A stretch of 64,000 bases of DNA from Leucoraja ocellata (lineage: Eukaryota): positions 248,001 through 312,000 of the forward strand of contig JAWMAR010000478.1 of NCBI GenBank assembly GCA_036785375.1, in the 5' to 3' direction. Positions 1-64,000 of the stretch are shown here, piece after piece; within the stretch, counting starts at the first letter, position 1, and each line of letters opens with the position of its first letter. The translations under genes were made by a program, and so were the position numbers. The notes below the pieces were generated by a model. That model made no database searches. It had not been told where the DNA came from and saw nothing but the letters and a program-made list of their open reading frames with translations.

Positions 1-1674
1 TAGATGAGGCTCGCACCAGGGTCTCTGCTCTCTCTCCCCATCCCCCCACTCGCAACAAGGGCAGGAGCCTGAAGACTGCAACAACCAGGTTCAGGAATAG
101 CTACTTCCCCTCAGCCATCAGGCTATTAAACCTGGCTCGGACAAAACTCTGATTATTAACAACCACTTTCTGTTATTTGCACTTTACCAGTTATTTATTC
201 ATGTGTGTATATATTTAGATCAGGGTATATGGACATATTTATCTGTTTTGTAGTCAATGCCTACTATTTTCTGTGTGCTTAAGCAAAGCAAGAATTTCAT
301 TGTCCTATACAGGGACACATGACAATAAACTTACTTGAACTTGAACTTGAACTTGGAACTCATCCACTCCTCACTGACACCAGTTCCTGGGGGTTGTGAT
401 GGTCTGAGAAGGAGCAGCAGCATTTTCCCCATTCCCAGGCCCACGAGAGGTCATTTATCCAGCATCTTAGAAACATAGAAAATAGGTGCAGGAGGAGGCC
501 ATTCGGCCCTTCGAGCCAGCACCGCCATTCATTGTGAGCATGGCTGATCGCCCCCTATCAATAACACGTGCCTGCCTTCTCCCCATATCCCTTGACTCCA
601 CGAGCCACTAGAGCTCTCGCTTAAATCCATGAATCCTTTTACTGAATCTGGTGGTACGCTCTTTCAAGCTTTTGGATTTAATTTAGTTTAGTTTAGAGAT
701 ACAGAGCGGTTACAGGCCCTGCAGCCAACCGGATCGGCACCAACCAGCGATGCCCACACACTAACACTATCCTACACACATTAGGGAACATTTTTAAAAA
801 CATTTACACCAAGTCAATTTACCTACATACCTGTACATCTTTGGAGTGTGGGAGGAAACCGAAGATCTTGGAGAAAACCCATGCAGGTCACGGGGAGAAC
901 GTACAAAGTCCGTATTGTCAGCACCCGTAGTCGGGATCAGAGAAACATAGAAAACAGGTGCAGGAGGAGGCCCTTCGAACCAGCACCGCCATTCATTGTG
1001 ATAATGGCTGATCGTCCACTATCAATAACCCGTGCCTGCCTTCTCCCCATATTCCTTGACTCAACTAGCCCCTGGAGCTCTATCTAACTCTCTCTTAAAT
1101 CCATCCAGTGACTTGGCCTCCAATGCCCTCTGTGGCAGGGAATTCCACAAATTCACAACTCTCTGGGTGAAAAAGTTTTTTCTCACCTCAGTCTTAAATG
1201 GCCGACCCCTTTATTCTAAGACGGTGGCCCCTGGTTACGGACTCGGCCAACATTGGGAACATTTTTCCTGCATCTAGCTTGTCCAGTCCTTTTATGTTTT
1301 ATATGTTTCTATGAGATATCCCCTCATCCTTCCAAACTCCAGTGAATTCTGCCTGCTCTCCATGTCAAAGTTTCCTGGAGTCTCAGCTATGAGCCCCGTG
1401 TCCCAGACATGGTCTTGCCTCTTTCAGCAGCACTCCGGTCTCCCTTCCTGAGCTCAGACACCCACTTCGCCTCACATCACCTACTCTCACTTCTCCTTAC
1501 TTACACATCTACACCTCGACTAAACCCCCTGCCTCAACCAATTCAATTTCAATTACAGTAGCAATAGTCTTTATGGAGAAGATCAGTTGCTACCTGATAC
1601 ATTGGCATATCATAATCAGTAGCATCATCATACTCCATAGATTGTAACCAATAAGCAACTCTGTACACCAATCT

Positions 1675-2300
1675 GGACTACACTTCTCCCCACCCTGCTT
1701 CCTGTAAGGACTCCATCCCCTGCTCCCAATTCCTCACTCTACGCCGCCTCTGCTCCCAGGATGAGGTGTTCCACACCACGGCATCTAATTCTTCAGGGAA
1801 CGGGGGTTCCCCTCTTCCACCATAGATGAGGCTCGCACCAAGGTCTCTTCCATACCCCGCAACACTGCTCTCTCTCCCCATCTCTCCACTGGCAACAAGG
1901 GGAGAGTCCCCCTAGTCCTCACCTTTCACCCCACCAGCCGTCACATACAACAAGTAATCCTCCATCAGTTTTGCCACCTCCAATGTGACCCCACCACTCG
2001 CCACATCTTCCTATCTGCCCCCATATCTGCCTTCCGCAAAGACCGCTCCCTCCATAACTCCCTTGTCAATTCTTCCCTTCCCTCCCGTACCACCCCCTCC
2101 CCGGGCACTTTCCCTTGCAACTGCAAGAGATGCAACACTTGTCCCTTTACCTCCCCCCTCGACTCCATTCAAGGACCCAAGCAGTCGTTCCAGGTGCGAC
2201 AGAGGTTTACCTGCATCTCCTCCAACCTCATCTATTGCATCCGCTGCTCTAGATGTCGGCAGATCTATATCGGTGAGACCAAGCGGAGGTTGGGCGATCG
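1675..2300 (+). mobile_element. Penelope-like element fragment (GIY-YIG endonuclease); further remnants at about 9770-10080, 20560-20800, 42200-42440, 47560-47920
   Basis: FTCISSNLIYCIRCSRCRQIYIGETKRRLGDR at about 2206-2300. Confidence 0.85.
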
Positions 2301-2304
2301 ACCT

Positions 2305-2500
2305 CACTGACCTGGGTTTAAACCAACCGTTGGGCCGGTTGCTGCGGGCGCGGGTGCGCAGCGCGCGTGTCGGAGTCGGGGCCGCGCCCGCGGTCACATT
2401 CACGGCAGCGGAGCTCGCGTCCCGGCTACGGCGGGAAATGGAGCCTCAGGTACTGGCGGCAGGACCCGCGTTGATGCTCGGATTCCTCCTTCCCCATCTC
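2305..2500 (-). promoter_or_regulatory. CpG island, candidate first exon of a gene running off the left edge
   Basis: Very CpG-rich non-repeat patch with TTTCCCGCC on - and a possible donor CAG|GTCAGT near 2311. Confidence 0.4.
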
Positions 2501-2808
2501 CTCCTCTTCCCTCCCCCGTCTCTCCTCCCCCCGTTGCCCATTCCCCTCCCCCGTCTCCCCCCGTCTCCCTCCCATCTCCCGTTCCCCCGTCTCCCCTTCC
2601 CCCCGTCTCCCCCCTCAGTCTCCCCTTCCCCCCCCGTCTCCTCTTCCCCCCCATCTCCCCTTCCCCCCCGTCTCACCTCCCCCCCCCGTCTCCCGTCCCC
2701 CCCCCCGTCTCCCCTCCTCCCCCCCGTCTCCCCTCCTCCCCCCCGTCTCCCCATCCCCCCCGTTTATCCTCCCCCCCGTCTCCCCTTTCCCCCACCGTCT
2801 CCCCCACC
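2490..2808 (+). repeat. C-rich (CCCCGTCT)-type low-complexity tract
   Basis: Seen directly. Confidence 0.9.
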
Positions 2809-3007
2809 ATCCTCATCTTTGGACAACCTGTGCATGGGGGAGAGGGTAGGGCTGAAGATGTCCTGGTTGGGTTGCTCCTGGGCCTGGCCAAGCTGGCCAG
2901 CCTCGAGTCACTGGGTCAGGCAGAAGAGGGCTCTGCCCGAGCCAGCTGCCTGCTCCTTTTCCGGGGTTACGTCCGTGCCTGGGTGGTGTTAGAGAGGGAC
3001 TACGCAC

Positions 3008-5064
3008 CAAAGATCCTATAGCAAAGCAAGATAGACCACTCCTGCTAAATACAATGGGCTGACGTGTAGTACGCAACGGAACGGAACGTGGGCCTTTTTT
3101 TCATCCATTTCCGTAACCGGACCCGACCCGACCCGCAGTGTAATCAACGCTGCGGAGGAACAGTTTGTGTTAATATATTAAAATTCTGAAAATGAGAAGA
3201 AGTTTTTTACCAACTAACTTTTATTTTTACGAGGATGTTTCCGTAACCGGCTTCCGTCTTCGCACTATTATACTATGGGATCTGTGGTGCGGAGACGGAA
3301 GCCGGTTATGGGAATGGGGCCTTAAATTACCCATGAATCTGCCCATGACCATACTATGTCAAAGGAGTTGGAAGAATTGAGTGAAATCCAGGTTAGCCGG
3401 GAAGTGGTGTTGGGTAAATTGAATGGATTAAAGGCCGATAAATCCCCAGGGCCAGATAGGTTGCATCCCAGAGTACTTAAGGAAGTAGCTCCAGAAATAG
3501 TGGATGCATTAGTAATAATCTTTCAAAACTCTTTTGATTCTGGAGTAGTTCCTGAGGATTGGCAGGTAGCAAACGCAACTCCACTTTTTAAGAAGGGAGG
3601 GAGAGAGAAAACGGGGAATTACAGACCAGTTAGTCTAACATCGGTAGTGGGGAAACTGCTAGGGTCAGTTATTAAAGATGGGATAGCAGCACATTTGGAA
3701 AGTGGTGAAATCATTGGACAAAGTCAGCATGGATTTACGAAAGGTAAATCATGTCTGACGAATCTTATAGAATTTTTCTAGGATGTAACTAGTAGCGTGG
3801 ATAGGGGAGAACCAGTGGATGTGGTGTATCTGGACTTCCAGAAGGCTTTCGACAAGGTCCCACATAAGAGATTCGTATACAAACTTAAAGCACACGGCAT
3901 TGGGGGTTCAGTATTGATCTTGATAGAGAACTGGCTGGCAAACAGGAAGCAAAGAGTAGGAGTAAACAGGTCCTTTTCGCAATGGCAGGCAGTGACTAGT
4001 GGGGTACCGTAAGGCTCAGTGCTGGGACACCAGCTATTTACAATATATATTAATGATCTGGATGAGGGAATTGAAGGCAATATCTCCAAGTTTGCGGATG
4101 ACACTAAGCTGGGGGGCAGTGTTAGCTGTGAGGAGGATGCTAGGAGACTGTAAGGTGACTTGAATAGGCTGGGTGAGTGGGCAAATGTTTGGCAGATGCA
4201 GTATAATGTGGATACATGTGAGGTTATCCATTTAGGTGGCAAAAACAAGAAAGCAGACTATTATCTCAATGGTGGCCGACTAGGAAAAGGGGAGATACAG
4301 CGAGACCTGTGTGTCATGGTACACCAGTCATTGAAAGTAGGCATGCAGGTGCAGCAGGCAGTGAAGAAAGCGAATGATATGTTAGCTTTCATAGCAAAAG
4401 GATTTGAGTATAGGAGCAGGGAGGTTCTACTGCAGTTGTACAGGGTCTTGGTGAGACCACACCTGGAGTATTGCGTACAGTTTTGGTCTCCAAATCTGAG
4501 GAAGGACATTATTGCCATAGAGGGAGTGCAGAGAAGGTTCACCAGACTAATTCCTGGGATGTCAGGACTGTCTTATGAAGAAAGACTGGATAGACTTGGT
4601 TTATACTCTTTCGAATTTAGGAGATTGAGAGGGGATCTTACAGAAACCTACAAAATTCTTAAGAGGTTGGACAGGCTAGATGCAGGAAGATTGCTCCCGA
4701 TGTTGGGGAAGTCCAGGACAAGGGGTCACAGCTTAAGGATAAGGGGGAAATCCTTTAAAACCGAGATGAGAAGAACTTTTTTCACACAGAGAGTGGTGAA
4801 TCTCTGGAACTCTCTGCCACGAAGGGTAGTTGAGGCCAGTTCATTGGCTATATTTAAGAGGGAGTTAGATGTGGCCCTTGTGGCTAAGGGGATCAGTGGG
4901 TATGGAGAGAAGGCAGGAACGGGATACTGAGTTGGATGATCAGCCATGATCATATTGAATGGCGGTGCAGGCTCGAAGGGCCGAATGGCCTACTCCTGCA
5001 CCTAATTTCTATGTTTCTATGTCTTTAGGTCGAGTGGACGATCTTGCTCGCGGTTGGATCTTTG
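3008..5064. mobile_element. Non-autonomous DNA transposon (MITE, about 395 bp) with a nested CR1
   Basis: About 33-bp TIRs CAAAGATCCTATAGC..GCAAGAT..CCACTC; 8-bp TSD CTACGCAC/CTACACAC. Confidence 0.8.
3361..5023 (+). mobile_element. 5'-truncated CR1 LINE with in-frame stops
   Basis: KSPGPD, NYRPVSLTS, FADD motifs and the CR1 3' UTR and tail; absent from the paralogous site near 60070. Confidence 0.93.
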
Positions 5065-6265
5065 CTACACACTGTCCACGGGCAACCTGGGGGATTTGCC
5101 GCTCCGTTGGGCACCGCGGGGGGTGGAATGCATCCTTGACAAGGATTGTAACATAGTTGTATAGTCGTTTATTTAGTATATTTGTTGGTCTTGTATTATG
5201 GGGGTGGGATCTGGTTTGTTTCATTTCATTTTCCAAATCCTCTGCAGAAAACATGTAATGACATAAAAATAGTATCAGGATTAATCTTGCACCTGCTCCA
5301 CTATTAGATGACCATGACTAATTAGATTTAGTTTAGTGTAGTTTAGAGACACAGCGCGGAAACAGGACCTTTGGCCCATCGAGTCAGCGCCGACCAGCGA
5401 TCCCCGCACACTACACACACCCAGTCAAGTCAAGTCAAGTCACTTTTATTTCTATAGTACATTTAAAAAACATCTCTCGTTGACCAAAGTGCTTTACATT
5501 GGTGGAGGTACTAACGTTATACAACAGTGGTTCATAGATTAAGTACATACATAAATACATACATATAGCCCTCCCTCAGAGGACGACAAGAAAGGCTTGA
5601 GAGTAAAGATGAGTTTTAACTCGACTTAAAAGAGTCGATGGAGGGGGCAGTTCTGATGGGAAGGGGGATGCTGTTCCACAGTCACGGAGCTGCAACCGCA
5701 AAGGCACGGTGGCCCCTGAGCTTATGCCTAGACCGCAGGATGTTCAGTAACCCCAAGTCTGCCGATCTGTGGGACCTGGAGGTGGTGTGGTGGGTAAGCA
5801 GGGACAATGTACATTTACAGCAAGCCAATCAACCTACAAACCAGCCCATCTGTGGGGTGTGGGAGGAAACCGAAGATCCCGGAGAAAACCCACGCAGTTC
5901 ACGGGGAGGACGTATAAACTCCGCACAGACAGCACCTGTAGTCAGGATCGAACCCGGGTCTCTGGCGCTGTGAGGCAGCAACTCTACCGCTGCGCCACTG
6001 TGCCGCCCTTTGTCAGATTTCCAGCGTCTGCATTTCATTATTATTATTACTCACCAATGCCACACAGAGAGCTGCTTGCTATGAAACTTGTTATAGAACA
6101 TGGTGCTACAAGAGCAAGAGCTTCAGAATAGCATTAGCAACAATCCCACAGGATTCTCAAAATATATATTTAATACCTACGAGTGGATTTTGTAACTGCA
6201 GGTAAAGACTGTTTAACAGACTATCATTTGATAGAAGCAATTATTGTCAATGTTAATAGTTACCC

Positions 6266-8890
6266 CAATAAAATCGCTGAAAAATGGTAAGACACCGGGA
6301 CCAGATGGTTTTAATAATTAATTTTATAAAAAATTTCAAGAGATAATGACCCCTTATTTATTTAATTTATACTCCCATGCTTTTAAAGAAAATAAATTAC
6401 CTGAAACACTAACAGAATCAATTATTACGCTTATTGCAAAAAAAAGATAAAGATTTAGAAGATCCGGGCTCGTACAGAGCTATATCACTTTTAAATACAG
6501 ATCAGAAAATTTTAGCAAAGATTTTAGCAAGAAGATTAAGCAAATATATTAGTAAATTGATAAACCCTGATCAAACGGGGTTTATGCCTAAAAGATACTC
6601 ATTTAATAATCTGAGACGCCTGTTTAATATAATGTACTTCCATAAAGTAGAGGAAGAAGATATATCAATTATTTCTTTGGATGCAGAGAAAGCATTTGAT
6701 CAGGTAGAGTGGCAATACTTATATAAAGTACTACAAAAATTTAATATGGGAATTTTATAACATGGGTAAAATTATTATATGATAAACCGATGGCAAGAAT
6801 TTTAACCAATAACATGTTATCTCAAAAATTTCAACTATCAAGGGGTAATAGGCAGGGATGTGCACTATCACCCCTGCTATTTGCCCTTATGATAGAACCC
6901 CTGGCTGAAAGTATAAGAATTCATCCGAATATTCAGGGCTATAATACCAGGGATGCATAGAATAAAATCTCATTATATGCAGACGATATACTTTTATACA
7001 TTACAAAGTCACAAACAAGCATACCAAATTTATTAAACTTAATAGAGGAATTTGGGTCTTTTTCTGGATATAGAATAAACTGGAACAAAAGTGAGATCAT
7101 GACATTAAAACCTCAAGAACCTACACACTTATTGAAGTTCCCCTTTAAAATCGCAACAGAAAAATTTAAATATTTGGGTATTCAGATTACTAGAAAATAT
7201 AAAGCATTATTCAACGCTAATTTCATACCTTTATTAAATAAACTTAATACGCTGATTAAATTTTGGAAAACACTTCCCTTATCATTATTAGGTAGAATAA
7301 ATGCAATAAAAATGATCTTCCTACCACAATTACTATATCTATTTCAGTCTATACCGGTATATATACCAAAATATTTTTAAAAAAAAATTAGACTCTAACA
7401 TTACAAATTCTATTTGGGACTATAGATCACATAGAATCACAAAAAACACTTATGTAAACCAAAAGAGGTCGGGGGACTTTCACTTCCGAAATTCACTTCC
7501 GAATTTTATGTATTATTACTGGGCCGTGCATATTAAGAATATGATTTATTGGTTGGATAGTTCTACCCAACAGACAGAATGGATAAAAATGGAGAAGGAG
7601 GATTGCCATCCTTGTAATATAGGAACGATCCTCTTTTCCCCCAAAAAACTGAATAACACAATATATAAGAAGAACCCAATTATATATGGTACAATAAGAA
7701 TTTGGAAACAAATAAAATTATCTTTGAAATTAAGAAATCTATCACTGTTAATGCCAATAGCAAATAACCCTTTATTTAAACTATCTCTTATTGATAAGAC
7801 ATATAACCAATGGGAAAGACTCGGAATTAGAAGGATCAGGGATATGTACGAAATGGGAAACCTACTATCATTCCAACAACTACAATTAAAATTTAAATTG
7901 AAAAACAACCAATATTTTAAATATCTTCAGATTTGCGACTTTGTGAAAAAATATATACAAGGATATCAAAAAGTAACTCCTGACTTATTGGAAGAAGCAA
8001 TGAATATTGAAGCTGACTCACAAAAATGAATATCATATTTATATAATAGTATTCTAAATATAGACCTACCATCGACAGAGGTACTTAGAGAAGAGTGGGA
8101 ACGGGATCTAATGATAAAAATTTCTAAGGTTAAATGGGAAAAATACCTGATATATATTCACAAATGTTCAATTAATGTAAGACATAATCTAATTCAATTT
8201 AAAATTGTACATAGATTATATTATTCAAAAACAAGATTGAACAAATTTTACCCAAATATATCCGCCACTTGTGATAAATGTCTAGCCCAAAAGGCAACTA
8301 TAACACACTCCTTAGTTTCCTGCATAAAACTTTATAGATTTTGGAATGATATTTTTGAAATATTTACAAAATTATTCAAGACAAGAATGGAACCTAATAC
8401 TGAAATGATTATATTTGGTGTAATGGAAGATGGGAATAAATTGAACACATCTCAAAATCTATTCCTTAACTATGGTTTAATAATAGCAAAAAAATGAATA
8501 CTTAAATTTTGCAAGTGTACATCAATACCAACGCTTAAAATGTGGATTGCAAGTATGTTGGACACCGCTCATTTTGAGGAAATGCGATTCCTCCTAATGG
8601 ATAAATCAGACCAATTCATAACGAGTTGGTCTCCATTCGTTGTTTTTTTGGAATCATATGGTGCAACACAATTGTAAAAAATAACTGTTTCAGGACTGGA
8701 CGAGGGTTGGTCAAGATTATAAATAATGATCTCCTTTTCTTTTTTATTTTCTTTTCTTTTCTCTATTTTCTCTCTCAACTTTCTTCATTTACTCGTTTTC
8801 ATTCTTCACACGCTATATATTTCACATCTTTCTATCCTTTACTATCTAACTTCTTTTTCTTATTCTATTCTTAAAAAAAAAAAAAAAAAA
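6266..8890 (+). mobile_element. 5'-truncated L1 LINE (ORF2 RT to C-terminus), AT-rich, degenerate
   Basis: YRAISLLNTD, LDAEKAFD, RQGCALSP, LYADD, CDKC..H..C; poly(A) at about 8873-8890; imperfect 13-bp TSD 6253-6265/8891-8903. Confidence 0.92.
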
Positions 8891-9149
8891 TCAATATTTA
8901 CCCGCGGAACAGTCTGGGTTCTAAAGAAACAGAGGCTTTTTTAAAGAGATACAGCGGGGAAACAGGCTCTTCAGCCCACCAAGTCCGCACCGACCATCGC
9001 ACATCCGTTCACACACTAGTTCTATGTTATCCCACTATTTAATCTACAGAGGGTTAATTAATCTATGAAACCCAAGGTAGTTAAGGCTGGTGCAGCGCTT
9101 TCTCCCCATCGCCTCTCCCTCCTCACCACCCCTCCCTCCATCCTCCCAC

Positions 9150-9341
9150 CTACCACTTCCGCTGCTTGGACTGGAACCAGAGCTCCGCGTATTCCACCCC
9201 CTCGCCACTGTGCCCGGTGGCTCCGCTGCTCAGCACCTCCTGCAGGTTGGCGTACACGACTGCTTGCTCTTCCCCCTCTCCCGATTCCCCTCCTTCTTTC
9301 CGCTCCACTGGGGCCGGCCCGTTCTCTCCACTCCCCGCGCT
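9150..9341 (-). CDS. Paralogous Siglec-like terminal ITIM exon (VVYANL, VEYAEL)
   Basis: Reverse complement of 57364-57543 with an in-frame 12-nt addition (ERKE); intact acceptor and TAG. Confidence 0.85.
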   Translation of the reverse strand, partial: SAGSGENGPAPVERKEGGESGEGEEQAVVYANLQEVLSSGATGHSGEGVEYAELWFQSKQRKW

Positions 9342-10627
9342 CTGGAAGGAAAGGGAAGCAGACGGGCAGTTGTGGGTTTAGTACAGAGCAGTGTGGCCCG
9401 GCATTTAATACCATCAGTGAGAAGGTTCACAACTCCTGTACTCCCACAGACCCAGGTTCAGCCATGTTGTTGATGTTCTCCTCTCACACACTCTCGCTCT
9501 CCTTCTCTCTCCGCCTCTCTCACTTTCTCTCCCTCTCCCTCTCCCTCTCACTTGCAGTTTCACACTTTCTCTCTCCCCCTTTCTCCCTCTCCTCTTTCTC
9601 TTACTCGCTCACACTCAGGCACTGTGTCTCTCACACTCGCAGTTTCACCCACTCTCTCTCTCTCTCTCTCTCGCCCCGTCTCCCCCTCTCTCCAACTTTC
9701 TCTCTCTCTCTCACACCCACTCTCACACTCACACTCTCACATAGTTAGATAAATCAATATTCATACCCCAGGTTGCTAAATACTTTAATTCCCCTTCCCA
9801 CACTGACCTTTCTGTCCTCGGTCGCCTCCATTGACAGAGTGAGGCTAAACACAAATTGGAGGACCAGCATCACATATTCCGTTTGGGCAGCTTACAGCCC
9901 AGTGATATGAACATTGATTTCCCTCACTTGAGGTAGCCCTGTATTCCCTCTCTCTCCATCCCTCGCCCACCCAAGTTGCACCAGCTTCTCGTTTTCACCC
10001 AACAAACCACTAACAGTGGCCTGTTTCCTTTATCATCGTTACTTTGTTTACATCTATTTTTCATTCATTGTTCTTTATCTCTCTCTACATCATCATCTAT
10101 ATAGAGTCATACATCGTGGAAACAGGCCCTTCTGCCCAACTTGCCCACACCGGCCAACATGGCCCAGCTATACTGGTCCCACCTGCCTGCGTTTGGTCCA
10201 TGTACCTTTCTGTTTCTTAAACGTTGGGATAGTCCCAGCCTCAACTACCTCCTCCAGCAGCTCGTTCCATACACGCACCACCCTTTGTGTCAAAAAGTTA
10301 CCCCTCAGATTTTTTCCCCTTCACCTTGAACCTATGTCCTCTGGTCCTCGATTCCCCTACTCTGGGCAAGAGACTGTGCATGTACCCAATCTATTCCTCT
10401 CATGATTTTATACACCTCTATAAGATCACCCCTCATCCCCCTGCACTCCAAGGAATAGAGTCCCAGCCTCCTCAACCTCTCCCTGTGGCTCAGGCCCCTC
10501 GAGTCTCGACCGAAACGTCACCTGTTCCTTCTCTCCAGAGATTCTGCCTGTTCCACTGAGTTACTCCAGCTTTTTGTACCCACTTTTGTATCATCTGTAG
10601 TTGAGATTAAATACAAAGTTCCACTAC

Positions 10628-10694
10628 CTGATTGGTGGCAGATTGTGGGCAGTAGATCACATTGGTGTCTTGGTTTCCTGAAGCATCTTCCCTC
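10628..10694 (-). CDS. Paralogous Siglec-like cytoplasmic exon (REDASGNQDTNVIYCPQSATNQ)
   Basis: Inverted copy of 55968-56034 with both splice sites conserved. Confidence 0.7.
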
Positions 10695-11617
10695 CTGCAG
10701 CAACAGAAGATCACACCAAGTTTACAGCACATCAGCAAAGTCCAAGTACAAAGTTGCAGTTGTATTAGACGTTGGTCATAAAGTCGTGAAGTCATTAATG
10801 ATAGGAGCAGAATGAAGTCATTCGGCCCATCAAGTCTACTCTGCCATTCAATCATGGCTGATCTAACTCTTCCTCCTAATCCCATTCTCCTGCCTTTTTC
10901 CCCATAACCCCTGACACCCGTACTGATCAATAACCTATCTATCTCTGCCTTAAACATATTGATTGGCTTGGCCTCCACAGCCTTCTGTGGCAAAGAATTA
11001 CACAGATTCACCACCCTCTGACTGAAGAAACACCTACTCTGCTTCCTAAAGGTAGTCCTTTAATTCTAAGGCTGTGGCCTCTGGTCCTAAACTCACTCTC
11101 CCACTAGTGGAAACATCCTCTCCACATCCAATCTATCCAGGCCATTCACTATTCATTAAATATCAATGAGGTCTCCCCTCATCCTTCTGAACTCCAGCTA
11201 GTACAGGCACAGGAAGTGTCAAACACTCATCATATGTTAATAATTCTCGTAAACATCCTTTGGACCCTCTCCCGAGCCAGCACATTCTCCCTCAGATATG
11301 GGGCCCAAAATGGCTCACAACAGTCTAAAGGCCATCTGTCGCTGGCTCTGATTTGTTCTGACTTTCTCAACCTTTCAGTATGAAGAAGGTCCCGACCCGA
11401 AATGTCACCTATTCCTGAATCCCCAGAGATGCTGCCTGACCTGCTGAGTTACTCCAGCACTTTGTACCTGTCCATGTTCTCCAGAGATGCTGCCTGACCC
11501 GCTGAGTTACTCCAGCATTTTGTGTCTCTGAACAGGAGTTAGCCTGGCAGAAGCAGTCATAAGCAGGTGACAAAGAGATGGATTTGGAAGTAAAAATGTG
11601 GATTTATTTAAACTTAC

Positions 11618-11731
11618 CGCAGTATATACTTGTAGATGATGAATCCAGCTAGCACAGCCATCAGTATTATCCCTGCTGTAAGCAAAACTGCCTTCCAAAT
11701 ACTGAAGCCTACCAAAACTGCCTACCAAATA
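11618..11731 (-). CDS. Transmembrane exon (IWKAVLLTAGIILMAVLAGFIIYKYILR) of the minus-strand Siglec-like tail
   Basis: About 20 hydrophobic residues followed by basic residues; phase-2 donor CG|GTAAGT splices in frame to 10694. The 5' boundary is ambiguous because of a local duplication. Confidence 0.75.
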
Positions 11732-12764
11732 CTGTAAAAACAAGAGGTGTGTTTTCAGTTTTTACAGTTTAATTTATTGTCACGTGTAACGAGGTACAGT
11801 GAAAAGCTTTTGTGTCGTGCTATCCAGTCAGCGGAAAGGCAATACATGATTACAATCGAGCTGTCCACAGTGTACAGATACAGAACAAAGGGAATAACGT
11901 TTAGTGCAAGGTAAAGCCAGCAAAGTCCGATCAAAGATAGTCCGAGGGTCACCAATGAGGTAGATAGTAGTTCAGGACTGCTCCCTAATTGTGGTAGAAT
12001 GGCCTGATAACAGCTGGGAAGAAACTGTCCCTGAATCTGGAGATGTGCGTTTTCACACCAGTTCCCTTATCATGTATCTAAATACTGTAAACAGCTTGAT
12101 TGTAATCATGTATGGTCTGTACACTGACTGGTTAGCACACAACAAAAGCTTTTCACTGTAGCTGGGTAAACATGACAATAAACTAAACTGTAACGTAGTC
12201 TTATAATAGTGTATAAATCATGAGAGGATTAGATCGGGTAGATGCACAGAGTCTCTTGCCCAGAGTAGGGGAATCGAACATCAGAAAACATAGGTTTAAG
12301 GTGAGGGGGAAAAGATTTAATAAGAATCTAAGGGGAAACTTTTCCACACAGTGGGTGGTGGGTGTATGGATTGTGCTGCCAGAGGCCGTTGAGGCAGAGA
12401 CTATCCCAACATTTACAAAACAGTTATACAGGTACATGGATAGGACTGGTTTGCAGGGATATGAACCAAGCAGAGGCAGGTGGGACTAGTGTCACTGGGG
12501 CATGTTGGCTGGTGTGGACAAGTTGGGCCAAAGGACCTGTTTCCACAATGTATCACTATAACACTATGAGAGGATGTTCACACGGATATGGGCCTGTTTT
12601 CATGCGATGTCACTATGACTCAATGATATCTTGCCTGCCGCAGATGTTAGTTTCTAGTTGTTGTGCAAGACGTTGGTGTGACCGCATTTGAGATATTGCG
12701 TCCAGTTTTAGTCACACTGCTCTAGGAAGGAAGCTGGAAAGAGTGCAGAGAAGATTCATGACAA

Positions 12765-14560
12765 TAGACAATAGGTACAGGAGTAGGCCATTCGGCCCTT
12801 CGAGCCAGCACCACCATTAAATGTGATCATGGCTGATCATCCACATTCAGTACCCCGTTCCTGTCTTCTCACCATATCCCTTGACTCCGCTATCTCTAAG
12901 AGCGCTATCTAACTCTCTCTTGAAAGCATCCATTGAATTGGCCTCCACTGCTTTTGAGGCAGAGAATTCCACAGATTCACAATTCTCTGGGTAAAAACGT
13001 TTCTCCTCATCTCCGTTTTAAATGGCCGACCCCTTATTCTTAAACTGTGGCCCCTGGTTCTGGACTCCCCCAACATTGGGAACACGTTTCCTGCCCCTAG
13101 TGTCCAATCCCTTCACAATCTTACATGTTTCAATAAGATATCCTCTCATCCTAAATTCCAGAGTATACAAGCCCAGCTGCTCCATTCTATCAAGATATGA
13201 CAGTCCCGCCATCCCGGGAATTAACCTGGTGAACCTACGCTGCACTCCCTCAATAGCAAGAATGTTCTTCCTCAAATATGGAGATCAAAACTGCACACAA
13301 TACTGAAGACAGATCGGATACTTTCAAGAGAGCTAGATAGAGCCCTTAAAGATAGTGGAGTCAAGGCATACGGTGAGAAGGCAGGAACGGGTGTCTGAAT
13401 GTGGATGATCAGCCCTGATCAAATTGAATGGAGGTGCTGGCTCCAAGGGCTAAATGGCCTACTCTGCTCCCATTGTCTATTATAACCATATAACAATTAC
13501 AGCACGGAAACAGGCCATCTCGACCCTTCTAGTCCGTACCGAACACGTATTCTCCCCTAGTCCCATCTACCTGCGCTCAGACCATAACCCTCCATTCCTT
13601 TCTCGTCCATATAACTATCCAATTTATTTTTAAATGATAAAAAGAAACCTGCCTCCACCACCTTCACTGGAAGCTCATTCCACACAGCCACCACTCTCTG
13701 AGTAAAGAAGTTCCCCCTCATGTTACCCCTAAACTTCTGTCCCTTAATTCTCAAGTCATGTCCCCTTGTTTGCATCTTCCCTCCTCTCAGTGGGAAAAGC
13801 TTATCCACGTCAACTCTGTCTATCCCTCTCATCATTTTAAAGACCTCTATCAAGTCTCCCCTTAACCTTCTGCGCTCCAAAGAATAAAGCCCTAACTTGT
13901 TCAACCTTTCTCTGTAACTCAGTTGCTGAAACCCAGGCAACATTCTAGTAAATCTCCTCTGTACTCTCTCTATTTTGTTGACATCCTTCCTATAATTAGG
14001 CGACTATTGTCAAAGTACCCATTCAACTCGTCTGCCATTTCTTTGTTCCCCATAATAAATTCATCTGTTGTCGTCTTCAAGATTCCAACTTCGGTCTGAA
14101 CTAATTTTTTCCTCTTCACATACCTAAAGCTTTTACTATCCTCCTTTATATTCTTGGCTGGCTTACCTTTGCACCTCATCTTTTATACCCCGCATTACCT
14201 TCTTAATTATCTTCTGTTGCTCTTTAAAAGTTACCCAATCCTCTGGCTTCCCACTCATCTTGCAATGTTATACATCTTCTCTTTAATTTTATACTGACCT
14301 TGACTTCCCTTGTCAGCCACAGTCGCCCCTTACTCCCCTTGGAATCTTTCTCCCTCTTTGGAATGAACTGATCCTGCACCTTCTGTATTATTCCCAGAAA
14401 TACCTGCCATTGTTGTTCCAATGTCATCCCTGCCAGGGTATTTTTCCATTCAACTTTGGCCAGCTCCTCCCTCATGTCTCCATAGTCCCCTTTGTTCAAC
14501 TGTAATACTGACATTTCTGATTTTCCCTTCTCCCTCTCAAATTGTAGATTAAAACATATT
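12765..14560. mobile_element. Cluster of CR1 fragments (mostly minus strand)
   Basis: VQRRFTRLIPG, RRLRGDLIEV and CR1 3' UTRs. Confidence 0.85.
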
Positions 14561-15570
14561 AATCGCCGACTAGGTGCAGCTTGTCGTAGACATTGTGTTG
14601 TCTTTGGGCCGCCAGGAAATTGTGTTCCCCCCCCCCCCCCCCCCCCATGTATTAAAAGTGATTTCCGCCCTTGAGAAGAGGAAGTGGCCGGGGTGAGACT
14701 GGTCCTTGATAATGCTGCTGGCCTTGTCGAGGCAGCGTGAGGTGTAGATGGAGTCGATGGTAGGGAGGTTGGATTGTGCGATGGTCTGGGCTGTGTCCAC
14801 AACTTTATGCTATTTCTTGCGGTTACCACGCAACTAAAGCTTTTCACTGTACCTCGGTACACGGGACAATAAGCTAAACTGAACTAAACGAACCACAGAT
14901 GCACCTTGAACCATCCCACCACAACCAGAGAGCAGTGCTGAACTACTATCTACCTTATTGGTGACCCTCGGTCTATCCTTGATCGGACTTTACTGCATTT
15001 ACCTTGCACTAAACATTATTCCCTTATCATATATGCAAACACTGTAAACAGCTTGATTGTAATCATGTATTGTCTGTACACTGACTGGTTAGCACACAAC
15101 AAAAGCTTTTCACTGTAGCTCGGCGCAAACATGACAATAAACTAAACTGTAACGTAGTCTTATAGTAGTGTATAAATCATGAGAGGATAAGATCGGGTAG
15201 ATGCGCAGAGTCTCATGCCCAGAGTAGGGGAATCGAACATCAGAAAAAATAGGTTTGAGGTGAGGGGAAAAAGATTTAATAGGAATGTAAGGGGTAACTT
15301 TTCCACACAGTGGGTGGTGGGTGTATGGAATGTGCTGCCAGAGGAGGTCGTTGAGGCAGAGACTATCCCAACATTTACAAAACAGTTATACAGGTACATG
15401 GATGGGACTGGTTTGCAGGGATATGGACCAAGCACAGGCAGGTGGGTCTAGCGTAGCTGGGGCATGTTGGCTGGTGAGGGCAAGTTGGGCCAAAGGGCCT
15501 GTTTCCACAATGTATCACTATAACTCTGTGAGAGGATGTTTAGACGGATATTGGCCTGTTTTCATGCAAT

Positions 15571-16722
15571 TTGAGATTAGTATACAAACTTAAAGCACAT
15601 GGCATTGGGGGTTCAGTATTGATGTGGATAGAGAACTGGCTGGCAAACAGGAAGCAAAGAGTAGGAGTAAACGGGTCCTTTTCACAATGGCAGGCAGTGA
15701 CTAGTGGGGTACCGCAAGGCTCAGTACTGGGACCCCAGCTATTTACAATATATATTAATGATCTGGATGAGGGAATTGAAGGCAATATCTCCAAGTTTGC
15801 GGATGACACTAAGCTGGGGGGCAGTGTTAGGTGTGAGGAGGATGCTAGGAGACTGCAAGGTGACTTGGATAGGCTGGGTGAGTGGGCAAATGTTTGGCAG
15901 ATGCAGTTTAATGTGGATAAATGTGAGGTTATCCATTTTGGTGGCAAAAACGGGAAAGCAGATTATTATCTAAACGGTGGCCGATTGGGAAAGGGGGAGA
16001 TGCAGCGAGACCTGGGTGTCATGGTACACCAGTCATTGAAGGTAGGCATGCAGGTGCAGCAGGCAGTAAAGAAAGCGAATGGTATGTTGGCTTTCATAGC
16101 AAGAGGATTTGAGTATAGGAGCAGGGAGGATCTACTGCAGTTGTACAGGGTCTTGGTGAGACCACACCTGGAGTATTGCGTGCAGTTTTGGTCTCCAAAT
16201 CTGAGGAAGGACATTATTGCCATAGAGGGAGTGCAGAGAAGGTTCACCAGACTGATTCCTGGGATGTCAGGACTGTCTTATGAAGAAAGACTGGATAGAC
16301 TTGGTTTATACTCTCTAGAATTTAGGAGATTGAGAGGGGATCTTATAGAAACTTACAAAATTCTTAAGGGGTTGGACAGGCTAGATGCAGGAAGATTGTT
16401 CCCGATGTTGGGGAAGTCCAGGACAAGGGGTCACAGCTTAAGGATAAGGGGGAAATCCTTTAAAACCGAGATGAGAACTTTTTTCACACAGAGTGGTGAA
16501 TCTCTGGAACTCTCTGCCGCAGAGGGTAGTTGAGGCCAGTTCATTGGCTATATTTAAGAGGGAGTTAGACGTGGCCCTTGTGGCCAAGGGGATCAGAGGG
16601 TATGGAGAGAAGGCAGGTACCGGATACCGAGTTGGATGATCAGCCATGATCATATTAAATGGCGGTGCAGGCTCGAAGGACCGAATGGCCTACTCCTGCA
16701 CCTAATTTCTATGTTTCTATGT
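15571..16722 (+). mobile_element. Young 5'-truncated CR1
   Basis: 320-aa open RT frame and intact tail; empty site visible at about 12608. Confidence 0.93.
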
Positions 16723-17559
16723 CACTATGACTCAATGATATCTTGCCTGCCGCAGATGTTAGAGTTTAGTTGTTGTGCAAGACGTTGATGAGACCGCATT
16801 TGAGGTATTGCATTCAGTTTTAGTCACACTGCTCTAGGAAGGAAACTGGAAAGAGTGCAGAGAAGATTCATGACAATAGACATTAGGTGCAGGAGTAGGC
16901 CATTCGGCCCTTCGAGCCAGCAAGGCCATTCAATGTGATCATGGCTGATCATCCACATTCAGTACCCCGTTCCTGCCTTCTCACCATATCCCTTGACTCC
17001 GCTATCTCTAAGAGCTCTATCTAACTCTCTCTCGAAAGCATCCAGAGAATTGGCCTCCACTGCTTTCTGAGCAGAGAATTCTACAGATTCACAATTCTCC
17101 GGGTAAAAATGTTTTTCCTCATTTCCATTTTAAATGGCCTACCCCTTATTCTTAAACTGTGGCCCCTGGTTCTGGACTCCCGCAACAGGAACATTTTTCC
17201 TGCCTCTAGCGTGTTCAATCCCTTCATAATCTTACATGTTTCAATAAGATCCCTTCTCATCCTAAATTCCAGTGTATACAAGCCCAGCCGCTTCATTCTA
17301 TCAACATATGACAGTCCCGCCATCCCAGGAATTAACCTCATGAACCTACGCTGCACTCCCTCAATAGCAAGAATATCTGTCCTCAAATTTGGAGACCAAA
17401 ACTGCACACAATACTCCAGGTGTGGTCTCCAGGTATGATAATGGGAAGAGGAGTGAAAATGGTTCACCACTGGAAGATCGAGGAAGCCTTGGCAAGTCGA
17501 ATGTATGAGCCCTCCAACAATGTGGTTCCTAATTGGATGATTATATCTTACTGTCCATG

Positions 17560-18350
17560 GTCAAAGTCGGCCCAATAGTCTTTCAATTCTTCCAAGTGCT
17601 TCAGTATGAGAGTCACCCACAGGAGGAAACCAGTTACCATAAAGTACAAGATGGGGCACTGCACCCAGGAAGAGGTGAAACATCATCCCTACATGGGAGT
17701 GGAACTTAGCAGTGATTTGAAATGGTCTATTCACATCAACCAAAGAATCACCAAGGCTAACAGAATGCTGGGATTGCAGAAGAAAAATATTTATTGTTGT
17801 AATAATTAGAATTAGATCCTTTATTTGTCATTTAACAGAACCAAGTGTATAGCCTGCAAGACTCTGATGAGACCCAAACATTGAGTATTGCTCTGCGGTC
17901 TGGGATCCACAAAACAAAACAGATGGGGACAAGTTAGAAAGAATTCAAAATAGAGTTGCAAGGTTTATCGTTGATGATTACAGCAGGGAGTCCAGTATCA
18001 CTGAAATCCTTGCTGATCTAGAGTGGGGAAACTCCTCAAGACCGTAGGACCAAATTACATCTGACAACAATCTATAATGAAATGCACGGGTTTATTCCAA
18101 GCAACATCAAGAGTCATCATCAATCGACAAATTCATCCAGTCAACCAAATACCTGGCAATCGGGGGTTATCAAATAAAACATCATCCCAACAAATAAAGA
18201 CTGTTATAGGTATTAACTGCACCCAAAGACAATTCACAAATATAATCATCTCCACCATGACATTCGCACTGCACCCGACATCAAGACTTTCAAGACCAAG
18301 CTAGAAACAATCAATATTAAGATGCTGACTTCCCAGGCCCACTTTAATAT
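17560..18350 (+). mobile_element. Old CR1/L2-group (Crack/Daphne-like) LINE 3' fragment
   Basis: YMGVELSSDLKWSIHI..KANRMLG, EYCSAVWDP, LERIQNRVARF. Confidence 0.65.
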
Positions 18351-18565
18351 TTAATTGCGACTTTGCACATGACCCACCTCATATATGCAACAACCCGTGA
18401 CATCAAGATACAGACACAGAAACAGACTGCATCTTCTGACTGGGATAAACTGCCCCCACTGGGATATTCTGACTGTGCGGGATCGGTCCTGTTGTGATGC
18501 AGACTGGTTGTCGCACTCAGTTCATCAACAAGATGATTGATAAATCAACTTTTTTGTTGCCACAA

Positions 18566-18999
18566 CCCAAGGAGACTGTCATCCCTGCCCTCAGTGCACT
18601 GTTGCATTTACCACGGCAGAGTTCCTTACACGGCATTTAAGAAGGCATCCTAAAGCACCCAGACCAATGTCAGTTGGATAACCCAGATTCACAATGTAAA
18701 CGTGGGCAGAGTCCGTTCACACCATCTGAAGGAAGGAGTGGAATTGGAAAATCTGGTGATCAACAAGAACGAGAAAGTGGAGATGGCATGAATGTGTCGA
18801 ATGTGGGAAGTGTTTCACGTGGGCAGGGAGCCTTCACCGACACCTGTCGATCCAAACCGGAGAGAGGCCACACAAATGTTCTGACTGTGGGAAGAGCTTC
18901 ACATATTCAGGGGTCCTCCAGAAATACCATTGGATACACACTAGTTCTCACAGTGCACACATACTCATAAATCTGGTGCACTTGGGAATTTGTTACTGA
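18566..18999 (+). pseudogene. PRDM9: PRDM9-like terminal zinc-finger exon, frameshifted
   Basis: HPCPQCTVAFTTAEFLTRHLRRH resembles the PRDM9 post-SET finger (HPCPSCCLAFSSQKFLSQH), then a spacer, then CVECGKCFTWAGSLHRHLSIQ-TGERPHK-CSDCGKSFTYSGVLQKYHWIH; two frameshifts; acceptor appears changed AG->AA. Confidence 0.7.
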
Positions 19000-21989
19000 A
19001 TGGCAGATTTTCCAGGCTATTGCATATTAAAATATTAGTTCATCTGCATTGTTTAGTTTAGTTTAGAGATACAGCGCGGAAACAGGCAGTCGGCCTATCG
19101 AGTCCACTGCGACCAATAAATCCCGCACATTAACACTATCCTACACACGCTAGGGACAATTTACAGTTATACCAAGCCAATTAATCTACAATCCTGTACG
19201 TCTTTGGTGTGTGGGAGGAAACCAAAGACCTCGGAGAAAATCCATGCAGGTCACGGGGAGAACGTACAAGCTCCGTACAGACAGAACCCATAGTCAGGAT
19301 CAAACCGAGTCTCTGGCGCTGTAAGGCAGCAACTCTACCGCTGCGCCATCGTGCCGCCCCCAAATGTTACCATTCTCATTGTTCCAACGAAGTCGATAAA
19401 ATCTTGCAGAACAGCACCACGTCTGGTGCAATCCTTGAGGTCGTCATCAATATGGGCAATTTCAGTTTGTATCAGAACTGGCCACATCATATGACTGCAG
19501 CCAATTCTGATGAAGGTCATTGATCTGAAAATACATTTTTCCAAATGTAATAATCTTATTTATATAGCACATTTTCAGTCAACTTGCATTGACCCCAAAG
19601 TGCTTCACATAATTACATTACATTACACACAGGCAAAGGTGGGTGAAGTGTCTTGCCCCAAGGACACAACGACAGTATGCACTCCAAGCGGGATTCGAAC
19701 CGGCTACCTTCCGGTCACCAGCCGAACACTTAGCCCATTGTGCCATCTGTCGTCCGAAGACATTTGTACATGGATAAGAAAGGTCAGAGGGCTATGGGTG
19801 AAATATGGGCAATTAGGATCAGCTTAGAGGAGGCATCTTGGTCAGCATGGACAAGTTGGGCCGAAGGGTCTGTTTCTACATGACCGTGAAACATGAACTG
19901 TTTCTTTCTCCACAAGATGCTGCCCGACTGGATGAGTATTTCAAGCATTTTCTGTCATTATTTCTTTGTTGTATTCTCCTTAATGGTTGTCCAGACCCCG
20001 AGGTGTAGGTCATCCCCAGCTTACGGACACATTAAAGTACAGCCCGTACACATGAGCGAGTGTCTGGGAGATGTGGGATGGATTTACCGGCTGCTGCGGG
20101 GCGTCAGGCATCTTCTGCCGTGTGGGAACTCTGTTCACGGCCGCATGTTCCGTTTGGGAACGGTTCCCAAGAAGGGAACCCTGCCGTAGCCGGGGGGAAT
20201 GTCCTGCACCGTCTCCATAGCAACTTCTTTATGCATCTAATGCAAGTGTTCTGTCCCAGGCCATATGTGTGCTTCCAACACAACACCACGCCCCAAAGTC
20301 ACAACTGGTGCTCTGACTTCCACAGTCTGCAAGTTTTAAACATCACAGTTTCAGCACAATCTCCCCGTACACCCAATTAACACATGTTGTATGTAGGAAG
20401 GAACTGCAGATGCTGGTTTAAACCGAAGATAGACACAAAAAGCTGGAGTAACTCAGCGGGTCAGACAGCATCTCTGGAGAAAAGGAATAGGTGACGTTTG
20501 GAGTCGAGTCAGGAAATTGGCACGAGCGATACAGATGGGTGTATGATACGATACAGTAGAACTTTATTTATCCCAGGAGGGAAATTGAATATATAGAGAT
20601 ATAGAATAAATGAATGAAAGAAATGTGAAAAACTGTAACGATGATAAAGGAAATAGGACATTGTTAGCTGAGGGCTTGGTGAAAACGAGTTACAGACAAT
20701 GAGACACAACAAGACGACTTTGAAACTTGTTCAATTACATGGGTAGGGAAAGGAGGGAGAGAGAGAGGGGATGAAAGCGTTACTTGAAGTTAGATAAATC
20801 AGTATTCTTCCCGAAGATAGACACAAAATGCTGGAGTAACTCAGCGGGACATGCAGCATCTCTGGAGAGAGGTAATGGTAATGTTTCAGCTCGGAGGGTG
20901 GTGATTCTGTGGAATTATTTGCCACAGAAGGCAATGCAGGCCACGCCAATGGACATTTTGGGGTTATGGGGAGAAGGCAGGAGAATGGGGTTGGGAGGGA
21001 GCAATCAGCCATGATTAAATGGCGGAGTAGACTTGATGGGCCGAATGGCCTAATTCTGCTCCAATCACTTAATATCTGCGTGGGTTTTCGCCAAGATCTT
21101 CAGTTTCCCCCCACAGTCCAAAGACGTAAAGATTTGAATAATAATTGGTTTGGTATAAGTGTAATTTGTCCCTCGAGTGTATAGGATAGTGGTAGCGTGC
21201 GGGGATCGCTGATCGGCATGGACTCGGTGGGACAGAGGGCCTGTTTCCGCGCTGTATCTCTAAACGTAACATAAATGGAGTCTATTCCGGATAGGTAGAA
21301 CTTTCCCATTGAAACACTTACTAATTACTTGAATCCCAGTAGATTACGACATCACGCATCTGATTTCCTTTGATCCATTGTTGGCAGGTCACAAAAAATA
21401 AATGTGTAAAGCAAAGAATCGCAGATGCTGAAAATCTGAAATAAAAATAGAATAATTTTTTTTTAAATCAGCAGGTTAGACAGCAGTTCTGTGGAAATAA
21501 ACAGTCTCGGATCAGAGACCCTTCACCAGAATATAAAAGAGCAAAAACAAGTTATTTTTCAGTTGTAGAGAGGGGTTGGGGTGGATTGGTGGAACAAAGG
21601 GGACATCACTGATGGGGCAAGTACAGATGAAGCAACTTAGTATTTGTAGTCAGCAATTAGAATAAGATAATGGTACAAGGAACTGCAGACCAGACTATAC
21701 TAACAGAACAATAAAACGGACGTGTATGAGATTAAACTCACCCAGAGGGTGGATGCAATCTGGGGCACGCTGCCTGAGGAGATGGTGGAGGCTTGAACTG
21801 TTCCTGCTGCTGCGGGAGAGGCTCCACTGGAGAAGATTCATCACACTGCAACAGCAGCAGATCCACTGTAATAGCAACTCCATTGCAGGGAGCCGCTCCA
21901 TTGCAGGGCGGCTGCATTACTGCAGGAGTTGCTCCACTGCAGGACGGCTGCATTACTACAGGAGTTGCTCCACTGCAGCATCTGCCGCT

Positions 21990-22330
21990 GGAGTCCATGA
22001 CGTGGACAGCTCGAGGCCTCGGCGCACTGTCCGAGACAACCGGGGGGGGGGGGGGGGGCGCAGGCTCGCTGACGTTGATGGAGAGCCCCGCCCTCCGTCA
22101 ACGTCAGCCAAAGCGAGGATGGCGGGAGACTCGCGACGTCTTTTGGCGCCTTTTCCCGCCGAGGGCTCGAGCTGCCCACGTGACCCGCGCTCTGGTTGGA
22201 GCCGCTCAGCTCACGTGAGGCGTCGCCAACGGCCGGGGGTGGGGAGGGGGCGGGGCTGTAAATGTGTAGAGGGCGGGAGAGAGAGAGAGAGAGAGAGAGA
22301 GACGGCGATTAGGCGGGAGGTGGAGTTTAG
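21990..22330 (+). promoter_or_regulatory. CpG-island promoter and candidate first coding exon (22119-22214, MAGDSRR...SAH|GTGAGG) of the PRDM9-like copy
   Basis: CpG-rich; GC box CCCCGCCC; TGACGT half-sites; E2F-like TTTTGGCGCC and TTTCCCGCC; E-boxes CACGTG twice; Kozak-like aggATGG; phase-0 donor. Confidence 0.55.
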
Positions 22331-22748
22331 CTGAGGCGAGGTTTAGGTTTAGTTCAGGAGAAGTGTAGTTGAGGTGAAGTTTAGTTGTGAGGGATTAGGG
22401 TTAGTGAGGTCAAGTTTAATTGGTTTAGGTGTGAGGTGAAATATAATAGTGAGGTGTGTTTAGTTGGGTGATGTTTAGTGAGAAAGTTTCAGCGAGGGGT
22501 GAGGTTTAGTTTATTTGAGGTTTATCTGGGGCGAGGTTTAGTCAAGGTGAGGTTCGAGGCGAGGAGTTTAGTTGTAGCGAGGTTTAGGTGTGAGGAGTAG
22601 TTTGGTAGTGAGGTGTGAGGTTTAGTCGATGTGAGGTTTAGTTGAAGCTAGGGGTTTAATCAAAGCAAGATTTAGCGAGGTGTGAAATTTAGCTGATGTG
22701 AGGTTTAGTTGAAGTGACGTTTGGTCGAGGTGGTTGAGGGGTTTAGTT
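22330..22748 (+). repeat. Degenerate (GAGGTTTAGTT)-like simple repeat
   Basis: Recurring gaggtttag/gtgagg units. Confidence 0.75.
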
Positions 22749-22749
22749 C

Positions 22750-22985
22750 TTAAGCCCTTTGCTCCTCTAGGGAGCATCGGCCATTGACAAGTGTCCTCCA
22801 CCTCACTCGGTTGTTGGTAGTTCTTTCGAGATCTCCCCAGTTGAGCCAACTCTCAGACATTTGTCTGTTCCTGGGGCGACCGCTTTTCCTTTTTCCTTGG
22901 AGGTTCCATTTCAGGGCTTGCCGGGTGATGTTTGTGGCAGGTTTCCTGAGGGTGTGTCCAATCCAACTCCATTTTCTCCTTCAAT
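22750..22985 (-). mobile_element. RTE-clade LINE 3' fragment
   Basis: Minus strand reads [30 protein letters not shown]. Confidence 0.75.
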
Positions 22986-23944
22986 GCTTCACTCCCTCCT
23001 CTTCCTGTCCAGAGTAGATAAGGTAGCGATGTTACAAAACCTACCTTCAGCGGCGATAGTGGATGACCAGCCATGATCACAATTAATGTCGGTGTTGGCT
23101 CGAAGGGCCGAATGGCCTCCTGCACCTATTTTCTAAGATGCCGGATATATGTCCTCTCAGGGGCCTGGGAATGGGGAAAATGCTGCTGCTCCTTCTCAGA
23201 CCATCACAATCCCAGGAACTGGTGTCAGTGAGGAATGGATGAGTTCCCTGGGCTCTGGAGTGGATCACTAACATTAATATTGAACTGGGAGATCATTCAG
23301 ATCATCTCCCTCATCTCCCTAGATGTCTTTCTCTATCTGACAACTTTCCCCAGCTGTGAGGAAAGAATATTAACCTGAAACATTCACTCAATTTCTACCT
23401 CCACAGATGCTGCCTGGCTTGCTGATTATCTCCTATTCTATCTCTGACAACTTATTGTTTTTTACAATAGTAGTTTTGCAGCAGCCCCTGGTTCAGTGTG
23501 GGGGAAGCCCATGATATTCACTGTATTCATTGCCAGAAATATAGACACTGATGTCTGTTGGCTGGAAGCTGCAATCTTGAATCTTGACAGGCAACATTTA
23601 GGGTCTGGACCTTTCCGGCAGATCAAGCCTGAACTGTACCCTAAATGCAGTTTCCTCTCTTGCTGTCATACGGTTTATTACTTCATGGAATCAATAATAT
23701 TTTGATATTGCTGGAATGCAATTAACAACTGATTTATTTCAACCCTAGAAAACAACTCCCTATATTCTTTGCGAAGAAATATCTCATTTCTATCCTGAAG
23801 AAGTTACCCTTTATTTTAAGCTGTTGACACTTTATACTGGAATTGTCCTGTATTTAATAAACAAATGATATTTTAAAATCAGTTTTGGAATTAATATCTG
23901 ATAATTTCAGATTATGCACCAAAGTACAATGTTTGTTTTTCCAG

Positions 23945-24068
23945 GATGTTGACGTTCAAAGACATTGCTGGCTATTTTTCCATGGAAAAGTTTGAAGAAA
24001 TAAGTGACTGGGTGAAGGTCCGTTATAAGAACATGAAGCAGAATTATGAAGCCGTGCTTGTCATTGGG
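23945..24068 (+). pseudogene. PRDM9: PRDM9/SSX-type ancestral KRAB exon
   Basis: Acceptor tttttccag; FKDIAGYFSMEKFEEISDWVKVRYKNMKQNYEAVLVIG aligns with PRDM9 [48 protein letters not shown] TTC suggests a 2-nt loss from DVDAFKD. Confidence 0.8.
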
Positions 24069-27000
24069 GTTTGTGGAAAATATGACTTCCCTTTTATTTG
24101 CTTTTTTTTAATGATGCATGCTGATATGAGTTTTTTTCTCCTATATGATATCTAAATGCTTTCTGAGACCAGGTCCTTCCATTTCACTCCACTGGTTTAC
24201 TTTGAGAATGTGTCTGAGGCCGGCCGGCTTCACCCTCAGCAACGCTGCATTGATGCATATGCGGCTCATGCAAGCGGTTTCCCCAGTCTGTGTACGATGC
24301 GCTTGTGACGTGGACCCTGCTCCTCCATCCACTGTGAGGTTCCCATGGTAGGCGAGGAAACCGTGTGTGTGTGTGGGACCCCGGTGAGTGTGGGCGGAAG
24401 GGAGAGCGATGTCAATGTCAGGAAATGGGGGCGAGACGCAAGGAACTGCTGATGCAGGATTACAAATCAACACAGCACTGGAGTAATTCAGTGGGTCAGG
24501 CAGCATTTGTGGAGGACATGGATAGGCCACGTTTCGAATCGGGACTCCGTGAGGAGGGACTGCTGTGAGGGACAGAGGGTAGGAGGGTCTGAGTTGTGAT
24601 GGATGAGGGTTTGAGGGGAAGTCAGGAGGGACTGAGGGATGGGGAGACTGGGTAAGGAGTGAACAGTTCCTCACACAGAACAGCGCTTCCTCATCATCCC
24701 TTCCACAACACGGCACTCCTTCACCCCCTCCAGCCACAGTGTAGCTCTCCCTCCTCACTCTCTAGTACAATGCAGCGCTCCCTGTTCACCACCCCTCCCT
24801 CAGCGCAGTTCTCCCTCCTCACCGCCCCTGGCGGAAACACATGCATTCTCACCCGATGGACAGACAGAAGACAAGAAAGAAGTCAGAGTTTTTGTTTTAG
24901 TTTAATCACAGATACAATGTGGAAACAGGAACCACGTCCCCGCCGACCAGCGATCACCTGTACATTAGTTCTATCCTACACACTAGGGACAATTTACAGT
25001 GGCCAATTAATCTGTAAACCTATCTGTCTCTTGAATATAGGAGTGCACCTGGAGGAAACACACATGGTCACAGGGAAAACGTGTCAACACAATACAGACA
25101 GCACCCATAGGCAGAATCTAACTTGGGTCCCTGGCGTTGTAAGGCAGCAACTCTACCACTGTGCCACCATGCCGTCCTTGCGATCCCCCATCGCAGATTC
25201 AAGTAAGACTGAGCCACTAGGCCAAACCCGAGACCACCAGCAATGGTCAGGTCTGGACTGCTGGAAAGAAGCCTATACAAGGCTTCAACCTCAGGCTTAT
25301 AGAGTGGCCTTGGCAAGTCTGAGGTGCTAGTGATTCTTCTGGCCCACAGACAACGACGGACTGTACCCACACACATACACACAGGCATAGACTGGCCGCC
25401 AGGATAATCAAGAGACTGCAATCATCACTTCTTCAAGCCCAAAGGTTGAGCTGCCAGGAAGAAATCTGCACTGCCAGCACTGCTTATGGCAAAGGTGGAC
25501 TGCAGAAAGAAGCCTGAGGTCGCCACAACTCCTCCTTTGAAGATCACAGGAATAAGATGTTGGGACAAGCCCGAGATCACCAGCATCTTGCCTAACGGCG
25601 CCAGAGACCCAGGTTCAATCCCGACTATAGGTGCTTGTCTGTACGGAGTTTGTACGTGTGTGTTTCCCCGAGATCTTATGTTTCCTCCCACACTCCAAAG
25701 AGGTACAGTTTGTTGGTTAATTGGCTTAGTATAAATGTAAATTGTCCCCAGTGTGTGCTGCAAAGTTTCTGCGCTGTTTCTCTAAAGTAAACTAAAAAAA
25801 ATCAATGCTGTTAATGGTCTTGCCATTAACTCTACACTCTCTCCTTGTGCCTTCATCCTCCCAAAGTGCGCACCTCACACTTGCTCAGATTAAACTCCTT
25901 CTGCCATTTCTCCGCCCATTTCTGCATCTGATTTTCATCCCAACGTATCTTCCGACAGCTTACTCACTGTCTGCAACTCCTCCACACTTGGTGTCGTCAG
26001 CAAACTCACTCAGCCACACAGTGGCGGACGGGGTCTAAAAATATTGGTTGTCAGGAGACAAAGGGGGCCCACCCACAACTACAATGCTATCATTTAATTT
26101 TCATAACGAATAAATAACATTTTCAAAAAATACATATGAAAAAAAGGGTACAATTAAAATGTTTGTGGAAAAAATGTGTATTTCTTAGTAATTACAGTGT
26201 ACATGTACTGTACATATTACTGGCAGTCGATACCAAATGTAAATACAGAATGTTATAATTGAATTCTTTATTTACTTTTTTACATTAGTAATTGGTTGAT
26301 ATTTTTAAATAGTTTACTGCACAATTTACACATTAACATAGTTCAAAAGCACAATAGAGCATTGCATGGTCCACTATATTAAGAGTAATCGTTTGTGTTC
26401 GCTGATGATTGTGCGAATCTGCCAATAATTGCTTCTGCATCCAATTCATCTAACAATTCCTTTTCAATGGATAGCAACATGTATGATTCAAAATTCTCCT
26501 CAGACAGCAAATTTCTTAACCTTGTCTTTATGATCTTTAGGTTTGAAAATGTCCTCTCACATTGGATTGAGTAACTGATAGTGTGCAGATGACTTTATAA
26601 AGTTCATAAAGGTTATCATATGCCTTGTCATGAAGTCTGTTGGATGCCAGAATTTTTAGAACACCGATGGGCAAGTGCTGCAGATTTTACAATTGTTGCA
26701 ACTGGAATCCATATTCTCACCATCATTAAGCAATAGTTTTTATACATCAAAGTTTGAAGCAAAAGAAAACAATTCCAATATTACTTGATCTTTGCTGATT
26801 TGTGGAAACAGCTTAATAATACCTTCCAATGCTTCATCTTCAAGGCCCTTCTCTGCAATATTTTTAAACTTTGCTGGGTCCAAGCAGGACAAATCTTTAT
26901 ATAACTGTTTGTATTGTAGAAAGCGTGATTCTAGTGACTGGACAATGCGATCCATTATTGGGTTAAACACATTTACCCCAAAATCAGCGAGAGAATCTGA

Positions 27001-27952
27001 GGAATTTCTTTCATCATCAATAAGCTCATCTGCCATTCTTTTCTTCTTCCTCTGCCTCTTAACTGGCAATGCTGTTTCCAATGCATCAATTTCCAATGTG
27101 TGATTTTCATCCATATTCATCTGTGAAATCCTGTCATTACACTTATTTACAAATTCCAAAGCCTTGCTGTGAACGTTATCAAATGTTCTTGTCTGTTCCT
27201 TCAAGTTTGTTGTAGCTGAATCTAGTAAACTCCATGCTGTAAAAATATCTAAACCACTTGTCTGTAGATAACTTGACAACAGGGTTGTCGTTTCAAATAT
27301 ATACAAGTAAGTAAATGCTGTCAATATGGTTTCAAACTTTAGAAGACTTTGAAGTAAAACATTTGCTTCATGTTTTGTTTTTGCATCAAACTTTTCTGAA
27401 TCTTATATCATTGATAAGCATGTCAATAGATTTACGAAAGTACTGCCAGTGGCATAATCAAAGCGTCCAAATATAGTTGTTGCTGCATTGGATTTTCCTG
27501 ACCATCTGGTCTCACCAATTAGCTTTAATCGTTTCATTTTTTCTTGTCCTAGATGTTTTCCACCAACTTCTATCCATACAGCCATTCTCTTGTATGATGC
27601 TTTCATAAAAGTTGCTATATTCTGGAGCAAATTGAAAAAAGAAACTGCAGGCACACAACATTTTGTTGTTTCAGTTATCACCAAATTCAAGACATGGGCA
27701 TAGGACCACATATGAACATGTTGATCAGCCACATCAGCAATTTTACTTTGTAATCCATTATACTGGCCATGGTAGCTTGCAGCGCCATCTGTGCTATCGG
27801 ATAAAAAAATTTGGGGGGCGATTTTAAGATGCTGTAATGTTTCAATCAATAGATCAAAAAGTCCCTGTCCTGTACCATCATTACTTGGCACAACTGAAGG
27901 TAGTCGCTCACAGATAATACCTTTAAGCACATACCGAATAATAATGCTACTG

Positions 27953-30900
27953 ATCACTGATGATGTGTTCAGGAGCATCTATTGATGTATTTGTATCAAT
28001 CACTGTGCTGGTGAAACCAGTGGCGACCAGGAATAGACTGGTTGACAACCAAGAATAGGGTGGTGACGACTGGAGAGACAGTGGACAGCTCGGAAAGACG
28101 GTAACCGGGGTGGGGCAGGTTGGCAGCCCAAACCGCATCCTCTGAGAGGAGGAGACCCAAATCACGCTACAGAAAACACATGGAAAAATACCCCCAGGGT
28201 GCCCGAAGGGGGGGGGAGGGGGGGGGGGGGGGGGGGGAGGATGAGCACCTCTATTGGATGGATCAAAGGTTCACGACTAATGGCAATGGACAACCGACTA
28301 TGAGTATCAAATGCAGATGTGGTAAGGTTTGCAAGAACAGCCGAGGCCTGAAGATTCACCAGACCCGGATGAAGTGTTTGGATGGACAGGGAGTGTCACA
28401 ACGCACAGGTATTTTACCTGGTGAGACGCAGGAGGAGCCAGGCCCGGAATCACCCCATAGAGCCCGAAGCCTCCAAGTGGCGCAACTAGTCCCTCGGAAC
28501 AGTTCTCCGGAGAAGGTTCGAGTCAGATGGCCTCAGGCCTGCAAGACGGCAGTCTGGCATCAGTTCGACGAGGACGTCGACAAGGTGCTGGAAGCAACTG
28601 CGAAGGGAGACATGGACCTAAGGCTGCGGTCGATGACAACAATCATCATCAGCCTAGCTGTGGAAAGGTTTGGAGAAGTGGAGAAGAAGCCGTCCTGAAC
28701 ACCTTTCACCATGAACCAACGAGCAACGAAGATCCACAAGATCCGGCACAAGCTGAAGTCCCTCAAGAAGCAGTATGACGAGGCCAGGGAAGAGCAACGT
28801 CCCCCCTTGGCTGAGCTGTGAACCATCCTGAGGAAGAAGCTGATGACCCTCCGTAGGGCTGAGTGGCACCGAAGACGCCGGAAGGAAAGAGCCAGGAAGC
28901 GAGCATCCTTCATAGCCAACCCCTTCGGCTTCACCAAACAACTACTCGGGCAGAAGCGCAGTGGGAGTTTGGCTTGCCCTAAGGAGGAGATCGACCGGCA
29001 CATCCAGACGACCTACAGTGACCCCATCAGGCAGCAGGAGCTGGGCCAATGCAACATCCTGATAAAACCACCTCCACCCATCAAGGAGTTTGATAGTAGA
29101 GAGTCATTCCTGAAAGAGGTCCAGGACATTGTGAAGAGAGCAAGAGCTGGCTCAGCCCGTGGCCCGAGCGGAGTCCTCTACAAGGTCTACAAGAACTGCC
29201 CCTTGTTACTGAAACTGCTGTGGAAGATCCTGAAAGGCATCTGGAGGAGAGGAAAAGTGGTGCAGCAGTGGCGATTCGCTGAAGGAGTCTGGATCCCAAA
29301 GGAGGAAGGTTCCTAAAAGATCGATCAGTTCAGAATCATCGCCTTGCTAAGTGTTGAAGGCAATATTTTCTTCAGCATAGTGGCGAGGTGGCTGACCAAC
29401 TTCCTCTCCAGCAATGGTTACATCGACAGCTCAGTGCAAAAGAGAAGCTTATCTGGAGTGCCGGGGTGTCTAGAGCACATGGGAGTGGTGTCCCAGCTCA
29501 TCAGAGAAGCCAGGGAGAACAAGGGTGACCTGACAGTGCTCTGGCTTGACCTGGCCAACGCCTACGGCTCCATCCCGCACAAGCTGATCCAGACAGTCAT
29601 GGCCAAGCATCATGTGCCGGGCCAAGTGGCAGATCTCATCCTGGACTATTACAACCAGTTCAGCATGAGAGTCTCATCAGGGTCAGTAACATCAGAGGGG
29701 CAGAGACTGGAGGTTGGGATCATCACAGGCTGTACCATCTCTGTGATCCTTTTTGCCTTGGCGATGAACATGATCGTCAAGTCTGCTGAGCCAGAGTGCC
29801 GGGGCCCCCGGACCAAGTCAGGAATGCGCCAACCACCAATCAGAGCCTTCATGGCCGAGCACTGAGTCAGTGCCAGGAGGCAGGTGGATCCTGTAGGGGT
29901 TGGAGAAACGGATTGGATGGGCAAGGATGAGGTTTAAGCCAGGACAATCAAGGTCACTGGTGCTGAAGAAGGGCAAAGTCATGGACAGGTTCCGCTTCAA
30001 CATCGAAGGGACACCATTCCCAACTGTCTCCGAAAGGCCGGTGAAGAGTCTTGGCAAGGTGTTTAACAGCAGCCTGAAGAATACAGCATCTGTCCAGGCA
30101 ACCTGTCAGGAGCTGGAGAGCTGGTTGAGAGCAGTGGATCGGTCGGGGCTTCCCGGCAAGATCAAGGAATGGATTTACCAGCATGGTATCCTGCCAAGGA
30201 TACTCTGGCCACTGCTTGTCTACGAAGTCCCAATATCCATTGTAGAGAGATTGGAGAGGAAAGTCAGCAGCTTTCTCAGAAGGTGGCTGGGATTGCCCAG
30301 GAACCTTAGCAACATCGCCTTTAACGGAAATAACACCAAGCTCCAGCTGCCCCTGCAGTCCCTGGAGGAGGAGTTCAAGGTGACTCGGGCCAGAGAGGTG
30401 ATGCTGTACAGGGACTCCAGCGACCCCAAGGTGGCTCAAGCAGGGGTGGAGGTGTAAACTGGGAGGAAGTGGAGAGCCGGCGAAGCCGTGCTGCAAGCAG
30501 AGTCTCGGATACGCCACAGAGTCCTGGTGGGAGCAGTGACTCGGGGAAGAGCAGGCCTGGGAATCTTCCCATCTCCCCAGTTTGACAAGGCCAAGGGGAA
30601 GGAGAGGCGCAGGCTGGTCCAGGAGGAAGTGAGGGCAGTGGTGGAGGAGGAGAGGTGTAGCAGAGCAGTTGGATTGAGGCAGCAGGGAGCCTGGACAAGG
30701 TGGGAGCAGGCCATGGACCGAAAATTCACATGGACTGAGCTCTGGCTGGATGAACCACAGCGCATCAAGTTCCTGGACCAGGCAGTGTATGATGTCCTGC
30801 CCAGCCCATCGAACCTCTTCATCTGGGGCAAAGCGGAATCTCCAGATTGCCCGCAATGCTCAGGCAAGGGGACGTTGGAACACATCCCGAGCTGTTGCCC

Positions 30901-31662
30901 AAAGGCTCTTGGGCAGGGCCGCTACACATGGCGTCACGACCAGGTTCTCAAACCCATTGCAGAAGCCATCAGCATGGGAATCAGCAGCTGCAGACGAGAA
31001 CGCCCCACCACCCAGATGATCACCTTCGCGAAGGCCGGAGTGCAGCTGCCAAGAACCACAGCAGCCAGCCAGGAATCCGTCAGGAATCCTGGCGACTGCG
31101 CAGGGCTGGCAGCTTTCCGTAGACCTGGTGAAACAGCTGAAGTTCCCACAGCACATTGCCATGACCACCCTGAGGCCAGATATCCTCCTGGTCTCAGAGG
31201 CGACCAAAAACATCGTCTTGTTGGACCTGACAGTGCCGTGGGAGGACCGTCTGGAGGAGGCCCACGAGAAGAAGATGGCCAAATATGAAGAACTGGTCAT
31301 GGACTGCCGCAAGCAGGGCTGGAAGGCAAGGTGTATGCCCATCGAGGTTGGCTGCAGAGGTTTTGCATGGCAATTGCTCTACAAAGCTTTGAGTGCACTG
31401 GGCATAAACAGAGTGGCAAGGAGAAGGGCCATCAAGAACACCACAGAGGCAGCGGAGAAGGCCTCGAGATGGCTCTGGATCAGGAGAGGAAGACAATGGG
31501 GAGGAGCGAATGCCTCCTGAACACAAGTCGTGGTCTGATCAACCACGGCTGGGTCGCCTGGGTGAGGGTGTCTGATGTTGAAAGACCTGAAACATCCAAT
31601 GACCCCAGGTTACATCACTGAATATGTGTTCAGGAGCATCTATCGATGTATTTGTATCAATC
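27953..31662 (+). mobile_element. Near full-length RLE-type non-LTR retrotransposon (Hero/R2-like clade), ORF about 28180-31520 with stops and frameshifts
   Basis: N-terminal zinc finger CRCGKVC..H; RT motifs DLANAYGS and GCTIS; CCHC knuckle CPQC..H..C; RHD; RPD..LTVPWE..K..KY restriction-like endonuclease. The catalytic FMDD region is deleted. Confidence 0.9.
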
Positions 31663-32254
31663 GATGGATGAATTTTATCTTGTGTTGAATCAACCAATAG
31701 AATAATATTGTGCTTGAGAAACTTCATGACTAATTCTTTCTTGTATCATATTCTTCATAATTTTGATTAACATGTTTATAGTAGTTTTACTCAGGTATGT
31801 AACAAGTCCACCACGGCCTTTACTTTGAGCCTTTCCTTGTTGCTCTAATCATTTGATTCTTTGTTTAGACTTGTTTTGCACTGCAGAAACATGAGCTGCC
31901 ATAATGGGGTCATATTTTGCCATCAACTACACTGTAGTTAAAAAATTGCCTTGATTCTGAACCTCATTATCTAGAATGTAGGCCGATTCATTTCTGTGAC
32001 CTCGAAAAGGAAGTGCTTGCTTGCCTAACATCTTCATGATGTCTATAATCCTCATGACAATACTTCTCTGCTTCAATACTTCTTCTTTCCTTTTAATTAG
32101 TGATGCTGCTGCAAAAAAATTATCTAAGGTGGCATCATTAACCACATTGATAGATTGCGGAGTATTTCTGACATGTTGTTGTCGATTTATGTAAATGAGA
32201 TCATTACCATGCATAACTAGTAATTTACGTTTGAATTCTCATGTAGTTGAACTT

Positions 32255-35200
32255 AGAAACATAGAAAATGGGTGCAAGAGGCCATGCGGCCCTTCGAGCC
32301 AGCACCGCTATTCATTGTGATCATGGCTAATCGTCCCCTATCAATCACCCGTGCCTGCCTTCTCCCCATATTCCTTGACTCCACTAGCCCCTAGAGCTCT
32401 ATCTAACTCTCTCTTAAATCCATCCAGTGATTTGGCCTCCACTGCCCTCTGTGGCAGGGAATTCCATAAATTCACAACTCTTGGAGAAAAAGTTTTTCTC
32501 ACCTCAGTCTTAAATGGCCGCCCCTTTATTCTAAGACTGTGCCCCTGGTTCTGGACTAGCCCAACATTGGGAACATTTTTCCTGCATTTAACTTGTCCAG
32601 TCCTTTTATAATTTTATATGTTTCTATAAGATCCCCCTCAACCTTCTAAACTCCAGTTTAATACAAGCCTAGTCTTTTCAATCTTTTCTCATATGACAGT
32701 CCCGCCATCCCAGGGATCAATCTCGTGAACCTACGCTGCACTGCCTCAATCACAAGGATGTCCTTCCTCAAATTAGGAGACCAAAACTGTACACAATACT
32801 CCAGATGTGGTCTCACCAGAGCCCTATACAACTGCAGAAGAACTTCTCTACTCCTATACTGAAATCCTCTTGTTATGAAGGCCAATATTCCATTAGCTTT
32901 CTTCACTGCCTGCTGTACCTGCACGCCAACTTTCAGTGACTGGTGTACAAGGACACCCAGGTCTCGCTACACCCCCCCCTTACCTAACCTAACCCCATTG
33001 AGATAATAATCTGCCCCCTTATTTTTGCTGCCGAAGTGGATAACCTCACATTTATCTATATTATACTGCATGCCACGCATCTGCCCACTCACTCAACCTG
33101 TGCAGGTCACCCTGCAACCTCCTAACATCCTTTTCACTGTTCACACTGCCACCCAGCTTTGTGTCATCCGCAAACTTGCTAGTGTTGCTCCTAATTCCCT
33201 CTTCCAAATCGTTAATATATATGGTAAACAGTTGCAGCCCCAACACCGAGCCTTGCGGCACTCCACTCACCACTGCCTGCCATTCTGAATAGGACCCGTT
33301 CACTCCTACTCTTTGCTTCCGGTCTGCCAACCAATTTTCTGTCCATGTCAACACCCTACCCCCAATACCATGTGCTCTAATTTTAGTCACCAGTCTCCCG
33401 AGTGGGACCTTATCAAAGGCTTTCTGAAAGTCTAGATACACTACATCCACTGGCACCCCTTCAGCCATTTTACTTGACACATCCTCAGAAAATTCCAGAA
33501 GATTAGTCAAGCATGATTTCCCTATCATAAATCCATGTTGACTTGGACTAATCCTTTTACTGCTACCCAAATGCCCCATTAGGCACAAGGCATTGGGGGT
33601 TCAGTATTGATGTGGATAGAGAACTGGCTGGCAAACAGGAAGCAAAGAGTAGGAGTAAACGGGTCCTTTTCACAATGGCAGGCAGTGACTAGTGGGGTAC
33701 CGCAAGGCTCAGTGCTGGCACCCCAGCTATTTACAATATATATTAATGATCTGGATGAGGGAATTGAAGGCAATATCTCCAAGTTTGCGGATGACACTAA
33801 GTTGGGGGGCAGTGTTAGCTGTGAGGAGGATGCTAGGAGACTGCAAGATGACTTGGATAGGCTGGGTGAGTGGGCAAATGTTTGGCAGATGCAGTATAAT
33901 GTGGATAAATGTGAGGTTATCCATTTTGGTGGCAAAAACGGGAAAGCAGACTATTATCTAAATGGTGGCCGATTGGGAAAGGGGTAGATGCAGCGAGACC
34001 TGGGTGTCATGGTACACCAGTCATTGAAGCTAGTTATGCAGGTGCAGCAGGCAGTAAAGAAAGCGAATGGTATGTTAGCTTTCATTGCAAAAGGATTTGA
34101 GTATAGGAGCAGGGAGGTTCTACTGCAGTTGTACAGGGTCTTGGTGAGACCACACCTGTAGTGTTGCGTACAGTTTTGGTCTCCAAATCTGAGGAAGGAC
34201 ATTATTGCCATAGAGGGAGTGCAGAGACGGTTCACCAGACTGATTCCTGGGATGTCAGGACTGTCTTATGAAGAAAGACTGGATAGACTTGGTTTATACT
34301 CTCTAGAATTTAGGAGATTGAGAGGGGATCTTATAGAAACTTACAAAATTCTTAAGGGGTTGGACAGGCTAGATGCAGGAAGATTTTTCCCGATGTTAGG
34401 GAAGTCCAGGACAAGGGGTCACAGCTTAAGGATAAGGGGGAAATCCTTTAAAACCGAGATGAGAAGAACTTGGACAAAGTCCATTGGACAAAGTCAGCAT
34501 GGATTTACGAAAGGTAAATCATGTCTGACGAATCTTATAGAATTTTTCGAGGATGTAACTAGTAACGTGGATAGTGGAGAACCAGTGGATGTGGTGTATC
34601 TGGACTTCCAGAAGGCTTTCGACAAGGTCCCACATAAGAGATTAGTATACAAACTTAAAGCACATGGCATTGGGGGTTCAGTATTGATGTGGATAGAGAA
34701 CTGGCTGGCAAACAGGAAGCAAAGAGTAGGAGTAAACGGGTCCTTTTCACAATGGCAGGCAGTGACTAGTGGGGTACCGAAAGGCTCAGTACTGGGACCC
34801 CAGCTATTTACAATATATATTAATGATCTGGATGAGGGAATTGAAGGCAATATCTCCAAGTTTGCGGATGACACTAAGCTGGGGGGCAGTGTTAGGTGTG
34901 AGGAGGATGCTAGGAGACTGCAAGGTGACTTGGATAGGCTGGGTGAGTGGGCAAATGTTTGGCAGATGCAGTTTAATGTGGATAAATGTGAGGTTATTCA
35001 TTTTGGTGGCAAAAACGGGAAAGCAGATTATTATCTAAACGGTGGCCGATTGGGAAAGGGGGAGATGCAGCGAGACCTGGGTGTCATGGTACACCAGTCA
35101 TTGAAGGTAGGCATGCAGGTGCAGCAGGCAGTAAAGAAAGCGAATGGTATGTTGGCTTTCATAGCAAGAGGATTTGAGTATAGGAGCAGGGAGGTTCTAC

Positions 35201-36570
35201 TGCAGTTGTACAGGGTCTTGGTGAGACCACACCTGGAGTATTGCGTGCAGTTTTGGTCTCCAAATCTGAGGAAGGACATTATTGCCATAGAGGGAGTGCA
35301 GAGAAGGTTCACCAGACTGATTCCTGGGATGTCAGGACTGTGTTATGAAGAAAGACTGGATAGACTTGGTTTATACTCTCTAGAATTTAGGAGATTGAGA
35401 GGGGATCTTATAGAAACTTACAAAATTCTTAAAGGGGTTGGACAGGCTAGATGCAGGAAGATTGTTCCCGATGTTGGGGAAGTCCAGGACAAGGGGTCAC
35501 AGCTTAAGGATAAGGGGGAAATCCTTTAAAACCGAGATGAGGAGAACTTTTTTCACACAGAGAGTGGTGAATCTCTGGAACTCTCTGCCACAGAGGGTAG
35601 TTGAGGCCAGTTCATTGGCTATATTTAAGAGGGAGTTAGATGTGGCCCTTGTGGCCAAGGGGATCAGAGGGTATGGAGAGAAGGCAGGTACGGGATACTG
35701 AGTTGGATGATCAGCCATGATCATATTAAATGGCGGTGCAGGCTCGAAGGGCCGAATGGCCTACTCCTGCACCTAATTTCTATGTTTCTATGTAACTTTT
35801 TTTTCACACAGAGAGTGGTGAATCTCTGGAACTCTCTGCCACAGAGGGTAGTTGAGGCCAGTTCATTGGCTATATTTAAGAGGGAGTTAGATGTGGCCCT
35901 TGTGGCTAAGGGGATCAGGGGGTATGGAGAGAAGGCAGGTACGGGATACTGAGTTGGATGATCAGCCATGATCATATTGAATGGCAGTGCAGGCTCGAAG
36001 GGCCGAATGGCCTACTCCTGCACCTAATTTCTATGTTTCTATGTTTCTATTATTACCTCTTTTTTAATAATTGACTCCAGCATCTTTCCCACCACCGACG
36101 TCAGGCTAACTGGTCTGTAATTCCCCGTTTTCTCTCTCACTCCTTTCTTGAAATGTGGGATAACATTAGCTATCCTCCAATACACAGGGACTGATCCTGA
36201 ATCTATTGAACATTCGAAAAAGATCACCAATGCGTCCACTATTTCTAGAGCCACCTCCCTGAAGACCCTGGGATGCAGACTATCAGGCCCAGGGGATTTA
36301 TCATCCTTCAGTCCCATTAGCCTATAACCATATAACAATTACAGCACGGAAACAGGCCATCTCGACCCTTCTAGTCCGTGCCGAACACATAATCTCCCCT
36401 AGTCCCATATACCTGCGCTCAGACCATAACCCTCCATTCCCTTCCCATCCATATAACTATCCAATTTATCCAATTATACGCCTACCCAATACTGTTCCTC
36501 GCCTAATGAAAATTTCTTTCAGTTCCTCTACCCCCTTAGATCCTCTGTCCTCCAGTACTTCTGGGAGATG
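32255..36570. mobile_element. CR1 stack: a minus-strand CR1 (32255-33580 and 36049-36570) split by three tandem plus-strand CR1 pieces (about 33581-34468, 34482-35792, 35793-36048)
   Basis: RT motifs LDFQKAFDKVPH, GVPQGS and FADD; (TTTCTATG)n tails; GAACTT duplicated at 32249-32254 and 36571-36576. Confidence 0.9.
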
Positions 36571-38777
36571 GAACTTGGATATTGTTTACCAAAACTTTTT
36601 TTACGAAACTCGAAAAAATATATAACAGGATGGTAAAGGCCTCGTCTAGCTGCCTGGTGCATGATGCAACAAGAAATTATATGCAACAATGATCATTTAT
36701 TGAAAACTTAACATTTCCCTTCACTAGGTTAGCCTACATTATAATACATATACAAAAACTCAAAATTTCAAAATAATGTTCTTCAATAACCATATTGGCC
36801 TCAGAATCGGTGGCATTGCTTTTTACATTCTTCAAAAGCCTGATCATTTCTGGATAGGTATGTAACTCTAATTGATCAGCAATTTTCTCAATGACTGCAA
36901 ACCCTTCTTATGAATGTAATAACTCGCGTAACTTTCTCTTTTGGGGCTATTTCTATGCTCGGTTTTGATTAACTTCTGACTGCTTTAAAGACTTTCAATC
37001 GGAGCATTTACAAATGGTAGGAAAACATACACCCAACAACTTTACGAAGATTTCCAATGTAGATACGTTTCTTATGCCACATTAAACATATTATGAATAT
37101 TGATGATTGCATGAATAACTTGAAAGAACGCCAGATAAAACCCTACTTGATAAAAAATATCAAATAACTTACTTACACTTCAATAGGCTATGTTCATTAG
37201 TCAATACTACTGTGGCCTATGCAGCTTCAGAAGAGGAGACAATCCACTTGTCCAGCGCTCACACCAGCAAGCAACTGAGCCAACTGTTGAAACTTTGGTC
37301 CGACTATAGTAAGACATTAATAATGGTCCCACGACCAAAGTGAACATGTCCAGTTTGATACCAGTGTAGTGTTACAAGTCGCAACCCTTTGAGTTTACCG
37401 TTCATGGCTTATCACTTCAATATCTTTGACCTCGTGATTCACGGTCAAATGTACCGCTTCTCCTTTTCGGTGACCTCACGACGCTATGTACGGCTTGATA
37501 TCCTTTCAAGTTGCCGACCATCTCAAACCACGAACTGTAACTTTATCTTTAAATTCACACACACTTGCTGCAAACATCGAATTTCCTTAATTATGCCCGA
37601 CCCGAGCCCCCCTATTCCACATTCTTCCACTACCTCTCCTGCTTTGTTCCTTTTCATGCACTGCTTATTTGTGTCCTGTTCTCTTTTTTTTCTTATTCCT
37701 TTTGATTACTAAAACAGTTGTCTGTGTTTGTTTCTTTATTGCATTTTTATACGATATATGGGGCCCACTTCATCAGGGACCCACTTGCCACTTGCAAGCT
37801 GACACCCTGGCCAGTCCGCCACTGTTCGTGTGTATCGAATGGTGTTACTGTGCAGGGATCGCTGGTTGGCACGGACTTGAAGGGCTGACGGACCTGTTTC
37901 CGCGCTGTATCTCTAAACTAAACATAGAACTAGTTTGTGAACTGGTGATCGATGGTTGGTGTGGACTGGGTGGGCCGAGGGGCCTGTTTCCACGCTGTAT
38001 CTCTAAACTTAACGCGATTTAAAATGTGTGGGGATTATTTTTTTACCCAGAGAGTGGTGGTGCCTAGGGGTGATGGTCGACCCAGCGGTGATAGTGGTGT
38101 TTTGGTGGCCTTGAGATAGGCACATGGACATGCAGAGAATTCCAGATTATGGACAGGCAAAGGAGATTAATTGGGCATTATGTTCGGCATGGACATTTGA
38201 GGTCGAAGGGGCTGTCCTGTGCTGTTCTCTGTTCTTGGTTCTGACCCTCTGCTAATTCATTATAAAACTTTGCATAGTTAGTTGAGCAAACTTGCCTTGC
38301 ACAATTCCACACATTCTTGAATCAGTAACTCAGCGGGTCAGGCAGCATCTCTGGAGAGAAGGTATGGGTGATGTTTTGGGTGGAGACCCTTCTTCTATTC
38401 AGAGATGCTGCCTGTCCAAACCAGTATCTGCAGTTCTTTCCTAAACAATTCTTGAATCAGTGCAGTCTTATCCAAATCAGCAACCTAACCATGGCACTGT
38501 GGAACAGGAAGCTGGCACACCCATTAGATTAAATACCTCCAATTTGACAGGGAGGGGTGTAGAGACCAGAAATAGGGTCACAGCCAGAATAGGTTGGCAG
38601 AGATAGTGAGAGACCCTTCCCACAGTACAGCACTCCCTCCAATAAGTCAAAGTCATGTCCCATCTGGGGTTAAATGGGTTAGCTTCCTTGCAGTGTAGCT
38701 GCTTACAGTGTAGCTTCCTTGCAGTGTTGCTTGCAGTGTAGCTTGCTTGAAGTGTAGCTGCTGCTGCTGGAGCCGAC

Positions 38778-41210
38778 AATGGCGGCCACGGTGTACTGCT
38801 CCTTGCTGTTTTGTATGGGTTTGTTCGTTTGTGTCGTCTGTGAAAACCCTACAAAGATTACTTTCATGAGAGATGTATTCATAAACATCGGACATACGAT
38901 ACCTCCAAACACCGTTCCGGATTTCTCTCACTCACTGGATTATTTGGACGTACTTGTCGGCGGGGCTGTGGCTGCGTTCAAGGTCTTGAGATGGAGGAGG
39001 ACCCGTGGGAAATGCTCTGGAGCACTCACCCGACGAGGATCACGCACACCACTCCCGAGCATATTCCTGGCAAACGTATATTCTCTCAAGAACAAAGTGG
39101 ACGAATTGCGACTCCAGCATCGGACAAACAAGGACTTCTCTCGAGCTTCTGCCCTGTGTTTCACCGAGACCTGGCTTTGTATCATCACACTGTATCATCA
39201 TATGTCAGCTTTTGCAAGGAAAGTTGCATTCCAACTAAGACCCGGACATGGTTCAACAACAACAAGCCCTGGTTCACTGCAGATCTCAGACAGCTCCAGC
39301 GGTCTAAAGAGGAGGCCTACAGGAGCGGGGATGCAGGCCTCTACAGGCAGGCCAAGTACAAGCTGAGAAGAGGAATCAGAGCTGCCAAGGAAAGGTACTC
39401 TGAGAAATAGCAGAGCAAGTTCTCAGCTAGTGACTCTTCTTCAGAGGGGGCATGAAATTACCAGCTACAAGAGGGAGGTCCCCGCTCTTTGACCAACGAC
39501 CTGAATGAGTTTTACTGCAGGTTTGAAAATCGGAAACGTAACCCCAACCAACACAGCCAGACCCCAGTCTGCAAAGAATCGACCCTGCACCCTCTCCTTC
39601 CCATTCACCACTTCACACCTACTTAAGGCAAGACTGCAGTCTGAAAAGACTGGACCATTTCCCACCCCAACCAACACTTCACACCCACTCACAGTCTGAC
39701 CTCAGTCTGCAAAGACTGGGCCCTTCTACACCCACAACAAAGGTCTATACAGACATTTTTAACCAGTCCCTGCAAACATGTACTGTTCCTGCCTGCTTCA
39801 AAGTCTCCACTATTCTCCCTGTACCCAAAAAGGCAAGGACTACTTGTCTTAATGACTACAGGCCTGTCGCACTGACCTCTGTAGTTATGAAGACACTTGA
39901 AAGGCTTATGCTGGCCAAGTTAAAAAATATCACGATCCTGGACCCTGTGCAGTTTGCATATCGGGCCAATAGATCTGTGGATGATGCAGTCAACCTGGGC
40001 CTGTACTTCATCCTACAGCTCCTAGACCGCCAGGGGACTATGCGAGGATCCTATTTGTTGATTTTAGATCTGCTATCAACACCATTGTGCCAGTGCTATT
40101 ACACTCCAAATTCTCCTTGTTGACTGTGCGTGAACCCCTCTGTCGGTGGATCACCAGCTTCCTGACAGACAGGAAACAGCATGTGTGGCTGGGAAAGCAC
40201 AGCTCGGACCCGCAAACGCTCAGCATAGGAGCACCGCAAAGCGCTCTCCTCTCCTCTACTCTCTCTACACCAACGACAGCACCTCCACTGACTCCTCTAT
40301 CAAGCGTCTCAAGTTTGCATATGACACAACCCTGATTGGACTGATTCAGGATGGGGAGGAATCTGCCTGCAGACAGGAAGTGTCACAGCTGGCGTCCTGG
40401 TGCCATCGCAACAAGCTAGAGCTCAATGCTCTTAAGACATTGGAATTGATTGTAAACTTTAGGAGAGCTCCCCCTCCCCTCACCCGACTCGACATCATCA
40501 ACACCACAGTCACATCTGTGGAGTCATTTAAGTTCCTGGGAACCATCATCTCCAAGGACCTTAAGTGGGTGGGCTACCATCGACCCCACAGTCAAAAAGG
40601 TACAACAGATGATGTAGTTCCTACGGCAGCTGAGGAAGCACAATCTGCCACAGGCAATAATGGTCCAATTCTACACGGACGTCGTAGAGTTTGTTCTCAC
40701 CTTCTCCATCATGGTCTGGTTTGGCTCAGCCACCAAGCACGACACCTGGTGGCTGCAGCGAATCGTCCGATCAGCTGAGAAGGTTATTGGCTGCAACCTT
40801 CCCTCCATTGATGAACTGTACACTGCAAGGGCCAGGAAGCGAGCGGGCAAGATCACCTCTGACCCCTCTCACCCTGACCACATACTCTTTGAATCACTTC
40901 CCTCTGGAAGGCGACTCCGGACTGTCAAAGCTGCCACAGCCAGATATTAAAACAGTTTTTATCCACGAGTAGTTGCTCTACTTAACAGCCAAAAATCTGT
41001 AGCCTCCCTTTGATCTGGTATTTGGTTGGTTCACATGCTTGATCAATGGAGTTTTATCATTAATGTGTTATTATTATTATTATTGTTTAGTGTTTTCTGA
41101 GTCATTCGTAACTGTCACTGTATGTCATGTTGCTACTTGTGGGCGGAGCACCAATGCAAATTCTTTGTATATGGATACTTGACCAATAAATTTATTTACT
41201 TACTTACTTA
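38778..41210 (+). mobile_element. Rex1/Babar-type LINE, degenerate with an internal deletion
   Basis: [44 protein letters not shown]; ends in AATAAA and (TTAC)n. Confidence 0.85.
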
Positions 41211-41294
41211 ACCGTTTGCTGATAATACTTCCTTATTTTACTTCTGTTTCCAGATGCTAATCCATCCCTCTACACATTTGTGTTCTCCACACAG

Positions 41295-41370
41295 TGACGG
41301 CCGCTGAGGATGAGGATACTGGCTCCCTGAGTGTTTGTCAGTCGATACTCGACCAGCGGACAGAACCCAG
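41295..41370 (+). other. Candidate 5'-UTR exon of the Siglec-like gene
   Basis: Non-repeat island with ttctccacacag| and CCCAG|GTACGT boundaries; an Ets-like ACTTCCT lies just upstream. No transcript support. Confidence 0.3.
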
Positions 41371-43692
41371 GTACGTAATTCCGTGTCTGTGGCTCGTTCC
41401 CACGAACAACCACCAGTTCAGCTGAGTTGCGACTTTGTGCAGAGTCTGATCACTGAAATACTTTGTGTATTGAGGTAACTGCAGATGCTGATTCACACCA
41501 AAGATAGACACAAAGCGCTGGAGTAACTCAGTGGGACAAGCAGCATCTCTGGTGAATTTAGTTTAGTTTATTGTCACGTGCACTGAGTTACAGCGAAAAG
41601 CCTTTGTTCCAAGATAACCGGTCAGAGGGAAGACAACACATGTTTACAATCAAAGATAGACACAAAATGCTGGAGTAACTCAGCGGGACAAGCAGCATCT
41701 CGTCTTGACCTGAAGTGTCACCCATTTCTTCTATCCAGAGTCTATAGATATGGAAGGGTAAGGTGTGAAAACCCATTCCTTCTCTCAGGAGATGCTGCCT
41801 GTCCTGTTGAGTTAAGCCAGCATTTTGTGTCTAACTTCGGTTTAAACCAGCATCTGCAGTTCCATCCTACATATGATTACAATTGTTCCATTTACAGTGT
41901 ACAGATAGGGGAATAGTGTTCAGTGCAACGTAAAACCAGCAAAGTCTGATCAAGGATAGTCCGAGGGTCATCAAAAAGGTAGGCAGTAGTTCAGTGCTGC
42001 TCTCTGGTTGTGGTTGGATGATTCAGTTGGGCAGAAACTGTCCCCGAATCTGAGAATCAGAGAGAAGGAATGGGTGATGTTTTGGGTTCGAGACTGTCTT
42101 TCAGACTGAAAGTCAGGTGAGGGGGAGGCACAGAGATAAGGAAGCGAAAGGTGTGAAAACAAGGCAAAGAGAATGAGGTTGGATGAAAATGTAGAATAGA
42201 TCATTGTTAGCTAGGAGAAGGTGACAACGAAGCAAACAGAGATAAGATTTAATCAAGGGGACGGTCAGACTGGTTGTAGAATAGGAAAGGGGAGGGATGG
42301 AGAAAGAGGGAAAGCAAGGCTACGAAGTTAGAGAAGTCGATAATCGTACCGATGTAAGCTGCCCAAGCGTAATATGAGGTGCTGTTCCCCAATTTGCGTT
42401 GGGCCTGACTCTAACAGTAAAGGAGGCCCAGGACAGAAAGGTATTTCTGTGTCTCCCTCCCCCATGACTCTCAGTATATATTGTACTCAATATTGTGAGC
42501 AATTTTGGGCCCCATATCTGAGGAAGGATGTGCTGGCTCTGGAGAGGGTTCAGAGAAGGTTTACATGAATGATCCCAGGAATGAGTGGGTTAACATATGA
42601 TGAGCGTTTGATAGCACTGGGCCTGTACTCGCTGGAGTTTAGCAGAATGAGGGGGGGGGGGGGAACATACAGAATAATGAATGGCTTGGATAGAGTGAAC
42701 GTGGAGAGGATGTTTCCACTAGTGGGTGAGTCTAGGACTAGAGATTACAGCCTCAGAATTAAAGGATGTTCTTTTAGGAAGGAGATGAGGAAGGACATCT
42801 TCAGTCAGAGGGTGGTGAATCTGTGGAATTCTTTGCCACAGTAGACTGTAGAGGCTAAGTCAGTGGATTATTTAAGGCAGAGATGGATAGATTCTTGATT
42901 TGTACTGGTGTCAGAGGTTATGGAGAGAAGGCAGGAGAATGGGGTTAGGAGATAGAGATAGGTCTGCAATGATTGAATGGTGGAGCAGACTTGATGGGCC
43001 GAATGGCTTAATTCTGCTCCTATCATTTATGACCTTATACAGTACGACCAGCCTGGGTTGCGTGCAAACACTGAATTCTGGTACACATGGCAATTATACA
43101 ATCATACCAATAGATGGGCTGAAAAAAGGGCTGGCATGGACATGGTGGGCCGAAGGACCTGTTGCATAGAAACATAGAAACATAGAAATTAGGTGCAGAA
43201 GTATGCCATTCGGCCCTTCGAGCCTGCACCGCCATTCAATATGATCATGGCTGATCATCCAACTCAGTATCCCGTACCTGCCCTCTCCATACCCCCTGAT
43301 CCCCTTAGCCACAAGGGCCACATCTAACTCCCGCTTAAATATAGCCAATGAACTGGCCTCAACTACCCTCTGTGGCAGAGAGTTCCAGAGATTCACCACT
43401 CTCAGTGTGAAAAAAGTTCTTCTCATCTTGGTTTTAAAGGATTTCCCCCTTATCCTTAAGCTGTGACCCCTTGTCCTGGATCTTGGATGGAGGAGCTGTT
43501 CCCAAAGCAAGCTGCGATGCATCCTGATACAATCTATCTTCTGTCTACACTATTACTAAAACTCTCATCTTGACCACTTCCCCTCTGTGTTGTTTTTAAG
43601 TTTGCTCAAAAACGGTTCAGATGTCGCCCGTCCACAAGCTGCCGAGAATAAAGCTGAAGCAGCAGAGTGTGGGCTGTTGACCGCACTCAAAC

Positions 43693-44030
43693 ACTCCCCC
43701 TCCCCTACACCCCCCCTCCCATACACCCCCCTCCCCTACACCCCCCACTCCTACACCCCCTCCCCTACATCCCCCCCTCCCCTACACCCCCCCCTCCCCT
43801 ACAGCCTCCCTCCCTACATCCCCCTCCCCTACACACCCCCACTCCTACACCCCCTCCCCTACACCCCCCTCCCCTACACCCCCTCCCCTACATCCCCCCC
43901 TCCCCTACACCCCCCCTCCCCTACACCCCACTCCCCTAAACCGCCCCTCCTCTACACCCTCCCCCCTACACCCCCCTCCCCTACACCCCCCGCCCCCATA
44001 AACCCCCTCCCCACACACCCCTTCCCCCTT
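43693..44030 (+). repeat. C-rich (CCCCTACACCCCCCT)-type tandem repeat
   Basis: Seen directly; about 15-bp period. Confidence 0.9.
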
Positions 44031-45249
44031 CATTCCAATGACATGCAGGTTTGTAGGCTAATTAGCTTAGCAACATTGTAAATTGTCCCTAGCGTGTGTA
44101 GGATAGTGTTAGTGTGTGAGGGATCGCTGGTCGGCACAGACTCGATTGGTCGAAGGGCCTGTTTCCACGTTGTATCTAGACTAAACACAGAACTAGTGTG
44201 TGAACGGGTGATCGCTGGTTGATGCGGGCACGGTGGGGTAAAGGTCCAGTTTCCGTGTTGTATCTCAAAAAGTAAACATAGAACTAGTGTGTGAAGTGGT
44301 CGGCATGGTCTGTGGGCCGTGGGAGCCTGTTTCTGTGCTGTATCTCTAAACTAAAATAAGCTCTGAGCAATTTCTTGTGGTCTTGGGCAGAGCTGGTCCC
44401 AAACCAAAGTGTAATGCAACCTAACAGTGTTCTTTCGTAGTTCATGTGGAGAAGTTGGTGTGAGTCACTGGAGAAATGCTGAACTTCCTTCATCTTTTGA
44501 GCAAGATGAGACATCAGTTGCTTTATTGACCACAGCTTCAATGTAGTCGGTGCAGCGTATGCTGTTGGTGATATTTACAGACATGTGATAGGAGCAGAAT
44601 TAGGCCATTCAGCCCATCAAATCTACTCCGCCTTTTAATCATGGCTGATCCATCTCCCTACTAATCCCATTCTCCTCCCTTCTCCCTATAACCCGTGGCA
44701 CCCGGACAAATTCACAATCTATCTTTCTCTGCCTCAACAATATCCACTGACTGGGCCGCCACAGCCTTCTGTGGCAAAGAATTCCACAGATTCACCACCC
44801 TCTCACTAAAGAAATTCCTCCTCATCTCCTTACTAGAACAACGTTGAATTCTGAGGCTATGATCCTCCCAGTAATGGAAAAGTCCTATCCACATCCACTC
44901 TATCCAAGCCTTTCACTATTCGGTAAGTTTCAATGTGGTCCTCCCTCATTCTTCTAAACTCCAGCTAGTACAGACCCAGTGCTGACAAACACTCTCATAT
45001 GTAAACACACTCATTCCTGGGACCATTCCTGTAAACCACCTCTGGACCTCCAGAGCCAGCACATTCTTCATCAGATACAGGGCTCAAAAGTTCTCACAAT
45101 ATTCCAAATGTGGCCTCACCAGCTCCTCATAGAGCCTCAGCATTGCATTCATGTTGCTTAATGTATATTGGTCGCTGGAGTTTTACTGCAATAACTTTCT
45201 CTTCCAGACCGGGAGATCGGGTATCTGACGGGATATCTGGGATCGGACA

Positions 45250-45289
45250 ATGATCGGGAGATCGTTCTTCGTCCTCTCCCTTCTCCAAG
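45250..45289 (+). CDS. Siglec-like gene, signal-peptide exon (MIGRSFFVLSLLQ-); exon starts about 45208
   Basis: Acceptor ctttctcttccag at 45207, ATG at 45250, hydrophobic leader, phase-1 donor G|GTACC that joins in frame to the V-set exon. Confidence 0.75.
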
Positions 45290-45321
45290 GTACCATCAGC
45301 AGCAACTCAGAAGTGTTTACG

Positions 45322-45724
45322 GGGAGTGATGCACTGGGGGAGGGGCGGTGAGGAGGGAGTGATGCACTGGGGGAGGGGCGGTGAGGAGGGAGTGAAGAAT
45401 TGGGGGAGGGGCGGTGCGGAGGGAGTGATGCACTGTGGGAGGGGCGGTGAGGAGGGAGTGATGCACTGTGGGAGGGGCGGTGAGGAGGGAGTGATGCATT
45501 GGGGGAGGGGCGGTGAGGAGGGAGTGATGCATTGGGGGAGGGGCGGTGAGGAGGGAGTGATGCACTGTGGGAGGGGCGGTGAGGAGGGAGTGATGCATTG
45601 GGGGAGGGGCGGTGCGGAGGGAGTGATGCACTGTGGGAGGGGCGGTGCGGTGCGGAGGGAGTGATGCACTGGGGAGGGGCGGTGAGGAGGGAGTGATGCA
45701 CTGGGGGAGGGGCGGTGAGGAGGG
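45322..45724 (+). repeat. 33-bp G-rich minisatellite, about 12 copies
   Basis: Unit GGAGTGATGCACTGGGGGAGGGGCGGTGAGGAG; 11-aa periodicity in the overlapping ORFs. Confidence 0.95.
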
Positions 45725-45860
45725 AGACTCTACCACTACGCCATCATGCTGCTCTTCTACGCTCTGTTCACACCGGGTCCACAGCGCAGGATAAACGGTG
45801 TGGAAAGTCCAGTGAACTGACAGGGTGTTCACTGCTAAAGATTGTTCCTTCTCTCCTCAG

Positions 45861-46223
45861 CCGTGATGTCGGGACGCTCGAGAGCGTGGAATCCCAGAGC
45901 TGTGACAGCGCAGAACGGTTTGTGTGCACGGATTCCGTGTCACTACTCATACCCGTCGTATCTGAACAGTAAACCACGGACTGGAATCTGGTATAACAGT
46001 GGGTCGCACAAAGATCCTGTAGCCTTCCACTCCGGGGACCACAGTCTAGAATCAACAAAGTTTCAGCATCGGACCCGGCTGTCAGGAATCCTGATAGACA
46101 ACAACTGTTCCCTGGTTATAGACAACGTCACGCCGCAAGATGCAGGTCCTTATTTGTTCAGAGTTGATTTCGATGGGGGAAATCGTTACAGCTACCCCAC
46201 TGTAACACAGCTCACTGTTAGTG
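45861..46223 (+). CDS. Siglec-like V-set Ig exon (sialic-acid-binding domain)
   Basis: AG/GTAAGT boundaries in phase 1; Siglec motifs GLCARIPC, GIWY, NCSLVI and DAGPYLFR (F-strand Arg); open frame. Confidence 0.9.
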
Positions 46224-46913
46224 GTAAGTGCTCTGTTTAATTCACTCATTCACTCAACAGTTTCTCCCAGCTGTTATCGGGCAACTGAACCATCCTACCA
46301 CAACCAGAGAGCCGTGTTGAACTACTGTTGACCTCACTGGTGACCCATCGGACTATCCTTGATTGGACTTTGCTGGCTTTACCTTGCACTAACCGTTATT
46401 CCCTTATCAAGTCAAGTCAAGTCAAGTCAAGTTTTTTTTGTCACATACACATACGAGATGTGCAGTGAAATGAAAGTGGCAATGCTCGCGGAACAACAAA
46501 ACAACCAAACAAATTATAAACACAATCATAACACACATATTATTTTACTTAATAAATAATAGAAGGAAAAACGTTCTGTACAGTTAGTCCCTGGTGAGAA
46601 AGGCGTTTACAGTCCGAATTGCCTCTGGGAAGAAACTCCTTCACGTATCCATGCACTGCAAATGGCTCGATTGCAATCATGTGTAATCTTTCTGCTGAGG
46701 CAGATAGTAGTTCAGGACCGCTCCCTGGTTGTGGTAGGATGATTCAGTTGCCTGATAACAGCTGGGAAGAAACTGTCCCTGAATCTGGAGGTGTGCGTTT
46801 TCACACTTCTATACCTTGTAAAAACATCCTTGCTCGTGTGGGACTGGGATTTCGATGTGAACCGATGTATCCAGTGATATTTAACTAACAGTATTTGTTT
46901 CTCTGTGTGTTAG

Positions 46914-47207
46914 ATTTCACGGATAAACCCACGATATTTCCTGCTGAATTGGTGGCAGGAAAGCCTGTGAACATGACCTGCTCCTTCAGCACCACGTGTA
47001 ATGGAACGGCCCCCACCTTAACCTGGGTCACCCCCGCTGATGAACCACCGTCAGCCTCACACAGTGTAACTCAGCAGGGTGACACTCTGACATATACTTC
47101 TGTTCTGTCCCTGACCCCAGCGCTCAAACATCACGGACAAAGCCTCACCTGCAGAGTCACATACCCAACTGTGTCATCGGAGCAGACCCTCACACTGACT
47201 GTGGAAT
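46914..47207 (+). CDS. Siglec-like C2-set Ig exon (domain 2)
   Basis: tag|ATTTC ... GAAT|gtaagt; sequence DFTDKPTIFP..MTCSFSTTCNGTAPTLTW..HHGQSLTCRV with the extra Cys that forms the Siglec inter-domain disulfide. Confidence 0.9.
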
Positions 47208-48194
47208 GTAAGTACGGAGATCGTATATTGTGCAGGAACATCAATAATCTATTAGCAGCGCTGGTATATAAGGTCATAGACGATAGGTACAGAATTAGGC
47301 CATTCAGCCCATCAACTCTACTCTGCTATTCAATCATGGTTGATAAATCTCTCTCTCCTAACCCCTTTCTTCTGCCTTCTCCCCATATCCTCTGACACCC
47401 CTACTAATCAAATCAACACCAAAAGCTGGAGAAACGCAGCAGGACAGGCTGCATCTCTGGAGAGAAGGAATGGGTGACGTTTCAGATCGAGAACCTTCTT
47501 CAGACTGAAAGTTACAGGAAAGGGAAACGAGAGATATAGACGATGATGTGGAGAGATGTATGACCTACCTGATCTCCTGGTTGCTAAACACATTCATTCT
47601 CCTTCCCATTCCCACACTGAACTTTCTGTCCTCGGACACCACCATTGTCATAGTGAGGTTAAATGCAAATTGGAGGATCAGCATCTAATATTTTGCTTGG
47701 GCAGTTTACAGCCCAGTGGTATGTATATTGATTTCTCTAACTTCAGGCAGCCCCGGCATTCCCTCTCTCTCCATCCCTCCCCCACCCAAGTCTCATCAGC
47801 TTCTCGTTCTCACCCAACAAACAGCGAACAACGGCCTGTTCCCTTTATCATCGTTAACTTTTTGCATATCTTTCATTCTTTGTTCTATATGTCTCTACAC
47901 CATCGTCTTTCTCTCATTTCCCTAAATATAGAACTAGTGTGTGAATGTGTGATCGATGGTTGGCGCGGACTCCGTGGGCTGAAGGGCTTATTTCCGCAGT
48001 GTATCTCTACATTCTGCAGACTAAAGTCTTTTACAAGGATCACCGAAAGTGCCGTTTCGGCCCGAAACGTTGCCTATTTCCTTCGCTCCATAGATGCGGC
48101 TGCACCCGCTGAGTTTCTCCAGCTTTTCTGTGTAACCTTCGATTCTCCAGCATCTGCAGTTCCCTCTTAAATGCTGAATGTTATCTGTTTGCAG

Positions 48195-48906
48195 ACACCC
48201 CCCGAGGATCTCTCAATCACTTCCCCCGACAATGTGAACAATTCCTGGGTCAGTATAAAGGAAGGAAACTCTGCAGCGATCCTCTGCTCCCTCCAGAGTT
48301 TCCCAGCGTCTAACCTGATGTGGAGACATCGGTGTCACGCTGAACACAACACGTTCCAGCAACGAGCTGTGGATGGACATAGACATAGACGTAGAAAATA
48401 GGTGCAGGAGGTGGCGATTCGGCCCTTCGAGCCAGCAGCGCCATTCATTGTGGTCATGGCTGATCGTCCCCAATCAATAACCCGTGCCTGTCTTCTCCCC
48501 ATATCCCTTGATTCCACTGGTCCCTAGAGCTCTATCTAACTCTCTCTTAAATCCATCGAGTAACTTGGCCTCCACTGCTCTCTCTGGTAGGGAATTCCAC
48601 AAATTCACAACTCTCTGGGTGAAAAGGGTTTTTCTCACCTCAGCCTTAAATGGCTTCCCCTTTATTCTAAGACTATAGACCCTGGTTCTGGGAAACATTG
48701 GGAACATTCGTGCATCTACCTTGTCCAGTCCTTTTATAATTTTATATGTTTCAATAAGACATCCCCTCATCCTTCTAAACTTCAGTGAATACAAGCCTAT
48801 TCTTTACAATTCCCTCAGCTGACAGGGAAGGATGCTGGGGTCTATCAGTGTGTAGTGGAGAATGACCATGGGACAGCTGAGAGGGATGTGACCCTCATTG
48901 TAGAAT
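48195..48906 (+). pseudogene. Disabled C2-set Ig exon of the Siglec-like gene
   Basis: Paralog of exon 51445-51726 with an extra C in a C-run, a 2-nt deletion (cat c ggt vs cat ctc ggt), a CR1 fragment inserted at about 48378-48805, and the donor changed to TTGAGT. Confidence 0.85.
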
Positions 48907-48992
48907 TTGAGTAGACACACACTGTCATGTCTATGTAAAGGCAGATGGTTTATTGGCCCATGAGAGATGCTGGAATTCACTAACACTCTCAC

Positions 48993-49121
48993 NNNNNNNN
49001 NNNNNNNNNNNNNNNNNNNNNNNNNNNNNNNNNNNNNNNNNNNNNNNNNNNNNNNNNNNNNNNNNNNNNNNNNNNNNNNNNNNNNNNNNNNNNNNNNNNN
49101 NNNNNNNNNNNNNNNNNNNNN
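48993..49121. other. Assembly gap (129 N)
   Basis: Run of N flanked by CA/CT microsatellite. Confidence 1.
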
Positions 49122-49837
49122 NCACACGCTCCCTCTCTCTCACACACACACACACGCACTCATTCACTCAAACACATACAGACACACATCCTCAAGATCT
49201 CGGAGAAAACCCAGGCAGGTCACGGGGAGAACGTGCAAACTCCGTACAGAAAGGCACGGGTGGTCAGGATTGAACCCGGGTCTCTGGCGCTGTGAGGCAG
49301 GAGCTCTACCCACTGCGCCACCGTGCCGCCCACATCTACAGCCTTGTTTGTTCCCCACCTGTAAGTAACCTGTCTCACCTCTGCCTGACGTTGTTGGATT
49401 ATATTGGTCTTTCCACCCAGAAACCTTCAATGCCTCCCTCTATGTATCGTCACTCCTCACGTTGCTTAAACACAAAGTAGTGGAGCAACTCAGTGGGTCA
49501 GGCAGTGTCTTTAGAGTTTTTAGAGTCTTACAGCATGGTTACAGGTCCTTTGGCCCAACTTGCCCACACCGGCCAATGAGCCCCATCTACACGCATCCCA
49601 CCTGCCCTACTTCGGCCCATATCCCTCCAAACAAGTCCTATCCATGTTTGATGTCCATCAGTCTGAAGAAGGGTTTTGGCCCGAAACATTGCCTATTTCC
49701 TTCGCTCCATCGATGCTGCTCCACCCGCTCAGTTTCTCCAGCACTTTTGTCTACCTCCTATCCATGTTACCTGTCCAACTGTTTTTTAAACGTTGCAATG
49801 ATCCCAGCCTCAACTACCTCCTCCAGCAGCTCGTTCC

Positions 49838-51118
49838 TTATAAAAAGGACTGGACAAGCTAGATGCAGGAAAAATGTTCCCAATATTGGGCGAGTCCAGA
49901 ACCAGGGGCCACAGTCTTAGAATAAAGGGGAGGCCATTTAAGACTGAGGTGAGAAATAACTTTTTCACCCAGAGAGTTGTGAATTTGTGGAATTCCCTGC
50001 CACAGAGCGCAGTGGAGGCCAAATCATTGGATGGATTTAAGAGAGAGTTAGATAGAGTTCTAGGGGCTAGTGGAGTCAAGGGAAATGGGGAGAAGGCAGG
50101 CACGGGTTATTGATTGGGGACGATCAGCCGTGATCACAATGAATGGCGGTACTGGCTCGAAGGGCTGAAAGGCCTCCTCCTGCACCTAATTTCTATGTTT
50201 CTATGTAGAGAGATAAAGAACAATGAATGTAAGATCGGAGAGCAGGAGGCATCACAGAGGGGGAGCAGTGAGAGGGGGTGTGGCAGAACTGCAATGTTGT
50301 GAAAGATTGCAGCAGGAACTTGATCATTGGCCAGATGAGCTGATGAATGGTTAATTGAATTTAAATCAGAGATATGTGAGATGTTGCATTTTGGGACGTC
50401 TAACAAAAGCAGCACCAACACAGTTAATGGTAGGCCTGTGGGGAGTGTTGTAGAGCAGAGGGATCAAGGAGTGCAGGTGCAAGGTTCCTTGAAGATCAAG
50501 TCACAGGTGGTCAAAAAGCCTTTTGGCATACTGGCCTTCATCAGTCAGAGTATTGAGTATAGAAGTTGGGAGGCCATGTTGCAGTTGTATAAGACGTTGG
50601 TGAGGCCGCATTTAGAATATTGTGTTCAGTTCTGGGCACCATGTTACTGGAAAGATATTATCAAGCTTGAAAGGGTTCAGTGAAGATTTATGAGAATGTT
50701 GCCAAGGACTAGAGGGCCCGAGCTACAGGGAGAGGTTGTGCAGGCTGGGTCTCTATTGCTTGGAGCGCAGATGGATGTGGGGTGATCTTATAGTGAAAAG
50801 ATCATGAGGGGAAGAGATTGAGTGGATGCACAGAGTATCTTGCATAGAATAGGAGAATCGAGGACCAGAGGACATAGGTTCAAGGTGAAGGAGAAAAGAT
50901 TTAATAGGAACCTGAGGAACTTTTTACACAAAGGGTAGTTGGTGTATGGAACACGGTGCCAGAGGAGGTAGTTGAGGCAGGGTCTATCCCAACGTTTAAA
51001 AAACAGTTAGACAGGTACATGGATACAACAAATATGGAGGGTTATGGGCAGGTGGGACTAGTGTATCTGGGACATGTTGGCCGGTGTGGGCAAGTTGGGC
51101 TGAAGGGCCTGTTTCCAC
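49838..51118 (+). mobile_element. CR1 fragments (others at about 940-1345, 16875-17415, 42470-43480, 44585-45140, 51900-52500, 58925-59450)
   Basis: LVRPHLEYCVQFW and FFTQRVVNLWN motifs. Confidence 0.85.
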
Positions 51119-51315
51119 ACGATCACCCTTTGACTCTAACTCTCGTCAGAGAGAGGAGAATTTCTTCAAAGTAGACATATCTTGAGGAGATTTCACAGTG
51201 GAGCAGACGGAATGAGTAGGAAGGAACTGCAGATGCTGGTTTAAACCAAAGATAGATACAAAAAGATGGAGTAACTCAGCGGGTCAGGTAGCATCTCTGG
51301 AGAGTAGGAATGGGT

Positions 51316-51346
51316 GACGTTTCGGGTCGAGACCCTTCTTCAGACT
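51316..51346 (-). ncRNA. Minimal hammerhead-ribozyme motif of Penelope-derived ends (others at about 47475-47505 on -, about 49662-49690 on +)
   Basis: CTGAAGA-A-GGGTCTCGACCC-GAAA-CGTC: CUGANGA core, stem II, GAAA and GUC, as known for Penelope-like elements. Confidence 0.55.
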
Positions 51347-51444
51347 AGTTGCATTCGTACTTCATCTTTTCTCTCCGTACTGTCCTGGTTGGCGCGTTGA
51401 ATTCTGCCGTGTTAACTCGCGTTTAAACCTTCGTTTGTCTTTAG

Positions 51445-51726
51445 ATGCTCCACGAAATCCCTCAATCACTTCCCATGACGATGCGAACAGTTCCCGGGTG
51501 ATTGTAAAGGAAGGAAACTTTGCAGCGATCCTCTGCTCCGTTCAGAGTTTCCCAGCATCTAACCTGACGTGGGTACATCTCGGTGTCACTCTGAACACAA
51601 CATGTTCCAGCAACGAACTGTGGTTGGAGTTCCCTCAGCTGGCATGGCAGGATGCTGGGGTCTATCAGTGTGTGGCGGTGAATGAACACGGGACAGCAGA
51701 GAGGGATGTGACCCTCACTGTAGAAT
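51445..51726 (+). CDS. Siglec-like C2/I-set Ig exon (intact)
   Basis: ttag|ATGCT ... GAAT|gtgagt; YAPRNPSIT..AILCSVQSFPASNLTW..DAGVYQCVAVNEHG. Confidence 0.88.
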
Positions 51727-53184
51727 GTGAGTAGACACACACTAACACATCCCTCACAACGTCATAAATGATAGGGGCAGAATTAGAATGTTGAATGGTC
51801 AAATCTACTCCACCATTCAATCATGGCTGATCTATCTCTCCCTCCTAACCCCATTCTCCTGCCTTCTCATAGAGCCATAGAGCTATAGAGCCATTGATTC
51901 ATAGAGTGATACAGCGTGGGAACTGCTCAACTTGCTTTCAACAACCTACATGTCCCAGCTACATTAGTCCAACCTGCCCATGTTTGGCCCATATCCCTCC
52001 AAACTTGCCCTAACCATGTACTTGTCTGTTTCTTAAACGCTGGGATAGTCCCAGCCTCAGCGACCTCCTCTGGCAGCTCATTCCATACAACAACCAGCCT
52101 TTGTATGAAAAAGTCACCGCCCAGGTTCCGTTTAAATAATTTCCCCTTCACCTTGAACCTATGTCCTCTGGTCGTCGATTCACCTACTCTGGGCAATAGA
52201 CTTGGTGCATCTACCCGATCTATTCCTCTCATGATTATAAACACCTCTATAAGAGCACTCCTCATCCCCCTGCTCTCCAAGGAAGAGAGTCCTAGCCTGC
52301 TCAACCTTTCCCTATAGCTCAGGCCCTCTAGTCCTGGCCACATCCTCATGAATCTTCTCTGCACCCTTTCCTGCTTGACAACATACTTCCTATATTTCCT
52401 CTCTCCTCTTCTAAGATAAGGAAGTTTAGATAAAATTATTTGAAGCATTGTGTGCAGTTCTGGTCACCCCATTACAGGAAGGATGTGGTCAGGGTGCACA
52501 ACGCTGCCTAGTTTAGAGAGTATTAGCAATAAGGAGTTTCAAGGGGGGCACACAGTGGTTCAACGGTAGAGTTGCTGCCTCACAGCACCAGAGAGCCAGG
52601 TTGAATCCTCACTACGGGTGCTTGTCGGTACGGAGTTGGCAAGTTCATCCCATAACCTACGTGGGTTTTCTTCGGGTGCTCCGGTTTCCTCCCACACTCC
52701 AAAGATATACAGGTGGGCAGGTTAATTGGCTTGGTATATTTGTAAATTGTCCCTAGTGTGTGCAGGATAGTATATGTGTGGGGATCGCTGGCAGGCGTGG
52801 ACACGGTGGGCCGAAGGGCCTGTTTCCGCGCTGTATCTCTAAACTAAACTAAAGAAGAGGTTGGATAGACTTTCTCTGGAGTTCATGTTCACAAGTGATG
52901 GGAGCACAATAAGGCCTTTTGGCCCATCAAGTATACTCTGCCATTCGATCATGGCTGATCTATTTCTCCCTCCCCTGCCCCATTCCCCTGCCTTCACTCC
53001 ATAGCCTCTGACACCCGTACTAATGAAGAATCTATCTCTGCCTTAAATATAACCACTGACATGGCCTCCACTGCCGTCTGTGGCAAAGAATTCCACAGAT
53101 TCACCACCCATTGGAAGGCTGAGGGGAGACCTGATAGAAATATATAAAACTATGAGTTGCATTGAGAAGTCAGAATCTTTTTTA

Positions 53185-54090
53185 CATAGAAACATAGAAA
53201 TTAGGTGCAGGTGTAGGCCATTCGGCCCTTCGAGCCTGCACCGCCATTCAATATGATCATGGCTGATCATCCAACTCAGTATCCCGTACCTGCCTTCTCT
53301 CCATACCCTCTGATCCCCTTAGCCACAAGGGCCACATCTAACTCCCTCTTAAATATAGCCAATGAACTGGCCTCAACTACCCTGTGCGGCAGAGAGTTCC
53401 AGAGATTCACCACTCTCTGTGTGAAAAAAGTTCTTCTCATCTCGGTTTTAAAGGATTTCCCCCTTATCCTTAAGCTGTGACCCCTTGTCCTGGACTTCCC
53501 CAACATCGGGAGCAATCTTCCTGCATCTAGCCTGTCCAACCCCTTAAGAATTTTGTAAGTTTCTATAAGATCCCCTCTCAATCTCCTAAATTCTAGAGAG
53601 TATAAACCAAGTCTATCCAGTCTTTCTTCATAAGACAGTCCTGACATCCCAGGAATCAGTCTGGTGAACCTTCTCTGCACTCCCTCTATGGCAATAATGT
53701 CCTTCCTCAGATTTGGAGACCAAAATTGTACGCAATACTCCAGGTGTGGTCTCACCAAGACCCTGTACAACTGCAGTAGAACCTCCCTGCTCTTATACTC
53801 AAATCCTTTTGCTATGAAAGCTAACATACCATTCGCTTACTTCACTGCCTGCTGCACCTGCATGCCTACTTTCAATGACTGGTGTACCATGACACCCAGG
53901 TCTCGCTGCATCTCCCCTTTTCCTAGTCGGCCACCATTTAGATAATAGTCTGCTTTCCTGTTTTCGCCACCAAAATGGATAACCTCACATTTATCTACAT
54001 TATACTGCATCTGCCAAACATTTGCCCACTCACTCAGCCTATCCAAGTCACCTTGCAGTCTCCTAGCATCCTCCTCACAGCTAACACTGC
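53185..54090 (-). mobile_element. 5'-truncated CR1
   Basis: RT C-terminal ORF 53276-53827 and tail. Confidence 0.92.
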
Positions 54091-54179
54091 TAACATGGTG
54101 CAAATGTCAAGGTTGAGAGGGCAGAGCTGTAAGGTGAGAGGGGAAAATTGTAAAGGAGATGTGCGGGGCAACTTTTACA

Positions 54180-54782
54180 ATACGATACGACACAATAGAA
54201 CTTTATATATCCCAGGAGAGAACTAAATACACAAAATACACAAACACAAAATACTTTAAATATGAAATTAAAGTGACGAGTGGAAAGGCTTGGGGGCTGT
54301 GCAAAGATTACGTGGGAGGGGGGTGGTGGGGAGGCGAGTCAGTCTCAGTCTACACTACGACAGAAGGGGGAGGAGTTGTACAGTTTGATAGCCACAGGGA
54401 AGAAGGATCTCCTGTGGCGTTTTGTGCTGCATCTTGGTGGAACCAGTCTGTTGCTGAATGTGCTCCTCTGGTTGACCAATGTGTCACGGAGGGGTTGAGC
54501 CGTATTGTCCAGGATGCTCCACAGCTCCATCCTCCCCTCCTAGACCAACCTACTGTGAATCCAACTCCGCCCCCAGGATGGAGCCGGCCTTCCTGATGAG
54601 CTTGTTGATCCCATTGACGTCTGCAGCCTTCGCCCTGTTGCCCCGGCACACGGCAGTGAAGAAGATGGCACTGGCCACCACCGATTAGTAGAACATCTGC
54701 AGCTTCTTGCTGCAGATGTTGATGGAGCAGAGCCTTCTCAGAAAGCTCTGTCCCTTCTTGTACAGAGCCTCGGAGTTCTTGG
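54180..54782 (-). mobile_element. Rex/Babar 3' fragment (related pieces at about 60-352, 14660-14830, 44360-44580, 63510-64000)
   Basis: RRSFFPVAIKLYN here; LLPSGRRYRSL at the window end. Confidence 0.7.
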
Positions 54783-54880
54783 ATCAGTCCCGTTTACTGA
54801 AGATAGACACAAAATGCTGGAGCAGACAATGCTGGAGAAACTCAGCGGGTGAGGCAGCATCTATGGAGCGAAGGAAATAG

Positions 54881-55799
54881 ACACTAAGCTGGGGGGCAGT
54901 GTTAGCTGTGAGGAGGACTGCAAGGTGACTTGGATAGGCTGGGTGAGTGGGCAAACGTTTGCAGATGCAGTATAATGTGGATAAATGTGAGGTTATCCAT
55001 TTTGGTGGCAAAAACGGGAAAGCAGACTATTATCTAAATGGTCGCCGATTGGGAAAGGGGGAGATGCAGCGAGACCTGGGTGTCATGGTACACCAGTCAT
55101 TGAAGGTAGGCATGCAGGTGCAGCAGGCAGTAAAGAAAGCGAATGGTATGTTAGCTTTCATTGCAAAAGGATTTGAGTATAGGAGCAGGGAGGTTCTACT
55201 GCAGTTGTACAGGGTCTTGGTGAGACCACACATGGAGTATTGCGTACAGTTTTGGTCTCCAAATCTGAGGAAGGACATTATTGCCATAGAGGGAGTGCAG
55301 AGACGGATCACCAGATTGATTCATGGGATGTCAGGACTGTCTTATGAAGAAAGACTGGATAGACTTGGTTTATACTCTCTAGAATTTAGGAGATTGAGAG
55401 GGGATCTTATAGAAACTTACAAAATTCTTAAGGGGTTGGACAGGCTAGATGCAGGAAGATTGTTCCCGATGTTAGGGAAGTCCAGGACAAGGGGTCACAG
55501 CTTAAGGATAAGGGGGAAATCCTTTAAAACCGAGATGAGAAGAACTTTTTTCACACAGAGAGTGGTGAATCTCTGGAACTCTCTGCCACAGAGGGTAGTT
55601 GAGGCCTGTTCATTGGCTATATTTAAGAGGGAGTTAGATGTGGCCCTTGTGGCTAAGGGGATCAGGGGGTATGGAGAGAAGGCAGGTACGGGATACTGAG
55701 TTGGATGATCAGCCATGATCATATTGAATGGCGGTGCAGGCTCGAAGGGCCGAATGGCCTACTCCTGCACCTAATTTCTATTTTTCTATGTTTCTATGT
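54881..55799 (+). mobile_element. 5'-truncated CR1 at the inner edge of the right inverted arm
   Basis: ORF 54947-55699 and tail. Confidence 0.92.
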
Positions 55800-55967
55800 A
55801 TCAGCCATGATTGAATGGCAGAGTAGACTTGATGGGCCGAATGACTTAATTCTGCTACTATCATTAATAACCTCACGACTTTATGACCAACGTCTAATAC
55901 AACTGCAACTTTATACTTGTACTTTGCTGATGTGCTGTAAACTTGGTGTGACCTTCCTTTGCTGCAG

Positions 55968-56034
55968 GAGGGAAGATGCTTCAGGGAACCCAGACAACAA
56001 TGTGATCTACTGCCCACAATCTGCCACCAATCAG
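55968..56034 (+). CDS. Siglec-like cytoplasmic exon (R-REDASGNPDNNVIYCPQSATNQ)
   Basis: gctgcag|G ... CAG|gtagtg; starts in phase 2, matching the TM exon of the left paralog; ends in phase 0, matching the ITIM exon. Confidence 0.7.
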
Positions 56035-57363
56035 GTAGTGGAACTTTGTATTTAATCTCAACTACAGATGATACACACGTGGGTACAAAATGCTGGAGTA
56101 ACTCAGTGGAACAGGCAGAATCTCTGGAGAGAAGGAACAGGTGATGTTTCGGTCGAGACTCGAGGGGCCTGAGCTACAGAGAGAGGTTGAGGAGGCTGGG
56201 ACTCTATTCCTTGGAGCACAAGGGGATGAGGGGTGATCTTATAGATGGGTATAAAACCATGAGAGGAATAGATCAGGTAGATGCACAGAGACTCTTGCCC
56301 AGAGTAGGGGAATCGAGGACCAGAGGACATAGGTTCAAGGTGAAGGGGAAAAAAATCTGAGGGGTTACTTTTTCACACAAAGGGTGGTGCGTGTATGGAA
56401 CGAGTTGCTGGAGGAGGTAGTTGAGGCTGGGACTATCCCAACGTTTAAGAAACAGTTAGAAAGGTACATGGACAGGACAAGTTTGGAGGGATATGGACCA
56501 AGCGCAGGCAGGTGGGACTAGTGTAGCTGGGCCATGTTGGCCGGTGTTGGCAAGTTGGGCAGAAGGACCTGTTTCCACAATGGATGACTCTATATAGATG
56601 ATGATGTAGAGAGAGATAAAGAACAATGAATGAAAGATAGATGTAAACAAAGTAACGATGATAAAGGAAACAGGCCACTGTTAGTGGTTTGTTGGGTGAA
56701 AACGAGAAGCTTTGTGCGACTTGGGTGGGGGAGGGATGGAGAGAGAGGGAATACAGGGCTACCTCAAGTGAGGGAAATCAATGTTCATATCACTGGGCTG
56801 TAAGCTGCCCAAACGGAATATGTGATGCTGGCCCTCCAATTTGTGTTTAGCCTCACTCTGTCAATGGAGGCGACCGAGGACAGAAAGGTCAGTGTGGGAA
56901 GGGGAATTAAAGTATTTAGCAACCGGGGGTATGAATATTGATTTATCTAACTATGTGAGAGTGTGTGAGTGTGAGAGTGGGTGTGAGAGAGTGGGTGTGA
57001 GTGTGAGACAAAGTTTGAGAAAGAGGGAGACGAGGCGAGAGAGGGAGAGAGATAGTGGGTGAAACTACGAGTGTGAGAGACACAGTGCCTGAGTGTGAGC
57101 GAGTGAGAGAAAGAGTAGAGGGAGAAAGGGGGAGAGAGAAAGTGTGAAACTGCAAGTGAGAGGGAGAGGGAGAGAGAGAAAGTGAGAGAGGGGGAGAGAG
57201 AAGAAGAGTGAGGGTGTGCGAGAGGAGAACATAAACAACATGGCTGAACCTGGGTCTGTGGGAGTACACGAGTTGTGAACCTTCTCACTGATGGTATTAA
57301 ATGCCGGGCCACACTGCTCTGTACTAAACCGACAACTGCCCGTCTGCTTCACTTTCCTTCCAG

Positions 57364-57543
57364 AGCGCGGGGAGTGGAGAGAACGGGTCGGCCCCAGTAG
57401 GAGGGGAATCAGGAGAGGGGGAAGAGCAAGCGGTCGTGTACGCCAACATGCGGGAGGTGCTGAGCAGCGGAGACACCAGGCACAGTGACGAGGGGGTGGA
57501 ATACGCGGAGCTCTGGTTCCAGTCCAAGCAGGGGAAGGGGTAG
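57364..57543 (+). CDS. Siglec-like terminal exon with tandem ITIM-like motifs (VVYANM, VEYAEL)
   Basis: Acceptor ctttccttccag; 59 codons then TAG; two V-x-Y-x-x-(L/M) motifs. Missed by the ORF track. Confidence 0.85.
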   Translation, partial: SAGSGENGSAPVGGESGEGEEQAVVYANMREVLSSGDTRHSDEGVEYAELWFQSKQGKG

Positions 57544-58057
57544 GTGGGAGGATGGAGGGAGGGGTGGTGAGGAGGGAGAGGCGATGGGGAGAGAGCGCTG
57601 CACCAGCTTTAACTACCTTGGGTTTCATAGATTAATTAACCCTCTGTAGATGAAATAGTGGGATAACATAGAACTAGTGTGTGAACACATGATCGATGGT
57701 CGGTGCGGACTTGGTGGGCTGAAGGGCCTGTTTCCCCGCTGTATCTCTTTAGAAAAGCCTTTGTTTCTTTAGAACCCAGACTGTTCCGCGGGTAACTATG
57801 AACATTGAGAATAATTGCTTCTATCAAATGATAATCTGTTACACACAGTCTTTACCTGCAGTTACAAAATCCACTCATAGCTATTAAATGAAGACCTTTA
57901 TTTTTTGAGAATCCTGTGGGAATTTTGCTAATGCTATTCTGAAGCTCTTGCTTTTGTAGCACCATGTTCTATAACAAGTTTCATAGCAAGCAGCTCTCTG
58001 TGTGGCATTGGTGAGTAATAATAATAATGAAATGCAGACGCTGGAAATCTGACAAAG

Positions 58058-58740
58058 GGCGGCACGGTGGCGCAGCGGTAGATTTGCTGCCTCACAGCGC
58101 CAGAGACCCGGGTTCGATCCTGACTACAGGTGCTGTCTGTGCGGAGTTTGTACGTTCTCCCCGTGACCTGTGTGGGTTTTCTCCGGGATCTTCGGTTTCC
58201 TCCCACACCCCACAGATGGGCTGGTTTGTAGGTTAATTGGCTTGCTGTAAATGTACATTGTCCCTGCTTACCCACCACACCACCTCCAGGTCCCACAGAT
58301 CGGCAGACTTGGGGTTACTGAACATCCCGCGGTCTAGGCATAAGCTCAGGGGCGACCGTGCCTTTGCGGTTGCAGCCCCGTGACTGTGGAACAGCATCCC
58401 TCTTCCCATCAGAACTGCCTCCTCCATCGACTCTTTTGAGTCGAGACTTAAAACTCATCTTTACTCTCAAGCCTTTCTTGTCATCCTCTGAGGGAGGGCT
58501 ATATGTATGTATTTATGTATGTACTTAATCTATGAACCACCGTTGTATAACGTTAGTACCTCCACCAATGTAAAGCACTTTGGTCAACGAGAGATGTTTT
58601 TTAAATGTGCTATAGAAATAAAAGTGACTTGACTTGACATGACTGGCTGTGTGTAGTGTGCGGGGATCGCTGGTCGGCGCTGACTCGATGGGCCGAAGGT
58701 CCTGTTTCCGCGCTGTGTCTCTAAACTACACTAAACTAAA
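58058..58740 (+). mobile_element. tRNA-derived HE1/V-SINE-type SINE with an internal L2-like insertion (mirror copy about 5330-6008; other copies about 690-935, 19055-19360, 21070-21265, 24895-25175, 25585-25795, 49190-49330, 52545-52850)
   Basis: A box TGGCGCAGCGG, B box GGTTCGATCC, core GGTTTCCTCCCACA and a (CTAAA)n tail. Confidence 0.8.
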
Positions 58741-60027
58741 ACTAATCAGTCATGGTCATCTAATAGTGGAGCAGGTGCAAGATTAATCCTGATACTATTT
58801 TTATATCATTACATGTTTTCTGCAGAGGATTTGGATTTGTTGCATTTGTAAACAAAGAGATTAAAATGCTGAACCATTACAGTCACATGTCTCAGAATTA
58901 TGTTTGAAACATCTCTTTTATTTGATTTTTGGTCTCCTAATTTGAGGAAGGACATTCTTGGTATTGAGTAGTAGCATAGGTTCACCAGGTTAATTCCCGT
59001 GATGGCGGGACTGAGATATGTTGAAAGAATGGATCGACTGGGCTTGTATTCACTGGAATTTAGAAGGATGAGAGGGGACCTTATAGAAACATATACATCC
59101 TTAAGGGATTGGACAGGGATGCAGGGAAAATGTTCCCGATATTGGGGGGAGTCCAGAACCAGGGGTCACAGTTTAAGAATATGGGGTCGGCCATTTAGGA
59201 CTGAGATGAGGAAAATCGTTTTCACCTAGAGAGTTGTGTATCCGGGAATTCTCTGCCACAGAAGGCAGTGGAGGCGAATTCACCTGATGTTTTCAAGAGT
59301 TAGATTTAGCTCTTTGGACTAATGGAATGAAGGGATATGGGGAGAAAGCAGGAACGGGGTACTGATTTTGGATGGTCAGCCATGATCATATTGAGTGGCG
59401 GTGCTGGCACGAATGGCCGAATGACCTACTCCTGCACATATGTTCTGTTTCCTCGCTGTGTCTCTAAACTAAACTAAAGCCTTCCATTCCATTCCCATCT
59501 GAATATCTTGTAAAAGTCGCGATTGTGTCCTTTCGAAAGATTCAATTTTTTAAATTTCAAAATATACTTTATTTGAGAAATAAATATATCCGATAGATGA
59601 TCCTTACAAGACTCCATCCAACATTCTTGGAGGCTATACATACATTCAATAATGTTTACACAAATTACACAAATTTATCCCCCACCCTTGCCACTCATGT
59701 GGCCCATTGGCGTGGAATCCCTTCCCATATTTTTGAGGGGCGTCTCCACCACACCCTGCCCCCCATGTCCAGCAGCGGAAGGAACCTAGACTATGGTCCT
59801 CCATCACTGAGAATTTTTATTAAATCAAAAAATGTAATTAATTATTAAAAATAATATTTACAATACAATGAAACAAACCAGATCCCACCCCCATAATGCA
59901 AGACCAACAAATATACTAAATAAACAACTATACAACTATGTTACAATCCTTGTCAAGGATGCATTCCACCCTCTGCCGTGCCCAACGGTGCGGCAAATCC
60001 CCCTGGTTGCCCGTGGACAGTGTGTAG

Positions 60028-60421
60028 CAAAGATCCTATAGCGAGCAAGATCGTCCACTCGACCAAAAAGACATAGTATGGTCATGGGCATATTCATGGG
60101 TAATTTAAGGCCCCATTCCCGTAACCGGCTTCCGTCTCCGCACCACAGATCCCATAGGATAAAGTGCTGAGACGGAAGCCGGTTATGGAAACATCCTCGT
60201 AAAAATAAAAGTTAGTTGGTAAAAATCTTCTTCTCATTTTCAGAATTTTAATGTATTAACACAAACTGATCCCCCGCAGCGTTGATTACACTGCGAGTCC
60301 GGCCGGGTCCGGTTACGGAAATGGATGAAAAAAAGGCCCACGTTCCGTTCCGTTGCGTACTACACGTCAGCCCATTGTATTTAGCAGGAGTGGTCTATCT
60401 TGCTCCGTTATAGGATCTTTG
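60028..60421. mobile_element. Same MITE, uninterrupted copy inside the Tx1 3' end
   Basis: TIRs start at 60028 and end at 60421; TSD GTGTGTAG/GTGCGTAG. Confidence 0.85.
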
Positions 60422-61469
60422 GTGCGTAGTCCCTCTCTAACACCACCGGGGCACGGACGTAACCCTGGAAAAGGGGCAGGCATCTGGCTCGGGCAGAGCC
60501 CTCTTCTGCCTGACCCAGTGACTCGAGGATGGCCAGCTTGGCCAGGCCCAGGAGCAACCCAACCATGACATCTTCAGCTCTACCCTCTCCCCCTGCACAG
60601 GTTGTCCAAAGATGAGGATGGTGGGTGAGAAATGCAGCCCGAAGGCAAGTAGCAGCAGCTTTAGATATTGGAACAGGGGATGCAGCCTCACACACACACA
60701 CGTGGCTCACAGATTCTTCCAGCCCACAAAGGTGGCAGACGGCTGGTGAGTCTGTGAACCGCGAGAGAAACAGGTTGCAGGGGACTCCGGTGCAATACCC
60801 TGCACCCCAGGTCCCCGATGTAGAGGGGGAGAATCCCTGCGTAGAGGGACCCCCCCAACCGAGCCTTGGCGTTGGCTGAACCAAGCTTCAGTGTGTCCCT
60901 TCAGCACGTACTCCTGCAGTCTGCAGCGGGCCAGTCGGCAACATTCTCCGACAGACATCCCGCTCCGCTGGGTGGTCAACAAATCTCAGGCCGACCAAAG
61001 GGCGTCTTTCACCGAGTTGATGACCTTCCAGCAGCACTCGATGTCAGTCTCTGAATGTGTCCCTGGGAACAGTCCGTAAATCACAGAGTCCTCTGTGACA
61101 GAGCTGTTCAGAATAAATCGTGACAGGGACCCTTGCAAACATCTCCAGACTCTCTTTGCAAATCCACACTCTGCAACGAGGTGGGCAACCGTCTCCTCTC
61201 CATAGCAGCCGTCCCAAGGGCAGCGTGCGCTGGTAGTGAGGTTCCGACGGTGCAGGAAGGATCTGACTGGGAGGGGTCCCCTCACCGCCAGCCAAGCCAG
61301 GTCTTGGTGCTTGTTGTTGAGTTCTGGCGATGAAGCATTTCGCCAGACAAGCTGGGCAGTCTGCTCTGGGAACCACGCCACAAGATCCATGGAGTCATTT
61401 CGCTGCAGTGCCTGCAGGTCGTTCCGTGCTGACCACTGCCCGATGGACTTGTGGTCAATGGCAATAGTG

Positions 61470-62032
61470 AATAATCCTTCACTTAAACCATCTCTTACCA
61501 ATAAAACATAACCAATGGGAAAGAATGGGAATTAAAAGGATCGGCGATATGTATGAAATGGGAACTCTGTTATCATTCCAACAATTGCAATTAAAATTTG
61601 TTGAAATATAGCCAATATTTTAAATATCTTCAGATCTGCGATTTCATGAAGAAATATATACAAAGACATCAAACTATAATTTTAGACCCACTGGAAGAAG
61701 CAATGAATATTAAGGCTGACTCACAGAAATTAATATCATATTTATATAATTGTATTTTAAGTATAGAACTACCATCGACAGAGAGAAGATTGAGAACGAG
61801 AATTATTGATAAAAATCACGAAAAAAACAGTATTTGATATATATACACATGAATTTTCGATGAATGTAAGACATAACTTAATTCAATTCAAAATTTTACA
61901 TAGATTATATTATTCAAAAACTAGACTGAATACATTTCATCCAAATACTTCTCCCATTTGTGACAAATGTTTATCTCAAAATGCCACTATAACACATTAT
62001 TTTGTTTCCTGCATAAATCTCCATAAATTCTG
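61470..62032 (+). mobile_element. L1 ORF2 C-terminal fragment inside Tx1
   Basis: Homologous to about 7770-8345 (YLQICDF, IQFKILHRLYY, CDKC). Confidence 0.85.
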
Positions 62033-64000
62033 ATGACCAAGTTCTTTCCCGTTATAGAGAGTGCGCGTTGCTTCCACAGCTCCAGTTTCTTCCCAACCTT
62101 GGCTATCACTCCAGCATAATCTTGTCACATGCCTCAGCCCCCTCGAACCAGATCCCCAGCACCTTCAGGCTTGATGGTGAAGGGGACGGAAGATCGGTCG
62201 GGCCAGTTGCCAAAGAGCAAGGCCTCGCTCTCCCTGCGGTTCACCCTGGCTCCCGTGGCCGACTCAAACTGGTCGCAGATGCTGATCAATCTGCGGACCG
62301 ACCTTGGATCCGAGCAGAAGATGGCGACATCGTCCATGTACAGGGAGGTTTTGACCCGAGTGCCCCCACTGCCTGGCAATGTCACTCCTCTTATGCTCGC
62401 ATCCTGCCTGATGGACTCGGCAAAACCTTCAATACAACAGACGAACAAGACAGGGGAGAGAGGGCAACCTTGCCTGACTCCAGACCTGACGGGGAAACTG
62501 TCTGATTCCCACCCATTGATTTGGACTGCACTACAGATATCGGTGTAGAGCAGTTAGATCCAATTCCTGATTCTCTTCCCAAAGCCCATTTTGGAGAGCA
62601 CGTCCCTCATGTGCATGTGCGATGTCCTGTCGAAGGCCTTCTCCTGGTCCAAGCTGACTAGGCAGGCATCCACCTGTCTGTCCTGCATGTAGGCGATGGT
62701 ATCTCTCAGCAGCGCCAGGCTGTCTGAGATTTTCCTGCCAGGTACAGCATAGGTTTGGTCCGGGTGGATCACCCATCCCAGGGCAGTCTTGACCCGGTTG
62801 GCGATGGCCTTAGACAGGATCTTGTAATCAACATTCAATAATGTGATGGGTCTCCAATTCCTTATATCATTCATCTCCTCCTTCTGCTGTAGATTAGGGT
62901 GATGCTGCCCTTCCTCATAGAGTCTGACATGCTGCCGGCTAGAAGCATGTGGTTGTACACTTCCAGCAGATCAGGGCCCACCCAGTCCTACAGAGCCCAA
63001 TACAACTCGGCCGGTAAGCCATCGCTTCTGGGAGTTTTATTAGAGTCAATGGAATGGATGGATCCAGTCAGCTCCTCTATGGTCAGTGGTTGGTCCAGAC
63101 TCTCCCGCTTGCTGTCCTCCAAGACCTCCGTGATGGAGGACTGGAAGTTCTGGGAGGCGGTGCTGACTGTGGCCTTTCTGTCGCACAAATCCGTGTAAAA
63201 GGATGTGCAGACCCTCAGCATGTCCGTCTGTGAGGATGTTACCGAGCCGTCCTCCTCCCTAAGGCTGTTGATCACAGAGCTCCCCCTGTGAACCTTACGG
63301 AAGAAGAAACGTGAGCACGTCTCATCCTGCTCCACGTGACGGACCCTGGATCAGAAGATGATCTTGGAGGATTCGCAGGTAAAGAGCCGAGTTTGGCGAT
63401 CCTTCAACGCTCTAAGTTCCTCCCTCACACCCCCCCCCTCGACTGCAGAAGGAGCAGTTGCTACAAATCTGTCTGGAGTTGACACAATTCCCTCTGACTC
63501 TGTCTAGAATATAGAATACATTTATTGTCATTACACAATACTGTGCAACAAAATCCATTGCATCTCCTTCAGTTTAAAAAGAACAAAACACAACAGCCAT
63601 TGACTCACATATACACAAACCAGTAAATAAATATGTATTAAACATATTTTAAAGGTTATTTTGCATTATCTTGCACCACGAATTATATTGTGCTTCCCCC
63701 AGTGTTCTCTGTTAGAGTTAAGTTATTTTATCACACATGGGTAGAAACTATTTTTTAGTCTACAGAGACCTGTATCGCCTCCCAGAGGGTAGCAGAGTGA
63801 AAAGGTGATTGGCAGAGTGCGATGTGCCCTGTTTGATGTTTGTGGCCTGGCGCAAGCATCGGGCCCTGTATATGTCATCCAGGGAGGGTAGTTGAGTGTT
63901 TGTAATGCTCTGTGCAGTTTTTATAACTCTCTGCAGCGCCCTCCTCTCAGCCACAGTGCAGCTAGCAAACCACACCAGGATGCCATAGGAGAGGATACTT

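Follow-up and report, generated by a model that had tools for sequence, protein, structure and literature searches.

A retrotransposon in a 64,000-nt stretch of the Leucoraja ocellata genome (contig JAWMAR010000478.1, positions 248,001 to 312,000; hereafter the window) carries complementary segments in its two untranslated regions and a repeat at its two ends, raising the question of whether its RNA ends fold together and how the repeat arises. Its single ORF, interrupted in the window copy by stops and frameshifts, holds an N-terminal zinc finger, a reverse transcriptase (RT) domain (PF00078, E 3.9e-11), a CCHC knuckle and a PD-(D/E)xK restriction-like endonuclease (RLE), as expected of RLE-type non-LTR elements; the CCHC and PD..E..K motifs were read off the translations, and the latter, without a Pfam match, is what we take to be the endonuclease. 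The RT piece is 67-82% identical to the 120 relatives listed and 73% identical to the Tetraodon polyprotein Q7T1J8, presumably Zebulon / HEROTn of Tetraodon. A quick tree that included no labelled Repbase Hero references joins P0003, a close homologue, to Q7T1J8 and a protein of Branchiostoma; the element is tentatively classed as Hero-like. The family has thousands of copies in its own genome, and when diverged endonucleases served as queries there, the matches apparently all belonged to one young family, so that no covariation could be obtained from that source. No relatives were found in the viral contigs scanned, and eight loci that have tRNA-like boxes gave no complete tRNA in ARAGORN.

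The sequence-only reading proposed that the two UTRs pair through three nested helices, co-folding the ends with the ORF looped out, as in self-splicing introns. All six segments are present as exact complements in nested order (GGCGACC, 28022-28028, with GGTCGCC, 31552-31558; TGGTTGA, 28039-28045, with TCAACCA, 31539-31545; ACGACT, 28066-28071, with AGTCGT, 31526-31531), as is the accompanying hairpin CTGG-TGAAA-CCAG (28008-28020). Six exact helices of at least 6 nt exist between the 5' UTR (28002-28180) and the 3' UTR (31520-31662), and, of 2000 dinucleotide-shuffled controls, whose nested chains averaged 11.7 bp, 49 equalled the 20 bp of the real sequence, a modest excess over chance for a score and regions picked after the fact. 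As conserved structure, the three helices did not hold up: in nine diverged relatives aligned over the 3'-5' junction, pairs are broken without compensation, the GGCGACC/GGTCGCC helix being lost in all nine (0-4 of 7 pairs kept), ACGACT/AGTCGT keeping 2-4 of 6 and TGGTTGA/TCAACCA 1-6 of 7 with an uncompensated change at its central pair. Among 11 relatives, a 3' UTR showed no preference for pairing with the 5' UTR of its own element (p 0.54 and 0.25 in permutation tests against non-cognate combinations). The ensemble pairing probability of all three helices was 0.0 in two constructs because their segments are occupied by local helices (P2, stem II, P3 and the 5' hairpins; Table 1), and the minimum-energy fold of the whole element contained 0 of the 20 panhandle pairs. 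An Rfam scan of 27800-31800 returned no ribozyme or intron, only nine chance-level matches, and there is no sign of the conserved core and covarying long-range end helices of group I and II introns. The further suggestion, that a ribozyme or circularisation module is tied to the terminal repeat, gained support through a different structure, a putative split hammerhead in the 3' UTR, and not through the helices originally named.

Region 31514-31636 of the 3' UTR is predicted to adopt a conserved fold in which four separate strands together supply the core letters of a hammerhead, giving a split layout (Table 1). The core follows the order site-GAAA-CUGANGA (SGC), but CUGANGA does not run on into the stem II strand, which begins at G10.1 and is connected by way of a four-way junction containing two helices: the nucleotides 3' of A9 pair in P1, and stem II is supplied from an upstream strand via the P1/P2 junction. 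In five sequences inspected by eye, the segment 3' of CUGANGA and the one 5' of GAAA do not form a classical stem II with each other. Most family copies read CUGAUGA; the window copy is a decayed insertion, with a mutated core and only 49 nt of upstream copy, and its ribozyme, in which two core letters have decayed, is predicted to be inactive, G8 having been lost.

Table 1. Coordinates of the element and of its predicted RNA features (window positions).
Feature	Position	Strand	Details
5'-truncated upstream copy of the element's 3' end ('terminal repeat')	27953..28001	+	94% identical to 31614-31662
About five small 5' UTR hairpins	28008..28101	+	Purine-rich loops, UGAC-like spacers; includes the panhandle's 5' segments
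Single ORF of RLE-type non-LTR retrotransposon	28180..31520	+	ORF pieces, motifs
P1 5' strand	31514..31525	+	Pairs with 31625-31636 immediately 3' of CUGANGA; four-way junction arm; two-sided changes in 10/10 pairs
P2 hairpin, palindromic loop UGAUCA	31526..31550	+	Second four-way junction arm; contains AGTCGT, TCAACCA; two-sided changes in 6/6 tested pairs; predicted pairing probability 0.98
Detached stem II strand, starting with G10.1	31551..31555	+	Pairs with 31584-31588; overlaps GGTCGCC; two-sided changes in 4/5 pairs
P3 (31557-62/31604-09), tandem GA loop, stem III	31557..31609	+	P3 joins stem II to stem I at their distal ends
Kink-turn-like tandem GA loop	31563-65 / 31598-603	+	GA on both sides in 17/22 distinct motifs
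Stem III	31566-71 / 31592-97	+	98% paired; two-sided changes in 4/5 pairs
Predicted cleavage site U16.1-C17	31571..31573	+	Cut between 31572 and 31573
Stem I (31573-78/31612-17) and GAAA block (31589-92)	31573..31617	+	Stem I: two-sided changes in 5/5 pairs; 98.6% of cells paired
CUGANGA block	31618..31624	+	CUGAAUA in the window copy (G8 lost)
Short tail up to fixed reverse-transcription start (TCAA-T-C), without poly(A)	31637..31662	+	

Conservation of the fold was assessed in 80 related metagenome loci, 30 of which matched a strict descriptor, as against 0/80 reverse-complement and 0/80 reversed sequences; with one mismatch and any N17 permitted, 33/80 matched, and 0/80 in each of three controls. 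A covariance model yielded 23 further matches in 35 other loci, all on the sense strand, four of them cut at contig ends. When 30 rows were aligned with MAFFT in structure-blind fashion, pairing held in 84.4% of cells, compared with 57.6% after shuffling and 36-46% in slid controls; two-sided changes occurred in 32 of 36 pairs, and all six helices covary (values for P1, P2 and stems I to III are given in Table 1). P3, which is absent from the descriptor, reaches at least 5 bp in 21 of 22 distinct motifs versus 164 of 462 cross pairs. A scan for helix geometry without any sequence constraint landed on CUGANGA/GAAA in 17 of the 22 distinct motifs, the others comprising one placement elsewhere and four without a match, and gave two weak reverse-complement matches lacking the core. 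The hammerhead sequence rules set out below hold over a set of proteins that share 34-58% identity with the query segment, and the core is complete at 28 of 47 3' loci in the element's own genome. The descriptor picked its rows by their core, which makes core invariance among them partly circular; several matches found by the covariance model only (L173, L157, L174, L161, L183) carry core changes, which may represent decay. One family shows a U-U opposition or an extra base at the junction, and another has an extra C before GAAA, without an in-register stem II.

The variation agrees with the rules known for hammerheads. Over the 33 descriptor matches, N17 is C in 13, A in 13, U in 7 and never G, although G was permitted; N7 is free (U15/C12/A6); and the 10.1-11.1 pair, which the descriptor does not demand, is G-C in 31 and G-U in two. 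The U16.1-A15.1 pair is present in 30/30 aligned rows, having been required by the descriptor that chose them. The core letters stand beside stems I, II and III in the family, not in the window copy, and the SGC block order, found in all descriptor matches, is accompanied by a helix tying stems I and II. Two features depart from the canonical hammerhead: stem II is not contiguous with A9, where at most one to two inserted nucleotides would be expected, and the block C of type SGC (stem I strand, CUGANGA, stem II strand) is split. Two whole helices between A9 and G10.1 are without tested precedent in the literature searched. Readings as a group I intron, group II domain V, HDV-like or hairpin ribozyme, judged by eye against consensus features, were dropped once the relatives showed the hammerhead layout.

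The 49-nt terminal repeat noted at the outset is real; in its upstream copy CUGAUGA is intact and the P1 3' strand is included, with the stem I 3' strand present in part. Partial tandem arrays were reportedly seen in Zebulon / HEROTn of Tetraodon by Bouneau et al. in 2003; no ribozyme or mechanism for that tandem structure is known to us from that work. Here, an upstream copy is fused to the 5' UTR in 27 of 28 independent own-genome insertions, with lengths in other insertions from 16 to about 2820 nt; 16 of the copies span the predicted cut and 15 are long enough for a whole upstream ribozyme. This is the partial-tandem arrangement, with the ribozyme inside the repeat, of retroelements that use circular RNA. 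All 27 joins lack added bases, one having a 4-nt deletion, and the exception among the 28 (L193) starts exactly at 28002. The same 3'-to-5' fusion was seen by eye in 13 metagenome contigs, of which repeat contigs may be collapsed assemblies, and the descriptor matches at 7 of 30 junction loci. Among contigs of four sequencing runs, which cannot reveal ends, strand or circles, a contig of one run, guessed to be RNA, crosses the 3'-5' join, and those of two others have no cover there. Insertions have diverse 3' flanks and end at a fixed, tail-less point (31659-31662 in 45 of the 46 listed), 90 nt beyond the predicted cut, retaining the whole fold, and no upstream copy (0/27) starts within 15 nt of the cut; the templates were therefore either uncut or rejoined, two states that sequence cannot distinguish. 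Ten of the 27 upstream copies begin within 31604-31627 (p of at most 0.003 when compared with three models of smooth decay), a pile-up that a simple circle does not predict.

Taken as a whole, the scheme in which the 3' fold self-cleaves tandem transcripts and the unit-length RNA is ligated into a circle and copied by RT for more than one round from an internal start has, in our estimate, an even chance of being correct; cleavage by the fold is likely in its own right, and self- or host-mediated ligation with rolling-circle copying could equally well fail or hold. Head-to-tail transcripts would self-cleave after C31572, the unit-length RNA would be ligated, and RT would prime internally on the circle. 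Stem II would stack on the A9-G12 pair and P1 on P2 in the four-way junction, with P3 taking the role of the stem I-II contact. Were the RNA cut, the ends of the unit-length molecule would pair through P1, II, P3 and III with the ORF looped out. The 5' UTR hairpin array, predicted to be an RT-binding or promoter element, is separated, in the fused form, by 4-8 nt from the start site upstream of it and would position the RT. Of ten aligned elements, all ten retain 4-5 of the 5 pairs of hairpin 2, nine retain 4/4 of hairpin 4 and seven retain 3-4 of 4 of hairpin 3, hairpin 1 aligning poorly, and such arrays are also visible in the 5' UTRs of relatives.

The same structural evidence would serve a linear route, which we regard as unlikely, in which the hammerhead cuts to trim upstream sequence without a circle, RT starts internally on linear tandem RNA, cleavage perhaps requires a protein or a kissing-loop dimer, and upstream copies are rebuilt by read-through or template jumps. 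Palindromic P2 loops (TGATCA or GACGTC), present in 11 of 22 distinct motifs, are compatible with dimer gating, and the ten starts, which lie 30-55 nt past the predicted cut, could be linear cut templates shortened by a few dozen nucleotides during integration. R2 template jumps usually add bases, unlike the 27 joins described above; moreover, no upstream copy starts at the cut, and the copies would shrink each generation unless rebuilt. Internal initiation on unprocessed RNA, as this route would need, has been shown for the Penelope-like element Poseidon (PMC11167929).

Less probable again is a hammerhead-derived scaffold that does not cut and serves for protein recognition, like the structured 3' UTR of R2, with template jumps, for which 28002 and 31662 would be the defined ends of the RNA, giving rise to the tandem copies. 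It would account for the holding of the strand after CUGANGA in P1 instead of stem II, for insertions that keep the entire fold and never end at the cut, and for the L193 insertion; the supposed RNA 5' end is, however, the start of only that one insertion in 28. A separate strand nevertheless provides stem II, with covarying pairs and G10.1-C/U11.1 in 33/33, and the avoidance of G at N17 with free variation of N7 follows known hammerhead cleavage rules, kept across the diverged proteins. The three UTR-UTR helices, as an intron-like structure, are largely refuted and very improbable, even though the middle helix retains 5-6 of 7 pairs in five of nine relatives and in L106 chained 5-mers still amount to 16 bp with the 5' UTR of the same element; a family-specific switch is possible.

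The split four-strand layout proposed here was not found in the literature searched and, if it cleaves, would be a new hammerhead architecture, missed by current descriptors because these assume CUGANGA and stem II to be contiguous (PMC10085705). Delivery of stem II via a four-way junction would, if true, break the three-block rule of hammerheads. The Rfam scan was also blank on the window copy, whose core has decayed. A cleaving fold would further constitute a non-circularly permuted ribozyme at high copy in animal genomes, suggest how the partial-tandem, tail-less insertions of the Hero-like LINE clade come about and tie RLE retrotransposons to the circular-RNA strategy of Penelope and retrozymes. 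The broader proposal, that Hero-like LINEs are autonomous non-LTR elements replicating via circular RNA from their own four-strand hammerhead, which would occur across a deep clade and at thousands of copies in a genome of vertebrate size, is put forward tentatively, at slightly less than even chances. A circular template primed internally would also be of practical interest, since RLE elements are being engineered as tools to insert genes.

Among known systems, the closest in fold are the SGC hammerheads (HRIMA-1 and variants; Eckert et al. 2023, PMC10085705), which cut in vitro and share the block order, a short stem I-II linker, a helix joining distal stems I and II, and multiple pseudoknots. 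Their stem II strand directly follows CUGANGA, whereas here it lies about 70 nt upstream, a P1/P2 four-way junction sits at A9/G10.1, the core is assembled from four strands and a kink-turn-like loop extends stem III; insertions of more than 1-2 nt between A9 and G10.1 are described there as unknown. SGC motifs are almost all limited to metatranscriptomes, with none in genomes of known organisms save one GCS candidate (PMC10085705), as opposed to thousands of genomic retrotransposon copies here. Penelope-like elements likewise place a ribozyme in the partial-tandem terminal repeat (pseudo-LTR) of an autonomous retroelement, with a proposed circular template, more-than-unit reverse transcription and an internal RT start (PMC4209133; PMC11167929). 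Natural hammerheads, those of Penelope-like elements included, tolerate one additional nucleotide at 9/10.1, with G10.1-C11.1 conserved (PMC4209133). The ribozymes of Penelope-like elements are minimal type I motifs with a palindromic helix III and a GIY-YIG endonuclease (PMC4209133; PMC11167929), in contrast to the pseudoknotted split core, RT and RLE found here; in one such element, cleavage needed protein and was dispensable for insertion in vitro (PMC11167929). Retrozymes also propagate via circular RNA and bear hammerheads, which are classical, but are short and non-autonomous (PMC4918200, PMC7229834), whereas in the present element both RT and endonuclease are self-encoded. R2 (PMC13580325, PMC7650587) is an RLE-type non-LTR element whose co-transcript is processed by a small ribozyme; that ribozyme is HDV-like and 5'-terminal, and R2 targets rDNA, whereas the element described here combines a predicted hammerhead-type fold in the 3' UTR with diverse 3' flanks and partial-tandem copies.

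The 3' UTRs of the Hero-like element and its relatives share a fold with a hammerhead core, in which the cleavage site, GAAA and CUGANGA follow one another in that order. The strand 3' of CUGANGA pairs in P1, not stem II, which is a separate, covarying helix. Because no linkers part P1, P2 and stem II, the three helices place a four-way junction between A9 and G10.1 (hammerhead numbering). Of 47 other 3' loci in the same genome, 28 have the complete fold; the CUGANGA block of the window copy reads CUGAAUA, and this copy is therefore predicted to be dead. The loop of P2 (window 31535-31541, with equivalents in relatives) is palindromic: 11 of the 22 distinct motifs have TGATCA or GACGTC there. 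This suggests kissing-loop dimerisation.

Positions of the element, its 3' UTR fold and neighbouring features (window coordinates unless a fetched locus, L, is named).
Feature	Position	Strand	Basis or remark
RLE-type non-LTR retrotransposon	28002-31662	plus	
ORF	28180-31520		broken
P1	31514-25 / 31625-36		
P2	31526-50		
Stem II	31551-55 / 31584-88		
P3	31557-62 / 31604-09		
Stem III	31566-71 / 31592-97		
N17	31572		
Stem I	31573-78 / 31612-17		
CUGANGA block	31618-24		
Transposase-like frame broken by the element	26740-27978 and 31662-32238	minus	flanks
RT-like fragments, another LINE type	32341-34265	minus	translated frames; just downstream of the element
tRNA-like A/B boxes	L119:1888-1941, L125:2454-2506, L144:898-958, L169:1625-1688		pattern match, 4/8 loci

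A metagenome scan using an alignment of C-terminal fragments as query confirmed 149 loci, the best 80 of which were used. A strict descriptor (five helices, zero linkers) matched 30 of these 80 and none on reverse-complemented or reversed sequence; with one mismatch and any N17 allowed it matched 33, against 0/80 in each of three controls. Many of the 47 missed loci are contigs ending near the stop codon; a relaxed search recovered the core plus stems I and III in 13 of them, and a covariance model gave 23 matches among the 35 that were searched. The 33 descriptor matches reduce to 22 distinct motifs, whose cognate strands are 97-100% paired, a figure partly imposed by the descriptor, versus 43-76% for non-cognate strands. 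Thirty rows, made up of 28 descriptor matches out of the 33 and two own-genome rows, were aligned blind to structure; two-sided changes were found at 32 of 36 pairs, and slid controls all dropped to 36-46% paired. When up to 500 nt surrounding each motif were scanned on geometry alone, the hammerhead core was recovered for 17 of the 22 motifs. The fold occurs across a clade of 75 rows (SH-aLRT 99). None was found in the five-row outgroup, in which two contigs have no 3' sequence and one was left out of the covariance-model search.

Variants were also observed among the fetched loci. L122, L131, L133 and L177 form a family that retains an intact core and both stem I and stem III, but has one additional C preceding GAAA, a greatly extended P2 region and a stem II out of register. 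The subfamily of L114, L120, L135 and L157 carries a longer conserved tail (~60-70 nt extra) downstream of P1, which possibly holds further helices. In one branch of relatives, tRNA-like A and B boxes follow the stop codon and precede the fold; ARAGORN reported no whole tRNA in eight such loci, and the boxes are possibly a Pol III promoter lent by an upstream partial copy to the next unit.

Three properties absent from the descriptor's demands fit known hammerhead rules and thus argue for a ribozyme: N17 is G in none of the 33 matches; positions 10.1 and 11.1 pair as G-C or G-U in all 33, although G10.1 is unlinked from A9; and the distal ends of stems I and II are joined by P3 in 21 of 22 motifs. 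Judged from sequence, the fold probably self-cleaves.

The RT piece of the element shares 73% identity with the Tetraodon polyprotein Q7T1J8, which we take to be Zebulon/HEROTn; the Hero assignment is tentative and draws on a quick tree. A first-look search of its own genome with the endonuclease end gave ~4,600 candidates, versus 53 exact matches to a 23-nt word of the 5' UTR. When the insertion was deleted in silico with one shared ATC, the transposase-like frame became open across the site; it is presumably hAT-like by its motif, and a Pfam search returned no match for it. About 25 loci (own-genome contigs C478, C1051, C1626, C1278, C428, C2500 and others) carry this insertion with the same flanks, some of them ~85 kb apart within one contig, and the window is thus part of a large amplified segment. 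The downstream RT-like fragments are presumably CR1/L2-like.

The 49-nt terminal repeat noticed in the sequence-only reading is real, and is a truncated upstream copy of the element's own 3' end. This end directly precedes the 5' UTR in 28 of 30 loci fetched with a 5' UTR word. Forty-nine loci collapsed to 28 independent insertions (by hand, L204/L214 were split from L060 and L206/L207 merged), 27 of which are preceded by 16 to ~2820 nt of upstream copy and one of which begins exactly at 28002. The 27 joins carry no added bases, one having a 4-nt deletion. The 3' ends lack a tail and their position is fixed: of the 46 listed, 45 lie at 31659-31662, and one of 47 loci gave no match. In the window family, and in five relatives that allowed a free end and a join to be compared by eye, the first hairpin of the 5' UTR lies 4-8 nt downstream of the free 3' end, and direct 3'-to-5' fusion was seen by eye in 13 metagenome contigs, which may be collapsed tandem-repeat assemblies.

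It had been proposed that the two UTRs pair with each other as a panhandle looping out the ORF. The six segments named are present as exact complements in nested order, and their 20 bp were equalled in 49 of 2000 dinucleotide shuffles of both UTRs, which is a modest excess, given that the score was selected post hoc. In 11 relatives with both ends, cognate 3' and 5' segments had no pairing advantage over non-cognate combinations (p = 0.54 for duplex energy and 0.25 for the helix chain with the window left out; 0.45 and 0.058 when it was included). An alignment across the 3'-5' join retained only 0-4/7, 1-6/7 and 2-4/6 pairs in nine relatives, and the partition-function probability of the three helices was 0.0 in both constructs, where local P2 and hairpin 2 reached 0.98-0.99. 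With no cognate preference, pairs lost in relatives and zero probability, the panhandle as described was rejected; a family-specific role for its helices is conceivable in the strict sense.

From the fold, the fixed 3' start and the seamless partial tandems, a circular-RNA cycle can be proposed. A transcript running through the upstream copy and the full unit would be cut at both ribozymes; the ends of the cut unit would re-pair via P1, II, P3 and III, with the ORF looped out and both termini in the active site, and ligation would yield a circle on which RT would prime at an internal site 90 nt beyond the seam and continue for more than one round. Upstream sequence long enough for the whole ribozyme fold is retained in 15 of 28 insertions, so that the cycle would be self-sustaining. 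Against this, no upstream copy (0/27) starts near the predicted cut and 16 cross it, and 10 of 27 start within the 24-nt stretch 31604-31627, at the 3' strands of stem I and P3; this pile-up may reflect stalling of the RT at stem I, or linear RNA that lost its end after cutting. Cleavage was also dispensable in vitro for a Penelope-like element, according to the portion of PMC11167929 consulted. On the sequence evidence, we give the full model an even chance.

Neither a hammerhead in Hero or Zebulon elements nor one split at A9/G10.1 by a four-way junction was found in full-text searches of the open literature, with subscription journals, Repbase notes and supplements being places that could hold one; the sections consulted of PMC3088659, PMC13580325, PMC7650587 and PMC2684134 mention neither kind. 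In the excerpts consulted, related features are described: a sheared A9-G12 pair adjoining G10.1-C11.1 and a pseudoknot substituting for helix II (PMC11300833), and, for Penelope hammerheads, a conserved extra nucleotide at 9/10.1, with circles proposed as the cause of the tandem form of these elements (PMC4209133). Hammerheads with the block order cleavage site, GAAA, CUGANGA (SGC) cleave, and the consulted part of PMC10085705 takes block C, CUGANGA with its stem strands, as unsplittable. The element's fold would work alike, but falls outside the SGC class because that definition, as given there, assumes an unsplit block C, which is split here.

Follow-up and report, generated by a model that had tools for sequence, protein, structure and literature searches.

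The 64-kb stretch of DNA analysed here (64,000 nucleotides, hereafter the window) contains a hAT transposase pseudogene on the minus strand that is interrupted by a retrotransposon on the plus strand, and the last 49 nt of this retrotransposon are found a second time directly upstream of its 5′ UTR. By similarity, and not by a tree, we file the element as a probable full-length, decayed member of the HERO clade of non-LTR retrotransposons with a restriction-like endonuclease (RLE). The locus is composed of the following features:

26403–27952, minus strand: hAT transposase pseudogene, C-terminal part (tblastn with P0001: 73–83% identity, residues 424–934)
27953–28001, plus strand: upstream tail, a copy of the element's last 49 nt (46/49 to 31614–31662); its first ATC is common to the host
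28002–28179, plus strand: 5′ UTR of the full-length copy with two short hairpins at its start; homologous sequence occurs in 10 antisense ORFs and in the extended N termini of P0109 and P0175
28180–31520, plus strand: single ORF, decayed, with 5 in-frame stops and 2 frameshifts (tblastn with P0029)
28312–28377, plus strand: N-terminal zinc-finger-like motif CxCxxxC...H...C, identified from the sequence and kept in the consensus of 20 relatives
29323–29793, plus strand: reverse transcriptase (RT) core (Pfam RVT_1, E 3.9e-11)
30848–30898, plus strand: CCHC knuckle CX2CX7HX4C between RT and RLE, identified from the sequence; spacing as in the RLE LINEs of the available part of PMC5678591
31176–31286, plus strand: RLE core PD...D...KxxKY, identified from the sequence; motif as in the same part of PMC5678591
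31521–31662, plus strand: 3′ UTR without poly(A), holding the 31614–31662 repeat copy; homologous to read-through in relatives; its last ATC is common to the host
31663–32175, minus strand: hAT transposase pseudogene, upstream part (tblastn with P0001: 69% identity, residues 247–424)

One ORF (allowing for the 2 frameshifts) in which the RT is followed by a C-terminal PD-(D/E)xK-like endonuclease, with a CCHC knuckle between the two, is the arrangement of the RLE group. The Met start of the ORF matches MEKYPQG of P0161, and one frameshift near 29857 removes the catalytic aspartates of the RT; this HERO copy is dead. Over 1075 aligned positions the ORF is 77% identical to P0029 from Astyanax, its best full-length relative, a likeness persisting through decay that would make a transfer between fish groups likely if the window came from a cartilaginous fish. 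The many CR1-like LINE copies of the window presumably resemble those of cartilaginous fishes; some of these fragments (33583–36044) lie in direct tandem with spacings of 1077 and 251 nt and a fused ORF at 34162–35529. A run of about 30 G in the N-terminal part of the HERO ORF (28207–28240), where relatives have a short GG codon pair, represents an expansion or sequencing noise.

The RT is 62–69% identical to Takifugu BAC82598.1, which we take to be HEROFr. When a profile of 20 relatives was compared with PDB, the best matches were R2 proteins (E 9e-38), and R2 proteins compared with the family profile reached only E 1e-38 to 1e-16. It is not a Penelope-like element (PLE): the RLE motif is present, the best-matching structures are R2 proteins, and a Pfam comparison of six pieces of the ORF (E up to 0.1) gave no match to a GIY-YIG endonuclease. 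Around an RT motif, 28 of 32 residues are identical (by eye) to HEROTn as printed in the available part of the PMC7650587 supplement. With the HERO clade (HEROTn, HEROFr, HERODr) the element shares the single ORF with RT, CCHC knuckle and C-terminal RLE and perhaps, judging by one insertion, the use of a non-conserved target; fish HERO families are, in the sections available of PMC3636483 and PMC4640811, mostly not site-specific.

The element interrupts the hAT transposase gene at ATC/GAT (one insertion observed). Joining the flanks with a single ATC kept gives DSTQD...IIIRYV over 19 codons and restores the conserved SSIDQ across the join in the adjacent frame, whereas a single retained 49-mer lengthens the join by 46 nt and disrupts the reading frame. 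Among 25 homologues examined, 7 fell outside the pattern and 18 matched it; 17 of these 18 span D...RYV in 19 residues, and the 18th (P0014) reads QYV with a 19-residue span by eye, the pattern having overshot. The hAT reading frame also carries about three compensating 2-nt indels within about 60 nt of the insertion site (27940–27952 and 31663–31700), as judged from frame changes relative to homologues. Across 26403–32175 on the minus strand the hAT transposase shares 69–83% protein identity with a caddisfly (Arctopsyche grandis) and 76–79% with a spider (Araneus ventricosus), a likeness that, if the host is a vertebrate, suggests horizontal transfer. Elsewhere in the window, 5232–9981 and 56714–58835 are inverted copies of one element (91–97%), the former interrupted by some 2.7 kb of AT-rich sequence (GC 0.29–0.32) that is possibly another DNA transposon, and minisatellites occupy 45256–45749 (33-bp) and 43674–44041 (roughly 12–17-bp).

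Local alignment reproduces the match between 27953–28001 and 31614–31662 reported in a preliminary description of this DNA: 46 of 49 nt are identical in an ungapped alignment, the mismatches being two neighbouring substitutions and one C/T at a CpG (blastn E 5e-16 within the 64-kb window). Because the hAT motif leaves no room for the repeat, and because a Prochilodus gene model reading through its own 3′ UTR terminates in PGNITEDVSTT, which matches the repeat start, we regard the repeat as 3′ UTR of the element; homologues of the upstream tail lie in the 3′ UTR or at the junction of relatives (including the P0101 read-through). The same description had held that the repeat belongs to the element and that the host transposase appears to rejoin with only ATC shared, and had named the presence of the 49-mer in uninterrupted hAT copies as evidence to the contrary. 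The first two points agree with our results, and the contrary evidence did not appear: the rejoined span of 19 codons is that of the homologues, which at the protein level are devoid of extra sequence, and the repeat is homologous to the 3′ UTR of relatives.

ATC is present at all three boundaries (27953, 27999 and 31660), and the element contains the 7-mer ATCACTG at exactly three positions (27953, 27999 and 31614), so that in the head-to-tail sequence both insertion ends sit at ATC followed by ACTG. Apart from poly-G runs and matches of ≤16 nt attributable to chance, the element's 5′ and 3′ ends matched nothing else in the 64-kb window, and no second HERO copy was found there. Folding of the repeat itself is unremarkable (z −0.26). 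The stretch 28002–28070 behind it folds with z −2.2 (3 of 200 shuffles), a weak signal given that it was one of 7 stretches folded; a hairpin CCAGU...ACUGG lies at the start of the 5′ UTR (28016–28043), and the positions encoding it are invariant or nearly so in 6 aligned antisense peptides.

Long target site duplications (TSDs) do occur in the group (20 bp in the reptile Utopia according to the available part of PMC4640811, and the title of an R9 paper), but with no space for 46 extra nt in the hAT motif and with homologues of the repeat in the 3′ UTRs of relatives from other hosts, a 49-nt TSD of host sequence is hardly credible and, at the protein level, refuted by the hAT homologues. An LTR retrotransposon was also rejected: the repeat starts and ends with ATC instead of TG...CA, its length varies in relatives, and Pfam gave no integrase match. 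The absence of terminal repeats, a textbook property of non-LTR elements, does not hold for the 49-nt repeat here and the tails in relatives, and the repeat reads as a second, truncated copy and not as an LTR.

To look for the same junction in relatives, we used an antisense frame crossing the 5′ UTR and the repeat as a phmmer query against 1.84 billion representatives, which gave 6 matches. A second search, with a profile whose consensus covers almost only the 5′ UTR, returned 3 new sequences among 8 matches, and a cluster look-up 2 more, for a total of 10 antisense ORFs over the 5′ UTR; the first query held the translation of the repeat, and its matches seeded the second search. P0166 (997 aa, 11 stretches) was left out as a probable low-complexity match, and P0170–P0172, P0173 and P0174 turned out to be pieces of ABCC5. 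For each ORF, up to 30 residues past a 5′ UTR landmark were scored against the element's last 182 nt and compared with 200 shuffles. What the relatives contribute is predicted proteins and thereby evidence at the peptide level only.

According to this score, 7 of the 10 antisense ORFs (P0164, P0165, P0167, P0168, P0177, P0179 and P0181; 6 clusters at 90% identity) continue into 3′-end sequence with 0 of 200 shuffles each and scores of 20–34, compared with 8–15 on host flank. Two further ORFs did not reach significance, P0178 with 19/200 shuffles and P0180 with 17/200, the latter offering only 12 residues that are identical to P0177 there. The closest relative (P0163, 78%) ends 3 residues past the landmark and may be a tail-free copy or cut by the contig end. 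Since frames into a GC-rich tail stay open longer than frames into random flank, and since both searches go back to a query with the repeat, the fraction of 7/10 is to be taken as higher than the frequency in genomes. Landmark spacing is 49–52 nt in all 8 measurable ORFs (P0178 included) and 47 in the window. Four of the seven significant ORFs are NCBI records (P0165, P0167, P0177 and P0181, on contigs of 170, 56, 17 and 115 kb), and three are on short Logan or ENA contigs (1.9–6 kb), where repeat collapse can create joins. P0177 and P0181 probably represent one locus because they have the tail end and the flank in common.

HERO loci were also met in GTDB contigs, one of 809 nt (L001) and one of 507 nt (L002), in Alcanivorax profundi and Thalassococcus profundi; both are inside the ORF and, on their short scaffolds, are probably eukaryotic contamination. 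The GTDB genome contigs yielded no element ends, and the plasmid and phage collections no match to P0161.

The length of the tail varies. It is 49 nt here. In P0164, P0165 and P0167, whose tails extend into antisense sequence of the terminal part of the ORF, it measures at least 265–270 nt; P0179 has at least about 370 nt, and P0177 and P0181 have about 515 nt, followed by 17–43 residues that no longer match the element. In Labeo rohita, XP_050984423.1 (on a 33 Mb contig) covers about 880 nt of the element's 3′ end, next the 5′ UTR and then a near-complete ORF; together with RXN21104.1, probably the same locus, it places about 800–880 nt of 3′ end before the 5′ UTR. Both are spliced predictions with predicted introns in which the junction bases are not visible, and as such suggest a tail of about 880 nt. 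In the Labeo gene models P0073, P0169, P0072 and P0092 the element sequence breaks off behind HPRLGRP. At the corresponding point of its 3′ UTR (31559–31570) the window carries GTGAG, which resembles a splice donor, and two of these models resume in the next 5′ UTR, corresponding to an intron across the junction that is predicted by gene prediction only. Penelope and Chlamys have an intron at the equivalent place. P0026 (XP_076844394.1) from Brachyhypopomus contains two successive C-terminal halves of the HERO ORF in the same orientation, possibly another tandem; having no 5′ UTR, it was left out of the junction count.

The layout thus appears, as far as these sequences tell, to be a partial tandem of variable length like the pseudo-LTRs of Penelope and not a fixed terminal repeat. 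The preliminary description anticipated 3′ tails of variable length at one junction, and 49, ≥265–370, about 515 and, in Labeo, about 880 nt are what we found, the relatives being read through proteins. Its reading was to fall if no other copy had the 3′-to-5′ junction, which at the protein level is seen in 7 of the 10 relatives' ORFs. The term "49-nt terminal direct repeat" that it used remains accurate for this copy and has to be given up for the family, in which the partial tandem varies in length.

A fixed short terminal repeat, comparable to the R region of retroviral RNA, which the transcript would contain and strand transfer would re-create, would account for the position of both insertion ends, each at an ATC with ACTG behind it, which gives the impression of a defined start and a defined end. 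The relatives' tails, however, exceed this one 5- to 18-fold and differ in length among themselves, and on inspection of the peptides the ATC/ACTG motif is not evident at most of their junctions, which makes a fixed repeat very improbable. We also judge it improbable that a chance template jump happened once in this copy while the joins in relatives stem from assembly collapse or unrelated tandems. Occasional in vivo jumps of R2 are documented (PMC3414825, available part) and three of the seven ORFs with significant scores come from short contigs, but the same spacing recurs in 6 clusters that are about 36–57% identical to each other or to the window, four records are on contigs of 17–170 kb, and one tail ends in non-element sequence, unlike a collapsed circle.

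The main rival is a self-targeted double insertion, in which a full-length copy with a 3-bp TSD (ATC) was followed by a later, heavily truncated copy at its 5′ boundary, like the stacking of R1. ATC at all three boundaries is what a 3-bp TSD predicts, the spacing of 49–52 nt allows 0–3 nt of TSD, and double insertion is the favoured origin of Drosophila non-LTR tandems in the accessible text of PMC2718515 and 10.1101/158386. Repeated use of one site would, however, need self-recognition, a kind of self-targeting that is hypothetical, whereas fish HERO families are described as non-site-specific (PMC3636483, available part). Moreover, a clearly tail-free 5′ end was found in 0 of 10 relatives (3 undecided), and the divergence of the repeats fits a single age. 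On balance, we consider double insertion unlikely.

We favour, with a probability of about 0.65, the reading that the locus is a HERO RLE partial tandem, in which a 5′-truncated upstream copy (49 nt) stands head-to-tail with a full-length copy, and that this arrangement recurs across the family and arises via continued reverse transcription. The tail and the body most likely entered together in a single insertion, with the RT passing the 5′ end into 3′ sequence. Continued reverse transcription predicts a junction that stays fixed while the 5′ truncation varies. In a simulation, five stops in 1048 codons fit 2–5% decay, for which 2–5 mismatches are expected per 49-mer pair; 3 are observed, and the ages of the repeats are compatible with one event, a test of little power.

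Following the TPRT model, the RLE would nick the host at ATC/GAT and the nick would prime reverse transcription at the RNA 3′ end, the ATC microhomology helping, whereupon the RT would copy the entire RNA. It would then go on into 3′-end sequence, either by an end-to-end jump on the same or another element RNA or on a template joined 3′ to 5′, which could be a transcript reading through from a tandem source, or a circular RNA. This second round would halt at a variable point and be joined to the upstream host DNA, in the window at the ATC microhomology, where the junction itself is observed. As to the template, a jump on linear RNA seems slightly more probable than a read-through precursor, each falling short of even odds, and a covalent circle is improbable; a read-through transcript gives the same product but alone cannot regenerate shortening tails. 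The preliminary description had the RT run off the 5′ end onto the 3′ end, and the junctions of the relatives support this in outline, whereas circle, jump and read-through are indistinguishable here and enter as conjecture.

R2 RTs jump between templates in vitro and in vivo (available parts of PMC11371274 and PMC3414825). According to the former, R2 proteins lengthen their products through jumps to additional 3′ UTR RNAs, and endonuclease-dead R2 proteins in cells gave head-to-tail transgene tandems that were attributed to copying of a tandem template; the latter puts in vivo jumps of R2 to snRNA and tRNA on record. No ribozyme, which would have favoured a circle, was found among 7 Rfam matches (E 0.85–4.7, with a cut-off of E up to 5). 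A hammerhead across the junction was tried and rejected, one CUGANGA...GAAA pair having 0 closing pairs for helix II, a weak test given the decay of the copy.

By analogy to Penelope and HeT-A, the tail may supply a promoter for the downstream copy. A stronger version, in which HERO replicates via a 3′–5′-joined template (a circle or an obligatory self-jump), nearly every full-length insertion regenerates the pseudo-LTR and the tail is a required promoter, is speculative and in our view rather doubtful. If the process were obligatory, Penelope-type replication would have evolved independently in a LINE of the R2 group, and a simple single-protein system would be at hand for the regeneration of pseudo-LTRs. 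The ends of HERO consensus sequences may have been cut at the wrong place, and the design of templates for RLE-based gene insertion would be affected, tandem copying being an unwanted product. In the parts available of the literature searched, to which Repbase, the 2004 paper naming the fish HERO elements (Kojima and Fujiwara) and Fell et al. 2025 are external, we found no description of a partial tandem or terminal repeat in HERO; curators may already know the layout.

Among known systems, HeT-A and TART are likewise non-LTR elements arranged head-to-tail. They are telomere-restricted, have no RLE and form their arrays by serial addition at chromosome ends, whereas the HERO copy is interstitial, inside a hAT element. 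R1 builds its tandems by inserting into the TSD (PMC2718515 and 10.1101/158386, as far as available) and, in contrast to the arrangement described here, depends on the fixed rDNA site. The RT of R2 is related to that of HERO, its jumping has been shown, and tandem or extra-template 5′ junctions occur occasionally. The jumps of R2 are occasional, however, whereas the self-junction of HERO is fixed and recurrent across diverged families that are not site-specific.

The layout is that of Penelope, whose pseudo-LTRs consist of a full-length copy preceded head-to-tail by a variably 5′-truncated copy; in the available text of PMC2377424 and PMC8557442 the origin of this layout is stated as unexplained, with no obvious mechanism of regeneration, and PMC8557442 has non-LTR elements lack terminal repeats. 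In HERO, too, the full-length copy follows a copy truncated to a variable extent (the window and 7 of 10 relatives, with tails of 49 to about 515 nt). The two differ in that PLEs combine a GIY-YIG endonuclease with a telomerase-related RT while the HERO element combines an RLE with an R2-like RT, and in that PLEs often come with hammerheads and inverted copies, no hammerhead having been found here. If our reading is true, the same layout exists in a widespread RLE clade of fishes and is independent of the GIY-YIG endonuclease, and template jumping by the RT, or a joined template, would be indicated as its general cause, which could then be tested with an R2-like protein.

Follow-up and report, generated by a model that had tools for sequence, protein, structure and literature searches.

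Organization of the locus

The window, i.e., the whole 64-kb stretch of DNA analysed, contains a Siglec-type gene which, judged by the predicted products of its exons, is one of a multi-copy family of skate cassettes (Table 1). All six predicted exons (leader, V, C2a, C2b, cyt1, and cyt2) have AG/GT ends, and the in silico splicing of the leader, V, C2a, and C2b results in 326 open codons, in agreement with the initial annotation, which had described open leader, V, and two C2 exons with good splice sites. That annotation was right on the anatomy, but it missed the broken third C2 exon, the 130-N gap that separates V and C2a from C2b, the 17-nt insertion in the TM exon of the left arm, and the replacement of Trp by Ser in the V domain. 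An alternative leader at 45746-45776 was rejected as the main leader, given its weak donor and its match to a single model (P0008), whereas most relatives match the leader listed in Table 1.

Table 1. Positions of the predicted exons and other features of the gene and of the left arm in the window
Feature	Position	Strand	Remarks
Left arm of inverted duplication	2798..10862	-	counterpart of 55800-60630, with 3.0-5.6% divergence; each arm with its own repeat insertions
Left-arm cyt2	9150..9341	-	two ITIM-type motifs
Left-arm cyt1	10628..10694	-	
Left-arm TM exon	11618..11731	-	17-nt insertion at 5' end
Leader (signal peptide) exon	45250..45289	+	phase-1 donor; N-termini of skate relatives near-identical
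33-bp minisatellite, 12.2 copies	45322..45726		intron 1
V-set Siglec-type exon	45861..46223	+	F-strand Arg and G-strand Tyr kept; Ser in place of A-strand Trp
C2a exon (C2-set)	46914..47207	+	97% identity to Amblyraja radiata P0006; 0 private substitutions
Broken C2 exon	48195..48906	+	frameshifted; LINE inserted at 48377-48803; GT donor no longer present
130-N assembly gap within the gene	48993..49122		
C2b exon (last Ig, I-set)	51445..51726	+	open; an extra Cys among its 6 private substitutions
Intron of nested repeats	51727..55967		no TM exon or membrane-proximal Ig exon homologue
Young 5'-truncated LINE	54880..55799	+	flanks non-matching; likely deletion or mis-join point
Open frame from cryptic CAG acceptor to cyt1	55805..55967	+	in tail frame if donor is phase 1; KD19 1.72, weakly hydrophobic
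cyt1, first cytoplasmic exon	55968..56034	+	starts in phase 2; joined to C2b it is out of frame and yields TGA
cyt2, tail exon	57364..57543	+	12-nt deletion; proximal ITIM degenerate; distal ITIM-like motif intact

The Ig domains

The product of the V exon matches the Pfam V-set (E 5.8e-11), its best sequence matches in the PDB are MAG, sialoadhesin, and CD33, and its predicted structure (pLDDT 88) has 1qfo, that is, sialoadhesin, as its best fold match, with a TM-score of 0.86. The F-strand Arg, which had been noted as intact, does align with the Arg of sialoadhesin and MAG and is present in 65 of 67 homologous domains, while the G-strand aromatic, at the position of sialoadhesin Trp106, is a Tyr. 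On the other hand, the A-strand Trp, equivalent to Trp2 of sialoadhesin and located here through an ungapped extension of the V-domain alignment, is a Ser, in a position which is occupied by Trp in 72 of 73 relatives, including the sister sequence P0005. Trp2 of sialoadhesin is reported to be critical for binding (PMC13086771, PMC10243309). A private Trp, which may or may not compensate, is found three residues after the Ser, and the structure model has low confidence at residues 1-5. A predicted binding site without this near-invariant Trp would, on balance, count toward decay.

Siglecs have an odd Cys pattern, with a disulfide between the V and C2 domains, and V and C2a each have the three Cys that such a bond would call for; C2b also has three, of which one is private. 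Among the C2 exon products, Pfam matches were obtained with C2-set_2 (E 1.7e-10) and I-set (E 8.8e-11). The six private substitutions of C2b, one of which adds the odd Cys, are equalled in just one of 22 related domains, although this signal is weak, given that a close orthologue is absent from the comparison (best identity 86%) and that one of the six is found in the partial model P0010. In columns that 90% or more of the homologues conserve, there is one deviation in V, none in C2a, and two in C2b, with no excess over the paralogues in any of these domains. The lesion of the broken C2 exon is common to the A. radiata models P0007 and P0133. Under neutral rates measured from the arms, and with a loss as old as the duplication, the chance of zero disabling lesions in the four exons is 0.084, and it becomes higher if the TM loss is younger than the duplication.

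The missing transmembrane exon and the stop created by the predicted splicing

No TM exon lies between C2b and cyt1, which leaves the predicted protein with no type I transmembrane segment. The initial annotation had described 51727-55967 as apparently containing only repeats, with homology to the left arm stopping at a CR1 (55799), and both points hold, given that the interval consists of repeats or repeat-like sequence, with no TM exon homologue in either tblastn or blastn searches, and that the homology begins at 55800, immediately after the 3' end of the young LINE. The membrane-proximal Ig exon is absent from the whole window in tblastn searches with 55 proteins plus two domain queries. 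A hidden TM exon in the intron was also considered and rejected, as the KD and AG scans yielded repeat-derived stretches only; matches to a hydrophobic stretch are common, since 20 of the 303 AG sites of the intron lead to one.

The LINE at 54880-55799, which we take to be of the CR1 type, is flanked on the 5' side by a truncated SINE-like element and on the 3' side by the start of the duplicated arm, and these mismatched flanks indicate either a deletion or a mis-join. By contrast, the LINE at 53184-54090 can be read as sitting between pieces of a single older element. The junction LINE has 23-36 differences per 900 bases in relation to the four copies compared, these differences show no clear step from one end of it to the other, and its 5' end resembles an ordinary truncation point.

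When C2b is joined to cyt1, a TGA immediately follows the final residue of the Ig domain, 65 nt upstream of the cyt1/cyt2 junction, which is the last one, and the joined exons thus confirm the stop proposed earlier, distance included. The cyt1 of the TM-bearing left arm begins with the same bases, and a C2a-cyt1 join would result in the same TGA. Given this, and the mismatch between phases 1 and 2, the stop is a phase accident rather than a tuned feature. The tail exons lie behind this stop, so the ITIM tail is out of frame, and its proximal motif is degenerate. In human data, the zone of escape from NMD is placed at 50-55 nt before the last junction (PMC12668785), and NMD would be expected here because the stop, at 65 nt, lies beyond it. 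This distance exceeds the rule by 10 nt only. Neither AATAAA nor ATTAAA occurs in 51727-53000 to provide an intronic, NMD-free end. The skipping of cyt1 would lead to an immediate stop, and intron read-through would add two residues.

The left arm of the inverted duplication

By its exon content, the left arm represents another fragment of this cassette; its TM exon is damaged, and the window contains no Ig exons that belong to it. This TM exon has 25 nt rather than 8 before the Phe codon, and the use of its strong acceptor would lead to a stop within seven codons because the insertion shifts the frame, although a weak acceptor at 11708 would keep the exon in frame. Between the tails of the two arms there are 10 nonsynonymous and 4 synonymous changes, at the rate of their introns, and in the membrane-proximal ITIM the right tail carries a Met where the left arm and the relatives have a Leu. 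Neutral drift of the tail would also be expected in a functional secreted gene. The divergence between the arms and the repeat insertions proper to each of them indicate that they are not a duplicated haplotype. Taken as an inventory of parts, the earlier view that the parts of a single receptor are divided between two inverted copies is adequate, but the left TM exon is frameshifted and no reciprocal inversion junction was found. Decay is general in this cassette, as seen in the shared broken C2, the frameshifted left TM exon, and the neutral-looking changes in the tail.

The reads of runs X1, X24, X15, and X16 were compared with the left TM-cyt1 stretch (10540-11800) at likeness 88, where intron repeats swamp the signal, and no TM-cyt1 or C2-cyt1 joint is present among the joints listed, a listing that stops short of another 909 joints and 2205 loose ends. 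In X16, which is guessed to be RNA, cyt1 has depths of 7.25 and 4.66 and the TM bins have zero, whereas reads from X15 and X24 cover the TM plus cyt1; the depths summed over this stretch are not copy numbers.

Relatives in other skates

On the evidence of the predicted proteins, the gene of the window belongs to a large skate Siglec expansion, which seems to be little described, as no description was found in the literature searched, with most subscription journals outside it. The relatives sampled were 140 shark, skate, and ray database proteins, and these include 40 automated models without a TM and 11 proteins whose C-terminus coincides with the edge of the last Ig exon. Nine of the 140 have a tail of the type found in this gene, all nine with a TM ahead of it and three also with a membrane-proximal Ig domain.

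The CD33-like or Siglec-like models of A. radiata known as P0006 (XP_032870526.1), P0007 (XP_032870550.1), and P0133 (XP_032870542.1) have a leader and V clade as found here (support 99/97) and, unlike the window gene, retain the A-strand Trp, while P0140 (XP_032870579.1) has no V domain. The C2a of P0006 and P0007 is 96-97% identical to that of the window. The TM and tail type of this cassette are found in P0006, P0133, and P0140, in which the TM exon is in frame, unlike here, and follows a membrane-proximal Ig domain in two of the three. The automated “Siglec-8” models of Rhinoraja longicauda, XP_078287860.1 and XP_078287859.1 (P0044 and P0132), which belong to another V clade, have the L-V-C2-C2 arrangement, with the stop at, or two residues past, the last Ig exon. 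The sister V sequence P0005 is found on a 994-nt contig in which the leader, V, and C2a are contiguous, suggesting that this lineage is transcribed and spliced in some skate.

Comparison with known systems

Sialoadhesin (Siglec-1), MAG (Siglec-4), and CD33, which are type I membrane proteins, have the V-set fold and the Arg site in common with the gene of the window; unlike them, this copy has neither the TM nor the aromatic equivalent to Trp2. Human and rodent PSGs are established secreted products. The LILRA3 is a secreted member of an expanded Ig-receptor family with another ligand class, and an established product, whereas the window locus is a candidate. Secreted members of an expanded Ig-receptor family, again with other ligand classes, also occur among the CEACAM/PSG genes, with CEACAMs being secreted through a stop or a donor mutation (PMC2832619). 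The human soluble Siglec-14 is a TM-less Siglec ectodomain derived from splicing (PMC8615218), as predicted here, although in that case an intact gene gives rise to the isoform, which has been shown in blood, whereas the present locus lacks the TM exon itself and its product is a predicted one.

Origin and fate of the gene

The explanation to which we give roughly an even chance is that the gene is a young, NMD-prone pseudogene, the TM exon of which was probably deleted at the young LINE. This deletion may have been mediated by the insertion of the LINE or by recombination between two LINE copies, and the membrane-proximal Ig exon may have been lost along with the TM exon. Given that the TM exon is missing before the tail exons, C2b would then be spliced to cyt1, translation would end immediately past the last Ig domain, and NMD would probably reduce the message. 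In comparison with the intact paralogues, disabling lesions of the kind seen in an unprocessed (duplicated) pseudogene are found in the absent TM exon, the out-of-frame tail, and the broken internal C2. The ATG, the four coding exons, and the splice sites are intact, which counts against a pseudogene, as do the lack of private changes in C2a and the contig of P0005. If the locus is a pseudogene, it would represent the ordinary birth-and-death turnover of an immune-receptor cluster, and it would advise caution in taking the TM-less skate Siglec models as secreted proteins.

Between the two fates proposed in the initial annotation, a secreted decoy or an NMD pseudogene, the evidence leans to the latter, with the open exons and the conserved Arg speaking for the former. 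A functional secreted Siglec of three (or two) Ig domains, in which selection would maintain the ectodomain, released as a soluble opsonin of sialylated glycans or a decoy for them, and the tail exons would be 3' UTR, is unlikely, but it deserves consideration because four exons are improbably open by chance under neutrality (about 0.08 or somewhat more). The signal peptide, the Arg, the G-strand aromatic, and the sialoadhesin-like predicted fold are consistent with it, and it has precedents in the soluble Siglec-14 and the secreted CEACAMs, whereas the loss of the A-strand Trp, the private changes of C2b with their odd Cys, and the stop within the range of NMD oppose it, and selection is not needed to explain the TGA. 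The R. longicauda model XP_078287860.1 (329 aa) and the proteins that end at the last Ig exon edge offer parallels, but this model, from its other V clade, itself lacks a C2 Cys, and the TM-less models are automated predictions, some of them partial. Similarly, the cyt1 coverage of X16 with no TM bin would fit such a message, although it may reflect low coverage or a divergent TM, with no joint among those listed, and X15 and X24 cover both exons. If true, this reading would mean that a cartilaginous fish has a soluble Siglec encoded at the gene level, as a parallel to LILRA3 and to the CEACAMs that are secreted, and that it arose by a simple route. The broader proposal that skates repeatedly made genome-encoded secreted Siglecs, through the deletion of TM exons from duplicated cassettes, a phase-mismatch stop, and the conversion of the ITIM exons to 3' UTR, which would yield soluble sialic-acid decoys or opsonins, is similarly doubtful.

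It is quite unlikely that the structure is an assembly artefact, in which different cassette copies were joined at the LINE or across the gap, with a TM exon present in the actual gene. The arms are too diverged, with their own repeat insertions, to be a duplicated haplotype, the junction LINE has an ordinary-looking 5' truncation and no clear step, and the gap is upstream of C2b, away from the expected place of the TM exon; even so, the break coincides with a 0.9-kb repeat that has nearby copies 94-97% identical, an N gap lies inside a gene of a multi-copy family, and no sequencing run has more than 0.60 of the 154 words of the V-C2a stretch. An inversion that divided a complete receptor of the P0006 type, leaving its Ig exons, which had faced the left TM-tail, in front of a tail-only duplicate, would account for the identity of the left TM peptide with that of P0006 (30/30), which is also the best match of C2a, and for a left tail that is nearer to the relatives than the right one. 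This scenario is nevertheless very unlikely, as the reciprocal junction was not found, none of the 10 young LINE copies examined is inverted with swapped flanks, and none of the 14 matches examined in the window is the other half of the cut SINE standing by itself. Finally, an exonisation rescue, in which C2b would be spliced to the cryptic acceptor at 55805, supplied by the pyrimidine-rich 3' end of the LINE, and a weakly hydrophobic, Lys-containing stretch would replace the TM with the tail frame kept, is extremely improbable. Its CAG has 12 pyrimidines in the 17 upstream positions, equal to the real cyt1 acceptor, and the frame is open into cyt1, but the KD19 falls well below the 2.74 of the true TM, hydrophobic stretches behind AG sites are, as noted above, common in this intron, and the corresponding frame of the left arm, although intronic, is likewise open.

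Organization of the Siglec-like copy

When the leader, V, C2a, C2b, cyt1 and cyt2 exons of the right-hand copy are spliced in order, 326 codons are followed by a TGA that arises where C2b meets cyt1 and lies 65 nt upstream of the last junction. No homologue of a transmembrane (TM) exon was found between C2b and cyt1, and the Ig exon set, the stop at the join and the missing TM exon described in the initial annotation are thus all borne out. Its exon inventory stands as far as it goes, but overlooked a broken third C2 exon.

Exons of the right-hand Siglec-like copy
Feature	Position	Strand	Remarks
Leader exon	45250-45289	+	
V exon	45861-46223	+	
C2a exon	46914-47207	+	
Third C2 exon, broken	48195-48906	+	frameshift, LINE insertion, GT donor absent
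C2b exon	51445-51726	+	
cyt1 exon	55968-56034	+	
cyt2 exon	57364-57543	+	

Two Amblyraja radiata models (P0007 and P0133) run into the same frameshift of the third C2 exon, and the first of them also into the LINE insertion; the lesion is therefore old, and splicing must bypass this exon. The 64 kb window is repeat-rich and has one 130-N gap (48993-49122), which falls between this exon and C2b, so the link of V and C2a to C2b rests on scaffolding.

Upstream, an exon-like stretch at 41295-41370 (+), some 4 kb from the gene, is bounded by a good acceptor and by a GT donor, and an AG acceptor precedes the leader ATG at about 45208; these are likely 5' UTR exons of the gene. An inverted segment at 24688-24829, about 20 kb upstream, is 72-77% similar to the 33-bp minisatellite of intron 1 (45341-45642).

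The V domain is of Siglec type according to Pfam, PDB sequence matches and predicted fold. The closest proteins come from skates (Amblyraja, Leucoraja, Rhinoraja), followed by rays and sharks, with no V match above 89% identity among the proteins listed, which would point to a skate-like elasmobranch as the source. The initial annotation holds as to the domain type, but missed the replacement of the A-strand Trp by Ser, this Trp being present in 72 of the 73 relatives scored among 131 proteins. By extension of the sialoadhesin alignment, the residue is equivalent to Trp2, which, along with Arg97 and Trp106, is described as critical for binding (PMC13086771, PMC10243309). Given that the TM, the in-frame tail and the A-strand aromatic are all absent, the copy is not classed as a canonical Siglec; it reads as a Siglec-derived copy that lacks its membrane anchor and sits among many broken pieces in the cluster, and its product, if made, would act as a soluble Siglec ectodomain, likely with weakened binding.

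The left arm

In the inverted partial copy (2798-10862, aligned with 55800-60630), a TM exon immediately precedes cyt1 and cyt2, and no Ig exons were found on its strand within the 64-kb window, in agreement with the TM-tail copy lacking Ig exons that had been proposed. The TM exon is indeed present, but an extra 17 nt put its strong-acceptor frame out: 25 nt precede the Phe codon, where the frame of A. radiata models P0006 and P0140 implies 8, and a stop follows within 7 codons. The only in-frame acceptor is a weak one at 11708. In one contig of sequencing run X1, of depth 592, 17 nt are missing at 11711-11731.

The runs mapped to the TM-cyt1 stretch represent relatives or alleles other than this one. 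Run X15, presumed to be RNA, covers the TM bins at 3.84, 10.9 and 1.64 and the cyt1 bins at 21.7 and 5.82, whereas two unique intron bins have a depth of 0. X24, raw RNA sampled at about 1 in 100 reads, reaches 1.5 in the TM 3' bin and 1.2-2.1 in cyt1, with an intron bin also covered at 2.3, and X16 covers cyt1 only (7.25, 4.66). These patterns are compatible with TM-bearing transcripts in X15 and X24 and a TM-less one in X16, and prove neither; no relevant splice joint is among the joints listed. X1 contigs reach a depth of 464-975 over the unique parts 10666-10778 and 11519-11618, against 18-42 for several other contigs, a hint, depth not being copy number, that the organism of this run has many copies of the cassette.

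Upstream of the left TM exon, 12062-13304 and 15019-17415 form a tandem duplication of 92% identity, the second copy of which holds a young LINE (15573-16726) with both flanks intact. An AT-rich LINE at 6265-8894 (Pfam RVT_1) is an insertion exclusive to the left arm.

Origin of the stop codon and probable loss of the TM exon

The last base of the Ig exons is a T in phase 1, and in both arms cyt1 opens with GA in phase 2, so that C2a joined to cyt1 yields the same TGA as C2b. The codon thus appears whenever the TM exon is lost or skipped, and a stop after the last Ig domain needs no selection.

Among the 140 proteins fetched, a TM precedes this tail type in all nine that carry it, and three of the nine also have a membrane-proximal Ig domain, absent from the window. 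Homology to the left arm stops where a 5'-truncated LINE (54880-55799) has its 3' end; the ORF of this LINE has no Pfam match. On its 5' side the LINE interrupts a SINE-like element near position 68-71 (an intact copy has 106 nt), and the 3' flank is unrelated to the 5' one; the repeat labels CR1, SINE and Rex are names we presume to apply in this window. A deletion tied to this LINE would have removed the TM exon, through either LINE insertion or recombination between LINE copies, both known deletion mechanisms.

Young LINE ends at 53184-54090 and 54896-55791 form an inverted pair (95.7%, 907 bp) about 0.8 kb apart within the C2b-cyt1 intron, which could pair in the pre-mRNA, with possible effects on splicing or on A-to-I editing.

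Pseudogene or secreted protein

A young pseudogene produced by a real deletion is given an even chance, and a functional secreted form is considered unlikely. In favour of decay, the stop at 65 nt lies outside the zone of 50-55 nt from the last junction in which NMD is escaped, according to human data (PMC12668785), no canonical poly(A) signal was found in 51727-53000, and the A-strand Trp is lost. Furthermore, C2b has six private substitutions, including an extra Cys, as many being found in only 1 of 22 related domains; the best identity there is only 86%, however, and one change is shared with partial model P0010. On the other hand, the 978-nt frame, splice sites and ATG are intact, the chance of which along one lineage is 0.084 at the neutral rates between the arms (3.9% substitutions and 0.31% frameshifting indels per site over 3253 sites), a value that rises if the TM loss is younger, in a copy chosen for being open. 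C2a has no private changes, and where the alignment is strongly conserved, none of the three domains departs from it more than its paralogues do. The sister of the V sequence, P0005 (support 100/99), comes from a 994-nt contig that encodes leader, V and C2a contiguously, with the Trp intact, which suggests that the lineage is transcribed in some skate. Between the tails of the arms there are 10 nonsynonymous and 4 synonymous differences; the right one has lost 12 nt, and its proximal ITIM is degenerate, all of which is compatible with both fates.

Instead of a true deletion, a mis-join at the LINE is distinctly unlikely; the divergence of the arms (3.0-5.6%, exons and introns alike) shows that the duplication is not a doubled haplotype. 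The splitting of a P0006-like gene by an inversion, to which the left TM and C2a, both most similar to P0006, would point, is improbable, the reciprocal junction not having been found in the 10 LINE copies or the 14 SINE hits examined. Rescue by a cryptic acceptor is the most doubtful, with hardly any weight: if C2b were spliced to the CAG with which the LINE ends on its 3' side (12 of 17 pyrimidines; the exon would begin at 55805), the tail would stay in frame and gain a segment of weak hydrophobicity (Kyte-Doolittle hydropathy over 19 residues, 1.72), but this is probably due to chance, since 20 of 303 AG sites give some hydrophobic segment.

Family context

The fetched proteins point to a large expansion of Siglec-like genes in elasmobranchs, in which TM-tail types number at least three, V repeats occur in tandem and many models are truncated. 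In 40 of the 140, no 19-residue window exceeds a Kyte-Doolittle hydropathy of 1.6, and 11 of these stop right where the last Ig exon ends; they are automated models, some partial, and at most candidates for secretion. Rhinoraja longicauda XP_078287860.1 shares the layout leader-V-C2-C2-stop, but falls into a different V clade and lacks one C2 Cys that it once had. None of the papers listed by our literature search deals with the shark or skate Siglec family, and a whale shark paper mentions Siglecs once. Among known analogues, soluble Siglec-14 arises by splicing (PMC8615218), and secreted CEACAMs (PMC2832619) and LILRA3 are comparable.

Other elements in the window

The ORFs at 26740-27978 and 31927-32238 (-), presumably remnants of a hAT/zinc-finger transposase, had no Pfam match in the two scanned. 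A degenerate non-LTR retroelement, which we take to be R2/CRE-like, occupies 28105-31520, with Pfam RVT_1 at 29317-29862. Three young LINE pieces stand in tandem at 33583-36050, the last a 251-bp repeat of 98% identity, and 34162-35529 holds one merged RT-like ORF of 455 aa.
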